Notes under the pieces: generated by a model
Seen by the model: only the letters and a program-made list of their open reading frames with translations
Databases searched by the model: none
Told to the model about the DNA's origin: nothing
Origin: Bacillales bacterium UBA5026
GTDB taxonomy: Bacteria; Bacillota_I; Bacilli_A; RF39; UBA660
DNA: 64,000 bases
Assembly: GCA_002416285.1 (NCBI GenBank)
Contig: DICM01000034.1
Coordinates: 274 to 64,273, forward strand
Direction of reading: 5' to 3'
Part shown: in pieces, positions 1 to 64,000 of the stretch
Numbering within the stretch: position 1 is the stretch's first letter
Layout of the letters: each line of letters begins with the position of its first letter
Program-made: the position numbers and the translations under genes

Positions 1-531
1 ACCGTCATTATAAATCGGTTCAAACATACTAATTGTATCCTTCGTCGAGTCAATCGCATTCGTAATTTCATATTCTGTTTTTCCGAGTTGATCTGCAATC
101 ATCTTAATTGTTGGTTCCTGGCCTAATTCATTCGTTAATTGTTCCTTTACACGCAGTGCCTGATAGGCCATATCCTTTGTGCTTCTCGCAACTCGTACAC
201 TACTACTATCCCGTAGATAACGCCTTATTTCTCCTAAAATCATCGGTACTGCATAGGTACTAAATCGAACCTCATGACTGAGATCAAAATTATCGATCGC
301 CTTAATAAGACCAATACAACCGACTTGAAAAAGATCATCCATATTATCTGTTCGATTGGTAAATTTTTTTAAAATACTAAGGACTAATTTTAAATTTCCC
401 TGAATCAAATCATCTTTTGCAAAAGAATCTCCTTTTTGTAATTTTTTAAATAATTCTATTTGTTCTTCGTTTGTTAAAACTTTAATATTCGCAGTATTCA
501 CGCCACAAATTTCCACTTTATGACGTGCCAT
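1..531 (-). CDS. sigG: Sporulation sigma factor, SigG-like (3' end runs off the window)
   Basis: Reverse translation from the ATG at 531 gives MARHKVEICGVNTANIKVLTNEE...DDLFQVGCIGLIKAIDNFDLSHEVRFSTYAVPMILGEIRRYLRD. This matches the N-terminus and region 2 pattern of Bacillus SigG as I recall it. A ylmC/ymxH-like gene follows. Confidence 0.8.
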   Translation of the reverse strand, partial: MARHKVEICGVNTANIKVLTNEEQIELFKKLQKGDSFAKDDLIQGNLKLVLSILKKFTNRTDNMDDLFQVGCIGLIKAIDNFDLSHEVRFSTYAVPMILGEIRRYLRDSSSVRVARSTKDMAYQALRVKEQLTNELGQEPTIKMIADQLGKTEYEITNAIDSTKDTISMFEPIYNDG

Positions 532-624
532 AGAAATCTCCTTTCTAACCTATTATGAACATTGGTAGAAACTTTATACATCTATTTTTACCTTTTTTTA
601 CATATAGTACAGTAGGGTGGTTGT

Positions 625-855
625 ATGCGATTGTCTGATCTACAAAACAAAAATATTATTAATATTGAAGACGGAAAATTAATTGGAACAATTATAGATG
701 TTTTAATTGATAAAGAAGGATTAACACAATCTTTGATTGTTCAAAAGAGCAAATTTTTTGCTAGTTTTTTACCATCATCAACCGAAGTAGAAATCAAATG
801 GAAACAGATAAAAAAAATAGGGGAAGATGTAATTTTAGTCAGCATGTCACTTTAA
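625..855 (+). CDS. YlmC/YmxH-family PRC-barrel sporulation protein
   Basis: 76 aa. The N-terminus MRLSDLQNKNIINIEDGKLIGTIIDVLID is typical of the YlmC/YmxH family, and the gene sits next to sigG. Confidence 0.7.
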   Translation: MRLSDLQNKNIINIEDGKLIGTIIDVLIDKEGLTQSLIVQKSKFFASFLPSSTEVEIKWKQIKKIGEDVILVSMSL

Positions 856-903
856 TTGCTTGTTTTTTAAAGCAGTTTTTGTTACAATTAAAGCGGTGAG
901 AAT

Positions 904-1932
904 ATGAAAGTATTACTTTATACTGAAGGTATGAAAACAATTGGAAAATCTGGACTTGGAAAGGCAATTCAACATCAGATTCGCGCTTTAGAATCAAATG
1001 GAATTACCTATACAACTGATTCAAAAGAGAAAGGTTTCGATATTGCTCATATCAATTTTTATGGGCCAAAATCATTTTTACTTGCACGTAAATTAAAAAG
1101 ACAAGGAATTAAAATCATATACCATGCTCATTCAACGGAAGAAGATTTTAAAAATTCATTTATTTTTTCAAATCAACTTTCACCTCTTTTTAAGTGGTGG
1201 ATTTGTAAATGCTACAATCTAGGAGACAGTATTATTACACCAACTATCTATTCTAAAAAATTGCTTACGAACTACGGAATTAAAAGGCCTATTTATGCTA
1301 TCTCAAATGGAATTGATACAAAATTTTTTGAACGTGATGTAGAGCTTGGAAAAAACTTTAGAGAAACGTATCACTATTCTGATGAAGATAAAGTGGTTGT
1401 TGGTATTGGTTTGTATATTGAGCGAAAAGGGATTTTGGATTTTGTCGAAATGGCGAAGCGACTCCCTCAATATAAATTTATTTGGTTTGGCTCAAGTCCT
1501 TTATCCGCATCGCCTCAAAAGATTCGTGATGCTGTACATACAAAGTTACCAAATTTAGTCTTTGCTGGATATGTAGAACAAAAGATGATTCATGCAGCAC
1601 TTTCTGGAGCGAATTTATTCTTTATGCCGACACAAGAAGAAACCGAAGGAATTCCTATTATGGAAGCTAGTATCTCTAAAATACCAACCCTTATCCGTGA
1701 TATTCCTATCTTCGAGGATTGGTTTAAGGACAATGTCGATATTTATAAAGGTAAGACACTCGATGAATTTGAAAGCAAAATTCAACAAATATTAGAGGGT
1801 CAAATTCCAAATTTAGTAGATAATGCCTATCATGTTGCGAAAAAAAGAGACGTGAAAATTGCAGGTGAACAATTAATCACTGCTTATACTGAAACATTAG
1901 ATGGAACTCAACAACCAGATAAAATTAATTAA
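904..1932 (+). CDS. Family 4 (GT-B) glycosyltransferase, possibly a glycolipid synthase
   Basis: 342 aa. The C-terminal half has the GT4 pattern (FFMPTQEETEGIPIMEA, an EX7E-like motif). Confidence 0.75.
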   Translation: MKVLLYTEGMKTIGKSGLGKAIQHQIRALESNGITYTTDSKEKGFDIAHINFYGPKSFLLARKLKRQGIKIIYHAHSTEEDFKNSFIFSNQLSPLFKWWICKCYNLGDSIITPTIYSKKLLTNYGIKRPIYAISNGIDTKFFERDVELGKNFRETYHYSDEDKVVVGIGLYIERKGILDFVEMAKRLPQYKFIWFGSSPLSASPQKIRDAVHTKLPNLVFAGYVEQKMIHAALSGANLFFMPTQEETEGIPIMEASISKIPTLIRDIPIFEDWFKDNVDIYKGKTLDEFESKIQQILEGQIPNLVDNAYHVAKKRDVKIAGEQLITAYTETLDGTQQPDKIN

Positions 1933-1975
1933 TCACAGAAATGTGATTTTTTATTTTTATGAACCATGATATAAT

Positions 1976-3010
1976 ATGATTGGTGATAATATGCAGAAAC
2001 AAATTAACAAAGGTATTTGGATCGCCGCTTTATTCTTAATGATTGTATTGATCAGTGTTATCGTATATCGATCTAACAATAGTTTAAAAGTGGTAACAAA
2101 AAATATCTTTTATATGGACACACAGATTTATATTAAACTTTACGGAAAAAATGAAAAAAAACTAAATGACGCCCTTCTACAAGTAGAAAATCTCTATAAG
2201 GAATACCATCAATTAACCGATCGTTATCAAAGTTATGATAATGTCATTAATCCATATTATATCTATCATAATAGTGATCAGTCAGACACTTTAACAATTG
2301 ATGAGAAACTTTATGCAGTTCTCAAATTAGCCCAAATGTGGCATGAAAAAAATAATTTATTTGATATTACAATTGGAAATGTCATCGATGTATGGAAGAA
2401 ATACCGCGAAGCTGGAACTGGTATTCCTACCGAAGAAGAGTTGGCATCAGCAAACAGTCAAAAAAAGGAATTAGTTCTTTTAGACGATTATGCAATTAAA
2501 AACAACCATGTAAGTATTGATCTAGGAAGTGTCGCAAAAGGTTATACGACCGAAGAGGCAGGAAAACTATTAAAAAAATTAGGAATTTCTACTTATTTAA
2601 TCAATGCTGGTGGGAATGTAATTGTTGGTGATTCTTATAATAAAAAAGATTATACAATCGGAATTGAAGATCCAACAAACAATCAAAAAGATATCTTTAC
2701 TGTTGTTCATGGGAAAAATATCAGTGTTGTGACGAGTGGAGGATATGAGCGTTTTTATGAATACAATGGTCAAAAATACCATCACATCATCAATCCTATA
2801 ACACTCTATCCTAGTTCTTATAGTAAAAGTGTAACGGTCATTACAAAGAATAGCGCTAAAGCAGATATACTCTCTACTATTTTATTTCTTCTTCCTATTG
2901 ATGAAGGTATGTCTCTAGTGGAAAGCCTAGATGATACAGAAGCGATTTGGTATACAGAGGATAACTTAATCGTCCGTTCTTCAGGAATGAAAAACTATGA
3001 AACGAAATGA
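1976..3010 (+). CDS. apbE: FAD:protein FMN transferase (ApbE family)
   Basis: 344 aa with an N-terminal membrane anchor. It shows ApbE-type motifs (DLGSVAKGY, GGNVIV, SGGYERF, HHIINP). The start could instead be the ATG at 1991, because a TGaTATAAT box lies at 1966-1974. Confidence 0.8.
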   Translation: MIGDNMQKQINKGIWIAALFLMIVLISVIVYRSNNSLKVVTKNIFYMDTQIYIKLYGKNEKKLNDALLQVENLYKEYHQLTDRYQSYDNVINPYYIYHNSDQSDTLTIDEKLYAVLKLAQMWHEKNNLFDITIGNVIDVWKKYREAGTGIPTEEELASANSQKKELVLLDDYAIKNNHVSIDLGSVAKGYTTEEAGKLLKKLGISTYLINAGGNVIVGDSYNKKDYTIGIEDPTNNQKDIFTVVHGKNISVVTSGGYERFYEYNGQKYHHIINPITLYPSSYSKSVTVITKNSAKADILSTILFLLPIDEGMSLVESLDDTEAIWYTEDNLIVRSSGMKNYETK

Positions 3011-3350
3011 TTTAATTTTAATAGGGATCGTTTTAGTAAGCTCCCTTGCACTATTATTTTTTCCTAAAAAAAGTGGAGATACAGCAATTGTAACACATCA
3101 AGGAAAAGAGGTTTTAACAATCGATTTACGGCAAAAAGAAGAAAAAGACTATGAAGTTACCGGAACCAATGGAACTGTTAAAATTCATATACGGGATGGA
3201 AAAATAAAAGTTAATGAGGAGAATAGTCCGTTGCATTTATGCTCAAAGCAAGGATATATTGAGAAAGCAGGGGAGAGTATCGTCTGTTTACCTAATGAAG
3301 TTGTAATAGAAATCATTGGTAAGCAAGAGTTAGATACCGTTGTAAGGTGA
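2997..3350 (+). CDS. NusG domain II-like (DUF1312) membrane-anchored protein
   Basis: 117 aa with an N-terminal TM. It overlaps the apbE stop and precedes a Gx-transporter-like gene, an arrangement I recall as recurrent. The call rests on context plus size. Confidence 0.55.
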   Translation: MKRNDLILIGIVLVSSLALLFFPKKSGDTAIVTHQGKEVLTIDLRQKEEKDYEVTGTNGTVKIHIRDGKIKVNEENSPLHLCSKQGYIEKAGESIVCLPNEVVIEIIGKQELDTVVR

Positions 3351-3354
3351 TAGG

Positions 3355-3861
3355 ATGACAATAAAAAAAATAACACGTTTATCAATGCTACTTGCAATTT
3401 CGATTGTGTGCTCTATCATAGAATCTTTTTTCCCGGTGTTAAATGGAATGATACCCGGACTCAAACTTGGCTTAGCGAATCTTGCAATCTTAGTTACACT
3501 TGATCTTTACGGTGTAAAAGAGGCCTTTTTTCTTTCGATAACAAGAGTGATATTGGTGGCTCTTTTAAGAACAGGTCTATTTAACGTATCCTTTTTCTTC
3601 AGTTTATTTGGTGCAATTTTTAGTGTACTAATGATGTCACTCGCTTACAAGTCAAAGTTATTTTCATTTGTCGGAATTAGTATTGTCGGTTCGTTAAGTC
3701 ATAGTATTGGTCAAATAATAGCAGCAGTTCTGTTTTTAGGAGCAAACATGATTCACTATTTACCAGTACTCTTATTATTTGCCCTTCCGACTGGCTTTTT
3801 TATAGGAATTTTAAGTCAAAAGTTTTTAGAATATTCCGTCAACATCTTGAAAGAAGCATAG
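3355..3861 (+). CDS. Gx transporter / heptaprenyl-diphosphate-synthase-component-I-like polytopic membrane protein
   Basis: 168 aa with about 5 TM segments, tightly linked to the NusG-II-like gene. Confidence 0.55.
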   Translation: MTIKKITRLSMLLAISIVCSIIESFFPVLNGMIPGLKLGLANLAILVTLDLYGVKEAFFLSITRVILVALLRTGLFNVSFFFSLFGAIFSVLMMSLAYKSKLFSFVGISIVGSLSHSIGQIIAAVLFLGANMIHYLPVLLLFALPTGFFIGILSQKFLEYSVNILKEA

Positions 3862-3896
3862 AATATGTTATAATTAGAATAGGGAGAGGATTTAGA

Positions 3897-4352
3897 ATGA
3901 AAAAATTTGTTGTTTTGATGGTTTTACCAGTGTTACTTCTATTAACAGGCTGTGAAAAGGTAGCTGAAGGAAAATATAAAGAAGGAACTTACATGGGACA
4001 TGTAACCGATACTTATGGTGGTTCTAATCAAGCAATCGCAGTAATTCATGTCAGTAAAGAAGGATTGATTGATTCAGTATACTTAGATACTACTTATACC
4101 AAAGATGATGCTGTTACAACAAAGAAAGCGCTTGGAGATGACTACAATATGAAAGCTAATCCAGCGGTTACGAAAGAATGGTATGAACAAGTAGATTTAC
4201 TTGAAAAGGCTGTTATTAAAGAGCAAGGAATCGATTTTATCAATTGGACAGATAGTGAACAATCTAAAACAGATTCTATTAGTGGGGTAACGATTAAGAT
4301 TGATGCTTTGTACCGAGCTTTGGATAGTGCTCTAAAACTTGGGAAAAAATAG
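3897..4352 (+). CDS. FMN-binding-domain lipoprotein (likely ApbE substrate)
   Basis: Lipobox LLLTGC. The C-terminal DSISGVTIK matches the [ST]G[AV][TS] flavinylation motif of FMN_bind domains. Confidence 0.65.
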   Translation: MKKFVVLMVLPVLLLLTGCEKVAEGKYKEGTYMGHVTDTYGGSNQAIAVIHVSKEGLIDSVYLDTTYTKDDAVTTKKALGDDYNMKANPAVTKEWYEQVDLLEKAVIKEQGIDFINWTDSEQSKTDSISGVTIKIDALYRALDSALKLGKK

Positions 4353-4561
4353 GAGCGAAAGCTCTTTTTCAATATGCAGAAATGGATTATTACCTTATCC
4401 CCACACGAAAAGAAATGTTACTATCTATATCAATACGAACAGGCAAAAAAGAAGAATGACATCGTGTTGATGAATTATTATTTAACACTTTTGGAAGAAA
4501 TGAAGGAGAATTTCACAAAAGAATCACATTCATCTGTATAATATAACACAGGAGGGATTAA

Positions 4562-5230
4562 ATGAACGTATTAGTAGTAGATGATGAGGAAGGAATTCGT
4601 CTTGTCATTCGCGAGTATTTAGAGAATGAAGGGTATATTGTTAGTGAAGCCTGTAATGGAACTGAAGCAATTAACCTTGTTAAACAAAACGATTACGACC
4701 TCATTATTATGGATATTATGATGCCGGTTACAGATGGCTTTATGGCGGTAGAAGCGATTAATAAAATCAAACCAATACCTACCATTATGTTGTCTGCTAG
4801 AAAAGAAGAATATGATAAGTTAATGGGATTTGAACTTGGGGTCGACGACTATATGACAAAACCATTTAGTCCTAAAGAGTTAGTAGCTCGTGTTAAGGCG
4901 CTAATGAAAAGAGTCCACCCGTCTCACGGTGACTATTGGTCTTATCAAAATCTTCGGATTGATTTTAAAGCACATGCCGTATTTTTAGCAGATAAAGAGC
5001 TTTCGTTAACACCAAAAGAATATGATTTATTGGTATATTTTGTCGAAAATGAACATATAGCGCTTTCTAGAGAGATTTTGTTAAGTAAATTATGGGGATA
5101 TGATTTCTTTGGAGATGACCGAACAATTGATACACATATCAAAATGCTTCGCAACAATTTAGGACCTTATCGTGATTTGATTACCACGGTTAGGGGAGTA
5201 GGTTATAAATTTGAAATCACAGAAAAATAG
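4562..5230 (+). CDS. OmpR-family response regulator
   Basis: Receiver domain (VLVVDDEE, DLIIMDIMMP, KPF) plus a winged-helix C-terminus (LTPKEYDLL, VRGVGYKF). Confidence 0.9.
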   Translation: MNVLVVDDEEGIRLVIREYLENEGYIVSEACNGTEAINLVKQNDYDLIIMDIMMPVTDGFMAVEAINKIKPIPTIMLSARKEEYDKLMGFELGVDDYMTKPFSPKELVARVKALMKRVHPSHGDYWSYQNLRIDFKAHAVFLADKELSLTPKEYDLLVYFVENEHIALSREILLSKLWGYDFFGDDRTIDTHIKMLRNNLGPYRDLITTVRGVGYKFEITEK

Positions 5231-6611
5231 TCTAAAAGCGAAAGTATGGTTCTATCTAATTTTATTTTCATTCGCTATTTTAGCTTTTCTATGGTTTTTT
5301 CAAGTTGTATCAATTAATTCATTCTATGAATGGTCGAAACGAAAAGAATTAACAACGGTTGTCAATGAAGTATTCTCAGCTTATGCGAAAGATGACTTTG
5401 TATCATCATTAGATAAAATTTCTAGAGATTATGGAGTCTGTATCGAAGTATATAGCTATAATCAATATACCTATTTATCAAATGATTATGGTAGAGGTTG
5501 TATGGGAGATGGGAATTTATTTTCACTAAATCAATATAAACGCGAATTTATCGAAAGTAACAAAAGTGTACAGGGTTACATCTTTTCTAATCCAAAATTT
5601 GATAATAAATCTTATATGTATGCACTCAAACTAAATACATCAGAATATGCCTTTATCAACGTATCCTTAGTGCCACTTGATTCTACTATTAATATTCTAA
5701 AAAAACAGTTCATCTATGTTTCGATTGTGGTTCTATTACTTTCTTTAACAATTGCTTATTTTATTTCTAAAAAAATATCAAAACCAATTGAGAAAATGAA
5801 CAAATCAGCAAAACTCTTAGCAAAAGGAAACTATGATGTAACGTTTTCTACTAATGTTGATATCTCTGAAATACAAGAACTATCCAACACACTAAATCAA
5901 GCAAAAGATGAATTATCTAAAACAGAGGCTTTGCGAAGAGAATTTATGGCTAATGTAAGTCACGATCTTAAGACCCCACTTACAATGATCCGAGCATATG
6001 CGGAAATGGTTCGTGATTTAACTTATAAAAACAAACAAAAAAGAGATGAAAATTTAAATGTAATTATCAAAGAAGCGGATCGATTAAATATTTTAGTAAA
6101 TGATATATTAGAACTTACCAAGATTCAATCAAAAACACAACCATTGGAAATGGCAACATTCGAACTAAATGAATTCATAAAAGGAATTTTAAAACAATAT
6201 CGTATCTATGAAGAACAACAAGAATTTCAATTCATTTATTCTGGCGTTGAAAATGCTGTTGTCAAAGCAGATTTAAAACGAATCGAACAAGTAATCTATA
6301 ATTTAATCAATAATGCGATTAATTATACAGGTAAAGATAAAAAAATCTCAATTATAGTAACTGATGAGGATCCTTATTATCGCATTTCGGTAAAAGATAC
6401 TGGCAAAGGAATTAAAGAAGAAGATATTCCACATATTTGGGATAAATATTATAAAGTGGATAAAAATTATTCTAGAGTTTCAATTGGAACGGGAATTGGA
6501 TTATCAATCGTCAAAAGTATTTTAGAACAACACCAATTTCCATACGGTGTCATATCGAAAAGAGGAAAAGGAACTAGTTTCTATTTTCTGATTAAAAAGG
6601 ATCAAGGATAA
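5211..6611 (+). CDS. Sensor histidine kinase
   Basis: Two TM segments, HAMP, H-box (FMANVSHDLKTPLT), N-box (NLINNAINYT) and G-boxes (DTGKGI, GTGIGLSIV). TTG start overlaps the regulator gene. Confidence 0.9.
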   Translation: MKSQKNSLKAKVWFYLILFSFAILAFLWFFQVVSINSFYEWSKRKELTTVVNEVFSAYAKDDFVSSLDKISRDYGVCIEVYSYNQYTYLSNDYGRGCMGDGNLFSLNQYKREFIESNKSVQGYIFSNPKFDNKSYMYALKLNTSEYAFINVSLVPLDSTINILKKQFIYVSIVVLLLSLTIAYFISKKISKPIEKMNKSAKLLAKGNYDVTFSTNVDISEIQELSNTLNQAKDELSKTEALRREFMANVSHDLKTPLTMIRAYAEMVRDLTYKNKQKRDENLNVIIKEADRLNILVNDILELTKIQSKTQPLEMATFELNEFIKGILKQYRIYEEQQEFQFIYSGVENAVVKADLKRIEQVIYNLINNAINYTGKDKKISIIVTDEDPYYRISVKDTGKGIKEEDIPHIWDKYYKVDKNYSRVSIGTGIGLSIVKSILEQHQFPYGVISKRGKGTSFYFLIKKDQG

Positions 6612-6632
6612 AAGTACTCAGGTACTTTTTTT
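6610..6632 (+). terminator. Rho-independent terminator after the kinase gene
   Basis: 7-bp stem AAAGTAC/GTACTTT, loop TCAG, then a T-run. Confidence 0.65.
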
Positions 6633-6709
6633 CTTCACTCTTTTTTCACGATTCTTTCTTATTACTTTCACAAAAAATATCTATACTGTTTATTGAAAGG
6701 AGAATAAAC

Positions 6710-8149
6710 ATGTATATTTTAAAAAATGCTTGGATAAATGTGAAACGTGCAAAAGGAAGAAATTTACTAATTGGAATTATTATTACAATTGTAACATTAG
6801 CTGCCTGTATTGCTCTTGCAATTTATCATTCTGCATCCACTTTAGTCAAACATTATCAAGAAACAAATTCCTTAGAAATCACATTTGCAATTGATCGAAT
6901 GGGATTCCGTGAGAATAGAGAATCCAACACTGAACTAACAATTGAGCCTTTAAACGAGGAGTTGATTGCTAAAATCGGAGATTCTGATTATATTAGTAGC
7001 TACTATTATACGATGGAGGGAAGTGCTTCTTCCAATCAAATTACAGCGGTTACAGACAATTTTTTTGGCAATAAAGGGGACTCAAATACTGAAAACTCTA
7101 AGAATACTTCTGAAAAATTTATTAGTAGAGGTGGAATGAATATTGGAGACTATCGTTTTACTGCATATTCTGATGTTTCTTATCTCGATTCCTTTTTAAC
7201 TGGTACAAGTAAAATTACTTCTGGATCGTTCTTTACGAATGATGAAGTGGAACCAGTTATGGTAATCAGTGAAGAACTCGCGAATGAAAATAATCTAGCC
7301 GTAGGAGATACCGTTACCTTTTATACGACAGATAGTACGAATACCTTTACCTTAACAATTGTTGGAATCTATTCTACCACTGAAGATACTAGTAGTGATA
7401 ACTTTATGGGAATGAGCGCCATGAACGTTGGCAATCAAATTTATACCAATTTATCTACTATGAATACATACTTTAGTACAGATAATAATAAAAACCAGCT
7501 AAGTCCAAAATTTTATTTAAAAACAGCTTCCGATTATGACGCTTTTGTGGCAGAAGCGAAAGAAAAGGGACTTAGTGAATATTATACCGCTACATCTAAT
7601 TTGGATACACTAATGGAACAACTAGAGCCTATTAGTAATGTAAGTAACTTTTCAATGATTTTTCTGGTAATCATTTTAATCGTAGGTGGAGTGGTTATTG
7701 CTATTATTAATTCCATTCAAATTCGCGAACGAAAATATGAAGTTGGAGTTATGCGAGCAATTGGAATGAGTAAAAGAAAAGTAATTATGCAATTTTTATC
7801 AGAAATTTGTATTGTTGCTATTTTGTCTTTACTAATTGGATCGACGAGTGGAACCCTTCTATCTCAACCAGTTACAAATCAATTATTACAATCCGAAATC
7901 AGTAAACAACAAGAAAGTGTTGATGATCGAAATACGAATTTCGGAAGAACAAACATGGATCGTGGAAGCTTTAGCATAGGGAACAATCCTAAAATAACTT
8001 ATATAGACTCACTTGATGTACAAGTATCTTTTGGAACTGTTATGGGAATATTTGGAATAAATTTAGTTCTTATTATGATTGGTGGATTGATTTGTGCTAT
8101 ATTTATTAATCAATATGAACCAAATAAAATTCTACAGAATCGAACATAG
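6710..8149 (+). CDS. ABC transporter permease, FtsX/MacB type
   Basis: N-terminal TM, large extracytoplasmic domain, and a C-terminal 3-TM FtsX-like module. The next gene encodes a MacB-type ATPase. Confidence 0.8.
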   Translation: MYILKNAWINVKRAKGRNLLIGIIITIVTLAACIALAIYHSASTLVKHYQETNSLEITFAIDRMGFRENRESNTELTIEPLNEELIAKIGDSDYISSYYYTMEGSASSNQITAVTDNFFGNKGDSNTENSKNTSEKFISRGGMNIGDYRFTAYSDVSYLDSFLTGTSKITSGSFFTNDEVEPVMVISEELANENNLAVGDTVTFYTTDSTNTFTLTIVGIYSTTEDTSSDNFMGMSAMNVGNQIYTNLSTMNTYFSTDNNKNQLSPKFYLKTASDYDAFVAEAKEKGLSEYYTATSNLDTLMEQLEPISNVSNFSMIFLVIILIVGGVVIAIINSIQIRERKYEVGVMRAIGMSKRKVIMQFLSEICIVAILSLLIGSTSGTLLSQPVTNQLLQSEISKQQESVDDRNTNFGRTNMDRGSFSIGNNPKITYIDSLDVQVSFGTVMGIFGINLVLIMIGGLICAIFINQYEPNKILQNRT

Positions 8150-8160
8150 GAGGTGAATCG

Positions 8161-8814
8161 ATGAATATTTTAACATTGGAACATGTCAATTATTCTTATG
8201 ACGGAATAAAAGATGTTTTAAAAGATATCACGCTTTCTTTTGAAACTGGTAAAGTTTACGGAATATTTGGAAAAAGTGGAGCAGGGAAAAGTACACTTCT
8301 TTCTATCATGGCTGGTCTTGAACGTTATCAAACTGGTAGTATTAAATATCGTGGCAAAGAATTAAAAGCATGGAATTACGACAACTATCGTGGAAATGAA
8401 ATTGGTATTATTTTCCAAAGTTATAACTTACTTCCACATTTAAATGCTTTAGAAAATATCATTTTGTCAATGAATATCAGCCGAAAAAAAGAGACAAACC
8501 CAAAAGAAAAGGCGATACAATTACTCAAAAAGGTTGGGATTGATGAGGAACAAGCAAAAAGACCTATCTTACAACTCTCTGGTGGAGAACAACAACGCGT
8601 AAGCATTGCTAGAGCTCTTTCTTATGATGCAGAGTTGTTATTTGCCGATGAACCAACGGGAAATTTAGATAAAGATACCGAAGAAGATATATTAAATATT
8701 TTTTCAGATTTAGCGCACAAAGAAGGGAAGTGTGTCATTATTATTTCTCACTCACATCGCGTAAAAGAACTAGCAGATATCGTATATGAATTAAAGAACG
8801 GAAAAGTAGAATAA
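8161..8814 (+). CDS. ABC transporter ATP-binding protein
   Basis: Walker A GKSGAGKST, signature LSGGEQQR, Walker B LLFADEPT. Confidence 0.92.
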   Translation: MNILTLEHVNYSYDGIKDVLKDITLSFETGKVYGIFGKSGAGKSTLLSIMAGLERYQTGSIKYRGKELKAWNYDNYRGNEIGIIFQSYNLLPHLNALENIILSMNISRKKETNPKEKAIQLLKKVGIDEEQAKRPILQLSGGEQQRVSIARALSYDAELLFADEPTGNLDKDTEEDILNIFSDLAHKEGKCVIIISHSHRVKELADIVYELKNGKVE

Positions 8815-8958
8815 ACCTCCGTTTTTTCTTTTTTCTCTTGCTGGTTACTCTGAAATGGTGTAAAATAGAGGAGTATTATCAATAAAACTAATTCACTTGT
8901 TACTTTCGCTTTTGGATGTACCATATGGTGAGAAAATTAAATTGTAGGAGTTGTTGGT

Positions 8959-9903
8959 ATGGTATATTTATTTTATGGAACAGAACCATTTTTTATCAAA
9001 AAAGAAATAGAAAAAATAATAAAAAAATACAATTTTGATGCAATACAATGTAGTGAATATGATCTCGAGAATGATTTTCTTGAAAACGTTATAGAAGATG
9101 CAGAAACAATCTCTCTATTTGATTCTAGAAAGTTAATTGTTGCTAGTAACGCTAATTTTTTAACAGGTACTACAGTTAAAAAAGGTATTGAACAAAATAT
9201 GGTAGTATTAGAAAACTACTTAGATCATCCTAATCCTGATTCTATTTTAATTTTTTTAGTAGAAAAAGAGAAGTTAGACGACCGAAAAAAAATTGTAAAA
9301 AAATTAAAGCAAATTGCAACAGTAAAAGAATTTAATCAAGTTGCAAACATTGAAGAAACTATTCAAACTTTCTTTTCTCCTTATATCATTAAAAGAAATG
9401 ATTTAAAATTATTAATTGATCGTGTTGGTAATAATCTCATGATTTTACACCAAGAAGTAGAGAAAATAAAGATTTATAAAGGTGACAGTTTAGAGATCAC
9501 AGAACAGGATATCCTAGAACTAACTACTAAAAATATCGATACAGATCTATTTCATTTCATCGAAAATATTGTTGATCACAAATTAGAACAGGCTTTAGAA
9601 AGTTATCATGAAATGATTCATTTAGGAGAAGAACCTATTAAAATAATTATTCTGCTAGCAAATCAGTTTCGTTTAATTTATCAGGCAAAACAATTGTATC
9701 GTCAAGGATACAGTGAAAAGGATATCGCAAGTGAGTTAGAGATTCATCCATATCGTATTAAACTTGCTTTACAGAAAGGTAGAACATTTACCGATGATAT
9801 TCTATTAGATTATTTAAATAAATTAGCAGATCTAGATTATAGCATTAAATCCGGAAAAATAGATAAAGAAATCGGGCTAGAATTATTTTTAATTGAGTCT
9901 TAA
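8959..9903 (+). CDS. holA: DNA polymerase III delta subunit
   Basis: 314 aa. N-terminus VYLFYGTEPFFIKKEI and overall length fit HolA of Bacillota. Confidence 0.75.
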   Translation: MVYLFYGTEPFFIKKEIEKIIKKYNFDAIQCSEYDLENDFLENVIEDAETISLFDSRKLIVASNANFLTGTTVKKGIEQNMVVLENYLDHPNPDSILIFLVEKEKLDDRKKIVKKLKQIATVKEFNQVANIEETIQTFFSPYIIKRNDLKLLIDRVGNNLMILHQEVEKIKIYKGDSLEITEQDILELTTKNIDTDLFHFIENIVDHKLEQALESYHEMIHLGEEPIKIIILLANQFRLIYQAKQLYRQGYSEKDIASELEIHPYRIKLALQKGRTFTDDILLDYLNKLADLDYSIKSGKIDKEIGLELFLIES

Positions 9904-9927
9904 GTATAGAAGAATCTATACTTTTTT
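9902..9927 (+). terminator. Terminator after holA
   Basis: 9-bp stem AAGTATAGA/TCTATACTT, loop AGAA, then a T-run. Confidence 0.7.
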
Positions 9928-9932
9928 ATATG

Positions 9933-9955
9933 AAAAAAACTATCTTTCGATAGTT
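9933..9955 (-). terminator. Terminator after the pilus ATPase gene
   Basis: 7-bp stem AACTATC/GATAGTT with a T7 run on the minus strand, abutting the stop codon. Confidence 0.6.
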
Positions 9956-11288
9956 AAAATTCAATATTCATAAAGTCATCGTCTTTGGTTGTTACTTCTG
10001 GCTTGGCAGGCTCTGGTGCATGCTGAGCTATTTTCGTATTATCCAGGGCAGATTTTAAATCATAATGTCCACCATGATTTTGATCATTTAAATCTTCTGA
10101 ATCTAATTCGATAAGTTTTAGAATTTCCTCGAAAGTAGTTTCTCCAGATACTACTTTTTCTAGTCCATCTTGAAGTAGCGTAATAACATCTGATCCATAT
10201 ACTAGATCACGTAATTTCTCTTTTCTAAGATTACTAGAAATCGCATCTCTTATCTCTTGATTAATTAACAATACTTCATGAATTGCAATACGACCTTTAT
10301 AACCATTACCACATTCTTCGCAGCCTTCCGTCATATAAACGTGATCAACTTCTTTATGGAGAACCCTTTTGAATAACTCTTTTTCATAATTGTTAGTAGG
10401 TCTTAATTTGCGACATTTCTGACAGAGTCTTCTCGCTAATTTTTGTGATATAATTCCAGTTAAAGCACTTGCAAGTAAGTAACGTTCAACTTCCATATCA
10501 AGCAGACGTTCAATTGTATTTAAGGAACTATTAGTATGGATTGTCGATAATACTAAGTGTCCTGTAATTGAGGCACGCACAGCGATACGAGCAGTTTCAG
10601 TATCACGAATTTCTCCGATCATAATAATATTCGGGTCCTGACGCAAAATAGAACGTAGGGCATTCGCGAAGGTTAATCCAATTTCAGAATTCGTCTGAAC
10701 CTGATTGATTCCTTCAATATTCATTTCTATTGGATCTTCAACTGTAATAATATTTGTATCTTCCTTATTTAATCTTTGTAAGATAGAGTATACAGTCGTT
10801 GATTTACCACTACCAGTAGCACCCGTTACCAGGATAATTCCACTAGGGGTGGCAATCATCTGAAGTACTTTTTCATAATTTGATTCACTAAATCCTAGTG
10901 CTTCAAGTCCACTAGCACTCATTGTATAATCCAAAATACGAATTACGATTTTTTCACCATCTTGAGTAGGTAAGGCAGAAACACGTAAATCGAGATTAAC
11001 GCCTTGAAGTGATGCTTTAATCGCACCATCTTGTGGCAAACGTGATTCTGTTATATTCATTCCAGCAATGATCTTTACACGAGTAATTAGATTCTTTTTA
11101 ATAGAATTCGGGATTTCAGCATAGTCAATTAATGATCCGTCAATTCGAATCCGTAGCTTCATGTAGTCCGTTAAAGGATCAAAGTGGATATCACTGGCTC
11201 CTCTTTTACTTGCGTCAACTAAAATGTCATTGACAATTTCCACCACTGGCATTTTGTCAAAATCAAACTTTCTTAACATATTATTCAT
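9954..11288 (-). CDS. Type II/IV secretion ATPase (GspE/PilB/ComGA family)
   Basis: Walker A GATGSGKST, Walker B IMIGEIRD, His box GHLVLSTIHTN, and a tetracysteine CQKC...CEEC. Confidence 0.88.
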   Translation of the reverse strand: MNNMLRKFDFDKMPVVEIVNDILVDASKRGASDIHFDPLTDYMKLRIRIDGSLIDYAEIPNSIKKNLITRVKIIAGMNITESRLPQDGAIKASLQGVNLDLRVSALPTQDGEKIVIRILDYTMSASGLEALGFSESNYEKVLQMIATPSGIILVTGATGSGKSTTVYSILQRLNKEDTNIITVEDPIEMNIEGINQVQTNSEIGLTFANALRSILRQDPNIIMIGEIRDTETARIAVRASITGHLVLSTIHTNSSLNTIERLLDMEVERYLLASALTGIISQKLARRLCQKCRKLRPTNNYEKELFKRVLHKEVDHVYMTEGCEECGNGYKGRIAIHEVLLINQEIRDAISSNLRKEKLRDLVYGSDVITLLQDGLEKVVSGETTFEEILKLIELDSEDLNDQNHGGHYDLKSALDNTKIAQHAPEPAKPEVTTKDDDFMNIEF

Positions 11289-11376
11289 CCCCTTTTATTC
11301 AATTTGGACTAGCTTTTATCCTAGAACTATTATATAATAGAATTATATTAATTACAATAAGAAGGGGCGAACTTCT

Positions 11377-11898
11377 ATGAAAAAAACCGATAACACTGGA
11401 TTTGCACTAACTGAAACATTGATTGTATCAGTCTTTATTTTAGGGGTTTTAGTTTACATTTTTGTACAATTTTCCGCTTTACGACAAAATTACGACAATT
11501 CTTTTACTTATAATACTGTTCCTGGCATATATGGTGCTTATCATGTTAAAAATTATATTTTAAATCAAGAAAGAGGAGTATTCAGCTCTACAATTTCCAA
11601 GAATGTAAAAACACTTGATAATCATCATGAAAACATTACTTTGTGCGAATTTGCGAGCGGAACTAATTCTAAGAATTTCTGTCAAGATTTATTTCAAAAA
11701 CTTAAAGTAAAAACAGTACTAGTGGTAGAAGATGACCTTACAAATTTTAAAGAATACTTAAAAACAGATTCTACTTATAGCGAAACATTGAAGCAATTTT
11801 TGAATCACTTAGAGGGGCATCCCGGAAGTAGTGATTATAGAATTATTGTAGAATATCAAGATGGGACTTGTGCTTCAGTTCCAATGAATTATCTTTAG
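11377..11898 (+). CDS. Prepilin-type (class III signal) pseudopilin
   Basis: N-terminus MKKTDNTG/FALTE with Glu at +5, followed by a hydrophobic helix. Divergent from the ATPase gene. Confidence 0.65.
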   Translation: MKKTDNTGFALTETLIVSVFILGVLVYIFVQFSALRQNYDNSFTYNTVPGIYGAYHVKNYILNQERGVFSSTISKNVKTLDNHHENITLCEFASGTNSKNFCQDLFQKLKVKTVLVVEDDLTNFKEYLKTDSTYSETLKQFLNHLEGHPGSSDYRIIVEYQDGTCASVPMNYL

Positions 11899-11907
11899 GA
11901 GAGTGCT

Positions 11908-12390
11908 ATGAAAAAGAAAAACGGATTTACACTTATTGAAATGGCAGTATCTTTTTGTTTAGTTGCTGCAGTTAGTATATTACTTTTTCAAATCATTGCG
12001 AATATGAAAGAGCTTTATTTGAGTGGTGATGTAAAGACAACTTTATTAAATCGCCAAGCTATTATGTCTAAAAAAATATATGATCAATTAAATAATGACA
12101 CTCTAACAAGTGTCACTAGTTGTGGAAATGAATGCCTAAAATTTCAATTTTCAAGCGGAGATTCATCTAATTTTGTAATTGATCATACTCGTGGAACGGT
12201 AAGTTATGGCGGATATCAACTTACCTATGGAGAGAGTAGTCAATTAGGTTCTCTTGAAGTTTTTAATCAAAATTATGGAACGTATTCTATTTTAAATATT
12301 GTTATTCCAATTACGAATAAAATGGTGAATGGTGATTTTGGTATTCAAATACTTGTTCAATATACCGCATCTACTACGGTAACAATTTAA
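11908..12390 (+). CDS. Prepilin-type N-terminal cleavage/methylation domain protein
   Basis: N-terminus MKKKNG/FTLIEM plus a hydrophobic helix. Confidence 0.72.
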   Translation: MKKKNGFTLIEMAVSFCLVAAVSILLFQIIANMKELYLSGDVKTTLLNRQAIMSKKIYDQLNNDTLTSVTSCGNECLKFQFSSGDSSNFVIDHTRGTVSYGGYQLTYGESSQLGSLEVFNQNYGTYSILNIVIPITNKMVNGDFGIQILVQYTASTTVTI

Positions 12391-13367
12391 AGAAACATCA
12401 TCCAAACATCAAAAAGAGTCGATACTAAAATCCCAGATATTGCTGCATGTAAAAGACGGGCTGTAAAAAAGGGAAGATATTTAATTTTAGTATCACTCAG
12501 AATGCTCAATACTTGCATATGGACACTTAGTCCCCCAAAAGAAAGTATCATGACCGTCATGATGCTTTTATATTTGAGTGGAATTGCTAGTAAACTGACA
12601 TATTTAAGACCTTGTGTCATTTCAACAAATCCATTTAGAATACTTTGATAATAGCTCCCCAATGATAGATTGTGATCCAATATCGTCGTCACAATTAAAA
12701 ACATAGTTACCGTACCTAAAATAAGAAGAAGGGTATTTATACTATTCATCAAGGCTTTACTTACTACGCTCCCAAAACTTTTTTTACTACTCATTCGTTT
12801 TTGATGCATTGCTAAAATAGCTTTTTTTAATGAAACCCGTTCTGGTTTTTGTTTGGTTTTGTACCAATTTCGAAACAGAAACCCGATAATGAAATTGGTT
12901 ATATAATGACAAAGTAAAATAAATAGACCAATTTCTTTATTTTGCAAAAACAATAAGGAAACGGTTCCTAAAATAAAAAGAGGATTGGAAAAATGAGTAA
13001 ACATTAATAATTTTGTCGATTCTGATTCATCTAATAATCCTTTTAAATAAAGTTCTCTTATATATTTCGCACTGCTTGGAAATCCGGAAATCATACTCAT
13101 AACAAAAACAAAAGAAGCATTTCCACTCATTCGAAAAAAGCGATACATGAATCCTTTTAGTAGTTCACTTAAGAATTCGACAAATCCATAATGAATTAAT
13201 AATTCAGAAAGCACAAAAAAAGGAAATAGAGAAGGAAATATATTTTTATACCAAATTTGAAAAGAAAATAAAACGGAATTCATGATTGCTTCAGATTCTG
13301 TTAAAATTTCTATTCCTACACATACTAATACAATAAGAATGAGAATGCTCTCTAGTATTTTCTTCAT
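12387..13367 (-). CDS. ylbJ: Sporulation integral membrane protein YlbJ-like (nucleoside-recognition-domain family)
   Basis: Polytopic membrane protein next to a ylbL-like gene, as in Bacillus. The start was set at the ATG preceded by AAGGAGG (13373-13379). Confidence 0.65.
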   Translation of the reverse strand: MKKILESILILIVLVCVGIEILTESEAIMNSVLFSFQIWYKNIFPSLFPFFVLSELLIHYGFVEFLSELLKGFMYRFFRMSGNASFVFVMSMISGFPSSAKYIRELYLKGLLDESESTKLLMFTHFSNPLFILGTVSLLFLQNKEIGLFILLCHYITNFIIGFLFRNWYKTKQKPERVSLKKAILAMHQKRMSSKKSFGSVVSKALMNSINTLLLILGTVTMFLIVTTILDHNLSLGSYYQSILNGFVEMTQGLKYVSLLAIPLKYKSIMTVMILSFGGLSVHMQVLSILSDTKIKYLPFFTARLLHAAISGILVSTLFDVWMMFL

Positions 13368-13414
13368 AAATTCCTCCTTCATATGATACAATAGATTAGA
13401 GAGGGTGATTCACC

Positions 13415-14431
13415 ATGATTAATAAAGTATATGAGAAAATAAAAGAATTGATTAAAGAAAATATCGGTTTTTTAGTTTTCTTTTTTGTTATTCTTTTTCT
13501 CACAACTTTTGAATTTCCATATTATATCGATGCTCCAGGAGGAACAATCGATGTAAATTCGCGAATTACAATTGAAAATAGCTATAATGGAGAGGGAAGT
13601 TTTAATCTAGCTTATGTCTCTGAACTAAAGGCAACAATACCAACTTTAATTATGGCTAAATTAAAAAAAGATTGGGATATCATTCCTAAAAGTGAAGTTG
13701 TTGCATCAAATGAGAATACATCTGATGTTGCTTTTAGAGATCAGTTGATGCTTAAAAATGCCAATCAAAATGCTATTATCGTAGGTTACACTAAAGCAGG
13801 AATGAAAGTGGACATTACTGAACAAAAACTCTATGTCACTTATCGTTTAGAGGAAAGCAAAACCAATTTAGAAATTGGAGATCAAATTATTTCGATTAAT
13901 AAAACCCCTGTTTTGAATACAGCAGAAGTTTCTCATCTACTCGAACAGGTTAATGTTGGTGATACTGTTTCTTTCGAAGTAAAAAAAGAAGACAAAATCA
14001 TTACTAAAACAGCCACTGTTATCAATTATAATGATAGTAAAATTCTAGGAATTATGCTCACAAAAGATCAGTCAATTACAACTGATCCTAGTGTGGAGTT
14101 TCATTTTAAATCATCTGAATCGGGTCCTTCTGGTGGTCTAATTATGAGCCTTTCTATCTATGATTTATTAACAAAAGAGGATTTAACTTGTGGTAAAAAA
14201 ATCGTTGGAACAGGCACCATTGATGAGGATGGGACAGTTGGTAGTATCGATGGAGTAAAATATAAATTAAAAGGTGCCATGAAATCGAAGGCGGATTTAT
14301 TTTTGGTTCCAGCCGGTCGAAATTATGAAGAAGCGATAAACTATGCACAAAAGCAAGGATATGATATTCCGATTATTGCAATCTCAACATTTGATGAAGC
14401 TGTTTCAGAATTACAGCAACAATGTTCTTAG
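13415..14431 (+). CDS. PDZ-domain Lon-like S16 serine protease (YlbL/SepM family)
   Basis: N-terminal TM, PDZ (IGDQIISIN), and a Lon catalytic-domain motif SGPSGGL with a downstream Lys (KYKLKGA). Confidence 0.8.
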   Translation: MINKVYEKIKELIKENIGFLVFFFVILFLTTFEFPYYIDAPGGTIDVNSRITIENSYNGEGSFNLAYVSELKATIPTLIMAKLKKDWDIIPKSEVVASNENTSDVAFRDQLMLKNANQNAIIVGYTKAGMKVDITEQKLYVTYRLEESKTNLEIGDQIISINKTPVLNTAEVSHLLEQVNVGDTVSFEVKKEDKIITKTATVINYNDSKILGIMLTKDQSITTDPSVEFHFKSSESGPSGGLIMSLSIYDLLTKEDLTCGKKIVGTGTIDEDGTVGSIDGVKYKLKGAMKSKADLFLVPAGRNYEEAINYAQKQGYDIPIIAISTFDEAVSELQQQCS

Positions 14432-14446
14432 TCATTGTTTTCTTAG

Positions 14447-14470
14447 AAAAAAGAGGGATACCTCTTTTTC
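14447..14470 (+). terminator. Terminator after the ylbL-like gene
   Basis: Stem AAAAGAGG/CCTCTTTT, loop GATA, T-run. Confidence 0.7.
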
Positions 14471-14544
14471 ATATGTAAAACTAATCTCTTGATAAGAATA
14501 GAAAATGGGAATACTATAATAGTTATCTTTACGGGGGTAAAAAA

Positions 14545-14987
14545 ATGAAGGAACAAAATACTTTTAGCAAAGAGACACTAGGTGAATGTTTAAGACTACT
14601 GAGAATTACTAATGATATTCCAACAGTAGCACTACTTGTAAAAAAACAGGGATTTCTTCATCTTATTTAAGAGAGGTGGAGCACGGTAAAAAAATGATTA
14701 GCAGTGATCTTTTGTTTCGAATATTAGAAATTCATGAAATATCTATTCAACAATTGTCTGAACTATTAATTCAATATGATCAACTTCAGAAAAAAGAAAA
14801 GAATCTTTCAAAATTATATATAAAGATGTTGATCTATATTTTAGGTAACATTTATAATGTAGCAGGAAAGAAAAATAATAAAGAAAAAATAAAATTAAAC
14901 GAAGATTTAAATCTTTTAAATTCTCATGTTATTGATAATCCAACGAGTGATCATAAACAAATTCAAGCAGTATTCTCTCTAAAATAA
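14545..14987 (+). pseudogene. XRE-family HTH regulator interrupted by a frameshift in an A7 run (14640-14646)
   Basis: Frame 1 reads MKEQNTFSKETLGECLRLLRITNDIPTVALLVKK and then stops at 14668. The -1 frame continues TGISSSYLREVEHGKKMISSDLL, the rest of a canonical HTH_XRE motif, into the 14676..14987 ORF. One extra A would restore a roughly 147-aa protein. Confidence 0.75.
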
Positions 14988-15011
14988 AAAATACGAATTA
15001 ATCGTATTTTT
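14986..15011. terminator. Bidirectional terminator between convergent genes
   Basis: Stem ATACGA/TCGTAT flanked by an A-run and a T-run. Confidence 0.6.
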
Positions 15012-15929
15012 TTATGCTTCCAAATAAATTGATTTATCGTATTTATGTTCACTTCTATTTTCTGTTTCTAAAGTAGAGGAACTAATTAAAAAATAGGTAT
15101 CTAGTAACACATTCACCCCTGTATCTGTTACAGGATCATCCCATGTTAAATCTAAATGCTTCCATTCACCATCAATATACACTAAATTCCAGATATGAGT
15201 TTCACTAGCAACCCGATAATTTGGAATATTCATCCGGTCTAGAAATAACGCCATGGCATCCGTGTATCCACCACATATTCCAGCTCCATTAAAAAGTGGT
15301 CCATATGCAATACTCGTTTTCTTAGGATGAACAGACTTATTTAAATAATCACCAGTTTCTTCCTCTTGCAGATAAACAGTATGATTGATAATATAATCGT
15401 GAATAGCCTTAATATTATCTTTTGTTGAGCGATTACTTTTTACTAATGTAGGGTATAATTGTTCTATTTTTTGATTAATTAAGTTCATTTCGGAAGTCGT
15501 ATACATTTTTTCGACATGAACTCGAATGATTCCATAACCATCAATCGCAAAACTAAGGCGCTGATAACTATTGTATGGGGCAACAAAATTATTAATATTG
15601 GCAATTTCATAATTATTGTCAATTAATTCTTTCATATCATTTGGGCAATCTTTATATTCTTTAGAACAAAAGAATGCGAAATCATCATATCCGCGATCAA
15701 GTGCAGTATAAATAATATTTAAAATGTCTTGTTTCGTCTTTGGCTCAAAGCGAGACTCCACCTGAACATATTTAAAATCGACACTTCTCTCATAGTTATT
15801 TGCACTTTTCTCTTCAAACTCTGTTTTATATATATAATTTACCATTATATATTGTATGAAATCTCGTCTATAAAAATAAATAGCCGCTATCAATAATAAT
15901 AAAAATATTGTACTTAAAAATTTCTTCAT
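15012..15929 (-). CDS. Transglutaminase-like cysteine protease-fold protein, membrane anchored
   Basis: N-terminal TM and a Cys-His-Asp core pattern (GICGGYTDAMALFL ... THIWNLVYIDGEWKHLDLTWDD). Confidence 0.7.
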   Translation of the reverse strand: MKKFLSTIFLLLLIAAIYFYRRDFIQYIMVNYIYKTEFEEKSANNYERSVDFKYVQVESRFEPKTKQDILNIIYTALDRGYDDFAFFCSKEYKDCPNDMKELIDNNYEIANINNFVAPYNSYQRLSFAIDGYGIIRVHVEKMYTTSEMNLINQKIEQLYPTLVKSNRSTKDNIKAIHDYIINHTVYLQEEETGDYLNKSVHPKKTSIAYGPLFNGAGICGGYTDAMALFLDRMNIPNYRVASETHIWNLVYIDGEWKHLDLTWDDPVTDTGVNVLLDTYFLISSSTLETENRSEHKYDKSIYLEA

Positions 15930-16006
15930 TTCTTCACCTTACTATTATTATAGCATCATTCTTCTTTTTGAAACAACTAACTTCTCGGACAAATAAAAAA
16001 AGTAAA

Positions 16007-16270
16007 TTATTCCATTGAATTTACTTTCTTAGTTAAGCGAGATTTATTACGTGCAACGAAGTTACTAGTTACAACACCAGCAGCACATGCTTTATCAATA
16101 CGTTTGATCGCTACTGTTAAGTTTTCAGTTGCTTTTGCTTTATCTTTTGCTAATACTGCTTTTTCAACATTTTTGATAGCTGTTTTCATACTAGCTTTAA
16201 ATTCATTGTTATTTTGTTTTTTCTTGGCAATTGTCAATACTGCTTTTTTCGCATTCTTCATATTTGGCAT
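16007..16270 (-). CDS. rpsT: 30S ribosomal protein S20
   Basis: MPNMKNAKKAVLTIAKKKQNNNEFKASMKTAIKNV matches the S20 pattern. GGAGGTG lies 6 nt upstream of the chosen ATG. Confidence 0.9.
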   Translation of the reverse strand: MPNMKNAKKAVLTIAKKKQNNNEFKASMKTAIKNVEKAVLAKDKAKATENLTVAIKRIDKACAAGVVTSNFVARNKSRLTKKVNSME

Positions 16271-16371
16271 ATTTTTCACCTCCAAGTCATTGATCTATCT
16301 TATTTTAACAAAGATTGGAAAAAAAAGCAATAAAAACTGGCTTTTTGGTCAAAATAATTCTAGGTGATAAC

Positions 16372-17388
16372 ATGAAACATGAAATTGATTTAGGAAAATA
16401 TCAGGTACATACGGACTTAGCAATTGATACGATTCCAAGAGAGTCAGACTATTTAAAAATCTCTGAAAAAGATGGAGTAAAAGTTACAATTGCTGAGATT
16501 GATGATTCTACAGGAAAAACAATCGGTAAAAAAGCTGGTCTCTATACGACGATTGAATTTCAAGATGTAACAGATTTTGACAATCGAAAAAAAGTAGAAG
16601 ATGTAGTAACGAGCGAACTGTCTAAATTTTTAAAACAAAAAAAGATATCAAAAGATGATCATGGATTAATTATTGGTCTTGGAAATGAAAGATCAACACC
16701 CGATTCGTTAGGTCCTTTAACAATCGATAAAATTTTAGTTACAAATCATCTTGCTCTTCTTGGTGACATGGAAGAGGGTTTTCGACCTATTTCTGCTTTT
16801 GCACCAGGGGTAATGGGGGAGACTGGAATTGAAACCAGTGATTTAATCAAAAGTACAATTACTGCTATTAAACCGGACTTTGTAATTGTCATTGATGCTC
16901 TTGCAAGTTCCTCTATCGAACGATTAAATAAAACTATTCAAATGAGCGATGCTGGAATTCACCCAGGAAGTGGGGTAGGCAACAATCGTAAGGAAATTAG
17001 TAGTGAACAGTTAGGAATTCCTGTTATTGCAATTGGTATTCCTACTGTCGTTGATGCAGTAACATTAGTAAGTGACACTTTAGTCTATATGGAAAAACAT
17101 TATGCATTTCATAGACAATTCTCTAAAAAAGCAGTTAGTAGATTAGTAGTCGCTAGTACAGTTGATTTTCGAAAGAATACGATTGAAGCAAATGACTCAG
17201 ATAATCAGCAATTACTTGGACTCGTTGGTTCGTTAAATGCAGAAGAAAAAAAAGAACTTCTTTTTGAAGTCTTAAATCCTATTGGTTATAATTTTATGGT
17301 AACACCAAAAGAAATTGATTTTTTAATGGAAGAACTCAGTCAAGTTCTTGGCAATGCATTAAATAGAGCACTGCATCAAAAATATTAA
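16372..17388 (+). CDS. gpr: Spore germination protease Gpr
   Basis: YQVHTDLAIDT and GLGNERSTPDSLGP motifs. Divergent from rpsT as in Bacillus. The start was set at the ATG after GGTGA. Confidence 0.85.
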   Translation: MKHEIDLGKYQVHTDLAIDTIPRESDYLKISEKDGVKVTIAEIDDSTGKTIGKKAGLYTTIEFQDVTDFDNRKKVEDVVTSELSKFLKQKKISKDDHGLIIGLGNERSTPDSLGPLTIDKILVTNHLALLGDMEEGFRPISAFAPGVMGETGIETSDLIKSTITAIKPDFVIVIDALASSSIERLNKTIQMSDAGIHPGSGVGNNRKEISSEQLGIPVIAIGIPTVVDAVTLVSDTLVYMEKHYAFHRQFSKKAVSRLVVASTVDFRKNTIEANDSDNQQLLGLVGSLNAEEKKELLFEVLNPIGYNFMVTPKEIDFLMEELSQVLGNALNRALHQKY

Positions 17389-17486
17389 ATCAAAAAGAAA
17401 CTTGAAATAATCATCGCAACCATACCAATTAATAAAATAAGGGCAAAAATGCGTTGGGTATTGACTTTTTTCTTTTTCTTAGCCAT
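17385..17486 (-). CDS. Small membrane protein (33 aa), unannotated in the ORF track
   Basis: GAGGTGA RBS followed by MAKKKKKVNTQRIFALILLIGMVAMIISSFFLI. Its stop overlaps the gpr stop. Confidence 0.35.
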   Translation of the reverse strand: MAKKKKKVNTQRIFALILLIGMVAMIISSFFLI

Positions 17487-17575
17487 ATTTTCACCTCGTA
17501 TTCCTATTATAATATATTTTTAAAAAAATTGGAATAACTAGCTTGTCTATTCATATGCTTTATTAGAGGTGGCAC

Positions 17576-18205
17576 ATGAAAAAAGTAATGGACAAACTAA
17601 AAACTAAAGTAAAAATTAACAAAAAAATGTTTTTCTTTCTCGCTGGACTAGCTATTATTGGTTTCCTTTTTGGAACATTCTTTATCACTATTTTATCTGG
17701 TAATGATCAAACCCTCGTAAAAAATTATATTTCTGATTTTATGACAATGATCGATCAGGATAAAATCAATTATCAAAATACTTTTATTAATACTCTAGTA
17801 TCACATTTCAGTTTTATTGGTACTATTTGGGTTTTAGGTATTTCTATTATTGGAATTCCTATCACACTATTTATGTATTTTTCAAAGGCATTTATGTTAG
17901 GTTTTTCCATAGGTTCTTTCATCTTACAATATAAATTAAAGGGAACATTGCTGGCATTTTTTTATATTTTTCCTCATCATATTATTAATTTAGCAATTCA
18001 TACCTTATTAATGGTATATTCAATAAAATTTTCAATAAAACTGATTGATAGTATCTTTCGAAAAAAAACAGTTAATTTTAAAGCAATTATAAATGTATAT
18101 CTGGGAGTTTTAATCTTTTCAATAATTGTTGTTTTCATTAGTTCTATTCTTGAAGTATTTGTAGTTCCCTTTATTTTTAAGAAACTTCTATTTTTAATTC
18201 ACTAA
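17576..18205 (+). CDS. spoIIM: Stage II sporulation protein M
   Basis: 209-aa polytopic membrane protein of SpoIIM/DUF95 size and topology in a sporulation gene context. Confidence 0.7.
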   Translation: MKKVMDKLKTKVKINKKMFFFLAGLAIIGFLFGTFFITILSGNDQTLVKNYISDFMTMIDQDKINYQNTFINTLVSHFSFIGTIWVLGISIIGIPITLFMYFSKAFMLGFSIGSFILQYKLKGTLLAFFYIFPHHIINLAIHTLLMVYSIKFSIKLIDSIFRKKTVNFKAIINVYLGVLIFSIIVVFISSILEVFVVPFIFKKLLFLIH

Positions 18206-18254
18206 ACAGTATAAAAACTACTGTTTTTTTGGTATAATGTGTCTGGTGAAGTTT

Positions 18255-19358
18255 ATGAAAACAGTTGTTGTAGGAATGAGTGGGGGAGTCGATAGTAGTG
18301 TCGCTGCTATTCTACTCAAAAATGCAGGATATGAAGTAATTGGACTTTTTATGCGAAATTGGGATAGTAGCCTGAATAATGACATTTTAGGCAATCCAAC
18401 CCTTCAAAATAATATATGTCCCCAAGAACAAGATTATAATGATGCTCTAGCTGTTTGCGAGAGGCTTGATATTCCTTTGCACCGTATTGATTTTGTAAAA
18501 GAATATTGGGATTATGTTTTTACTTATTTTCTAAAGGAATTAGAACATGGTAGAACCCCTAACCCTGATATTATGTGTAATAAGTATATTAAATTTGATA
18601 TGTTTGCAAAAGAAGCAAAAAAATTAGGTGCTGATTTCATTGCTACGGGACATTATGCCAGAATGAAAGACGGTCATTTATTACGTGGAATTGATTCAAA
18701 TAAGGATCAAAGTTATTTTCTATCACAAGTTAGCAAAGACCAATTACAAAATGTATTGTTCCCAGTTGGAGATTTAGAAAAACCAGTAGTTCGAAAGATT
18801 GCTCAAGAATATGGATTAATAACAGCCGAGAAAAAGGATTCTACTGGAATTTGTTTTATTGGTGAAAGACATTTTAAAGATTTTTTAGAGAACTATCTAC
18901 CAAATATTCCTGGTGATATTTATAATATTGAAACAAATGAAAAATTAGGGACTCATATCGGCCTTATGTATTATACCATTGGGCAGAGACGAGGACTTAA
19001 TTTAGGTGGTTCTGAAAATAGAATGTTTGTCGTCGGAAAGAATTTAAAGGATAATATTTTATATGTTGCCGAAGGAGAAGAAAGTAACTATCTATATAGT
19101 GATGCCTGTTTAATTGAAGACGTTAACTTTATCAGTGATGAAAGACCGGTAGCTTGCACAGCAAAATTTCGTTATCGTCAAGTTGATTACCCTGTTACTT
19201 TAGAATATTTAGAGGATGCCATTTTAGTAAAATATCCTGAAAAAATAAAGTCAGTCACTCCTGGTCAAGCTTGCGTTTTATATAGTAAAGAAGAGTGTCT
19301 CGGTGGGGGATTTATCAAAGAAGTTTACAAAGATGGACAAAAATTAACCTATTTATAA
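18255..19358 (+). CDS. mnmA: tRNA 2-thiouridine(34) synthase
   Basis: PP-loop VVGMSGGVDSSV, plus CNKYIKF and DSTGICFIGE motifs. Confidence 0.92.
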   Translation: MKTVVVGMSGGVDSSVAAILLKNAGYEVIGLFMRNWDSSLNNDILGNPTLQNNICPQEQDYNDALAVCERLDIPLHRIDFVKEYWDYVFTYFLKELEHGRTPNPDIMCNKYIKFDMFAKEAKKLGADFIATGHYARMKDGHLLRGIDSNKDQSYFLSQVSKDQLQNVLFPVGDLEKPVVRKIAQEYGLITAEKKDSTGICFIGERHFKDFLENYLPNIPGDIYNIETNEKLGTHIGLMYYTIGQRRGLNLGGSENRMFVVGKNLKDNILYVAEGEESNYLYSDACLIEDVNFISDERPVACTAKFRYRQVDYPVTLEYLEDAILVKYPEKIKSVTPGQACVLYSKEECLGGGFIKEVYKDGQKLTYL

Positions 19359-19420
19359 GAAAATATTTCTATTTTCTTTTTTTATGTACCTTTATGAAAT
19401 GCAAAATTTGTCATATATTA

Positions 19421-19449
19421 TTGAATTTATAAGATGTATATGTTATAAT
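19421..19449 (+). promoter_or_regulatory. Sigma-A-type promoter (TTGAAT-17-TATAAT with TGt extended -10)
   Basis: -35 at 19421-19426, 17-nt spacer, -10 at 19444-19449, upstream of the 19545 ORF. Confidence 0.55.
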
Positions 19450-19544
19450 TAGTGTATAAAATTGTAAAGTAGAAGAAAAAATATTGACGTAGTTAAAGTA
19501 TTGTGTCTTTTTTCTTTGACGATTCGGTAAGGGGAGAGAATAGC

Positions 19545-20315
19545 ATGGATAAATTAAATGATATTTTACATGAATTAGGTATTTCAAAGGTCAAATTAGC
19601 AAAGTTTTTAGGTGTATCTAGACAAATGATTTATAATTATTTAGAGTTAGATGATATTAACAAATGGCCTAAGGATAAAAAGGTATTATTACTAAATTTA
19701 CTCGGAATTAAATCTTCAGATGAATTAGATAGTATTAGAATTGATACAGATTATATTTTAAACGTTGAAAGTCGCTTAAATAGTTTGGTTGATTTAAATG
19801 CGAAAAACGAATATGGCGATAGTCTTTACAATGGTCTTGGAAAAAAACAACGTGAACTATTTTCAAATATTATTGCCCTTGTAAAAGATGGATTGGAAGA
19901 TGATTCAGAGGAAAGCTATGAAACCTATAAATATCTTTATCATTTTTTACAGGCACTGGAAAACTCTGATGAACTTAAATATATTTTAGGTTATGTAGCA
20001 AAAGCAAATGGATTTGTAAAACCACTTGAATTTGTATTTGATGAGGAAAATCAATTTATGTTTGAAAGTTTTATGTTCTCTGCTATGACCCTATATCAAA
20101 ATGGGAATGGGGTATCAAAGTCTAAGATTGCGGAATCACATCGTCGTTTTGTAAATCAAATTGAGCATAAAATGGAAGAGAAAATGAGTCGTACATTAGA
20201 ATTAAATGCGGTTAAAGTTCAAGCATTACGAGAACTTGGTTATACTGAAATCAATGAGAAGAATGCTGCTGAAGTATTTGAAAAGATAGCTGAAATTCAA
20301 TCTAGGGGAGTTTAA
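19545..20315 (+). CDS. HTH-domain protein of unknown function
   Basis: N-terminal HTH (ISKVKLAKFLGVSRQMIYNYLE). GGGGAG RBS precedes the ATG at 19545. Confidence 0.6.
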   Translation: MDKLNDILHELGISKVKLAKFLGVSRQMIYNYLELDDINKWPKDKKVLLLNLLGIKSSDELDSIRIDTDYILNVESRLNSLVDLNAKNEYGDSLYNGLGKKQRELFSNIIALVKDGLEDDSEESYETYKYLYHFLQALENSDELKYILGYVAKANGFVKPLEFVFDEENQFMFESFMFSAMTLYQNGNGVSKSKIAESHRRFVNQIEHKMEEKMSRTLELNAVKVQALRELGYTEINEKNAAEVFEKIAEIQSRGV

Positions 20316-20332
20316 TAAAACTTCTTTTTTAT

Positions 20333-20358
20333 TAAAAAAAAATAGGATTTTTCCTATT
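20333..20358 (-). terminator. Terminator after the DUF2726 pseudogene
   Basis: Stem AATAGGA/TCCTATT, loop TTTT, and a long T-run on the minus strand. Confidence 0.6.
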
Positions 20359-20957
20359 CTAAAAACTTTTTACCACAGTTGTTATATTATCATTGATATT
20401 AAACTTTTCTTTCTTTTTAATTCCATCATTTGTTAGAATTCGTCTAATCCGCTCTTGAACATAATTTTTTTCATTCGGCATATTAGTATAATATTTAATT
20501 AGCTTGATATTAGCATTATCGCATATTTGATCCACTTTGTAATCCCTTTTATGTCTTTTAAAAGTATTATGTGTGTACGATCATTGATTTCTATTAATAA
20601 AAGCAAGTCTTTGTAATCAGATGTAAATATTGCAAAGTCGATATTTCGATATAATTCATTCTGATAATGAGACCCAGGTTTATCAATAATAGTTGCCAAA
20701 TTGACTTGTGGCTGTATTACAATATCAAATTCATCTTCCAGTTTTTTGAAAATAGAGTAGAAGTAATATTCAGTTTTTGTCATAAATGGTTTTTTATAAT
20801 AATCCTTTTTTCTTGGTAGAGTAGGTGTTTTATCAATGGAATCATTTGCATAGCTAGATTTTTCTTTCCGTTTTCTTTTGTTATTTTCTGTAATATGTCT
20901 AGCAGATATAAATATCAATAAATATGAACTTACAATTAGTATAGTTATCCATAGCAT
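20359..20957 (-). pseudogene. DUF2726-family (restriction-endonuclease-like fold) membrane protein, frameshifted at an (AC)3 run near 20571-20577
   Basis: The track ORF ends ...LLLLIEINDRTH and then reads out-of-family sequence. The -1 frame continues HNTFKRHKRDYKVDQICDNANIKLIKYY... to a TAG at 20359-20361, completing the D-x-x-H...R-x-x-RD...hydrophobic C-terminal pattern I associate with DUF2726. Confidence 0.65.
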
Positions 20958-21065
20958 CTTATTTTATCATCCCTTCAAAACAACAAACAACATACTACTA
21001 TAACTTATAACAATATTAATTGTAGCATAGAGTTCCTTGATTTAACAGAAGAGAATAAAAAAAGA

Positions 21066-21236
21066 CTAGAACCTTTTACAATTACCGTTACCACAATTAT
21101 TTCTACAATTACCACAACCACCACAGAGGCAATTAAAAATAAAATTAATAAATCCAAATATTAGAACAAATGGAAGAAATAAGAAACAAAATGGTAATAC
21201 AAAGATAAAGCCTAAAAATAATAATAATATACACAT
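21066..21236 (-). CDS. Small Cys-rich hydrophobic peptide (56 aa), not in the ORF track
   Basis: GAGGTA RBS followed by MCILLLFLGFIFVLPFCFLFLPFVLIFGFINFIFNCLCGGCGNCRNNCGNGNCKRF. Confidence 0.4.
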   Translation of the reverse strand: MCILLLFLGFIFVLPFCFLFLPFVLIFGFINFIFNCLCGGCGNCRNNCGNGNCKRF

Positions 21237-21335
21237 AAAAATACCTCTTTTACTATGTTATTTATTATATTAAATGTGGTAGATTTCATTTTGATAATAA
21301 CAGAGAACTATATTAGAAATCAATTTATTTTTATT

Positions 21336-21363
21336 AGTTAACATAATATAGACTAGCGAAACA
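21336..21363 (-). other. attL: hybrid dif-like site (intact XerD arm and central region, degenerate XerC arm)
   Basis: The minus strand reads TGTTTCGCTAG-TCTATA-TTATGTTAACT. The last 17 nt are identical to the dif at 29121-29148, and the XerC arm matches only 6 of 11. Confidence 0.7.
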
Positions 21364-21401
21364 AAAATGTTCTGATAAAATTTTTGAAAGGAGAATAGGG
21401 T

Positions 21402-21533
21402 ATGCTTATTGAAAAAATTACAATATCAAAATTAATTGAAATATTGCAAGAAATGAACGAACAACGAATGCATAGAAATACCGTGCTAGATGTTATAATT
21501 AAAATCAATAAAAAACAGTCAGCTTATGACTGA
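21402..21533 (+). CDS. Small prophage protein (43 aa)
   Basis: AAAGGAG RBS followed by MLIEKITISKLIEILQEMNEQRMHRNTVLDVIIKINKKQSAYD. Below the ORF-track cut-off. Confidence 0.4.
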   Translation: MLIEKITISKLIEILQEMNEQRMHRNTVLDVIIKINKKQSAYD

Positions 21534-21538
21534 CTGTT
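21514..21538. terminator. Shared hairpin between convergent small ORFs (T-run only on the minus strand)
   Basis: 9-bp stem AACAGTCAG/CTGACTGTT with a 7-nt loop. Confidence 0.55.
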
Positions 21539-21562
21539 GCAAACATGCTGCACTTAATATAT

Positions 21563-21655
21563 TTAAATAGAATTATATAATATAATTCCTATTATAATTA
21601 TCAATAGTGCTAGAAAGAAGAATTCTCGAAATTCTTTTTTTATTTTTTCAAACAT
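21563..21655 (-). CDS. 30-aa hydrophobic peptide (type I toxin-like or holin-like)
   Basis: GGAGGTG RBS followed by MFEKIKKEFREFFFLALLIIIIGIILYNSI, then the hairpin terminator. Confidence 0.4.
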   Translation of the reverse strand: MFEKIKKEFREFFFLALLIIIIGIILYNSI

Positions 21656-21720
21656 GTTGCACCTCCAATCTAGAAAAGTCTAAGACTTTTCCCCTAATCT
21701 TAAAATTCTAGATAGGAGTA

Positions 21721-21761
21721 TAGCTAGAGTGTGAGGCATTTTCCCACGAGCACTCTAGCTA
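21721..21761. other. Stable 11-bp hairpin upstream of the 30-aa peptide gene
   Basis: TAGCTAGAGTG - 19 nt - CACTCTAGCTA, unusually GC-balanced for this region. Confidence 0.5.
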
Positions 21762-21767
21762 ATAAAA

Positions 21768-21800
21768 TTTATATAAAAACCTGTACTAGCATTCTTATAT
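21768..21800. repeat. Copy A of a roughly 32-nt direct repeat (internally palindromic)
   Basis: TTTATATAAAAACCTGTACTAGCATTCTTATA. About 28 of 32 positions are identical to copy B. Confidence 0.6.
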
Positions 21801-21802
21801 CA

Positions 21803-21961
21803 TTATTTTTCTAATATTGCGAAAAAGGCATATGGCTGAAATGCATTTTTTGAAATGCTAAAATTTCCTGTTATGATTTTATATCCGTCATTAACTAATT
21901 CATTTAATTTTTTTTCGAATTGTTTTCCTTCGGTTAATAATAAAACTTTTACATCTTTCAT
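21803..21961 (-). CDS. Small prophage protein (52 aa)
   Basis: GAAAGGAG RBS followed by MKDVKVLLLTEGKQFEKKLNELVNDGYKIITGNFSISKNAFQPYAFFAILEK. Vaguely DUF4177-like; flanked by the 32-nt repeats. Confidence 0.45.
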   Translation of the reverse strand: MKDVKVLLLTEGKQFEKKLNELVNDGYKIITGNFSISKNAFQPYAFFAILEK

Positions 21962-21980
21962 TTTTCTACTCCTTTCATTA

Positions 21981-22012
21981 TTTATATAAAAATCTATACT
22001 AGCCTTTTTATA
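21981..22012. repeat. Copy B of the roughly 32-nt direct repeat
   Basis: TTTATATAAAAATCTATACTAGCCTTTTTATA, immediately after the XRE gene stop. Confidence 0.6.
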
Positions 22013-22014
22013 AC

Positions 22015-22245
22015 TTAAATATCTTTTCTTAATAAATCTTTTACTTGAAACTTTTCATTATTTCCAATGAAATAAATTTTATAACCACATTGATTAGCTA
22101 TGTTTTCTAGAGTTTCAAAATTAATGTCTGTTTTTTCTCTCTCATAATCACTTAAAGTAGTTCTTCCGATATTGACTAATTTACTTAGTTTTTCTTGGCT
22201 TAAATGACTGTTTGCTCGCATTTTTTTTATTGCCTTTCCTATCAT
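22015..22245 (-). CDS. XRE/Cro-CI-family HTH repressor of the prophage
   Basis: LSQEKLSKLVNIGRTTLSDYEREK is a canonical HTH_XRE motif. Divergent from the phage forward operon. Confidence 0.8.
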   Translation of the reverse strand: MIGKAIKKMRANSHLSQEKLSKLVNIGRTTLSDYEREKTDINFETLENIANQCGYKIYFIGNNEKFQVKDLLRKDI

Positions 22246-22274
22246 AAGTCCTCCTTTTCTTTATTGTCGCAAAA

Positions 22275-22337
22275 TTCCACAAAAAATACTTGACTTGTGG
22301 AGAAACTCGGAGTAAAATAATACATATAGATGTGGAG
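22275..22337 (+). promoter_or_regulatory. Forward phage promoter (TTGACT-17-TAAAAT) overlapped by three TGTGGAG-type half-sites
   Basis: -35 at 22290-22295 and -10 at 22313-22318. TTCCACA (22275-22281) is inverted relative to TGTGGAG (22296-22302), and a third TGTGGAG lies at 22331-22337. Confidence 0.6.
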
Positions 22338-22363
22338 TTATTCGACATCAGTAGGAGGAAAAA

Positions 22364-22645
22364 ATGAGAAAAATAAATAGTACAATAATTAATGCAGAAT
22401 TAAAACAAATACCAAACGAGAAAACAGGTGTTGTTAATGAATATACAACGGTAAAATATACCATGGAGCGAGAAAATAGCGATATTGCTGTTGGAGTTGC
22501 GATTATGGAATGCTGGATACCTAAGAATTGTCTTGATGCGATTAAAGGCTACATCATGAAACCAGTTCAAATGGAACTTAGAGAAATCTTTAATGATAAA
22601 GGTTGTAAATTTCGAATTTCAAAAATAAATAACAATGCAATTTAA
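22364..22645 (+). CDS. Prophage protein (93 aa); candidate ssDNA-binding protein by position and size only
   Basis: AGGAGG RBS. It is the first gene of the forward operon, where gene V sits in the circular map (Rep - attP - regulators - this gene - coat genes). Confidence 0.45.
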   Translation: MRKINSTIINAELKQIPNEKTGVVNEYTTVKYTMERENSDIAVGVAIMECWIPKNCLDAIKGYIMKPVQMELREIFNDKGCKFRISKINNNAI

Positions 22646-22880
22646 TGTTTTAGTTACTTACCGAAAACCGAATGGGAAAACACTTACTAGAGAATTGAGT
22701 AGCTGTGATTATAGAGTAGGGCATATCAACTCTTACGGTTGGGAAGTAATTGAGATACAAGTATTTTATCAAGGAAAATATATGCAACTAGAAACGTTTG
22801 AAAGATTACGTTACCAATATGACTATGAACGTCATAAAAAGAAGAGTATATTTTCTAAGTTTTCCAAAAAAAACAAATGA
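22635..22880 (+). CDS. Prophage hypothetical protein (81 aa)
   Basis: Its start overlaps the end of the upstream gene (22635 vs 22645), consistent with translational coupling. No recognisable motif. Confidence 0.45.
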   Translation: MQFNVLVTYRKPNGKTLTRELSSCDYRVGHINSYGWEVIEIQVFYQGKYMQLETFERLRYQYDYERHKKKSIFSKFSKKNK

Positions 22881-23423
22881 TGATAAATGTAATATGGGTG
22901 GTTAATTTTAAATGCTAGTAAAGGTTTGAAATTGAATAAAAATTATAAGTTAGTATTATAGCACTCCAATCTAGAAAATCACACAAGACTTAAATTTAAA
23001 GTACCTACTTACTATACTTTCTTAAAATCTATACAAGATTAGCAAAATACTTCGCTTATAAATAGGGTAAATAATAGGGAATTACATTATTATCAAAACT
23101 AAAAAAGGTTATCACAAAAAATCAGCAAGATATTATGCCGAGAAAATTATTTAAAAAAAGTCGTTTTTGATAAGCTGAAAGGCTAAAAAGATGCGAAACA
23201 TCAGAGGCATACCTCTTGATGATAGCAATCCACTTGTTACATCTTTAAAATCAAAAAAACGGTTACTTTTTTAAAATAAGGAATTGGAATAAATCAACAA
23301 GAAAAAACAAGATAACCTTATCGTTCAGCGAACGGGGTAAAATTTTGCTCAAGGGCTTAGCGAAGAAAAAACTTTCTACAATTTCTATAAGAAAAAGATA
23401 TTTTGAAAAGAGGGGAAAAACTT

Positions 23424-23567
23424 ATGACAGAAGTGCAGGCAACAACATTACTAGAAGAAATTACAACAATGAGAATCTTGCTTCAAGGAGTATGTGGAAT
23501 CTTAATGCTTGTGGTATTAGTAGCTGTAATATATGCCTTCTATAAGTTTTTCAAAATATTCTTTTAA
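23424..23567 (+). CDS. 47-aa coat-like membrane protein (minor or alternative coat)
   Basis: AGAGGGG RBS followed by MTEVQATTLLEEITTMRILLQGVCGILMLVVLVAVIYAFYKFFKIFF. Acidic N-terminus, TM core, basic tail. Missing from the ORF track. Confidence 0.5.
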   Translation: MTEVQATTLLEEITTMRILLQGVCGILMLVVLVAVIYAFYKFFKIFF

Positions 23568-23593
23568 AAAAGAGTGGAAAGGGGTTTTGAAAA

Positions 23594-23761
23594 ATGGAAG
23601 GAACAACTTCAATTTTTGACGGAGCTATCACATCAGCTACATTACAACCTGTTTTAGACGGTATTAAAGAATTACTACCAGTAGTAATTCCAGTAGCAGT
23701 AGGATTCTTAGCATTCCGTAAAGGTTGGTCATTTGTAATGTCAACCGTAAAAGGAGCGTAA
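23594..23761 (+). CDS. 55-aa putative major coat protein (Pf3-like architecture, no signal peptide)
   Basis: MEGTTSIFDGAITSATLQPVLDGIKELLPVVIPVAVGFLAFRKGWSFVMSTVKGA. Acidic N-terminal part, hydrophobic core of about 20 residues, and basic residues (R, K, K) in the C-terminal tail. Missing from the ORF track. Confidence 0.6.
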   Translation: MEGTTSIFDGAITSATLQPVLDGIKELLPVVIPVAVGFLAFRKGWSFVMSTVKGA

Positions 23762-23797
23762 GCTCTTCTTATAATAAAAGAAAGGACGTGAAGAAAA

Positions 23798-25423
23798 ATG
23801 AAAAAATTACTATTTGTAACAATCATTGCCTTCATGTCTTTTTTCTATATAGATAATGTAAACGCAGAAGAGATACAACATTTTACTTTGAATTATGATA
23901 ATCAAGAATTTAATGTTGATATACCTGTTAAATATTTACAAAATAATTATATTGGTACAATGTCTAAAAATAGTTCTACTGGTTCTTATCTTTTTCGATT
24001 ATTTTATGATTTTAATTATGTGGGTTTACGTTATTCAACAAGTGGAACGCAAAAAGATATTTCTTTTTATTTTAAAGATACTTCTGATGCAATAGATTCC
24101 GGTTCTGTAAATGCTTTAATTTATAATTTTACTACTAAAACATTTACAGAAGATTCTGGTGTTTATATTCCACGTTTTGCTTTAAATGATGAAATAACTG
24201 ATAATTATGTTCCCGTTGATTTTTTTATAAAATATGATAATAAAATTTATTTGGATGGGAGAAATATCAATTCTAATTTAACTTATAAAATAAATAATGT
24301 TGATTATAAAAAAGGTGATGAAGTTTTCTTTGGTGGTTCTTCAATAAGATTCGGTATTGTTGACTCAGAAACGGAAGTTATAAATGGAATAACTTATTAT
24401 AAGTCTAAAACAGTTCGTATGACATTGCAAGGAAAAAACAATACGAAATATTATTATGAATATACAACAGATAATGGAGCGAGTTGGATTACATTGTTAC
24501 TTACTCAAAAAGATTATTTTGATATTAAGTTTACTACAAATACAGTTTTGTTAGTAAGAATACGAGAACGTAATACGTTTGATGTGTTAAATGATTATAC
24601 ATTTACACTTTCCGGAATTGCGACTGACGAACTTACTAGTGAATATGAAGAAATTCCTTTAAGAGGGCATGAGGGTATTATTCTCTATGCAAAAAATACT
24701 TATCAAGATTTAATTTCTACAGTATATATGGAAACAGGAAATATCCATGTTACAAAATATTCAAATGGTAAAATTGTACAGCAAATGAGGGATATTGCAG
24801 TAGATTTTCAAGTAACATTAGGTCCACGCGATACAGATTATTATTTAATAAAAAATAATGATACAAGTATTAATACCGTATTACGCGTTTTGAAAGATAA
24901 ATTTGCTTATTATTATTTGAATGACGCGCTTAGTACGATTACAATTGAAAATCCAAATACGGGAGAGGCAGAAGTATTAGGGAGCATTTATGAGAGCGAA
25001 CAATACTATAAAGACCATGTTGAACAGGATTCGGACGTAGTTGAAAACAACTGGTTATTGAAAATCTTAAAAATGGCATTTGTTCCGGACTTAAGCGCGT
25101 TTAATAATTTAGTATCTATGTTTAACCGAAAGTTTGGAATCTTTTCACAGTTGGCAAGTACATTACCGGATTTGTTCCAGTTTGGGGGAGAAGACCCACC
25201 CGAATTTAATATGACAATTTACGGAACTACTGTTAATATTGTTGACTTTTCAGCATTTGAAATTGTACGTACATTCTTACACGGACTCATTCTCGCATTC
25301 GCATGGTATGGATTTATAAGACGTTGTTATGAACGAGCACCAGCATTTATAGGTGGATTCTTTAGCTTTGAACGTGCTGTTGGTGATATTTCTGTACCAA
25401 GTTCAAAAGGGGGTAAAAAATGA
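23798..25423 (+). CDS. Secreted 541-aa protein with a C-terminal membrane anchor (pIII-position adsorption/minor coat candidate)
   Basis: Signal peptide MKKLLFVTIIAFMSFFYIDNVNA/EE and a C-terminal hydrophobic helix LHGLILAFAWYGFIRR. Lies directly downstream of the coat-like genes. Confidence 0.55.
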   Translation: MKKLLFVTIIAFMSFFYIDNVNAEEIQHFTLNYDNQEFNVDIPVKYLQNNYIGTMSKNSSTGSYLFRLFYDFNYVGLRYSTSGTQKDISFYFKDTSDAIDSGSVNALIYNFTTKTFTEDSGVYIPRFALNDEITDNYVPVDFFIKYDNKIYLDGRNINSNLTYKINNVDYKKGDEVFFGGSSIRFGIVDSETEVINGITYYKSKTVRMTLQGKNNTKYYYEYTTDNGASWITLLLTQKDYFDIKFTTNTVLLVRIRERNTFDVLNDYTFTLSGIATDELTSEYEEIPLRGHEGIILYAKNTYQDLISTVYMETGNIHVTKYSNGKIVQQMRDIAVDFQVTLGPRDTDYYLIKNNDTSINTVLRVLKDKFAYYYLNDALSTITIENPNTGEAEVLGSIYESEQYYKDHVEQDSDVVENNWLLKILKMAFVPDLSAFNNLVSMFNRKFGIFSQLASTLPDLFQFGGEDPPEFNMTIYGTTVNIVDFSAFEIVRTFLHGLILAFAWYGFIRRCYERAPAFIGGFFSFERAVGDISVPSSKGGKK

Positions 25424-25674
25424 TAGTAACGATTATTATTAACCTTTTATTAGCACTTCCAACATTTTTACTTTCATTACTTCCGGATAATGTAGTAACT
25501 CTTCCAGATAATGTATTTAATATTATGCATGAAGTATTTTATGGGATTGGTTATGTGTTACCTATGGCTGGACTAGCTTCAATTATGGTAATTTCTACAG
25601 CGCTTATTGGAATGCAAATAACTTGGTCTATTATTTTGAGGATTAAGTCTTTTATACCAACAATGGGGGCATAG
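25420..25674 (+). CDS. 84-aa polytopic membrane protein (pVI position)
   Basis: Overlaps the upstream stop (ATGA). Has 2-3 TM segments. Confidence 0.5.
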   Translation: MIVTIIINLLLALPTFLLSLLPDNVVTLPDNVFNIMHEVFYGIGYVLPMAGLASIMVISTALIGMQITWSIILRIKSFIPTMGA

Positions 25675-25765
25675 TGCGTTGTTATTATGCGAACTTTAAG
25701 AGTTTAGTATTTGTTTATGTATTCGTGTACGTGAATAATTCCTAGGGGGTATTTTTTAAACCGCC

Positions 25766-25785
25766 ACACACGGAGTGTGTTTTAT
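25766..25785 (+). terminator. Weak internal terminator/attenuator between the structural and assembly genes
   Basis: ACACAC-GGA-GTGTGT followed by TTTTAT. Confidence 0.4.
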
Positions 25786-25811
25786 ATAGATTTTAGTTAG
25801 GAGGTAGAACT

Positions 25812-26657
25812 TTGTTAGTAGGATTTATAGGAGTATTAAAAATGCTCTTTGAATTAATCTTATGGTGTATTAAATGGGTAGGTATTGCACTTTTACCGAT
25901 TGTTATTATGATGATATATTTCTATATTCATTATTATATAAAAGGTTATCGTATGAAACCACGTACTACACCAGTTTATAAAAAACCGTCTTTCTTTAAA
26001 CGGCTTCTTATACAGTTTCCCAAGCGATTTATATTAGACCTCTTTGCACGTGACCCCGACGCATTTACGGATTACGGGGTGCATTTGGTCTGTGGAGAGC
26101 AGGGAAGCGGGAAAACTATGACGGTTGTCTATTTACTTCAAGAATATCAAAAACGGTTTCCTAAAATGAATGTGAAAACGAATTTTAATTATTTGAAACA
26201 AGACGATGAAATAACGCATTGGCGAGATATTGTATTTTCAAATAATGGAATCTATGGAGAAATTGACGTTTTAGACGAAATACAAACGTGGTTTAGTTCT
26301 ATGCAGTCACTCAATTTTCCAGTTGAAATGTTGCAAGAAATATCACAACAACGTAAACAAAGAAAAGCAATTTATGGAACAGCTCAAGTGTTTACAAAAA
26401 TAGGTAAGAGTATTCGGGAACAGACAACCTTTTTGTATCTTCCGATTACAATCGCAGGTTGTCTCACAATATGTCGAAAGTATGCCTTAAGACTTGATTC
26501 CGAGGGTCAGATTAAGGAAAAACATTTAAGACGAACATTTTTCTTTGTTCATACGGAAGAGCTTAGAAATAGCTATGATACGTATAAAAGAATCGAACGT
26601 TTGGCAAAAGACGGTTTTAAAGAGACAATTACAGATAAGATTATAGAAAGTAGGTAG
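25812..26657 (+). CDS. Membrane-anchored P-loop NTPase (pI/Zot-position morphogenesis ATPase candidate)
   Basis: N-terminal TM, Walker A GEQGSGKT, Walker B IDVLDEIQ. TTG start after AGGAGG; an alternative ATG lies at 25842. Confidence 0.6.
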   Translation: MLVGFIGVLKMLFELILWCIKWVGIALLPIVIMMIYFYIHYYIKGYRMKPRTTPVYKKPSFFKRLLIQFPKRFILDLFARDPDAFTDYGVHLVCGEQGSGKTMTVVYLLQEYQKRFPKMNVKTNFNYLKQDDEITHWRDIVFSNNGIYGEIDVLDEIQTWFSSMQSLNFPVEMLQEISQQRKQRKAIYGTAQVFTKIGKSIREQTTFLYLPITIAGCLTICRKYALRLDSEGQIKEKHLRRTFFFVHTEELRNSYDTYKRIERLAKDGFKETITDKIIESR

Positions 26658-26662
26658 ATTTA

Positions 26663-26863
26663 ATGACAAAAAAAGAATTTCTTAGTGATTTTATACATTA
26701 TTTAATTTTTACAGTTTTGTTTTTAATTTTGTTTAAAATCTTTAAGATTAAATTTTATGCCGTTGGTTATATTGTTAGTTTTGTTTTAACTTGTTCTAGT
26801 TTAGTTTATCATATAAAAATGTTATATCGTGAATATAAACTAAAAAAAGTAGAAAGTAGGTAG
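26663..26863 (+). CDS. 66-aa membrane protein
   Basis: Two TM segments. Preceded by the junction motif GAAAGTAGGTAG. Confidence 0.45.
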   Translation: MTKKEFLSDFIHYLIFTVLFLILFKIFKIKFYAVGYIVSFVLTCSSLVYHIKMLYREYKLKKVESR

Positions 26864-26868
26864 GTTTT

Positions 26869-27132
26869 ATGGTTGATGGTTTTGAATTTATAGTTTCGTG
26901 CGTTTTTTGTTTTACTTTGGGTACTGTATTTGGTGGAACTTTTGATTATAAAAAAACGTATTCAAAATATGATAAACTTAGAAATTTTTATAATTTTCTA
27001 AAAGTAAATGGTTATATTGTCGCAAAAAGCGAAAAAGAAATTGTACTTGCTTTTTTGAAAAAAGAAGAATCACAGCATGAAACAATTTGTAATGAAGTTA
27101 AATATAAAATGTTTAAGGATGATGTTTTATGA
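26869..27132 (+). CDS. Prophage hypothetical protein (87 aa)
   Basis: N-terminal TM. Preceded by the junction motif GAAAGTAGGTAG. Confidence 0.45.
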   Translation: MVDGFEFIVSCVFCFTLGTVFGGTFDYKKTYSKYDKLRNFYNFLKVNGYIVAKSEKEIVLAFLKKEESQHETICNEVKYKMFKDDVL

Positions 27133-27347
27133 TAGAAGAACGTCTGAAAGAAAAAATTGACTTGGTTTTATTCGATTATTATTTTAATAATAAATTATCA
27201 TGGTTTGATAGTAAAATTATTGATTTTTTAGTAAGAAAAAAGAAGTATAAGGATTATGCCTTAATTCGTATTAAGTATTACATACGACAAGTCAAAAATG
27301 ATAATTTTTGGAGTCTTCTAGTCTCGCTAGACCATGTGCGTGCCTAA
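27129..27347 (+). CDS. Prophage hypothetical protein (72 aa)
   Basis: Its ATG lies within an ATGA overlap with the upstream stop. Its 3' end runs into the GC-rich island. Confidence 0.4.
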   Translation: MIEERLKEKIDLVLFDYYFNNKLSWFDSKIIDFLVRKKKYKDYALIRIKYYIRQVKNDNFWSLLVSLDHVRA

Positions 27348-27405
27348 TGTTTCCGGGGTCCCAGTGGGAGTTTGGAAACATGGGCCGGAAATGGGTCCCA
27401 AAATA
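27320..27405. other. GC-rich structured island (nested inverted repeats, GGGTCCCA x2)
   Basis: ATGTTTCC (27347-27354) pairs with GGAAACAT (27374-27381). TTTCCGG (27350-27356) pairs with CCGGAAA (27385-27391). GGGTCCCA occurs at 27356-27363 and 27393-27400. Confidence 0.55.
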
Positions 27406-27427
27406 GGTTGAAAGTAGGTGATTTTGA

Positions 27428-27625
27428 ATGAAAAAGAATTTAATGCTACAACTTCTTTTAGATTTTCTATTTTTGGCTTTAGCAATCGCAATAATTCTAT
27501 GGCTTAAAAACATGTTTGTAACTATTACACTTTTATTGTATTTTGCTTTCTTACTGTTTGTTGATTTCTGTAATTTTCGGAAAGCAAAGAAGCAAAAATC
27601 GACTGTAGTTGATATAGTTGAGTAA
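27428..27625 (+). CDS. 65-aa membrane protein
   Basis: Two TM segments. Preceded by TGAAAGTAGGTGA. Confidence 0.4.
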   Translation: MKKNLMLQLLLDFLFLALAIAIILWLKNMFVTITLLLYFAFLLFVDFCNFRKAKKQKSTVVDIVE

Positions 27626-27722
27626 TTATACCAGGTCATCAAAGACTAAATACTATACAAAACAAGATAATTTACAGTATAAAAGCGATAAATTAACGTA
27701 TTTAAAAGGACTACAAGGAACA

Positions 27723-27745
27723 CCGGCGCGTCGTGAGACGCCCGG
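27723..27745. other. GC-rich hairpin with a GTGA tetraloop just upstream of the Rep ATG
   Basis: CCGGCGCGTC-GTGA-GACGCCCGG (9 bp plus one bulge) in an otherwise AT-rich context. Confidence 0.55.
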
Positions 27746-27800
27746 ATGTTCTTTACTTGATAGTAGTCTCATATCTCCACACCCCTTAAAAGTTTATTCC

Positions 27801-28748
27801 ATGAAAATAATTGAAACTGGCGATTTTATAGAAGTTTATGATTATAACGATATTAAAACTCGAAAAGATGTAAACTTTGAAAAAATTGAACGAAAAAAAA
27901 TAAAAGGAATTAAACGTAGCTTTGAAACAAAAGAAATAGGAAAGTGGGGGAGTCATTCTACATTATTAGAAAATGGTTCTATAACATTTATTAATTATCA
28001 AAAGATTCAAACGAAGTATGCTTTAGAACATATGAATAATGAAACGTTTGTAATTCGCGATTCTGTTCCAAAAGAAAAGAAAATTGAGCTGAAGAATATT
28101 CTTCGTAGTAAGTTTGCTATGGAACGTATTGTAAAAGCAAATATGAATGAATTTAAAACATTTATCACATTAACATTTGCAGAGAATATCATTAATATTG
28201 ATGAGGCAAATAAAAAGTTCGACACATGGCGAACTCATATAAAAGCATTAAAAAGAGACTTTAAATATGTCTGTGTTCCGGAATTTCAAAAGTTAAGAGA
28301 ACGAAAAACCGGATATGCAGTAGTACATTATCATTTACTAACTAATTTAGACATAATTAAAGACTCGGATATTATTATATCACAAAAAGAATTTACAGAA
28401 AAACAGTTGCTAGAAATGAGCGGACGGCAACGTAGTAAATGTTATGATGTACGTTATTGGAATTATGGCTTTGTTAGAGTCGATACATTAAAAGATATGA
28501 ATGTAGTAGGGTATATATCAAAGTACATGACGAAAGACATAGATAATAGGCTTTGGGGAAAACGACGTTATCTATATAGTCAAAATTTAAAAAAACCTAG
28601 TGTATCATATTTAAACTTTAGTAATATTGAAGATTTTAAACATTATGTAAATAATTTGAATGGCTTTGAATTGAATTTTGAAAAGGTGTATGCTGATAAA
28701 TTCGGACAGGCAATAGAATATAAAGAATACAAGAAAGTAGGCGCTTAA
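27801..28748 (+). CDS. HUH rolling-circle replication initiator (Rep)
   Basis: Motif I FITLTF, motif II (HUH) VVHYHLLTN, motif III GYISKYMTKD. The track ORF extends to a TTG at 27618, so the N-terminus is uncertain. Confidence 0.7.
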   Translation: MKIIETGDFIEVYDYNDIKTRKDVNFEKIERKKIKGIKRSFETKEIGKWGSHSTLLENGSITFINYQKIQTKYALEHMNNETFVIRDSVPKEKKIELKNILRSKFAMERIVKANMNEFKTFITLTFAENIINIDEANKKFDTWRTHIKALKRDFKYVCVPEFQKLRERKTGYAVVHYHLLTNLDIIKDSDIIISQKEFTEKQLLEMSGRQRSKCYDVRYWNYGFVRVDTLKDMNVVGYISKYMTKDIDNRLWGKRRYLYSQNLKKPSVSYLNFSNIEDFKHYVNNLNGFELNFEKVYADKFGQAIEYKEYKKVGA

Positions 28749-28942
28749 TGAAAAAAATGCTGTTATTAATTGTAATTATCATTTTATTCACCGGATGTAC
28801 TTTTAAAAAATGTATAAAGTCTCATGAAATAGAAACTACTTGTACGAAATATACTTATATATCAAACGGAAAAACACTTTTTGCCGTTCCGGTTGATAAT
28901 TACTCATATGTTAAAACTGTTTGTGATGAATATGAAAAATAA
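28748..28942 (+). CDS. Small prophage lipoprotein (64 aa)
   Basis: Lipobox ILFTGC. Preceded by AGAAAGTAGGCGC; its ATG abuts the Rep stop (TAATG). Confidence 0.55.
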   Translation: MKKMLLLIVIIILFTGCTFKKCIKSHEIETTCTKYTYISNGKTLFAVPVDNYSYVKTVCDEYEK

Positions 28943-28959
28943 AAGGAGAAAAATTCAGT

Positions 28960-29103
28960 ATGTATAAAATCGAAATGCAAGACTTAACTACAAAAGAGAT
29001 ATTTAGTCGAGTTACAGATAGTCTGTACAAAATAGAACGTCTCAAAAAGAGATGTAGATATTCTAAGAAAGTTAAAATAAGAGCTATTACAAAGTTAACA
29101 TAA
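28960..29103 (+). CDS. Small basic prophage protein (47 aa)
   Basis: AAAAGGAG RBS followed by MYKIEMQDLTTKEIFSRVTDSLYKIERLKKRCRYSKKVKIRAITKLT. Last gene before dif. Confidence 0.4.
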   Translation: MYKIEMQDLTTKEIFSRVTDSLYKIERLKKRCRYSKKVKIRAITKLT

Positions 29104-29120
29104 ATTTAAGAATATATATT

Positions 29121-29148
29121 AGTTAACATAATATAGATTATCGGAAGT
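29121..29148 (-). other. dif: Chromosomal dif site (XerC arm - 6-nt centre - XerD arm), serving as prophage attR
   Basis: The minus strand reads ACTTCCGATAA-TCTATA-TTATGTTAACT. This matches 24 of 28 positions of the B. subtilis dif as I recall it (ACTTCCTAGAA-TATATA-TTATGTAAACT). It lies at the point where the gene-strand bias switches. Confidence 0.8.
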
Positions 29149-29877
29149 TATTGATGTGCTTACATTTAAGTGCTATTATATTGCTTTATACTATAAAAAT
29201 TAGCTTTTAAATCGTTCAATTATTCCAATATAATACTTAATATTATGTTTATCCATTATGATATGCTTATCTAGAAATATGTACTAAATAATATAAATGT
29301 CTTGTTCAGTTAAATAATAATATAAATAATAATATTTCTATATTCAACAATTCATTATATTTACTACATATACACTTAGTCATACATTTCATTGTCCTAA
29401 ATCCGTTTATTAGAATATTTTTTCAATTTCAATATAAATTATTACTTCTATCCTATAATTAAAATAATTTGAGCTGATAAGTTATTCACTAAGATCTTTC
29501 TCGAATGCTCTCAGAACGCCTATCAAAACACTTTAATATAAAATACTCAAATACCTTGCTACACACAATGAGGTAAAATAATAAAATTAACTTATAATTA
29601 AATTATAAAGTAGGGGAAATAGATTGGAAAAGAGCAGAAAAAAATTTTAACTATTCCCTACTTTTTAAATTAATAACTTAACATAATTTATTTGTATCTA
29701 AAGCAGATTATTTATCTTATCTATAAATCTATCTATATTGTTTTTAAAACAAATAGGAAGGAGATTTAAGCTTGTTTATTAGATCTACTCTACCCTAGTT
29801 TCAATCGTTTCTTAACTCCCCTACTTGTAATTTTTCATAATTCGTCATTCTTTTTCATATTCTTTAATGGTGATAAT

Positions 29878-30621
29878 ATGGACAAGATTATGTTTCCGTT
29901 TATTCTAACAAGTTTAGCTGGTTTATCAACAATGATTGGGTGTATCTTTCTTTATATAAAGCCTAAAAAAGAAAATCATGTCATTATCAGTGGTCTATCA
30001 TTTGCCGCTGCAGTAATGATAACTGTTTCTTTTACAGATTTATTACCTGAATCTTTTAGCTTACTTAAAATGATTTATAAACCATTTCCAATGGTAATTT
30101 TAGTGTTAATATCATTAAATATTGGAATGTTGATATCATTCTTATTGGATAAATATCTTCCAAACCAGGAGGAATCTCTTTATCGTGTAGGTATTATCTC
30201 TATGTTAGCTATTATTATTCATAATATTCCTGAAGGTATTGCAACCTATATGGCTGGATCAACCAATACTAATTTAGGAATTACATTAGCTGTTGCTATC
30301 GCATTACATAATATTCCTGAAGGTATCAGTATTTCTATTCCAATTTATTATGCAACAAAAAGTAGGAAAAAAGCACTATTATATACTTTTATATCCGGAT
30401 TATCAGAACTATTTGGTGCTATATTTACCTATTTATTTTTGAAATCATTTATTAATAATCAAATACTAGGATTCCTGTTTGCGGGAATCGCAGGTATTAT
30501 GTTACATATTGCACTTTATGAATTATTACCAACTGCTTGGAAATATAAGAATAAAAAATTAGTATATTTATTTTTTCTTATAGGGTTCTTATTTATGCTC
30601 ATTAATCATATTATTTTTTAA
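29878..30621 (+). CDS. zupT: ZIP-family zinc transporter ZupT
   Basis: The HNIPEGIA / HNIPEGIS motif occurs twice, with about 8 TM segments. Confidence 0.85.
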   Translation: MDKIMFPFILTSLAGLSTMIGCIFLYIKPKKENHVIISGLSFAAAVMITVSFTDLLPESFSLLKMIYKPFPMVILVLISLNIGMLISFLLDKYLPNQEESLYRVGIISMLAIIIHNIPEGIATYMAGSTNTNLGITLAVAIALHNIPEGISISIPIYYATKSRKKALLYTFISGLSELFGAIFTYLFLKSFINNQILGFLFAGIAGIMLHIALYELLPTAWKYKNKKLVYLFFLIGFLFMLINHIIF

Positions 30622-30624
30622 GTA

Positions 30625-30647
30625 AAAAAGAGACTAAGTCTCTTTTT
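30625..30647. terminator. Bidirectional terminator
   Basis: 10-bp stem AAAAAGAGAC/GTCTCTTTTT, loop TAA. Confidence 0.75.
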
Positions 30648-30651
30648 GGGT

Positions 30652-30852
30652 TTAACGAAGTTCGAATGAATGATCGTCATTGTCATCTAATTCAAATGAA
30701 TGAGAGTCATTATCAAATCCAATTGTTTTATCTTGTTTGTTTGTAACTTTATTGGATTTTGAACTATTCGTTACATTTGAACGATTACAGTTTGTTACAT
30801 TATTGTTATTTTTGTTTGTAACATTAGCATTATTCTTATTTGCTTTTTTCAT
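30652..30852 (-). CDS. Asn-rich repetitive small protein (66 aa)
   Basis: GGGTGA RBS. Contains NVTN x3 plus KVTN, and a tandem D-rich DSHSFEL / DDHSFEL C-terminus. Confidence 0.5.
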   Translation of the reverse strand: MKKANKNNANVTNKNNNNVTNCNRSNVTNSSKSNKVTNKQDKTIGFDNDSHSFELDDNDDHSFELR

Positions 30853-30968
30853 CTTTCATCACCCATTAATAATATGGACAAAAGCATAAAAAATATAGTT
30901 GGAAAAATATGTTATTTGTTATTTTTTTATTTTTACATATATTAATAGTATGAATTGTTTTTTTTAAA

Positions 30969-31406
30969 TTATTTCAAACTGCTTCTAATCATCCATAATT
31001 CTTTGTCAAAGTACATATTTTGATCTGTCAACATAGAACTAGTATATAGATCATTTTCCTTAGAAAATTCAAGTGCGAGATCCTTAGAATATTCTGTGAT
31101 AAAACCAAAGTCATTCTCTAATACTTCTAAGACTTGTTGTCCCGTAAAGTCCATACTTCGCATTGATTTAAAAGTTGAAATTTCTTCGATTTTAGGCAGA
31201 GATGTCTCTGGATATCCACCTAACATTTTGATGCGTTCTGCAGTAGCATCATAAAACTTTCCAATCATTTCATAGTATTCTTGTAATTTTCGATGTAATC
31301 CAAAAAATGAACTTCCGACTATATTAAAATGCATATTGTAGAGATTATTTTCTAAGACTTTTAAATTGGCCATGTACTCATTTAAAATTTGATAGTTTTG
31401 TTTCAT
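30969..31406 (-). CDS. dps: Dps-family DNA-protection / ferritin-like protein
   Basis: LNEYMANLKVLENNLYNMHFNIVGSSFFGLHRKLQEYY fits the Dps ferroxidase-region pattern. Start set after GGGAGG. Confidence 0.8.
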   Translation of the reverse strand: MKQNYQILNEYMANLKVLENNLYNMHFNIVGSSFFGLHRKLQEYYEMIGKFYDATAERIKMLGGYPETSLPKIEEISTFKSMRSMDFTGQQVLEVLENDFGFITEYSKDLALEFSKENDLYTSSMLTDQNMYFDKELWMIRSSLK

Positions 31407-31442
31407 AAAAAAGCCTCCCATACTAATATATGAGAGACTAGC

Positions 31443-32114
31443 CTAATAAGTTTCTAAAAGTCGTAACTTTTTGCGTTCTTGTAACGGTATTTGTCTAGAT
31501 TCAATACATTTTTGAATCGTTTTTCGATAAGTCCAAGCGTCTAGTAATTTAATATAGTTCATCGCCAACTCTGCATTTTTTACATATGCCATCGACATAA
31601 GCCATGCGATTGCCATTTTAACATAATAGTGCTGATTATTAAGTATAACTAACCTTTTTAAGATATCTTCAAAATAATCTGTATTTAAATAATAGTTCAA
31701 ATACATCACAATAGCAAACCGGACGACAAAAGGATTATCATTTAATAATAACGTTTCTAAATAAGAATACCCATCATCAAGCCAATTTTTCCAACCTTTA
31801 AAAGAGCTCGACAACAAATCTGTCGTCTCCCAATTATCAAAACTGAGAAATGCCTTTTCTAATTGTTTACAAAAATCAAATCTAGTCAAATTCATCGAAC
31901 TTAAACTAAATCCATAGATTAAAATTGATTCACGTGAATTAAAAATAATATTTTTCCAAAAATCAGAATTCTCACTTAATAGTTTTTTAGTAATATTTTT
32001 TAGTGCTGGAACTCGAACACCAATAATCGGATATTTTGTCTGTACAAGACGTTCTGTAAATGCTTTATATTTTTTATCTTGATATGGTAAGAGGATATCT
32101 GTTAAATCCATCAT
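31443..32114 (-). CDS. DNA alkylation repair protein (AlkD-like HEAT-repeat family)
   Basis: 223 aa. The N-terminal pattern YQDKKYKAFTERLVQTKYPIIGVRVPALKNI is typical of this family. Confidence 0.65.
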   Translation of the reverse strand: MMDLTDILLPYQDKKYKAFTERLVQTKYPIIGVRVPALKNITKKLLSENSDFWKNIIFNSRESILIYGFSLSSMNLTRFDFCKQLEKAFLSFDNWETTDLLSSSFKGWKNWLDDGYSYLETLLLNDNPFVVRFAIVMYLNYYLNTDYFEDILKRLVILNNQHYYVKMAIAWLMSMAYVKNAELAMNYIKLLDAWTYRKTIQKCIESRQIPLQERKKLRLLETY

Positions 32115-33481
32115 AACAAACCATTTAAAATATCAGTAAATTCTGTTTGAAGTTCTTCTAATCGTTCTTTTGTAGTCGCTTCAAAACGCACAGTTAAATC
32201 AGGTCCAGTATTAGAAGCTCGTACTAAAGCCCAACTATCTTCAAAATTTACTCGGACACCATCGATATCAATGATAGAATATCCTTTATCAATTGCGTAA
32301 TTTTTTATTCCGGTTACGATATCAAATTTCTTCTCATCGGTTGTTCGAATTTTTATTTCTGGTGTTGATTCGTAGTGAGAGATATTCTCTAATAATGCAC
32401 TCATGGGTTCTTCTATATTCGTCAAGATTTCAAGCAGCCTAAGTCCTGCATAAATTCCATCGTCAAACCCAAGAAATCGATCACGAAAGAATACATGACC
32501 GGAGTATTCACCACCAAAATCAAAATCCCCTTCTTGCATCATCATATTTGTATAAGAATTACCCGTACGATACATAACTGGTTCAAGTCCCAATTCTTTT
32601 ACACCATCGATTAAGGTCTTTGAACACTTCACATCAAACAATGCTTTTTTATTATGCATATTTTTAACAATATTGCGATAAATCATAAGCATATATAAAT
32701 CAGCAGATAAAATTGTTCCATTTTCATCAACGACCCCTACTCGATCGGCATCGCCATCAATACCAAAACCAAAGTCTAATTTCATTTCTTTAACGGTATC
32801 ACTTAATGTAACCATATTTTCTGGGACAGCAGGATCAGAAGGATGATTTGGGAATGTTCCATCACTCTCACAGAAAAGTGGCACATAATCGACGTTTAAA
32901 GCCTTTAAAACGTCATTTATAATAATCGATCCAGTTCCATTCCCACAATCGACTGCAATCTTTCTTTTATATGGTCCAAGGTGAATTGATTTCTTCAAAT
33001 ATTCGACATATAAATTATAAATATTAAAATTAATAATTCGTCCACTACCCTCTTTAAAATCCCCTGCAAATGTATAGTCACGAAAATCATAAATTAATTT
33101 TCCGTAAGCATTTCCTATATCCGAAAAAGCGATTTTAAAACCGTTTTGATCCTTTGGATTATGACTGGCAGTAATCATAACACCAGTATTTTTTTTAAGA
33201 TGTTTTCTTGCATAGTAATACATAGGAGTCGTAACAATTCCTAAATCTATAATGTTCATTCCACTATCTACAACCCCCTGAATAAAGCCTCTTGATAGTG
33301 TTGGAGAAGATAGCCGATTGTCATGTCCAACTAGAGTTTCGGTTTCTCCAAAACCTTGTATGTATGAACCAAAACTTTTACCCAAAGTGTAAGCAACATC
33401 TTCTGTTAAGTCTTGCCCATAGACACCTCTTAAATCATATTCACGAAATATATTTGAATTTATTTCTTTTGTTATTTGCAT
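32111..33481 (-). CDS. Phosphomannomutase/phosphoglucomutase-family enzyme
   Basis: Active-site loop GVMITASHNPKDQNGFK and the metal loop GIDGDADR. Confidence 0.88.
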   Translation of the reverse strand: MQITKEINSNIFREYDLRGVYGQDLTEDVAYTLGKSFGSYIQGFGETETLVGHDNRLSSPTLSRGFIQGVVDSGMNIIDLGIVTTPMYYYARKHLKKNTGVMITASHNPKDQNGFKIAFSDIGNAYGKLIYDFRDYTFAGDFKEGSGRIINFNIYNLYVEYLKKSIHLGPYKRKIAVDCGNGTGSIIINDVLKALNVDYVPLFCESDGTFPNHPSDPAVPENMVTLSDTVKEMKLDFGFGIDGDADRVGVVDENGTILSADLYMLMIYRNIVKNMHNKKALFDVKCSKTLIDGVKELGLEPVMYRTGNSYTNMMMQEGDFDFGGEYSGHVFFRDRFLGFDDGIYAGLRLLEILTNIEEPMSALLENISHYESTPEIKIRTTDEKKFDIVTGIKNYAIDKGYSIIDIDGVRVNFEDSWALVRASNTGPDLTVRFEATTKERLEELQTEFTDILNGLL

Positions 33482-33495
33482 TTTACTCTTCCTCT

Positions 33496-34392
33496 CTATT
33501 CTCCATGTGGATGGTAAGTTTGATAATTTTGCTCTAAAAAATGGTCTGATAAGTGAGTATAAATCTGTGTAGTTGAAATATCGGTATGTCCCAGTAATTC
33601 CTGAACACTTCTTAAATCAGCGCCATTTTCTACAAGATGGGTTGCAAATGAATGCCGTAAAGTGTGTGGTGACAATTCTTTTTTTATGCCTTGCTCTGTT
33701 GCAATCTGTCTCACTATTTTAAAAAATGCTTGTCTTGTCATCGAACTTCCTCGACTACTCAAAAACAAATCATCATTAAGCTCTCTTTTCAAAAGTTGAC
33801 TACGATAATCCACAAGATAGATTGATAGGGCTGCTAAAGCATAATCGCCAATTGGAATAATCCGTTCTTTATTTCCTTTACCGAATACTTTTACAGTCGC
33901 CATCTCTAAATTCACATCATGAACCTTTAAATGAATTAGCTCACTAATTCTAAGTCCAGAAGCATACATCAATTCAAGCATGGTTTTATTTCTAAAATCA
34001 TATTTGGTTTTTAATGGAAAACTTAATAATTTATCTACTTCCTCATGCGTAAGCACTTTAGGAAGTACCTTTTTTAGTTTTGGTTGAGCTATCCCATCAA
34101 TTGGGTTTTCCTTTGTAATTTTTTCAATCTTCAAATATTTATAAAATTGTCTTAGTACTGTTAATTTATGTGCAATACTTCGCTCATCATTTTTCATTAA
34201 ATCCAAGTACTTAAGGTAGTTTCGAATAACTGTTTTATCAATTTGTTCAAGTGTGTTCAAATTCAATTTATCTAAGAATTCAATAAATTGATCCAAATCG
34301 TTTTCATACGATTTTTTTGTATTCACACTGTATTTGCGATCAATTAATAAATAATTTAAAAAGTCTTGTTCCAATTCTTTTATCATATTCAT
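33496..34392 (-). CDS. xerD: Tyrosine site-specific recombinase, XerD/XerC type
   Basis: 298 aa. Catalytic pattern: GLRISEL (Arg), HTLRHSFATHL (H-x-x-R), LLGHTDISTTQIYTHL (His and Tyr). Confidence 0.85.
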   Translation of the reverse strand: MNMIKELEQDFLNYLLIDRKYSVNTKKSYENDLDQFIEFLDKLNLNTLEQIDKTVIRNYLKYLDLMKNDERSIAHKLTVLRQFYKYLKIEKITKENPIDGIAQPKLKKVLPKVLTHEEVDKLLSFPLKTKYDFRNKTMLELMYASGLRISELIHLKVHDVNLEMATVKVFGKGNKERIIPIGDYALAALSIYLVDYRSQLLKRELNDDLFLSSRGSSMTRQAFFKIVRQIATEQGIKKELSPHTLRHSFATHLVENGADLRSVQELLGHTDISTTQIYTHLSDHFLEQNYQTYHPHGE

Positions 34393-34497
34393 CTACCCTA
34401 TAATCATTATACAATAGAAATAGGTATTTTTCACGTATAAAGCCAAAATTATCCGAAAAGTTGACAAAAAATGTGCTAAAATGGTGATGGTGATATT

Positions 34498-35709
34498 ATG
34501 AATGAACCTTTAGCAATCAAGTTAAGACCAACTTGCTTAGATGAAATTATCGGTCAACAGCATCTCGTTGGAGAAAATCAAATTTTTAGAAACCTTGTGA
34601 ACAATAAGCGACTTTTCTCTATGATTTTGTACGGAAAACCAGGTATCGGAAAAACAACGATTGCTCTAGCGATTGTTCAAGAATTAAAATTACGTTATCG
34701 AATGTTAAATGCGGTCATTCATAGTAAAAAAGATTTTGATATCGTTATCGAAGAAGCGAAGATGTATGGTAGTATGATTGTCATTATGGATGAGATTCAT
34801 CGTTTAAATAAAGATAAACAGGATCTATTACTTCCCTATTTAGAGAGTGGTTTAGTTACATTAATCGGAATGACAACATCTAATCCTTATCACAAAATTA
34901 ATCCAGCAATTCGAAGTAGATGTCAAATATTTGAATTAAAAGAGTTGACAGAGGATGATATTGTTCTAGCAATTCAAAAGGCTGTTGCTTCCTCACTTTT
35001 AGCGTCGATTTCGATCGATGAAGAAAGTATTCATTATATAGCTACTCTATCCGGTGGTGATTTACGGTTTGCATATAATCTTTTAGAGATGGCTTACTAC
35101 TCTTCTAATGGAAAAATCGACTTAGAATTATTGAAAAAAATTAATACAAAACCAGTATTTTTTCACGATAAAAATGATGATGGTCATTATGATGTTATCA
35201 GTGCTTTTCAAAAATCAATTCGTGGTAGTGATGCGAATGCTGCTTTGCATTATTTAGCAAGACTAATTGAGGCTGGAGATCTAGATATTATTTATCGACG
35301 TATGACCGTTATTGCTTATGAAGATATCGGTCTTGCAAATCCATCGATGGGTCCTAAGGTAGATGCAGCTATCAATGCTTGTGAACGATTAGGTTTACCA
35401 GAAGCCAGAATCCCACTTGCAGATGTCGTTGTTGAATTAGCATTATCGCCTAAATCAAATAGTGCTCATTTGGCACTCGACATGGCGATTAATGACATTC
35501 ATAAAGGGAACGTTGGGAACGTTCCACCACATCTTAGAACTTCATCTCCAGATTATAAATACCCCCATAATTATCCTAATGCTTTTGTAAAACAACAATA
35601 TCTTCCAGATAATCTCAAAGGAAAAAAATATTATCAACCGAAAACAACTAGTAAATATGAACAATCATTAAAACAAGTGTATGATAAAATAGATGAATTA
35701 CAAAAATAA
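34498..35709 (+). CDS. rarA: Replication-associated recombination protein A (AAA+)
   Basis: Walker A GKPGIGKTT, Walker B IVIMDEIHR, and the MgsA C-terminal domain (YDVISAFQKSIRGSD). Confidence 0.9.
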   Translation: MNEPLAIKLRPTCLDEIIGQQHLVGENQIFRNLVNNKRLFSMILYGKPGIGKTTIALAIVQELKLRYRMLNAVIHSKKDFDIVIEEAKMYGSMIVIMDEIHRLNKDKQDLLLPYLESGLVTLIGMTTSNPYHKINPAIRSRCQIFELKELTEDDIVLAIQKAVASSLLASISIDEESIHYIATLSGGDLRFAYNLLEMAYYSSNGKIDLELLKKINTKPVFFHDKNDDGHYDVISAFQKSIRGSDANAALHYLARLIEAGDLDIIYRRMTVIAYEDIGLANPSMGPKVDAAINACERLGLPEARIPLADVVVELALSPKSNSAHLALDMAINDIHKGNVGNVPPHLRTSSPDYKYPHNYPNAFVKQQYLPDNLKGKKYYQPKTTSKYEQSLKQVYDKIDELQK

Positions 35710-35718
35710 TTTCAAATC

Positions 35719-35746
35719 AAAGCGATGATTATAATCATCGCTTTTG
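35719..35746 (+). terminator. Terminator after rarA
   Basis: 10-bp stem AAGCGATGAT/ATCATCGCTT, loop TATA, then TTT. Confidence 0.7.
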
Positions 35747-35873
35747 TAAGTCTCATATAAATTGAAATGTATTATAGTTTTTGTCAATTAATCATTATAA
35801 TTACATAAAATTTGACAAATAGAAAGTTTTGATGTATTATAACAACATTTTCATGAAAAAAGGGGGAGTTTTG

Positions 35874-36077
35874 GTGAAATTAAACTATAATAAAATTATT
35901 TATCTAACATTACATTCTGTAGCAGTAGGACTATTAATTATTCTGTCATGCTTATTATTATTTACAAATTATGTAATGTATACATATTTATCATTCTTTA
36001 CTACATATGCACTGGGAATCTTACTAATTAAAAAGATTCATAAATATCCATTATGGATTCAAAAAGGAAACAATTAA
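35874..36077 (+). CDS. Small membrane protein (67 aa)
   Basis: GTG start 5 nt after AAGGGGGAG. Two TM segments. Confidence 0.4.
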   Translation: MKLNYNKIIYLTLHSVAVGLLIILSCLLLFTNYVMYTYLSFFTTYALGILLIKKIHKYPLWIQKGNN

Positions 36078-36088
36078 ATGTTTCCTTT

Positions 36089-36859
36089 TTATATCGTATG
36101 AGTCAAAAATGAAAGTAAAGAATTAAAATCAATTTTTAAGAAAAACAGAATCATCGCACCAACTGCCAAAAAAGGGCCGAATGGAATAATATGATCTTTT
36201 TTCTTATATAGAATAATTAAAGATATCGGTAATCCAATAAACGATGCAATGAATATAGCAATGATTGTCATCTCATATCCAAGAACTAACCCAAATAGAA
36301 ACATTAACTTAATGTCTCCTCCCCCCATCGATTCTTGCTTGAATAGAAAATCACCAAACTTTTTCAATAAAAACATAATAAGAAAAGCAGCAACACCATT
36401 CAACAGTGCGATTCCCAATTGATTCCATCCACTTTTTAAGAATATTTCAATTGATAACATTACTACTGATACAATCAATATCTCATCTGGAATAATCATT
36501 GTTTGATAATCACTAATAATTATTATTAATAATGTAGAAACAAATGTTAGTGCAATTGCTAGATCAATTGAAAAACCAAAAATAAGATATGATAATGAGA
36601 ATAACAAGCCTGTTGTAAGTTCAAAAATTGGATAGAACAAAGAGATTCCTTGCTTACAGTTTTTGCACTTTCCTCCTAAGAATAAATAAGAGAATACAGG
36701 TATTAATTCACTTGCTCCAAGGCGATGTCCACAATTTGGACAATGGCTCGGCGGGGATACAATTGATTCCCCTTTTGGTAAACGATACCCTACTACATTG
36801 TAAAAAGAACCTAATACAATGCCAAAGAGAAATAAAACGACTGTGTAATAAATTTCCAT
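36089..36859 (-). CDS. Prepilin peptidase (A24 family, PilD/ComC)
   Basis: Zinc-ribbon CPNCGHRL...CKNCKQ, and GGGDIKL containing the second catalytic Asp. Confidence 0.88.
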   Translation of the reverse strand: MEIYYTVVLFLFGIVLGSFYNVVGYRLPKGESIVSPPSHCPNCGHRLGASELIPVFSYLFLGGKCKNCKQGISLFYPIFELTTGLLFSLSYLIFGFSIDLAIALTFVSTLLIIIISDYQTMIIPDEILIVSVVMLSIEIFLKSGWNQLGIALLNGVAAFLIMFLLKKFGDFLFKQESMGGGDIKLMFLFGLVLGYEMTIIAIFIASFIGLPISLIILYKKKDHIIPFGPFLAVGAMILFFLKIDFNSLLSFLTHTI

Positions 36860-36897
36860 TTAGCCACTCCTTAATAAGAAAAGGAATTCTCATTCCT

Positions 36898-38784
36898 TTA
36901 ATAACTTTGAACTGTTTGATACATATTAAACATTGGAATAATAATAGCGAGAATAATAAATCCTACAATTACTGTTAAAAAAATGGTAATGAATGGTTCA
37001 ATAACAGTTTTAATACGAGTAACAGAGTCTTTATGTAATCCCTGATAGTATGAGGATACTTTTCCCATCATCTCTGGAAGTTCTCCTGTTTTTTCACCAG
37101 TTACCAACATTTCATATGCCGGTATTGGAAACGCCCAATGATCTTTAAACGCTGCTGAGATTTTATCTCCACGAGCTAAATTCGTAATCGTATCTAAGAT
37201 TAACATTTTATAAATTTCATTGTTGGTAATTTTATTTAGGATCTCCATACTTTCTGTAATGAAGACATTATGACTTAATAATGAACTAAATGTTTTTGTA
37301 AACATTGTTACTTCATTATAGATAATAGTTTGTCCAATAAATGGTAAATGCATGGCAAACCACTGGCAAATTGTTCTAAAGATTTTGACGTTTCTATATA
37401 GATAAACGAAAATTGCAAGGAAAATAACTAATCCTACAAAAATCCATATAATATATGATTTTAAGAAAGCACTTATAGCGATTACTAATTTCGTAAATGC
37501 TGGAATCTTAGAAGCATCCATACTTTCATAAATCTCAACAAATTGTGGTATAACGAACATTAAAATAAATGTGATAACGGCAACAGACATAATAAAGACG
37601 ATGGAAGGATACATCATAGCTGTAATCATCTGTTTTCTCGTTTGTTCACTTTCAGTATAATATTCTGCCATATCATCTAGAACTTCTGGTAGTTCTCCTG
37701 TCATTTCCGCGGTTTTAATCATATTGATTAACAGCCTTGGAAAGGCAACATTCTGTTTTAATAAAGCATCACTGAAATTTTCTCCCATTGTAAGATCGTA
37801 AATAACGCTTTTGAATATTTTCTGATAAGATTTTTTCTTATATTGTCTAGATAGAATTCGAAGTGATTCTACAAGTGGGATACCAGCCTTGATATAAGTT
37901 GATAACTGAGTTAAAAAGAAAATTAAATCTTTTGTTTTAAAGCGGGTGTGATTAACAGAATCTCCACCGTGTAAAAAACGAATCCACCAACTTGTTTTAA
38001 TGCTATATACTTCAAATCCTTCACTTAGTAAGAAGGAGTGAACTTCAACTTTTGAGAATGCCTCAAAATATCCTGTTACAACGTTCCCTTCTGGATCTTT
38101 AGCAATATATTGATATAGTAACTTTGTATCACTTTTCTCTGCATCTTCACTATTGAAATCGATCAGTAATGCTTCTTTCTGCATAGTTTCTTTATTACGA
38201 CGATTTTTTGCAAATGAATTGTTTTTTAATTTATCAGCAATTCTTTTGGGAAAATCGGAAATTGAAAGCCATGTTTTATGCAGATTAGCTCCCATTCCAT
38301 GCCCTTTAATTCTTACCTTTTTATCAGAGTAAATATCAATTGGCTTCTGTAACTCTTCAGCTCTTTTTATTTTAGCAAGTTCTTGTTTTCTTCTTCGTTC
38401 CTCAATTGCTGCTTTTTTAATATTTTCTCGTTCTTCTCGTTGAATTTTCTCCAATTCCTCAAAACTCAATTTTCTCGCTTTTGTAGAAACAGGTTCAATT
38501 GTCTCTGCAAAGAAAATGTCATCTTTACGGAACCTTGATATTCGTTGTGTTTTCTTTTGTGCAAATGCTTTGTTTGACCGTACTGCAGGAATTAACAAAT
38601 AAATAAGAAATAAGAATCCCTTATAAATATATTTTAATAATTTCCAAATTCCTTCTGATAGCGAAATAATTGTAAATGTAATTCCTAAAAATACATACTT
38701 CACAAATAAAAAAGGAATGATCAATATTGTTTTCACAATCCTATACACCCAAATACATGGTATTAAATATATTGGTTTGTGCAT
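36898..38784 (-). CDS. Type II secretion system F / PilC-family platform protein with a roughly 230-aa N-terminal extension
   Basis: The C-terminal ~400 aa carry two T2SSF repeats (MIKTAEMTGELPEVLDDMA and MLVTGEKTGELPEMMGKVS). The N-terminal part has TM segments plus a K/E-rich stretch. Confidence 0.8.
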   Translation of the reverse strand: MHKPIYLIPCIWVYRIVKTILIIPFLFVKYVFLGITFTIISLSEGIWKLLKYIYKGFLFLIYLLIPAVRSNKAFAQKKTQRISRFRKDDIFFAETIEPVSTKARKLSFEELEKIQREERENIKKAAIEERRRKQELAKIKRAEELQKPIDIYSDKKVRIKGHGMGANLHKTWLSISDFPKRIADKLKNNSFAKNRRNKETMQKEALLIDFNSEDAEKSDTKLLYQYIAKDPEGNVVTGYFEAFSKVEVHSFLLSEGFEVYSIKTSWWIRFLHGGDSVNHTRFKTKDLIFFLTQLSTYIKAGIPLVESLRILSRQYKKKSYQKIFKSVIYDLTMGENFSDALLKQNVAFPRLLINMIKTAEMTGELPEVLDDMAEYYTESEQTRKQMITAMMYPSIVFIMSVAVITFILMFVIPQFVEIYESMDASKIPAFTKLVIAISAFLKSYIIWIFVGLVIFLAIFVYLYRNVKIFRTICQWFAMHLPFIGQTIIYNEVTMFTKTFSSLLSHNVFITESMEILNKITNNEIYKMLILDTITNLARGDKISAAFKDHWAFPIPAYEMLVTGEKTGELPEMMGKVSSYYQGLHKDSVTRIKTVIEPFITIFLTVIVGFIILAIIIPMFNMYQTVQSY

Positions 38785-38903
38785 ACAAACACCATCCAAT
38801 CTCTCTCTATTCTTTTACATTACTATAAGTATAACACATTCTATCATATTTTGTAAAACATTTTTTGCTCGATTCATATAATATTCTAGAAAGGAGTATA
38901 GGT

Positions 38904-39275
38904 ATGAATTATTATAACCCTTATTTCTCAATCTATCCAACCATGTCTGCTCCTACTAGTACAGGAATTTTAGGAAGTGCTCTAAGAGGTGGACTCCGTG
39001 GTGGTATTAATTTTAGTAGTATTCTCTCTGGTACACAAAAAGTATTAGGTATTGCTAATCAAGCAATTCCTCTTGTAAAACAAGCTGCACCAGTTATGAA
39101 AAATGCGAAAACGATGTTTCATTTAATGAACGAGTTTAAAAAAGTAGATACCCCTAAAGTACCTGTCACAGATACTAGAAATGAAACCGATTCTTTAAAT
39201 AACGGACCTACAGATACTACTGAGGTTTCAGATGCAGTTGTTGCTTCTAAAGAAGGACCAACATTTTTCTTATAA
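38904..39275 (+). CDS. YqfQ/VrrA-like protein
   Basis: FSSILSGTQKVLGIANQAIPLVKQAAPVMKN resembles the YqfQ pattern. Sits next to trmK-sigA-dnaG as in Bacillus. Confidence 0.5.
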   Translation: MNYYNPYFSIYPTMSAPTSTGILGSALRGGLRGGINFSSILSGTQKVLGIANQAIPLVKQAAPVMKNAKTMFHLMNEFKKVDTPKVPVTDTRNETDSLNNGPTDTTEVSDAVVASKEGPTFFL

Positions 39276-39288
39276 AAAAAAGAAGATT

Positions 39289-39942
39289 TTAAATCATCTT
39301 TTCTAGTTTCCGAATTTGCTTTTTTAAGATATGGGTTTGGATGTAGTTCTTTTTAGGAATATGTGATAATATATTCCTTTTTTGCTTTATTAAAAATTGA
39401 AAATAATCTCTACTAATTTCACTATTTGAGCAAAGGTAAGGGCCAAATTCATACTCCCACCATCGATATCTTTTTCTCCCCTTTTTCCATTTTATAATTA
39501 CGTAATAAATATTTCGATCAAGAATTACCGTTTCTTCCAAAATTTGATATCCCAATTTTGTTATAAAACGTCTCAATTCTGATAATTCATTATTGCTCTG
39601 TACAATAATTGTATCGCAAAGAGTTCGTTTTGAATGACTTAAAATATGCTTCATTGTAGAAGTTCCCATACCAGAGATAATTAGTGTTGTTCCTTTTTTT
39701 ACATCAATTTGTTCTAGTCCATCACTTAAAACAGTTGTAATTTGTGCTTTCAAATTATATTTTTCTATATTTTGTTTAGCATTCATTAATGCGTTTTCAT
39801 TGATATCACTTGCGGTACAACTATTTCCGTTATAAAGTGTTAGATAAATATCTAAAAACGCATGATCACACCCGATATCAACAACGGGTACACCTTTATC
39901 TACAAGTTTAGCAATCTCTCTAAGTCTACGTCTAATCTGCAT
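39289..39942 (-). CDS. trmK: tRNA (adenine22-N1)-methyltransferase
   Basis: SAM motif VVDIGCDHAFL. Lies directly downstream of sigA as in Bacillus (yqfN). Confidence 0.78.
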   Translation of the reverse strand: MQIRRRLREIAKLVDKGVPVVDIGCDHAFLDIYLTLYNGNSCTASDINENALMNAKQNIEKYNLKAQITTVLSDGLEQIDVKKGTTLIISGMGTSTMKHILSHSKRTLCDTIIVQSNNELSELRRFITKLGYQILEETVILDRNIYYVIIKWKKGRKRYRWWEYEFGPYLCSNSEISRDYFQFLIKQKRNILSHIPKKNYIQTHILKKQIRKLEKMI

Positions 39943-41018
39943 TAATCACCTAGATAATCTTTTAGTTTTCTTGAGCGAGATGGATGACGTAATTTTCGAA
40001 GAGCTTTCGCTTCGATTTGACGGATACGTTCACGTGTTACACCAAACAATTGTCCAACTTCTTCTAATGTTCTAGATTTTCCATCTTCAAGTCCAAAACG
40101 TAAACGAATAACCTTCTCTTCACGTTCTGTCAATGTTTTTAACACTTCAGAAATTTCATCTTTTAACATTTCATTTGTGGCGAATTCTTCTGGACTGACA
40201 TTTCTCTCATCTTTGATAAAATCTCCTAGATGAGAATCATCCTCCTCACCAATTGGTGTTTCAAGTGATACTGGTTCTTGACTAATTTTATAAATGTCAC
40301 GAATTTTATCTACTGATATATTCATTTTTTTTGCTAATTCTTCTTCTGAAGGTTCACGGTTTAATTCCAATGTCAATTGACGTTGAATACGAGCTAGTTT
40401 ATTAATGGTCTCAACCATGTGAACTGGGACACGAATCGTTCTCGCTTGATCGGCGATAGCTCTGGTAATTGCTTGACGAATCCACCATGTAGCATAGGTT
40501 GAAAATTTATATCCTTTACTAACATCAAATTTTTCAACAGCCTTCATAAGACCGATGTTTCCTTCTTGAATTAGATCAAGAAATAACATTCCTCTCCCCA
40601 CATATCTTTTTGCAATACTGACAACTAGACGAAGATTGGCTTCCGCTAAACGAGCTTTCGCGTCTTGATCTCCTTCTAAAATAAGATCTGCAAGCGCTAA
40701 TTCCTCATCCATAGTAAGTAATTTTATTTGTCCAATTTCCTTTAAATACATACGAACTGGGTCATTGATGGTAAGGTCCTTCGTAAGGATTGCATCATCT
40801 AATAAAAGCTTGTCCCCGCTTTGATCATCTTCATCCTCTGCTGATACAATAGCGATGCTATTTTCATTAAACAAGTTATATAACTCATCTAATGAATCCG
40901 CATCTAGTTCTAAACCTTTTAGCGCATTTGCTAATTCTTCATAGGTAATAAATCCTTTTTCTTTTCCATTTTTTACTAGTTCCTTTTTTCTGTCTTCAAA
41001 TGTTTTTATTTCGTTCAT
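39942..41018 (-). CDS. sigA: Primary RNA polymerase sigma factor
   Basis: Regions 2-4 are highly conserved ([74 protein letters not shown]). Confidence 0.95.
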
Positions 41019-41028
41019 ATTTTTCTCC

Positions 41029-42771
41029 TTATAATTCGTTTCCTATTCTTAATTCGACTATTTTCTGTGCGAGTCGGGCTTTTTCTAATGGATCAGTCTC
41101 ATTCCGAATTTTTTCCTGTACTCGTTTACATTCATATTTAATATTATACTCTTTAATCGTTTTTACATAATCATCGATTTCTTCTTCGGAATAATTTTCC
41201 TTTAAATTTAATTTTAGTATCTCATTAATTGTCGTTTGGTTCTCCTCAGTTGCTTCTGTGAAAAAATCAGCTAAATTATAAAATTGATGTTGATGATAGA
41301 AACCCCAAAGTGAATTTGCAAGTTTGCGATACTTATCTGTAGGCATATAAGCTACTTTATTATGATAGATTTGAATAATAGTAAGATCATTCAACATGTA
41401 ATAAAGCAAATTTTGTTCGGCTTTCCGATACTTATTTTGTTTTGGTATTGATTTTTCTTGGATTGTTTTCACTTCACGTACACTTGCTTTTTCTTCCATT
41501 TCCTTTTTTAGCAAATCCATACTGAGTTTGGATTCTGTACTTAGTTTTTGTAAGGTTAATTCTTTTAATACTGGATCGTCAATTTTCGCTAATTCCTCAA
41601 TAATCGTATGAATATATTTAGAATATTCTAGTTGATTTCCTAGATCCTTATCCTTTTTTAAGTAATTGAATTTAAAATCCATAATATTCATCGGATTTTC
41701 GATTTTTCGTAAGAATTTTTCTTTTCCATATTTCTGAATATATTCATCCGGATCAAGATTTTCTTCTAGTCTTACTATTTTTGGCGTAATACCAATTTCT
41801 AACAGTTCATTACTACAAGATAAGGTAGCTTTTGCCCCTGCCTCATCGCCATCAAAACAAAGGATTACTTCTTTTGCCATTCTTTTTATCAGATTAGCTT
41901 GTATCTTTGTAACAGCTGTTCCCATCATTGCAATAGCATTGGTTATTCCAACACTATATGCACGAATAACATCCATAAAACCTTCCATTACAATTATGTA
42001 TCCTTCTAGTCTAGAAGTTTCTTTCGCACGATGATAATTGTATATAAGTTCCCCTTTTTTAAAGATTTCTGTTTCCCTGGTATTGATATATTTTGAAGTA
42101 TCAGTCGTATTATAGATTCGACCACTATAACCTACTACTTGTCCATTTAAATCCCATAGCGGGAACATGATTCGATTGTAATAAAGGTCTTGGTAACCAT
42201 AATCATTTTTGGTAATTAATCCAGTTTTAGTTAAATCATTAGGATTATATTGTTTTTGAAGTAATAATTTTGCTAAAACATCACGTTTTGTTAGTGATAA
42301 TCCTATTCCAAATTCTTTCACCAACTCTTTATCAATTTTTCTTTTTTCTAAATAGTCTCTAGCTTCTTTTCCTTCCGCTGTATTAATATTATTCTGATAA
42401 AACTTTTGACTAATTTCATAGATATCATATAATGTTTGATTTTTTTGAACAGTTTTATAAGTTGAGGTTAAATTTAATGGAATTCCAGCTTTGTCTGCCA
42501 ATAATTTCATCGCCTCTATAAATGATATATGCTCGTAATCCATGACAAATTTGAAGACATTACCACCGGCACCACAAGAAAAACAATGATAAATTTGTTT
42601 CTCCTTTGAAACACTCATACTTGGTGAGTGATCGTCATGAAAAGGACAAACGCCAAAGAAATTCTTTCCTTTTCCTGTTAAAGGTAAATATCCACTTATA
42701 ACATCGACAATATCCACACTGCTACGAACTTTTTGAATTAAATCTTCATCTATTTTGTCAACTGCTGTCAT
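41029..42771 (-). CDS. dnaG: DNA primase
   Basis: Zinc ribbon [13 protein letters not shown]...CFSCGAGG and the Toprim motif EGFMDVI. Start set at MTAVDK; the upstream extension in the track ORF looks non-coding. Confidence 0.9.
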
Positions 42772-42906
42772 AGTATCAAACTCCCTATAACTTAAATATA
42801 CGACATTTTTCTTTAAAATCCTTTTTTTGTAAGAAAAAAAGTGAACTTTTTTGATATTTTTGGCTATTTTTTGCTTTTTTGGATAAAATAATAGCAGGTT
42901 ACGTGT

Positions 42907-43449
42907 ATGAATTTGAAACATTGGAAAATAATAGATACTTTATTGTTGTTTGGCATTTCCTTTTTAGTGCATTTTTTGTATGAATGGTTTCCCAATCCTC
43001 TCAGTGCAGTATTCGCACCAGTGAATGAAAGTATATGGGAACATATGAAATTGCTTTCTACTACATTCTTTCTAAATGCGATATTAGAATATTTCCTATT
43101 TTATATATTAAAATGGAAATATGAAAATCTATTCTTGGGTGCTTTTCTTTCGGCATTGCTTAGTATTCCAATTTATTTCCTGTTTTATTTACCAGTTCAT
43201 TATTTATTTGGTTATTTCATGTGGTATGCAATACTTTTATTATTTTTAATATTCTTATTTTTTAATATTTTCATGTATTTATTCCTACAGAGAAAATACT
43301 ACAAGAATGGAAATACCGTTGCTTTTATTGGATTTATTGCATTATTTATCTTATTTAGTTATTTAACTTATCGACCAATTAAGCAAGACTTATTTTTTGA
43401 TCATAAAGAGCAAAAATACAGTATAAACAATTATGTTATCGCATCATAA
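42907..43449 (+). CDS. Polytopic membrane protein of unknown function
   Basis: 180 aa, about 5 TM segments, NESIWEHMKL motif. Confidence 0.5.
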   Translation: MNLKHWKIIDTLLLFGISFLVHFLYEWFPNPLSAVFAPVNESIWEHMKLLSTTFFLNAILEYFLFYILKWKYENLFLGAFLSALLSIPIYFLFYLPVHYLFGYFMWYAILLLFLIFLFFNIFMYLFLQRKYYKNGNTVAFIGFIALFILFSYLTYRPIKQDLFFDHKEQKYSINNYVIAS

Positions 43450-43471
43450 AAGGGAAGAAAATCTTCCCTTT
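43449..43471. terminator. Bidirectional terminator
   Basis: 9-bp stem AAAGGGAAG/CTTCCCTTT. Confidence 0.7.
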
Positions 43472-43473
43472 GT

Positions 43474-45486
43474 CTATGTAAACGCTAATGCATTAGCGGC
43501 CCCGAAGGCTATTTTATACTTTTTCTCTTGATAAAAAATAAATCTTATCATTCCTTGCCTACTTGTCATTAACACATTAATATTTCGCTTATAAAGTTTT
43601 TCTAGGACCTCTTTAGATGGATGACCATAAGTGTTTTTTAAGCCAACCGATATAATTCCAAAATTCGGTTTTACAAAGTCTAGAAACAAATCTGAAGTAC
43701 TCGTTTTCGATCCATGGTGACCTATCTTTAGTATATCCACAGGTAGCGTGGAATATTCCTCTAAAATTCTTTTTTCAACTTCCGTAGATGCATCTCCCAT
43801 TAGTAGGATATGTCTCTCTTGCAATTTTGTGTATAATACTAAACTATTATTGTTCTCATTCGTATATTGTTTTTGATTGATAGAATAAAAATGAATGGAT
43901 CCCACTTTTAAAGTTAAGTCCGTTAAATGGTTCCAAGAAATATTCTCTTTGGTAGCCTTGTGTTGAATCAAAAGTTCTAATTCGTTACTATCACCTAAAT
44001 TAAAATAAATTTTTTTAATAGGAAATCTACCAATTAAATTAAGTGCTTCTCCGGCATGATCTTGATCTCCATGGGTTAAAATTAAAGCAGATAAAGAATG
44101 GATTCCACGTGCTTTTAAATATGGGATCAAAATAGAATCTGTTATGGAAATTGTGTTTCTTTTTTTCCAGTCTTCCTGTTTAAATTCTATTTTCCCACCC
44201 GTATCGATTAATACAACAGTGTCACGTTGGATCAATAATGTTGCATCTCCTTGCCCTACATCAAAAGAAATGAGCTCTGTTGTTGGAAATAGGTAAAAAT
44301 GATAATGATGGATAATCAGAAAAAGAACTAACAACAATATCAAAATTCTCTTTTTGTAATATAAAATACCGATAATTAAAGCAATAAGAAATAGTAGTGA
44401 AATCATATCTAGATATCCAAATGAGATTTTACTAGGAATACTATTTAATAAATTGCTAAACCATTCTAACAAAACAATTGCTAAATGAAAAAATGGTTCT
44501 GCAAAAGGAATGATTAATATAATAATTGAAAGAGGAAAAACTAAAAAGCTTACATACGGAATATAGATAATATTAAATATTGGTGTTAAAACATTGATTG
44601 AATAAAAATAGTTAATGGTTATAGGCATGCTTACTAAAAACGAAATCAAGGAACAATGATATAGTTTTCGAATGTATGATACTTTATTATCTTGCCGAAA
44701 ATAAATAAGTGAGAAAGATACTAAAAAACTATAAAGAAAACCCAAATGGTACCAGTAATAAGGATTCCATATTAAAAATATAAAAAACGTTACAATAAGA
44801 AGTTCTAAGGAATTGTACTTCCAATGCATAATTTTTTTTATCTCGATGAGAAAAAACATGACAATTGCCCTTAAAACAGAAGGAGTAAAATCTACTAAAA
44901 AAGCAAAAAAGAATAAAATGCTGACACAGAAGACTACTGTTGTCTTTTTCTTTTTCGGAAGAAAAAATAAAATAATATCTACTATAATGGCAATGTGCGA
45001 TCCTGAAACTGCCATTAAGTGGCTCACTCCTAAATCACGATAGGTACTCATCATTTCTTCTCCCTGGATATCGGTGATTCCAAAAAGAAATAATTTTATA
45101 TTTGATCCTTCATGAAAAGATTCGATATAGTTTAATGTTTTATTCTTTATCTGATAAAATACATTAATCTTTTTGCTCTTAATTGATAAAGTATCGATTT
45201 CCATAATCCAGTTGATCTTTCTTGATTTCAAATATGTCATATAATTGAACTGATATGGATTACTTGGTCCGGTTGGATTTTTTAATGTCCCGGATAATTC
45301 TATTTTCATTCCCAGTTTTAATTGCTGTGATAGTTCTTTCATTTCTTTTTCAGTTTTAAAATAATAAAATCCTATTACTTTTTCTTTTCCTTTTATAATA
45401 ATCTGTAACTGGTTTCCTTCAATTTTATAATTGATTATATTCCCATTTATTGAGGTTGTAGAATCATTATACTTGGTAAAGTTCAC
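43474..45486 (-). CDS. comEC: DNA internalisation competence protein ComEC/Rec2
   Basis: OB-like N-terminus, polytopic competence domain, and C-terminal metallo-beta-lactamase (THGDQDHAGE, GHHGS). GTG start. Confidence 0.85.
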   Translation of the reverse strand: MNFTKYNDSTTSINGNIINYKIEGNQLQIIIKGKEKVIGFYYFKTEKEMKELSQQLKLGMKIELSGTLKNPTGPSNPYQFNYMTYLKSRKINWIMEIDTLSIKSKKINVFYQIKNKTLNYIESFHEGSNIKLFLFGITDIQGEEMMSTYRDLGVSHLMAVSGSHIAIIVDIILFFLPKKKKTTVVFCVSILFFFAFLVDFTPSVLRAIVMFFLIEIKKIMHWKYNSLELLIVTFFIFLIWNPYYWYHLGFLYSFLVSFSLIYFRQDNKVSYIRKLYHCSLISFLVSMPITINYFYSINVLTPIFNIIYIPYVSFLVFPLSIIILIIPFAEPFFHLAIVLLEWFSNLLNSIPSKISFGYLDMISLLFLIALIIGILYYKKRILILLLVLFLIIHHYHFYLFPTTELISFDVGQGDATLLIQRDTVVLIDTGGKIEFKQEDWKKRNTISITDSILIPYLKARGIHSLSALILTHGDQDHAGEALNLIGRFPIKKIYFNLGDSNELELLIQHKATKENISWNHLTDLTLKVGSIHFYSINQKQYTNENNNSLVLYTKLQERHILLMGDASTEVEKRILEEYSTLPVDILKIGHHGSKTSTSDLFLDFVKPNFGIISVGLKNTYGHPSKEVLEKLYKRNINVLMTSRQGMIRFIFYQEKKYKIAFGAANALAFT

Positions 45487-45538
45487 TTGAAAAGAAATTC
45501 ATAAAAAGGAAAAGAGAATAGAAAAACAAAATAATAAT

Positions 45539-46204
45539 TTAAATGATAATCTGATCTTTGATTTTAGCAAAAACAGATTCTCCAATTCCTTTTACATTCA
45601 TGATATCTTCAATTGATTCAAAAGGTTGGCTTTCACGGTAACTAATAATATCTTTTGCTTTTGCTTCACCAATCCCGCTCAATGTCATAAGCTCCTCTTT
45701 TGAAGCTTTATTGATTGAAATCTTCGTTGATTTTTTATCTGGCTCACTTGGTTCAGCTGGATAACTACAAGCATCATTAATAGTATCTGGGCAATTGCAT
45801 GGAATTGGTACCTCAACATATTCTGTAACTACTTTACTCTTTTCATATGTCGCAATTTCTTCTTTAGTATAGACATAGATTGTCATTTGATCTTCAAGTC
45901 GCTTACTCAAATTTAAATAATAGATATCAGATTCTTCTAATATCCCACCAGCATAATTAATCGCATCATTGACACGATCTCCTGACGTTACTTCATAAAC
46001 CCCCGGATTTACAACAGCACCTTTCACATCAACTTTAAAGGTTTGGACTTCAGAAGGAGCTGGTTCTTCTTTTAAATTTAATTCAACCGGAGCAGCCTCA
46101 GTAGATTCCTTTCCTTTTACAAACCAAAAACTACCAACTAAACAAATTAGAAGAAAACCTATTATATACAAGCGATATTGATATATATATTTCTTCATAT
46201 TCAC
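45539..46204 (-). CDS. comEA: Competence DNA receptor ComEA (SLBB + helix-hairpin-helix)
   Basis: N-terminal TM, SLBB (VNPGVYEV), tandem HhH (LSGIGEAKAKDII, VKGIGESVFAKI). Confidence 0.85.
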   Translation of the reverse strand: MNMKKYIYQYRLYIIGFLLICLVGSFWFVKGKESTEAAPVELNLKEEPAPSEVQTFKVDVKGAVVNPGVYEVTSGDRVNDAINYAGGILEESDIYYLNLSKRLEDQMTIYVYTKEEIATYEKSKVVTEYVEVPIPCNCPDTINDACSYPAEPSEPDKKSTKISINKASKEELMTLSGIGEAKAKDIISYRESQPFESIEDIMNVKGIGESVFAKIKDQIII

Positions 46205-46246
46205 CTCCTAAAACAACATACAAAAAAAAGAGGTCATTTCCTCTTT

Positions 46247-46588
46247 TTACAACCATTTTGTTTGCTCATGACCAGCGCCTAAAAGTTCATAAGCCATTTT
46301 TAAGCGATCTAATTCATCTTTAAAATCTAAATAATAAGGTAAATTATCAGAGTAGTAGTTTTCCTGAACAAAATCAAAGAAGTGAAGATCGGTTACATAT
46401 AACCCCACTATTTGATCTACTCTTTTTACTTCGTCAATGCATTCTTCCATAGTTTCCATCGAACGAATATAATCTTTGTAAGAATTAATTAGATTTTTAC
46501 TGATTAAATCAGCACGTTGATAATTGTAATTAACAATTTTATCGTAATTTGGACAGTGTTCTAATAAGTTTAATACTGCTCCCACCAT
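46247..46588 (-). CDS. Hypothetical protein (113 aa)
   Basis: ORF on the same strand as its flanking genes. No motif recognised. Confidence 0.45.
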   Translation of the reverse strand: MVGAVLNLLEHCPNYDKIVNYNYQRADLISKNLINSYKDYIRSMETMEECIDEVKRVDQIVGLYVTDLHFFDFVQENYYSDNLPYYLDFKDELDRLKMAYELLGAGHEQTKWL

Positions 46589-46599
46589 AGTACTTCCTC

Positions 46600-47637
46600 C
46601 TAAAATAAACGAATAATATCATTAAAAGTAATTACAACCATAAGTAACATTAATATTACAAATCCTACTGCATGAATTGTATTTTCAAGTTTTGGTTCGA
46701 CAGGTTTTCCTTTTATTTTTTCAATAATCAAGAATAAAAGTCGACCACCATCGAACGCTGGAAAAGGAATAATATTTATAAATCCAACATTAATACATAA
46801 ATAAGCAATTAAATAAACAATGCTTAAGAATCCCGCTCGAGCGCTTTCTCCTACAACATTAAAGATTCCAACGGGTCCTGATAGACTATTTAAACTTAGT
46901 TTACCTGAAAATAAATAACCTAGAATCAAGCACATTTGTTCCATTAAACTTCCTGTTTTTAAAAATGCATATTTGATTGATTCCCAAATTCCATGTTTCG
47001 CACTATTATCAAGAGCAAAGCCATAGGAATAACTTGTTTTCTCATCTTTTACTATCTTCTCAGGTTTTATCTGAACTGTTTTAGAAGTTCCATCTTTGCT
47101 CTCTATTTTTAGAGATATCGTATCTCCGATTCTTACTTGAAATTCTAATAGAAACCGATCTACTGTCGATAGTTTAGTATTATCGATTGCTCTAATTTTA
47201 TCTCCAGCTTGTAAACCAGCAATGGCAGAAGGCGAATCCTCTTCTACATATGATATTCGTGGAGTCATCGTTGGAGCACCATTGATTAATGCGATTACAA
47301 ACAGTAAAATAAGCGCTAACAAGAAATTGAATAAAACTCCTGCTGTAATTGTTAGAAAACGCTGCCACCAAGTTTTTGCTTGCATCGTTTTTTCAAACGG
47401 AATATCTCGGTCAGCTTCGATATCTTCACCGGCCATACTAACGTATCCTCCAATTGGAAATAACCGAATAGAATATGTCGTTTCATCATTTTTTCGATTG
47501 AAACTATATAACTTTGGACCCATTCCAAGTGAAAATTCATAGACATAAATTCCTGCCTTCTTCGCAAATAGGAAATGCCCAAACTCATGGATCATAATTG
47601 TGACTAACAATACAAAAATAAAGTAAATTATTGTCAT
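46600..47637 (-). CDS. rseP: Site-2 (M50) zinc metalloprotease RseP/RasP
   Basis: HEFGHF, a PDZ domain, and the C-terminal NIIPFPAFDGG motif. Confidence 0.88.
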   Translation of the reverse strand: MTIIYFIFVLLVTIMIHEFGHFLFAKKAGIYVYEFSLGMGPKLYSFNRKNDETTYSIRLFPIGGYVSMAGEDIEADRDIPFEKTMQAKTWWQRFLTITAGVLFNFLLALILLFVIALINGAPTMTPRISYVEEDSPSAIAGLQAGDKIRAIDNTKLSTVDRFLLEFQVRIGDTISLKIESKDGTSKTVQIKPEKIVKDEKTSYSYGFALDNSAKHGIWESIKYAFLKTGSLMEQMCLILGYLFSGKLSLNSLSGPVGIFNVVGESARAGFLSIVYLIAYLCINVGFINIIPFPAFDGGRLLFLIIEKIKGKPVEPKLENTIHAVGFVILMLLMVVITFNDIIRLF

Positions 47638-47650
47638 AGACGCCTCTTTT

Positions 47651-48445
47651 CTATATGATTGGTAAGAAGAATATAAAGCCTAAAACCAAGAAAATCATAC
47701 TGTCAAAGCGGTCTAATATTCCACCATGACCTGGCAAAAGATTGGAAAAATCTTTCACACCATAATATCTTTTAACAGATGATAACACTAAATCACCAAA
47801 CTGACTTAAAACGGATAGAAATAAACTCATAAAAATGACTGCGGCAATGGATAAAGTTGGATCAACTACAACATGAAAGAATAAAGTGCTGATACAAACT
47901 CCAAAGAACGTTCCACCAATCATTCCCTCAAGTGTTTTTTTTGGAGAGATGACGGTTAACGGGTGTTTTCCAATAAAGTATCCGACAAAATAAGCATATG
48001 TATCCGTAAATACTGAGATACAAAATAAATATAACAACATATTTAATCCTGTATTACGGACTAAAATTAGTAAGGAGAAAGAGAGCCCTAGAAAAAATAT
48101 TCCTCCTATTAAATAAAATGCATCCACAACACTATAAATACTTCTATCATGATATAAAACAACAGGGGTTAAAAATACTAAAAAGACTCCTGCAAGAATA
48201 CGAAAATCAATTGTAAATGATATTCCTGACCCCGAATCTGATAAGACGATTAGTGCCATCATTATATAAGAAATAAGACTTATAAAGAGTGGCAATTCTT
48301 TCTTTGCTTGCTTTACATTTAAAAACTCATGAAGTGCAAGAAGCGAAATAATAAAGATTCCTAATTTAAAAACAGTTCCACCCTGTATCATTACAGGTAA
48401 GGCAATTGCTAGCGCAATAATAGCTGTTATAACGCGTTGTAACAT
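47651..48445 (-). CDS. cdsA: Phosphatidate cytidylyltransferase
   Basis: Signature SSVKRYYGVKDFSNLLPGHGGILDRFDS. Confidence 0.88.
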   Translation of the reverse strand: MLQRVITAIIALAIALPVMIQGGTVFKLGIFIISLLALHEFLNVKQAKKELPLFISLISYIMMALIVLSDSGSGISFTIDFRILAGVFLVFLTPVVLYHDRSIYSVVDAFYLIGGIFFLGLSFSLLILVRNTGLNMLLYLFCISVFTDTYAYFVGYFIGKHPLTVISPKKTLEGMIGGTFFGVCISTLFFHVVVDPTLSIAAVIFMSLFLSVLSQFGDLVLSSVKRYYGVKDFSNLLPGHGGILDRFDSMIFLVLGFIFFLPII

Positions 48446-48553
48446 AGTTAAAACCTCCCTATTTTCTTACTCATTATAATATATTTTATGTTTTTTTACA
48501 AGTAAAAAGGAGAAAAATATACTTCTTCTCCTATTAAGCTCATCATTTTATTT

Positions 48554-49063
48554 TTATTCTGCTTTCACAATATATTTTAAAACTTCATGATCTTGTATTT
48601 TCTTACGGATTGGCATTTCATAAAAATCGTTCATATTAAATGATTTTTTTAGTTGCTCTTCACTGGTACTTGTTGTATATAAACTTACCATAACTAGTTC
48701 TACATCAATTGCAATACCATGTTTTTCTAAACTAATTTTAACCGGAATTTTATTCCCGTTTCGTTCTCCAAAGGCAGCAACTACATTATAGATTGTTTCT
48801 CTTTCCCAAAGTCCATTTTTACTAAGTGCAAGTTCTAATTTTCCCTCTTCATAAGTTTGATTTGAAAGCTCATCTAAAGATATAAAAGAAGATGTATCAA
48901 AGACAAACTCAATTGTTCCATTTACAATTTGTTCTCCAATTTGTCTTGGATAAAATCCCATAACTCCTTGAATACTCACAATTGCTTGTCCCTGATAATT
49001 ACGACTCCTAAAGTTTAGTTCTGAATTAGATACCTGAAATTCATGATTATTGATTTTTAACAT
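48554..49063 (-). CDS. Hypothetical cytoplasmic protein (169 aa) downstream of the large pilin
   Basis: Same strand, 38 nt after the pilin stop. No motif recognised. Confidence 0.45.
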   Translation of the reverse strand: MLKINNHEFQVSNSELNFRSRNYQGQAIVSIQGVMGFYPRQIGEQIVNGTIEFVFDTSSFISLDELSNQTYEEGKLELALSKNGLWERETIYNVVAAFGERNGNKIPVKISLEKHGIAIDVELVMVSLYTTSTSEEQLKKSFNMNDFYEMPIRKKIQDHEVLKYIVKAE

Positions 49064-49101
49064 TCTATCACCCTATCCATTATATCACAAAATTATAGTT
49101 T

Positions 49102-50742
49102 TTAATTAGTTATTGATACTACAGGACGGAACGAAAATCCGCTATGTGGACCACTATACGCACTGCTGAAACTACCCAGCCCAGCAAACGATGTGTAATA
49201 GAAAGAGGCACCACGATTGAACCACGGAAGAGAGGCATGTGGCAGGTAACTATGCTTTGTGCTCCATCCTCCTCGGTCTGTACCACTCCATGCTGTTCCA
49301 TCATATCGGTTAGCTCCATTACTCGTTTCATAGACTCCATCTCCATATACGGTTGCATCATAATCCATTCCTACACTGTTTAATAGATTACTTGTTGGGG
49401 TTGTATATTTCGTAATATGTGTATTTGCTATTTTATTGTACTCTTCTGCCCCGAATCCACTACTTGCTAACAAATTATTATATACTGCCATTGTTCTTTC
49501 CCATGATCCACCACTCATATCATATACACCAGTGATGTTCCATGTAGTACTTGCTTTTACTCCAATTTCACTATCATATGGATTTTTACAAGTCGCTAAA
49601 GTTGATGTACTCGCACTTGCAGTATCTCCTGCACATCCTGTTATATAATTTTGATTATTGTTAATGTAGACCTCATTTGTATTTGCACCATAACTAGAGA
49701 GGGTTAAATAGTAAATTGCTCCCCATTCTAGATTTGTTGCCATGTGTGTGTCGACACTAGATGAAGTCCATCCATAGGTTGCATTATCTTTCATTGCTAA
49801 ACTTGCTTTATATGCATTTGATATGTTCATACATCTCCATGAATTAACATTTGGAACTACTTTAATAGTCTTTGTTGCTACATTATCTCCTGCCACTGGA
49901 CAAGTCCAATCAGAATAATATCCATTAGCTATTCCCTCAACTGCGGTTGGTTCAAATTTTGCTACCCAAAATCCATTCTGATTAATATCATTTTGAAAAG
50001 CTGGATGGGTAAAATAATACATAGATGTATCTTTGGTTCCTGCTACATATCCACTAGTCTCAATATTTGTTCCATCAGCTGTTGTATCACCTGTTCCTTT
50101 TAGAAACTTCACATCGATAGTACCTGCGGTACTGCTGTGATAGCCACTGGTGATTTTATAGGCATATCTTGGGATCCATACCCAGTATGATCCGTCAATT
50201 GTTTTAACATTGGCCCATAATTGATTGCTGTAGTCATACCACTCTGGATCATCCACAGTCGTTACTGTTTCTACTCCATTCACCCACTTTATTGGTGTCA
50301 TTCCTTCACTTAAAACTGGGGCATTGGCTGCTTCTTTTTCCGTCGCTGGCTCACAACTTACTTCTGTTTTTTCACTATTGACCTTAGCTTTCCCATTTGC
50401 ATAATCCACAATATATTGATCAAACTGAAACGAGCCACTCCCGACCGTTCCATCTTTGATGATGACACAAACTGCTGTTGGTTCTTTTCCTTTATAATTC
50501 ACATTGGTTAAAGTGCTTAAATCATAGGTACCATCAACTCTAGTTGTATAGTTTCCGGTATCGATCATATTTTGTAGATCTGATTTTTCTATCGCATCAA
50601 TATAGCCATAAGTACTTGATTCTGCTGCTCCTTTTTTTGCACTATCAATCACACCCAAGATCATTGGGGTTGCGATAAGCGCTATAATCGCTAATATTAC
50701 AATTACTGCTAATAATTCGATTAAGGTAAATCCTTTTTTCAT
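49102..50742 (-). CDS. Large type IV pilin-like protein fused to an FGE-sulfatase (SUMF1)-like domain
   Basis: MKKG/FTLIELLAVIVILAIIALIA prepilin signal after AAGGAGTG. The C-terminal part has GVYDMSGGSWE, NRGASF and FSFRPV, which resemble the FGE-sulfatase-domain hallmarks. Confidence 0.7.
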   Translation of the reverse strand: MKKGFTLIELLAVIVILAIIALIATPMILGVIDSAKKGAAESSTYGYIDAIEKSDLQNMIDTGNYTTRVDGTYDLSTLTNVNYKGKEPTAVCVIIKDGTVGSGSFQFDQYIVDYANGKAKVNSEKTEVSCEPATEKEAANAPVLSEGMTPIKWVNGVETVTTVDDPEWYDYSNQLWANVKTIDGSYWVWIPRYAYKITSGYHSSTAGTIDVKFLKGTGDTTADGTNIETSGYVAGTKDTSMYYFTHPAFQNDINQNGFWVAKFEPTAVEGIANGYYSDWTCPVAGDNVATKTIKVVPNVNSWRCMNISNAYKASLAMKDNATYGWTSSSVDTHMATNLEWGAIYYLTLSSYGANTNEVYINNNQNYITGCAGDTASASTSTLATCKNPYDSEIGVKASTTWNITGVYDMSGGSWERTMAVYNNLLASSGFGAEEYNKIANTHITKYTTPTSNLLNSVGMDYDATVYGDGVYETSNGANRYDGTAWSGTDRGGWSTKHSYLPHASLPWFNRGASFYYTSFAGLGSFSSAYSGPHSGFSFRPVVSITN

Positions 50743-50832
50743 TTTCTCACTCCTTCTTACTTTACTACACGAAAAAGAACTTAACCACTTAGTCAAGTTC
50801 CTTTATCATAAATCTTACAATACTTTAGAGGG

Positions 50833-50868
50833 CTAAATACCCCCCCCCGGTTGCTTTTTGTATATCAT
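50833..50868 (-). CDS. 11-codon leader uORF containing the G9 tract
   Basis: GGAGG, 7 nt, then ATG ATA TAC AAA AAG CAA CCG GGG GGG GGT ATT TAG. Lies between a good promoter and the pilin gene. Confidence 0.35.
   Translation of the reverse strand: MIYKKQPGGGI
50840..50848 (-). repeat. Homopolymeric G9 (C9 on the plus strand) tract
   Basis: The only long G/C homopolymer I noticed in this AT-rich window. It lies 98 nt upstream of the pilin ATG. Confidence 0.9.
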
Positions 50869-50900
50869 TTTTAGTCCTCCTAGTTTTCTTATCCTTCTTT

Positions 50901-50929
50901 ATTCTAGCATATATTAATTTCTCATTCAA
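50901..50929 (-). promoter_or_regulatory. Sigma-A-type promoter for the leader/pilin transcript (TTGAAT-17-TAGAAT, TGc extended -10)
   Basis: -35 at 50924-50929 and -10 at 50901-50906 on the minus strand. Confidence 0.55.
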
Positions 50930-50973
50930 CTATTTTTTTACAATAGGACTTATAATTATACAAAAAAAGAAGC

Positions 50974-52782
50974 CTAAGCCTCTTCTTCTTCAAATTGTGA
51001 ATTATACAATTTCGCATAAAAACCATCTTTTTTCAATAATTCCTCATGTGAACCTTGTTCCACAATATCCCCTTGATCCATTACTAGAATCATATCGGCA
51101 TTTTTAATTGTAGAAAGTCTATGAGCAATAACAAAACTAGTTCTGCCTTCCATTAGATGATCCATTGCATCTTGAATCAACAATTCAGTTCTCGTATCGA
51201 CATTACTTGTTGCCTCATCTAGAATTAAAATTTTAGGATCTGCTAATATAACTCTGGCAATTGTCAATAATTGCTTTTGACCACCAGAAATATTATCTGC
51301 CTCTTCATTCAATTCCATATCATACCCTTCTGGTAACGTTTTTACAAAATGATCAACACTAGCCGCTTTACAAGCCGCTTCAATATCTACTTCACTAGCA
51401 TCGTGATTTCCATATCTGATATTGTCTTTAATGGTTCCATGAAACAACCAAGTATCCTGTAAAACCATCCCAAATAATTTTCTCAAATCACTACGATTGA
51501 AATCTCGGATATCGTGACCATCTACTTTGATTGCTCCCGCATTGACATCGTAAAAGCGCATCAATAGTTTAATCATTGTCGATTTACCAGCACCAGTAGG
51601 ACCAACAATTGCTATTTTTTGTCCTTTTTTTACTGTAGCACTAAAATCATTGATAATTGTTTTATTTTCATTATATCCAAAATGAACATGATCAAATTCG
51701 ATATTTCCATCAATATTCAAAGTTGAAACTGGTTTTTCAACATCTGGTATTTCCTCTTCTTCATTTAAGAATTCGAATACACGTTCTGCTGCTGCTGCTG
51801 TCGATTGAAACATATTCATAATTTGAGCAGCTTGAGCAATAGTCATATTAAATGTTCTTACATATTGAATGAAAGATACAATATCCCCAACTTCTATTTT
51901 CTTTTTGATGGTTAAATATCCACCTAGCATTGATACTACAACATATCCCAGGTTTCCAATAAAACTCATAATTGGGTGCATCATTCCTGATAGAAATTGA
52001 CTCTTCCATGCGGTATGATAAAGTGTTTCGTTGATTTCATCAAAATTTTGAGAAGATTTTTCTTCTGCATTAAAGGCTTTGACAATATCATGACCACCAT
52101 ATAATTCTTCTGTCATTCCATTGATGTCCCCTAAATATTTTTGTTGTTTCACGAAGAAAGTTTGACTCTTCTTAACAATGAATCCCATACATCCAACTGA
52201 TATAGGTAAAATCAAGAATGCTGCAATAGTCATCGTTGGACTGATAGATAACATCATAATTACAACACCAACCAACATTGTTACAGAAGTAATCAACTGA
52301 GTCATACTTTGATTTAACCCTTGGCTTAATGTATCGACATCGTTTGTAATTCTTGATAATACTTCTCCATGGGTCTTGGTATCAAAATAACGCATTGGTA
52401 GACGGTGAATTTTTTCTGATATTTCTTTTCTTAGACGATAAGATATCTTCTGTGAAATAGTTCCCATAACATAACCTTGTATAAAGGAAAACAAAGCACT
52501 TATCGCATATAAACCAAATAGAAATAAAACCGTTTTCCCAATTTTAGAAAAATCAATTCCACCGGTATTACTAATTTTAGCCATTAGACCATTAAAGATT
52601 TCTGTTGTTATATTTCCACTTATTTTAGGACCTACAATCGAGAATGCTGTTCCACCGACTGCAAAGATTAGAACTAGAAGAATTCCAACCCAATACTGTC
52701 TTAAATATTTGGACAAGGTTTTAAATGTCGCTTTAAAGTTTTTTGCTTTTTCTGGCATTGCAGCCCCATGACCATTATTCAT
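50974..52782 (-). CDS. ABC exporter, fused permease/ATPase (heterodimer partner)
   Basis: 6-TM domain plus Walker A GPTGAGKST, LSGGQKQ, ILILDEATS. Confidence 0.9.
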   Translation of the reverse strand: MNNGHGAAMPEKAKNFKATFKTLSKYLRQYWVGILLVLIFAVGGTAFSIVGPKISGNITTEIFNGLMAKISNTGGIDFSKIGKTVLFLFGLYAISALFSFIQGYVMGTISQKISYRLRKEISEKIHRLPMRYFDTKTHGEVLSRITNDVDTLSQGLNQSMTQLITSVTMLVGVVIMMLSISPTMTIAAFLILPISVGCMGFIVKKSQTFFVKQQKYLGDINGMTEELYGGHDIVKAFNAEEKSSQNFDEINETLYHTAWKSQFLSGMMHPIMSFIGNLGYVVVSMLGGYLTIKKKIEVGDIVSFIQYVRTFNMTIAQAAQIMNMFQSTAAAAERVFEFLNEEEEIPDVEKPVSTLNIDGNIEFDHVHFGYNENKTIINDFSATVKKGQKIAIVGPTGAGKSTMIKLLMRFYDVNAGAIKVDGHDIRDFNRSDLRKLFGMVLQDTWLFHGTIKDNIRYGNHDASEVDIEAACKAASVDHFVKTLPEGYDMELNEEADNISGGQKQLLTIARVILADPKILILDEATSNVDTRTELLIQDAMDHLMEGRTSFVIAHRLSTIKNADMILVMDQGDIVEQGSHEELLKKDGFYAKLYNSQFEEEEA

Positions 52783-55018
52783 CTTCTAATTCCTCCTTAC
52801 TAAGTTGTGATAAGGCAATTTCTCTATAAATATCACTTGTTTTCATTAATTCTTCATGTGTTCCCATTCCAGCGATTTTACCTTCATTTAATACAATAAT
52901 TTGATCTGCATTCATAACGGTACTGATTCTTTGTGCAACGATTAATACAGTACTATCTGCAGTGACTTTTTTTAATTCAGCACGTAAAACAGCATCGGTT
53001 TTGAAATCAAGTGCAGAAAAGCTGTCATCGAAGATATAGATATCAGGATGAATGGCAATTGCTCTGGCAATCGATAAACGTTGTTTTTGACCTCCAGAAA
53101 CATTGGTACCACCTTGCGATATTGGAGCATCATATCCACCATCTAAACGTTCAATAAACTCAGATGCTTGTGCAATGCGTGCAGCTTCAATCATATCTTC
53201 ATCACTCATGTTCTCGTTTCCATATTTGATATTGGAGCGAACCGTACCATTAAATAAAATCCCTTTTTGTGGTACAAACCCAATTTTACTATGAAGATCT
53301 TTCAAAGTAATATCTTTGATATTAACTCCATCAATTAAAATTTCACCTGAAGTAATATCGTAAAATCTTGGTATTAAACTAATTAAAGTTGATTTACCAG
53401 ATCCGGTGCTTCCAATAAAGGCTGTGGTTTTTCCTGGTTCTGCTTTAAAACTAACATGTTCGATAACATCGACATCAGCATCCGCATAACGGAAATTAAC
53501 ATCTTTAAATTCTACAACTCCGTGTCCAGTAGTTGGAATTGAAGTTGGATTTGTTGGATCTTTAATACTTGGCTCTTTTTCTAATACTTCACTAATTCGT
53601 TTTGCGGAAATACTAGCACGTGGCCACATAATAGATACAATTGAAATCATTAGGAATGCCATGATAATCTGCATTGTATATTGGATAAATGCCATCATGT
53701 CCCCTACTTGCATCGCCCCTGTATCAATCTGTTTTGCAGCAATCCAAATAATTAAAATAACAACTCCGTTCATGATAAAATTCATAGCTGGCATCATGAA
53801 CGCCATGATACGATTGACAAAAATCTGAACCTTTGTTAATTCTTGGTTTGCATCATCAAATCTTTTTTCTTCTTGTTTTTCGGTACTGAAAGCACGAATA
53901 ACTGGAAGTCCACTTAAAATTTCTCTTGAAACTAGATTTAGTTTATCTACTAATTTTTGAATTACTTTAAATTTCGGCATAGCTACTGCGAATAACATAA
54001 TAACAAGTGATAGAATTGCCATAATAGCAACTGCAATAATCCATCCCATTGACGTATTAGTATTTAAACTTTTAATAACCCCACCAATTCCAATTAATGG
54101 AGCATAGAAAACAGTTCTTAACATCATGACCAATACCATTTGAACTTGTTGAATATCATTTGTTGTTCTGGTAATCAATGATGCTGTACTGAAATCTTTC
54201 ATTTCTGTCTTTGAAAAATCCATTACTTTACGGAATACTTTGCTTCTTAATACTTGTGCAAGACGTGCTGCTAATCTAGCACCAATTAGACCGACTAAAA
54301 TAGTTGCTACCATACTGATAAGTGCTAAACCAAGCATCTGTAGACCAGATAACAAGATATAATTTGTTTGAATTTTGTCTGTATTCATCCCAACTGTTTT
54401 ATATTCCGTTTTGTTAAAAGCAACAGCGGCTTGAGAAACCATCATGTCTGGAAAGTCTTTTAATTTTGTTTCCATTTCTTTTAACATTTGATCTCTTGCT
54501 TCTTGTGGTAAATAAGTCAATGCTTCTAACAATGTCATATTACTTGTGTCAAGTCCAGCAGATTGTAATGACGAAAATAACTGTTCTTTCATCGTCTTTG
54601 TTTCTTCTGTATCCTGCGCTAAAACACTTACCATTAAGATTGGTTTAGCAAGTATTTCATCTAGACGATCACTATCACTTTTCTTTTCATAAAGTGTCTC
54701 TTGTTTTAGAATTGGATATTTTTCCGTCTTATTCTGATACTCCTCTTTACTGAGATTTGTATCATTTAATAAGGTATATTGTTCTAAAACATATTTCTTA
54801 TCATCACTCGATACAAATAATAGAATCGAATCCATTAATGTTGAGCGAATGATTTTAGGTGATGTTTCTGTAATTCCCCCCTGTTGGATACCAACATTGA
54901 CGATTCTCGATGTGTAATCAGGCAATGTTAAATCACATATTGCCTGGACGATCAATAATGCAATAATAAGCATTATTGATAAAAAAGATTTTTTTAAATA
55001 GCGAAATAGCTTTAGCAT
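52775..55018 (-). CDS. ABC exporter, fused permease/ATPase with a large extracytoplasmic insertion after TM1
   Basis: Walker A GSTGSGKST, VSGGQKQR, IYIFDDSFS. About 190 extra residues lie between TM1 and TM2. Confidence 0.9.
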   Translation of the reverse strand: MLKLFRYLKKSFLSIMLIIALLIVQAICDLTLPDYTSRIVNVGIQQGGITETSPKIIRSTLMDSILLFVSSDDKKYVLEQYTLLNDTNLSKEEYQNKTEKYPILKQETLYEKKSDSDRLDEILAKPILMVSVLAQDTEETKTMKEQLFSSLQSAGLDTSNMTLLEALTYLPQEARDQMLKEMETKLKDFPDMMVSQAAVAFNKTEYKTVGMNTDKIQTNYILLSGLQMLGLALISMVATILVGLIGARLAARLAQVLRSKVFRKVMDFSKTEMKDFSTASLITRTTNDIQQVQMVLVMMLRTVFYAPLIGIGGVIKSLNTNTSMGWIIAVAIMAILSLVIMLFAVAMPKFKVIQKLVDKLNLVSREILSGLPVIRAFSTEKQEEKRFDDANQELTKVQIFVNRIMAFMMPAMNFIMNGVVILIIWIAAKQIDTGAMQVGDMMAFIQYTMQIIMAFLMISIVSIMWPRASISAKRISEVLEKEPSIKDPTNPTSIPTTGHGVVEFKDVNFRYADADVDVIEHVSFKAEPGKTTAFIGSTGSGKSTLISLIPRFYDITSGEILIDGVNIKDITLKDLHSKIGFVPQKGILFNGTVRSNIKYGNENMSDEDMIEAARIAQASEFIERLDGGYDAPISQGGTNVSGGQKQRLSIARAIAIHPDIYIFDDSFSALDFKTDAVLRAELKKVTADSTVLIVAQRISTVMNADQIIVLNEGKIAGMGTHEELMKTSDIYREIALSQLSKEELEDE

Positions 55019-55635
55019 ACTTCTCTCCTCTCAATTCCTTCTTTTAATAATTTTAATTTTTGTAAATAGATACGATTTGCTTCATCATTTGGTAATTCAT
55101 GCATAACAACCATCACTAAGGTATGAACTGTTATTGGCATAATAATATCCAAAGCGGCTATCAAATCATCTTCTGATTCTACATTTAAATTCTTTATATT
55201 GACTAACTTCAAAATCTCAGTAAAATGTTCTTTTTGGTGTAAGTGAGGTCTGTGTGGAATGATAAAATCTTCCTGTTTTGAGTTCATATTTAAGAGTACT
55301 TGTTTTAGAAATTTTTGATTATCTGGCTGATGCAGATAATCGTTTACTTTCCGAAACAACATTTTAAATCCTTCAAATAAATCTCCATTATTTGCTTCAA
55401 ATGATTCTCTCGTAATTTGATCAAAAATTTCTTTATGTTGTGATAATAGGTATTTAAAAAGATCTTCTTTATCCTCGAAATACATATAGAAACTTCCTCT
55501 TGAAATTTCAGCTTTTGCAATAATGGTATTGATCGATGCTTCGCTATAAGAAACAGACGAAAATTCTTCTATAGCAGCATCGGTTAACTTTTTCTTCTTT
55601 TCTTCTGATAAGCGATAAAATGTATTACTTGGCAT
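55012..55635 (-). CDS. TetR-family transcriptional regulator
   Basis: N-terminal HTH (YSEASINTIIAKAEISRGSFYMYF). Start set at the ATG after GGAGAG. Confidence 0.85.
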   Translation of the reverse strand: MPSNTFYRLSEEKKKKLTDAAIEEFSSVSYSEASINTIIAKAEISRGSFYMYFEDKEDLFKYLLSQHKEIFDQITRESFEANNGDLFEGFKMLFRKVNDYLHQPDNQKFLKQVLLNMNSKQEDFIIPHRPHLHQKEHFTEILKLVNIKNLNVESEDDLIAALDIIMPITVHTLVMVVMHELPNDEANRIYLQKLKLLKEGIERREVC

Positions 55636-55682
55636 ACTCTCACTCTCCAATATATGAAATTTTGTAGTCCGTGATACATTAT

Positions 55683-55701
55683 ATATGACAAGTTGTCATA
55701 T
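55683..55701. promoter_or_regulatory. Perfect 9-1-9 palindrome, candidate TetR operator
   Basis: ATATGACAA-G-TTGTCATAT, about 50 nt upstream of the TetR-ABC operon. Confidence 0.5.
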
Positions 55702-55784
55702 TGTCAAGTAGAAATTTTAAATTACTTCATTTTATTATGTTTAAATTAAGTTGAATTAAAATCAAAAAAGATGGCTTTTCCATC

Positions 55785-57581
55785 TTAATTAATATATCGC
55801 ATAATACGTAACGTATTTAAAATGCAAATTAAGGTTACTCCGACATCCGAAAATATTGCCATCCACATACTGATATATCCTAGTCCTGCGAATATTAACA
55901 CTAATAATTTGATAACAAATGCGAATGTAATATTTTCTGAAATAACATTCTTTACAAATTTAGCTACTTTCATTATCTCTACAATTTTATAAGGATCATC
56001 ATTCATAATAATAATGTCAGATACTTCTATAGCCGCATCACTTCCGCCTATTCCCATCGCAATTCCTATATCAGCAGCTGTTAGAACAGGTACATCATTT
56101 ACACCGTCTCCTATAAAAAAAGTAATACCATCTGTCTTAAAATGGTTAATTAAATTCACCTTTTCTTCGGGAAGAAGCTCCCCATAACTTTGATCCATTT
56201 TTAATCTACAACCAAATTTTTCTACAATATCTTTTCTGTCACCGGAAAGTATTGCTGTTTTTTTAACACCCATATTTTTTAGATCGTTGGCAAGGTCACA
56301 GACATTCTCTTTCATTTCATCGCTTATAACAAGCGCTCCTATGTAGATGTTTTCAACCGCCACGATTAGTTCAATACCTATTTCGTTACTTTCTGGATAA
56401 GCGATATGTTTCTCTTGCATAAAACCAATATTTCCAATTAGTACTTTTTGATTCTTAATAGTCACTTCAATACCACTATCAATGGTCTCTTTAAAATTTG
56501 AAATTTCTTCTTCATTGATTTCATCAACATATGTTTTTTTGATGATAGAAGTGATTGGATCCTTAGAATAATAGACTGCATGTGCAACTATTTTTAGAAA
56601 TTCATCTTCTGTTATTAGTTTCGATTTAACTTTTAAAATCTTAAAATTTCCCTTGGTTAAAGTCCCTGTTTTATCAAATGCTGCAGTTTTAATTTTGGTA
56701 AGATAATCAAAGCTCTTCCTTTCAGTAACTAAAACTCCTCTTTTTGAACTGGCATAAATAGCCGTTAAATACCCAAGTGGAATAGAGATCACAAATGCAC
56801 AAGGACAAGCAACTACTAAAAATATTAAAGCCCTATAACCCCATACTTGTGCTTCTCCGTTATAGAAAATAGTTGGAATTAAAAACAATGATAAAGATGC
56901 AAGTAAAATAAATGGTGTATACCATCTTATAAAAGTTTTGAAAAAGGAAAATTCTATTCCATCATCTTCATTCAAATCCACGGCTAATTTTGTAATTTTA
57001 TTAATAGTAGATTCACTATATGATTTTGTCACTTCTATTTTTAGAGTATTAGTTAAATTAATTGATCCCGAAAAAACCATATCCGTCTCTTCTACTCTTC
57101 TTGGAACCAATTCCCCTGAGAGGAGTGATATATCCAAATCGCTTGTACCTTTTTTGATAATTCCATCGACAGGAATTTTTTCGCCTGGTTCAACGGTTAA
57201 AATATCACCGATAGATAGTTTCTTTGAATTTACTTTACTACCATCTTTTCGAGTCATAATTCCGTCCTCTCGCTTCAAAAAGGCGAGTACGGAATGTTTG
57301 GTAGTTTCAATTGTTGTGTCACTGATATATTCCCCAATTCGATATAATAAGACAACGATAGTAGCCTCGTGAATTTTACCAATTAAAAAGGCAATAATAG
57401 TTGCGAGAAACATGAGTGTAAATTCACTCCAAAAACAATGCTTTTTGATTGTTTCATACATGTTTAAAACAATTGGATAAGTAAGAATAACATAACTTAA
57501 TCCAACTAGGTAAATTTGTAAAAAATCTGGTGTAAAAAAACTAACAACTAACAACACTACTCCTATACTAAATAGTAGCAT
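55785..57581 (-). CDS. Heavy-metal (Cd/Zn/Co-type) P1B-type ATPase lacking an N-terminal metal-binding domain
   Basis: CPC (VACPCAF), DKTGTLT, GDGVNDVP. Confidence 0.85.
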   Translation of the reverse strand: MLLFSIGVVLLVVSFFTPDFLQIYLVGLSYVILTYPIVLNMYETIKKHCFWSEFTLMFLATIIAFLIGKIHEATIVVLLYRIGEYISDTTIETTKHSVLAFLKREDGIMTRKDGSKVNSKKLSIGDILTVEPGEKIPVDGIIKKGTSDLDISLLSGELVPRRVEETDMVFSGSINLTNTLKIEVTKSYSESTINKITKLAVDLNEDDGIEFSFFKTFIRWYTPFILLASLSLFLIPTIFYNGEAQVWGYRALIFLVVACPCAFVISIPLGYLTAIYASSKRGVLVTERKSFDYLTKIKTAAFDKTGTLTKGNFKILKVKSKLITEDEFLKIVAHAVYYSKDPITSIIKKTYVDEINEEEISNFKETIDSGIEVTIKNQKVLIGNIGFMQEKHIAYPESNEIGIELIVAVENIYIGALVISDEMKENVCDLANDLKNMGVKKTAILSGDRKDIVEKFGCRLKMDQSYGELLPEEKVNLINHFKTDGITFFIGDGVNDVPVLTAADIGIAMGIGGSDAAIEVSDIIIMNDDPYKIVEIMKVAKFVKNVISENITFAFVIKLLVLIFAGLGYISMWMAIFSDVGVTLICILNTLRIMRYIN

Positions 57582-57873
57582 CCATTTCCTCCTTAATATG
57601 TTCTAACCCATATTCCAAAATAATTTTAATGTGATCATCCGCCAGCGAATAATAGACCTCTTTTCCTATTTTTTCATGACGAACAAAATTATTTAGGCGT
57701 AAAGTCTGTAATTGATGTGAAATAGAAGATTGCGTCATGTTTAATGCTTCAGCAATTTCATTCACATTCCGTTTTGATGCTTCTAGTAATAATAAAATAC
57801 GAATTCTAGTTTCATCGGCAAACATCTTATAAAATTGACTAAGTTGTATTCGAACTTCTCTATCTAACTCCAT
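57568..57873 (-). CDS. ArsR/SmtB-family metalloregulator
   Basis: FKMFADETRIRILLLL and VNEIAEALNMTQSSISHQLQTLR. Overlaps the ATPase gene start. Confidence 0.8.
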   Translation of the reverse strand: MELDREVRIQLSQFYKMFADETRIRILLLLEASKRNVNEIAEALNMTQSSISHQLQTLRLNNFVRHEKIGKEVYYSLADDHIKIILEYGLEHIKEEMDATI

Positions 57874-57999
57874 ACATAATACAATCCTTTCCTTCACCTC
57901 ATATAAACTCATTATATGTTGAATTAAAAAAAATAGCAAATGAAAACATATAATTTTTTCTTTTTTGATTGTTATATTTTATAAAAAAAGAAAATGAAA

Positions 58000-60489
58000 T
58001 CATACATTTTCTTTTTCATACTCTAAACTATTTCTTTTGTTTTTTTCGGAATACAACCAAATTAAACTAATGATTAGAGTAACTAGACTAATATACTTTC
58101 CAATATTAAAGTAAGGTGCTTCATATACTAGTTTTACAATATGTTTCCCAGTATTGATTTTAAATCCTAAAAAGGCAGTATTAACTTTTTCAACATCTAC
58201 TTCTACACCATCAATATAAGCTTTGAATCCTGAATCATATGGAATTGATGTTGCAAAATAACCATCAGCGGTAACATTAATTGTTCCAACAATACTATCT
58301 CCTTCGGATTTCTTAACGTCAATATTCCAAGCATCTAATTCTGAAATAGTGCTACTGATTTTAGCGCGATCAATTGTTTTCGCAATTATATTATCTAAAT
58401 AAAAGATTCCTTTACTAAAAGTAATTTTGAGATGATCAATTTCATCTTCTGAAATGACATAATGAAATGTTGTATTCTCATTATTGTATCCCCATTCTCT
58501 ACACGTCAATTTATTACTTTCATTGTTGATAATGATGGAGATATCTCCATCACTACAACTTGGTTTTTCTAATACATCAAATTGTAGTAATAGAATCTTA
58601 TTTTCTAATTTTTTACTTAAAGGTAATTCAACAGTTGTTTCTTTATCAACCTCTATTTTTAATCCTTTATCACTCTTAGTAACAACTAGGCTATCTAGCT
58701 GTTCTAAAGAAATATTATAATCATCTCCAAATAAAGTAGGTTCATCACCATCTGTTGTAATTACCCCTTCAAAAAGAGCCGTCATACGATCTAAGTCAGA
58801 AAGATTTTCATAATCATCTTGTGATATCCTTTTTGTTCTAGAATATCCGATTGGATATACTGAATTATTTTTATAAAGTGCTAATCCATTTTTTTCATCA
58901 ATTTTTTGATAACCTCCTCCAACGTTAAAATCAGAGATTAAATATTGAATTCCCATATAGGTTTCAAATAAATAATTGTTACTTGATCCATTCATAAACA
59001 TATTTCTATGGGGCATAGCCAGAGACATCGTCTCTTTGAAAAATTGATGATAATCTAAATTATAAGTAGAAGAATAAATACTGGTTCCATAAGATGGATA
59101 AAGACGATTAATATTCTCACCAGTAGATTGTAAATTTGCTAACCTGCTATGATCCTTCTTCGATTTTAGCATCCATTTTTCAACTGCGCTACTAGTATAT
59201 TCCTGATAAGCAGTTTTTGAAACAAAGGAATCAGTTCTACTAGTCATTACAGTTAAACTAAAACTTCCAATAATAAGTGGTATCGCTAAAAGATATGTCT
59301 TTTTAAATTTAATACTGAGATATAAAAGAGCGATTGTCCCTAGAAAGTCAAAATAATACTTTTGAAACCTTCCGCCTAAAAATAAAAAGTAAAAAGCTAA
59401 AACTAAAACCAACACTACAGTTAAGCGAGTTCGTTTTACTTCTACTCGATACCCTTCCAAAAATTCTGCTATGAGCAATACAAATAACGGAATAAACGGA
59501 ATTAAGGATTTATTTTTAATATATAATGCTCCGTTTAGTAGATATCGGAATAATGGAAAAGATAGTATTATACAAAGCATAACAGCAAGAAAAATGGATT
59601 CTTTTTTCTTGGTTGTTAAAGCATAGATAACAGCAAAAATTGAAATACCTGTTAATCCGATCGCATACGATCCATAAAGTATACCCCCTAAATTCAACTT
59701 TGGAATCAATAAGGTTGCTACCGAAACAGTATCATTTACTCTAGTATGATTACTTAACATGACACCAATCACTGGAAATAAAAGTAATGATGATAATAAG
59801 ATACCTAACACAATTGGAATTAAAAAGCGAAAGGCTGCTAGAAAGAAAGATTTAATATTAACATTCTCTGTTATTGTTAAATAGCGATATATAGCATAAA
59901 TCGATAGAACGACTAATCCTCCTACACTATAATAATAGCTTGTTAAAATCATTAAGAAAACCGCTAGGATTAAAAGAAGTGATTTCTTTTCAAAATGTCG
60001 ATCAATGCCAATAAGTCCTAACATTAAAAACGGCATATAACTTACAAACATTAAATGCCTATGTGCATGGAATAACAATGGAACTGCAAATAGGAAAAAC
60101 AAACTTCCATAAAGACTATTTAACGATTTATAATGTTTACTTAACCATTTATAACAGATACATCCACTTAGAATATACATTATGATACTTGATACAACTA
60201 AATAATCTACCATTGATACCATCGGTAAAAGATAGGATACTAATATAATTGGATTGAATAATCCATAATAAGCAAAATGAAAGATATTTTGCCCTGCACC
60301 CAAATGTTGAGCCAGGTTAGGAAAGATGTTTCCTGTTTCATAAAATAGATTTCGGAAATAATCTGGATATACGGTATGCTGATTCAACCAGTCTACTGTT
60401 GATCCAAATAAAAAACCAGATTTAGAACCTAAAAAAACGGCTAATAATCCACTTATTATAATGATTATATATGGATAATACTTTTTCAT
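58000..60489 (-). CDS. YfhO-family polytopic membrane protein (putative glycosyltransferase)
   Basis: 829 aa, more than 12 TM segments in the N-terminal two-thirds, an extracytoplasmic C-terminal domain, and a final TM. N-terminal pattern STVDWLNQHTVYPDYFR. Confidence 0.7.
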   Translation of the reverse strand: MKKYYPYIIIIISGLLAVFLGSKSGFLFGSTVDWLNQHTVYPDYFRNLFYETGNIFPNLAQHLGAGQNIFHFAYYGLFNPIILVSYLLPMVSMVDYLVVSSIIMYILSGCICYKWLSKHYKSLNSLYGSLFFLFAVPLLFHAHRHLMFVSYMPFLMLGLIGIDRHFEKKSLLLILAVFLMILTSYYYSVGGLVVLSIYAIYRYLTITENVNIKSFFLAAFRFLIPIVLGILLSSLLLFPVIGVMLSNHTRVNDTVSVATLLIPKLNLGGILYGSYAIGLTGISIFAVIYALTTKKKESIFLAVMLCIILSFPLFRYLLNGALYIKNKSLIPFIPLFVLLIAEFLEGYRVEVKRTRLTVVLVLVLAFYFLFLGGRFQKYYFDFLGTIALLYLSIKFKKTYLLAIPLIIGSFSLTVMTSRTDSFVSKTAYQEYTSSAVEKWMLKSKKDHSRLANLQSTGENINRLYPSYGTSIYSSTYNLDYHQFFKETMSLAMPHRNMFMNGSSNNYLFETYMGIQYLISDFNVGGGYQKIDEKNGLALYKNNSVYPIGYSRTKRISQDDYENLSDLDRMTALFEGVITTDGDEPTLFGDDYNISLEQLDSLVVTKSDKGLKIEVDKETTVELPLSKKLENKILLLQFDVLEKPSCSDGDISIIINNESNKLTCREWGYNNENTTFHYVISEDEIDHLKITFSKGIFYLDNIIAKTIDRAKISSTISELDAWNIDVKKSEGDSIVGTINVTADGYFATSIPYDSGFKAYIDGVEVDVEKVNTAFLGFKINTGKHIVKLVYEAPYFNIGKYISLVTLIISLIWLYSEKNKRNSLEYEKENV

Positions 60490-60608
60490 TTACACACCCA
60501 CTCTTTTTCTATTATAACATGTTTGATTTTATTTGTTCAAGTTAAAAGAATATGCAACTAAACAAGTTTCTTTTTGTGATAGATTTTCTAATTCACACAT
60601 ATATACAA

Positions 60609-60633
60609 TAAAAAAATTAGGTTTCCCTAATTT
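60609..60633 (-). terminator. Terminator after the cold-shock gene
   Basis: 8-bp stem AAATTAGG/CCTAATTT and a T-run on the minus strand. Confidence 0.65.
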
Positions 60634-60645
60634 AATGGTTTTCAA

Positions 60646-60852
60646 TTATTTAACTGATACATTTACTGCTCTATCTTTACCGCTTCTTGAATCTTTTTCA
60701 ACTTCATAAGTGACTTTTTGTCCTTCATTAAGTTCTTTAATTCCATCGTTTAATGCAGAAATGTGTACAAAAATTTCGTCATTTGTTTCATCATTTTTGA
60801 TAAAACCGAAACCTTTTACTGTGTTAAAAAATTTAACTGTACCTTGATTCAT
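60646..60852 (-). CDS. Cold-shock protein (CspA family)
   Basis: [15 protein letters not shown] and FVHISAL RNP motifs. Confidence 0.92.
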
Positions 60853-60973
60853 GTTCTTCCTCCTTTACAATTATACCCCTTTTATACAATAATAATTACA
60901 CTATTCGGAAGTACATATTAAGTATAACACATTCTTCATAATTTAGCAAATCTTTTTGACTGTTTTAATTTAT

Positions 60974-60996
60974 AAAAAAATCCTAAAAATAGGATT
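60974..60996 (-). terminator. Terminator after tRNA-Met
   Basis: Stem AATCCT/AGGATT and a T7 run on the minus strand. Confidence 0.5.
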
Positions 60997-61008
60997 CTAA
61001 TTTCTTTA

Positions 61009-61085
61009 TGGTAGCGACGGGGAGATTCGAACTCTCGACCTACCGGGTATGAACCGGTTGCTCTAGCCAGCTGAGCTACATCGCC
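61009..61085 (-). tRNA. tRNA-Met (CAU), elongator type
   Basis: GGCGATGTAGCTCAGCTGGCTAGAGCAACCGGTTCATACCCGGTAGGTCGAGAGTTCGAATCTCCCCGTCGCTACCA folds as a cloverleaf with an encoded CCA. It closely resembles the B. subtilis elongator tRNA-Met as I recall it. tRNA-Ile2 (lysidine) cannot be fully excluded. Confidence 0.88.
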
Positions 61086-61219
61086 ATGACAACAATATGA
61101 TTTTATCAAATATATTGCGTTTTGACAACTCTTTTTTGAAAAATTTTTAACTTTCTTCAATATCTAAATTTATATTACCCAGTTTTTAATAGAAATATAA
61201 AAAAATAACAGTTCTCCTG

Positions 61220-61615
61220 TTACTTTAATTTCATATTTAACATCTTTCTTAAATGCTCAATTTTATCAAATTCGGTATTATGGTTCATATCCATCATTAT
61301 TTTATACATTGAAAATAACTTTGCTACAACACCACTAAATGTTCCAACTACTAGAATAATACCTAAGAAGTAAATATCAATCATCAAAAAGTAAATTCCT
61401 GATCCCATTCCTATTAAACTGATAATTGTCAAAATAAGCAACCACATCTTATTTCGCATTTCCATTTCTAATAAGCTCACTTTTAATTTTAAATAGCGAA
61501 CTTGCTCCTCTTCTGATAATTCCATATTTTGAATTACATTGTTATAAATAATCTCACTTTTATTATTTTCAGTTCCATCAATTGTAATATTTATCATTCC
61601 GTTTTTTTGTTTCAT
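61220..61615 (-). CDS. Hypothetical membrane protein (131 aa)
   Basis: Two central TM segments. No motif recognised. Confidence 0.45.
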   Translation of the reverse strand: MKQKNGMINITIDGTENNKSEIIYNNVIQNMELSEEEQVRYLKLKVSLLEMEMRNKMWLLILTIISLIGMGSGIYFLMIDIYFLGIILVVGTFSGVVAKLFSMYKIMMDMNHNTEFDKIEHLRKMLNMKLK

Positions 61616-61665
61616 TCGTTTTCCCCCTTACGGCATATTATAACAAAACAATACTCTTTTTACAA

Positions 61666-62160
61666 CTATTTTATATTACCAAATGAAGAAAAAGGAAAGA
61701 GCGAAAAATCAACAATTCCTTTCAAATGCTTTTTATCGACCGGGCCAAATATTCTTCCGTCTAGAGAATTAACTCGATTGTCTCCTAAAACTAAATAATG
61801 ATTTTCTGGGATAACATCATATCCCAAATCTTTTATATCAAAATCATAAGTCTCTTCATGTGTGAAATTTTCTTCGGTTAGAGTTCCGTTTACGTAGAGT
61901 TTGTTATCACGATAAGCGATATGTTCTCCGGGTAATCCGATAATACGTTTGATTAATCTTTCCTTTTCATAATCTAATACTACTATTCGGAAACGATCAA
62001 AATTACGATCATACTTCTTTAATATTAATACCTCATTATCTTGTAAAGTTGGTAACATTGATTTCCCATCCACTTGGACTGGTGTAATAATGTAAGATCT
62101 CAGTAAAACAACAACCATTAATATAACAACATACGGCAAAATTTCTTTTATATATTTCAT
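61666..62160 (-). CDS. lepB: Signal peptidase I
   Basis: VDGKSMLPTL (catalytic Ser), IKRIIGLPGE (Lys), GDNRVNSLDGR. Start set after GGGGTG. Confidence 0.88.
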   Translation of the reverse strand: MKYIKEILPYVVILMVVVLLRSYIITPVQVDGKSMLPTLQDNEVLILKKYDRNFDRFRIVVLDYEKERLIKRIIGLPGEHIAYRDNKLYVNGTLTEENFTHEETYDFDIKDLGYDVIPENHYLVLGDNRVNSLDGRIFGPVDKKHLKGIVDFSLFPFSSFGNIK

Positions 62161-62227
62161 ATGTTCACCCCAATATATTATACCTGATTTTTCCAATTTT
62201 TAAAATAGAAAATGAAAAAAATAAGAC

Positions 62228-62590
62228 TTATGCAGCCTTATTTGTCTCTTTGTCTCGTCTTTCCTTAATTTTTGGTTGACTCACCAAATTACGGATATAA
62301 CCTAATTTTGCACGTCTTACTTTACCCTTACGGATTACTGTAACTCCAGCAATTTTTGGTGAATTAACTGGGAACGTTCTTTCCACTCCAACTCCACCTG
62401 ATTTTTTACGTACAATAAAGTTTTTAGAAACTCCACCACCTTGAATAGCCATAACAAGACCTTCAAATGCTTGGATTCTCTCTTTGTTTCCTTCAACGAT
62501 ACGTACATCAACACGAACTGTATCACCTACACGAAATTCAGGAATATCAGTTCTAATTTGACTTTTTGTAATTTTTTCGACTAAGTTCAT
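62228..62590 (-). CDS. rplS: 50S ribosomal protein L19
   Basis: [29 protein letters not shown] matches the L19 pattern. Confidence 0.92.
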
Positions 62591-62729
62591 CGATGTCACT
62601 CTTCCTTTCTTTATCATTTGATCATGAAATATATACTCAGCGGATCAATCTCTAACAATTTTAGCACAACTTCTTATTTTTCGCAACCATTTTTTTAAGT
62701 ATATGCTGTTTTTATGAATAATAGGCTAA

Positions 62730-63206
62730 TTATCTGCCCTTTCCTTTGGTTTCTTCTTCCACCGGGGTATAAATATTGTAAGGATTTACCGTTTTCCACT
62801 GCTGGTAAACAATTTTTGTTTTTAATTCATGTTCCAACAAACTTATTTTTTTTAATAGCAAATCAATATATTTATCATCTAGATACTTCCTGTATTTATA
62901 TTCAATAATATCACGGAAACGAGCTAGATCATTGAGTGCTATACTAAGCTTTCCACTATCTGTATCATTATCATCCAATATAGAAATGAGATATTGTAGA
63001 TAATAATCCAGTTTTTTTTGACTCTTCTTTTTTAACAATTTATCAATAAAACTAGGTTTCATGACGAAAAGAGAATCGACTTTGATCGCATCATGATATC
63101 GCACTTTATTTTTAGGTATAAAGTGATATCCAACATTCTTTTTAAAATTTGTGATACAATTCTTCCCATCATAAGGATTTTCTGTGATTACATACTTTTT
63201 CTTCAT
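62730..63206 (-). CDS. Hypothetical Lys-rich protein (158 aa) inserted between trmD and rplS
   Basis: ORF on the same strand as trmD and rplS. No motif recognised. Confidence 0.45.
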   Translation of the reverse strand: MKKKYVITENPYDGKNCITNFKKNVGYHFIPKNKVRYHDAIKVDSLFVMKPSFIDKLLKKKSQKKLDYYLQYLISILDDNDTDSGKLSIALNDLARFRDIIEYKYRKYLDDKYIDLLLKKISLLEHELKTKIVYQQWKTVNPYNIYTPVEEETKGKGR

Positions 63207-63210
63207 GATT

Positions 63211-63879
63211 TCATCTCTTTTCTAACAAATCAGGACGTCTTTCAATCGTTTTTTTCATACTTTGTTCTAATCGCCAATCAGCAATATTCTTGTGATGACC
63301 AGAGAGTAATACTTCCGGAACTTTCATACCCATAAAGTCGATAGGCTTAGTGTATACCGGATAATCAAGTAAATTGTCATGAAATGAATCTTGAACATGT
63401 GACTCTTCTTCAATTACTCCTTTTAACAGTCTAACAATACTATCTGTAATTACCATAGAAGGCAATTCTCCACCAGTTAATACAAAATCTCCAATACTGA
63501 TTTCCATATCTACCATTGAGCGAATTCTTTCATCAAAACCTTCATAATGTCCACAGAGTAAAATCAAGTGTTTTTCTTTACTTAAATCATATGCCATTTT
63601 TTGTTTGTATGGGATCCCTTGCGGAGTCATCATAATTATTTTGGAGTTTAGACTTTTCAAATCTTCCAAAGCATCAAAGATAGGTTGTGGCATTAAAACC
63701 ATGCCTTTCCCCCCACCGAATCCATAATCATCAACTTTACTATGAGGATCTTTGGAGTAATCTCTTATATTGTGAATACCTATTTCGACAAATTTATTCT
63801 CAATCGCCCTTTTGATGATTGATTCTGTTAGAAACCCACTATACATTTCAGGAAATAACGTCAGAATATCAATCTTCAT
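63211..63879 (-). CDS. trmD: tRNA (guanine37-N1)-methyltransferase
   Basis: MKIDILTLFPEMY, LLCGHYEGFDERI, GDFVLTGGELP. Confidence 0.93.
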   Translation of the reverse strand: MKIDILTLFPEMYSGFLTESIIKRAIENKFVEIGIHNIRDYSKDPHSKVDDYGFGGGKGMVLMPQPIFDALEDLKSLNSKIIMMTPQGIPYKQKMAYDLSKEKHLILLCGHYEGFDERIRSMVDMEISIGDFVLTGGELPSMVITDSIVRLLKGVIEEESHVQDSFHDNLLDYPVYTKPIDFMGMKVPEVLLSGHHKNIADWRLEQSMKKTIERRPDLLEKR

Positions 63880-64000
63880 CAAATAAGCCCTGCATTTCTA
63901 TAAAATAAATCTTGTGATTATCAATATCTATTTTCTCAATAAAAGAATCTAACTTTGGAACATAATAGTGTTTCTCACCTTGAATTTCAAATAAATCATG
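63869..64000 (-). CDS. rimM: 16S rRNA processing protein RimM (C-terminal fragment; 5' end outside the window)
   Basis: Reverse frame reads ...HDLFEIQGEKHYYVPKLDSFIEKIDIDNHKIYFIEMQGLFDED*, a PRC-barrel-like C-terminus overlapping the trmD start as usual. Confidence 0.65.
   Translation of the reverse strand, partial: HDLFEIQGEKHYYVPKLDSFIEKIDIDNHKIYFIEMQGLFDED

Follow-up and report, generated by a model that had tools for sequence, protein, structure and literature searches.

A G9 tract in a pilin leader ORF as the possible variable element of a frameshift-gated transcription attenuator

Described switches and attenuators closest to the pilin leader

Phase variation by repeat slippage is known in coding regions and promoters, and leader-peptide attenuation is known for metabolites and antibiotics. 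Homopolymeric-tract contingency loci of surface structures include the poly-G tract of Neisseria pilC and the poly-G genes of Campylobacter jejuni, in which the tract lies within the structural gene, giving a truncated protein, or in a promoter. Here, we describe a G9 tract upstream of a pilin gene on the minus strand of a 64-kb stretch of DNA with 30.7% G+C, hereafter the window. The locus shares with pilC and the C. jejuni genes a G run of at least 8, slippage (presumed in the window), a reading frame that decides the outcome, a surface or pilus target, and a host-associated bacterium as carrier. It differs in that the 11-codon leader ORF containing the tract is separate from the structural gene, which is always intact. 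Tracts are also known in promoter spacers, as in Bordetella fim (poly-C), Neisseria porA and opc (poly-G), and Treponema pallidum tpr (poly-G). This arrangement corresponds to poly-G promoters that we found upstream of other pilin genes (type A, in loci L038 and L077), whose tract surroundings resemble those in the window. Unlike these promoters, the window tract lacks credible hexamers around it and has a terminator-like hairpin downstream.

In ribosome-mediated attenuation of E. coli pyrBI, the leader ORF runs through the terminator, much as the long reading frame of the window leader does. Attenuation that depends on an upstream ORF (uORF) has been described for Bacillus subtilis vmlR and streptococcal msrD (PMC9226507). 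These three systems and the window have in common a promoter-proximal ORF with a Shine-Dalgarno (SD) sequence upstream of an intrinsic terminator, and a need of the leader ribosome for read-through, which in the window is proposed. Their input is nucleotide supply or antibiotic stalling, whereas the proposed input in the window is a heritable frameshift. No alternative antiterminator helix is evident in the window, where the ribosome itself would be the antiterminator. In Clostridioides difficile, recombinase-driven inversion in the leader of the surface-protein gene cwpV decides whether an intrinsic terminator forms. This is likewise a heritable DNA switch in the leader that gates the terminator of a gut Firmicute surface gene, but it works by DNA inversion and involves neither repeat slippage nor translation. 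Repeats in transcribed leaders include the poly-G of Moraxella catarrhalis uspA1. Haemophilus influenzae hmw1A has heptamer repeats in its 5' leader, with a role for RNase III (PMC12721329), and a G-repeat at Helicobacter pylori tlpB is targeted by a small RNA, as cited in PMC12721329. As in the window, these repeats are transcribed but precede the start codon of an adhesin or surface gene, and they act after initiation. Their routes are RNA processing, small-RNA pairing or unknown, and involve no uORF frame or terminator.

Our literature searches found no published phase-variable uORF, leader peptide or attenuator, and no precedent for a terminator gated by a repeat tract within a leader ORF. 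We propose, with a probability of roughly 0.6, that a frameshift-gated transcription attenuator operates here and that the G9 tract is its variable element; the mechanism is inferred, with no expression data. We consider it evenly balanced whether this represents an undescribed class of contingency locus, in which tract slippage toggles a leader ORF into or short of a terminator and so turns a heritable change into ribosome-dependent antitermination, recurring in uncultured gut Bacilli and controlling lectin-fold type IV pilins beside the promoter-spacer poly-G design. Comparative support is good for the leader family and only indirect for the window copy.

Organization of the window leader

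The whole leader, the anatomy of which is established (Table 1), fits into the 232 nt that separate the stop of an ABC-transporter gene (50974) from the pilin ATG (50742). A sequence-only reading of this DNA had described the promoter, GGAGG, ATG, leader peptide, G9 tract and 98-nt distance to the pilin gene, and each of these was found on the minus strand where that reading had placed it. The TTGAAT-17-TAGAAT promoter was also picked by a promoter scan (9/12 matches, TG present). With GGAGG, 7 nt and ATG downstream of this promoter, the window sequence provides the leader ORF expected of a ribosome-mediated attenuator.

Table 1. Coordinates of the leader elements, the pilin gene and related features (window positions unless a locus is named)
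Feature	Position	Strand	Details
Promoter	50929-50901	-	-35 TTGAAT 50929-50924, 17-nt spacer, TG 50909-50908, -10 TAGAAT 50906-50901 (TGcTAGAAT)
Match to covariance model R1 (full length)	50894-50762	-	32.6 bits, E = 3.4e-5, model positions 1-159
Candidate stem P1	50884-50822	-	RBS region 50884-50870 pairs with 50837-50822 just 3' of the tract; tract in loop
SD of leader ORF, GGAGG	50880-50876	-	7 nt ahead of ATG 50868-50866
Leader ORF, G9 state	50868-50833	-	MIYKKQPGGGI, 11 codons + stop TAG 50835-50833
Leader ORF if G8 or G11	50868-50793	-	24-25 codons, stop TGA 50795-50793 within terminator 5' arm
G9 tract, presumed slippage site	50848-50840	-	From sequence; C9 on the + strand; last G 98 nt before pilin ATG
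Terminator-like hairpin + U-run	50804-50772	-	5' arm 50804-50791, loop 50790-50787, 3' arm 50786-50773, U-run 50776-50772
Pilin SD, GAAGGAG	50756-50750	-	Between hairpin and pilin ATG
Pilin gene (regulated gene)	50742-49102	-	546-aa prepilin-type protein; Pfam N_methyl, homologues, AlphaFold model
169-aa ORF	49063-48554	-	No family match; just downstream of pilin gene
Type A loci	L038 2431-2461; L077 1194-1224 and 2482-2512; L050 1-14		G11 (L038); G8 and G9 (L077); contig begins in run (L050)

The G9 tract is the only G or C run of at least 7 in the 64-kb window, which bears out the claim that it is the sole long G/C homopolymer; the next longest are three C6 runs, and a first-order model predicts about 0.015 runs of at least 9. 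Nine bases also reach the length, about 7-8 or more, at which a G/C run of a contingency locus is expected to slip. An identical leader, also with G9, is present in an independent assembly (Logan) of run SRR1749867, which rules out an artifact of one assembler, although the underlying reads may be the same. We found no record for the window pilin itself, the flanking ABC transporter and 169-aa protein were matched only in that Logan assembly, and the species is not among GTDB representatives. The Logan assembly breaks within the pilin gene: contig L008 ends 371 codons in, and L009 starts with the last 157 codons, which suggests repeats or paralogue variation in the coding region of that sample.

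Frame translation confirmed that loss of one base from the tract lengthens the leader ORF to 24 codons, ending at a TGA 51 nt upstream of the pilin ATG (about 50 nt had been claimed), and that gain of one base gives 14 codons. Only the G8/G11 frame would bring a ribosome to overlap the terminator-like hairpin in the window. An alternative genetic code in which TGA encodes tryptophan, which would shift the stop of the long frame, was considered and rejected. Translation with table 11 gives long ORFs, and TGA is the stop codon of 5 out of 40 large ORFs; the code of this organism is the standard one. Were TGA read as tryptophan, the next stop of the long frame (TAA) would also lie within the hairpin.

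The terminator-like hairpin is the key element and is absent from the sequence-only reading. Its sequence, AAAGGAACUUGACU-AAGU-GGUUAAGUUCUUUU followed by further U (50804-50772), folds at -15.3 kcal/mol (z = -5.76), and none of 200 shuffled sequences was equally stable. A 14-bp stem followed by a U-run is the form of an intrinsic terminator; termination itself is inferred. From the end of the hairpin and U-run, 29 nt (50771-50743) remain to the pilin ATG, or 37 nt counted from the start of the T-run, and neither the sequence nor the promoter scan revealed a promoter-like site between the hairpin and the ATG. Because the hairpin ends so near the ATG, a separate pilin promoter does not fit.

In the candidate stem P1, GGAGG pairs with CCUCU. 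This pairing was seen in both the minimum free energy and the centroid structures of the window leader, yet its z of -0.70 is no better than that of shuffled sequences. We do not rely on P1 for the window for this reason, and P1 was dropped as a defining stem common to all leaders for want of statistical support in the window. CC..CC just 5' of the G-run can pair with the run.

The leader matches no known cis-regulatory RNA family. Some pilin genes are controlled by riboswitches of the c-di-GMP classes. No riboswitch, including these classes, no T-box and no Rfam leader was recognized in the window: a search of the whole window at Rfam gathering thresholds gave no match, and a search in E-value mode returned only noise for the 501-nt leader region (at most 17.7 bits, E of at least 1.6) and nothing for four related loci.

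Related leaders and their tract lengths

Scans with the pilin recovered about 120 related loci, and we took a homopolymer census over about 0.46 Mb of them. With one exception, the G/C runs of at least 7 precede pilin-type genes, and it is the coding strand that carries the G. These upstream runs fall into two designs, type A and type B. Type B is that of the window: a consensus promoter, a small ORF with SD and ATG that contains the run close to its 3' end, a long hairpin followed by a U-run, and the pilin gene. Its members are L085/L125, L090-L094, L095, L097 and L099-L101 (all G9), L089 and L102-L105 (G8), and L096 (G10); their leaders precede giant pilin genes on contigs of gut Bacilli, and at least four genomic contexts are represented among them. 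Counted over all leaders with this layout, the contexts other than that of the window number at least six. The promoter design, TTGnnn-17-TGnTAnnAT, also occurs at the pilin genes of L001, L002, L107 and L108 as well as in the L085 family. Assemblies evidently break around type B leaders: the contigs of L093 (1-48) and L098 (1-70) begin inside them, between terminator and ATG or in the terminator loop. The orthologous giant pilins of L085 (2454-4388) and L089 (1891-3921) are about 92% identical at both ends, with about 150-200 unrelated residues in the middle that look like an exchanged cassette, a second layer of variation at the same locus.

RNAalifold, applied to eight type B leaders, predicted a 14-bp P1, which pairs the region of the uORF start with sequence 3' of the tract, and a 20-bp terminator with two compensatory pairs. 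P1 is conserved in the L085 family and exceeds shuffled sequences in L085 and L096 (z = -2.7 and -4.1). A covariance model built only from type B leaders of other loci, R1, found the window leader as its best match in 128 kb searched, with the next best at 17.8 bits, and aligned the window hairpin to the model terminator. Core members score 112-182 bits, which makes the window copy a distant member of an established leader family; its score comes in part from the G-run and a generic terminator. Viral contigs, scanned with the P1 arm and with the context of the window tract, yielded chance matches only, and R1 recognized none of them. The closest homologues of the pilin (L001, L002, L011, L107 and L108, 75-84% identity) lie in other contexts behind plain promoters, and the leaders of all five lack tract, uORF and terminator. 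The element has thus not been inherited together with this pilin subfamily.

Type A consists of TTGACA, 8-10 nt, G8-G11 and TATACT (TGTATGCT in L050), about 45 nt before the pilin ATG. Its total spacer is 19 nt in all three complete cases, 2 nt above the 17 nt at plain pilin promoters of the lineage. By its layout, type A is a classical promoter-spacer arrangement, and its presence upstream of other pilin genes (L038, G11; L077, G8 and G9; L050) raises the possibility that the window tract also works in this way, with TATACA (50863-50858) as a weak -35, TATTTA (50839-50834) as a weak -10 and the tract between them setting the spacing of a second promoter. The surroundings of the window tract, ACAAAAAGCAACC-G9-TAT, do resemble the type A sequence ACAAAACGCTTCC-G9-TAT, and the spacer is 19 nt in both. 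We nevertheless consider this very unlikely. TATTTA matches TATAAT at only 3 of 6 positions, lacks the final T and was not listed by the promoter scan, leaving the tract without adequate hexamers. A transcript begun there would still meet the terminator, without the leader ATG needed to overcome it, and the perfect GGAGG-7-ATG upstream of the tract would be left unexplained. L085-family leaders, moreover, share the tract, ORF and terminator but have no -35 at the equivalent place.

The three reading frames behave alike in the window and in every type B leader. One class of tract lengths stops about 4-6 nt past the tract (peptides ending GI or VI), a second stops about 12-18 nt past it (ending YLAL or YLIIL), and the third stays open until a stop within the terminator hairpin. 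The site of this last stop varies: the window has TGA in the 5' arm, the L085 type has TAG within the inner stem, on its 3' arm, and the L096 and L099 types have TAA in the loop. In the source assemblies, gene callers annotated a 37-aa ORF only where the contig has a long-frame tract length. Across eight variants of the extremely A+T-rich spacer between tract and hairpin, the long frame contains no stop triplet, compared to 16 and 17 in the other two. At a single locus, the chance that one frame is open to the hairpin is about 0.25-0.37 per frame, the stop-triplet test is partly circular, and related leaders are not independent of each other. Since a single open frame is not improbable, the weight rests on recurrence across diverged spacers.

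The sequence-only reading had called for a comparison of tract lengths among related strains. At homologous loci, lengths differ between samples while the flanks are identical; for the window locus, the sole other assembly has the same G9. L096 (G10) and L097 (G9) precede an identical pilin in two samples of one study and show no mismatch in 260 flanking nt; L099 and L101 (G9) likewise have no flanking mismatch to L102 and L103 (G8). The L099-L105 locus, recovered from seven samples, has G9 in three and G8 in four, and L085 (G9) and L089 (G8) have leaders that are 96% identical. The L099-L105 and L096/L097 loci come from Hadza and ERZ272870xx/ERZ272874xx samples. These polymorphisms are established for the relatives, in which the tract appears, from the assembled sequences, to be hypermutable; variation of the window tract is inferred.

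An alternative interpretation is that there is no switch here. The leader, with a stable G9, would be a constitutive attenuator or else a gene for a small RNA or small peptide, and the length differences among relatives would be sequencing or assembly errors in homopolymers. Sequencing is prone to errors at homopolymers, the window tract is known only as G9, and some contigs break in or near these leaders (L050, L093 and L098). Against such errors, the contigs with differing consensus lengths have coverages of 7x to 233x according to their names, and the tract is the sole difference in 260 nt between contigs of high coverage. A G9 run is also about 100-fold unexpected in DNA of about 31% G+C, the near-confinement of such runs to pilin leaders argues for selection, and an intact 546-aa gene behind permanent termination should decay. 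We regard the absence of a switch as quite improbable, although a stable tract at this one locus is not ruled out, since the collections contain no second strain.

R1 also found two pilin leaders, L063 and L064, that the homopolymer census had missed. L063 has only G5, which is in the same frame class as G8, and in L064 the run is replaced by TTGGTATTG. Each leader retains the promoter, P1 and terminator, and in each the long frame is fixed, with ORFs of 38 and 50 aa that run into or through the terminator. Such fixation, which is established, is expected if the long frame is the expressing state; a gene that was always terminated would not be maintained.

These two leaders also bear on the possibility that the tract acts at the RNA level without translation, with the small ORF incidental. 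The length of the G-run would then affect how the RNA folds, or how a protein or a C/U-rich small RNA binds to it, and thereby change termination, stability or processing. The conserved P1 brackets the tract in the L085 family, the CC..CC before the run can pair with it, and G-repeats in 5' leaders can be length-dependent targets of small RNAs, as mentioned in PMC12721329. With the tract in a loop, however, one base more or less should hardly change folding, and the retention of P1 and terminator in L063 and L064 without a long G-run indicates that the run is not structurally required. The conserved SD-ATG, the stops in three frames and the fixation of the long frame in relatives without a long tract would remain unexplained, and no Rfam family matches. 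Action at the RNA level alone is unlikely on this evidence.

Operation of the proposed attenuator and the pilin it would control

In the frameshift-gated attenuator that we propose, transcription would begin at the TTGAAT-17-TAGAAT promoter, and the strong GGAGG-ATG would recruit a ribosome to the leader ORF. If the tract is G9 (or likewise G6 or G12), the stop would be 4 nt past it, and with G10 it would be 12 nt past it. In either case the ribosome would leave at least 20 nt before the hairpin (50804-50773), the terminator would form and the pilin gene would be OFF. With G8 or G11 the ORF would stay open for 14 further codons, to the TGA in the 5' arm of the hairpin, and the translating or terminating ribosome would cover the 5' arm together with the loop and most of the 3' arm, blocking the terminator, so that RNA polymerase would read into the pilin gene (ON). 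Replication slippage at the tract would make the change between states heritable and reversible, and the sequenced population, with G9, is predicted to be OFF. Which state is ON is inferred, as is the presence of a ribosome near enough to the polymerase. The suggestion that slipped-strand changes switch the pilin gene through leader translation, mRNA structure or termination is supported and narrowed by the comparative evidence, with the effect on pilin expression still inferred.

The main difficulty is presented by B. subtilis, in which RNA polymerase moves ahead of the lead ribosome (PMC9226507). A simple mechanism in which the ribosome blocks the hairpin would be defeated by this unless the polymerase pauses, and a pause has not been demonstrated. 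In B. subtilis vmlR, uORF-dependent control of a leader terminator is aided by RNA polymerase pausing, and NusG-dependent pausing in this species has the motif TTNTTT (PMC9226507). Directly after the tract, leaders of the L085 family have TTATTT (L085 2247-2252 and equivalents), which fits this motif; the window has GTATTT (50840-50835). A pause at TTATTT could synchronize polymerase and ribosome in the L085 family, or P1 could be a pause hairpin that the translating ribosome melts. Both are untested leads.

Runaway transcription in Bacilli (PMC9226507) counts against ribosomes reaching the terminator in time, and is one reason to consider that translation into the hairpin acts after transcription, on mRNA stability, processing or pilin translation rather than on termination. 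The frame evidence is the same for this interpretation as for the attenuator. The hairpin, however, has the full form of an intrinsic terminator (14-bp stem, U-run) and does not overlap the pilin SD, which is more than 15 nt downstream, and if termination occurs at the hairpin there is no downstream mRNA left to stabilize. We give an effect after transcription little credence without excluding it.

The gene that the attenuator would control encodes a protein whose N-terminus carries the type IV pilin methylation motif (Pfam N_methyl). In its AlphaFold model (pLDDT 86), a long N-terminal helix precedes a C-terminal domain (about residues 140-546, a high-confidence prediction). Among PDB structures, this domain significantly matches only TaqVP, the variable protein of a diversity-generating retroelement (DGR), which has a ligand-binding fold of the lectin/FGE type; the pilin domain is thus large and lectin-fold by predicted structure. 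The TaqVP match prompted consideration of a DGR, which was rejected because the window lacks a template-repeat copy of the pilin gene, even of a part of it. Relatives of the pilin in metagenomes number in the thousands, and most are annotated from genomes of uncultured "Bacilli bacterium". There is no terminator between the pilin gene and the 169-aa ORF, and the two are therefore probably co-transcribed. A TGaTATAAT extended -10 of its own lies ahead of the 169-aa ORF, right behind the pilin stop codon (region 48554-49101, minus strand), and a terminator-like hairpin (AGGAGAA...TTCTCCTTTTT) follows the ORF at about 48535-48500.

Other genes in the window relate to pili, competence or sporulation. 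A T2SSE-family ATPase (9954-11294, minus strand; Pfam E = 1.7e-125), a pilus or competence assembly motor, is encoded 40 kb from the pilin gene, and ComEA (45539-46204) and ComEC (43474-45486) lie just downstream of the pilin locus. Because the Gpr germination protease and SpoIIM are present (16309-18205, plus strand), the organism is probably an endospore former and not a wall-less, Mollicutes-like bacterium. On the plus strand at 19497-28748, ORFs without a Pfam match (19497-20315, 23792-25423 and 25797-26657) are followed by a rolling-circle replication protein, REP_ORF2-G2P (27618-28748). This region may be an integrated small ssDNA phage or plasmid-like element.

If the proposed mechanism is true, slippage and attenuation would be joined in a new route from hypermutable DNA to gene expression, one in which the structural gene stays intact in every state. 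It would have a signature that can be searched for in any genome, namely an SD-ATG, a G/C run, a stop, and a terminator entered by one alternative frame. It would also imply proximity of ribosome and polymerase in a lineage in which runaway transcription is thought to be the rule. For abundant uncultured gut Bacilli, it would mean that they vary lectin-fold pilins, which are likely adhesins, with a bearing on colonization, immune evasion and the variation of phage receptors.
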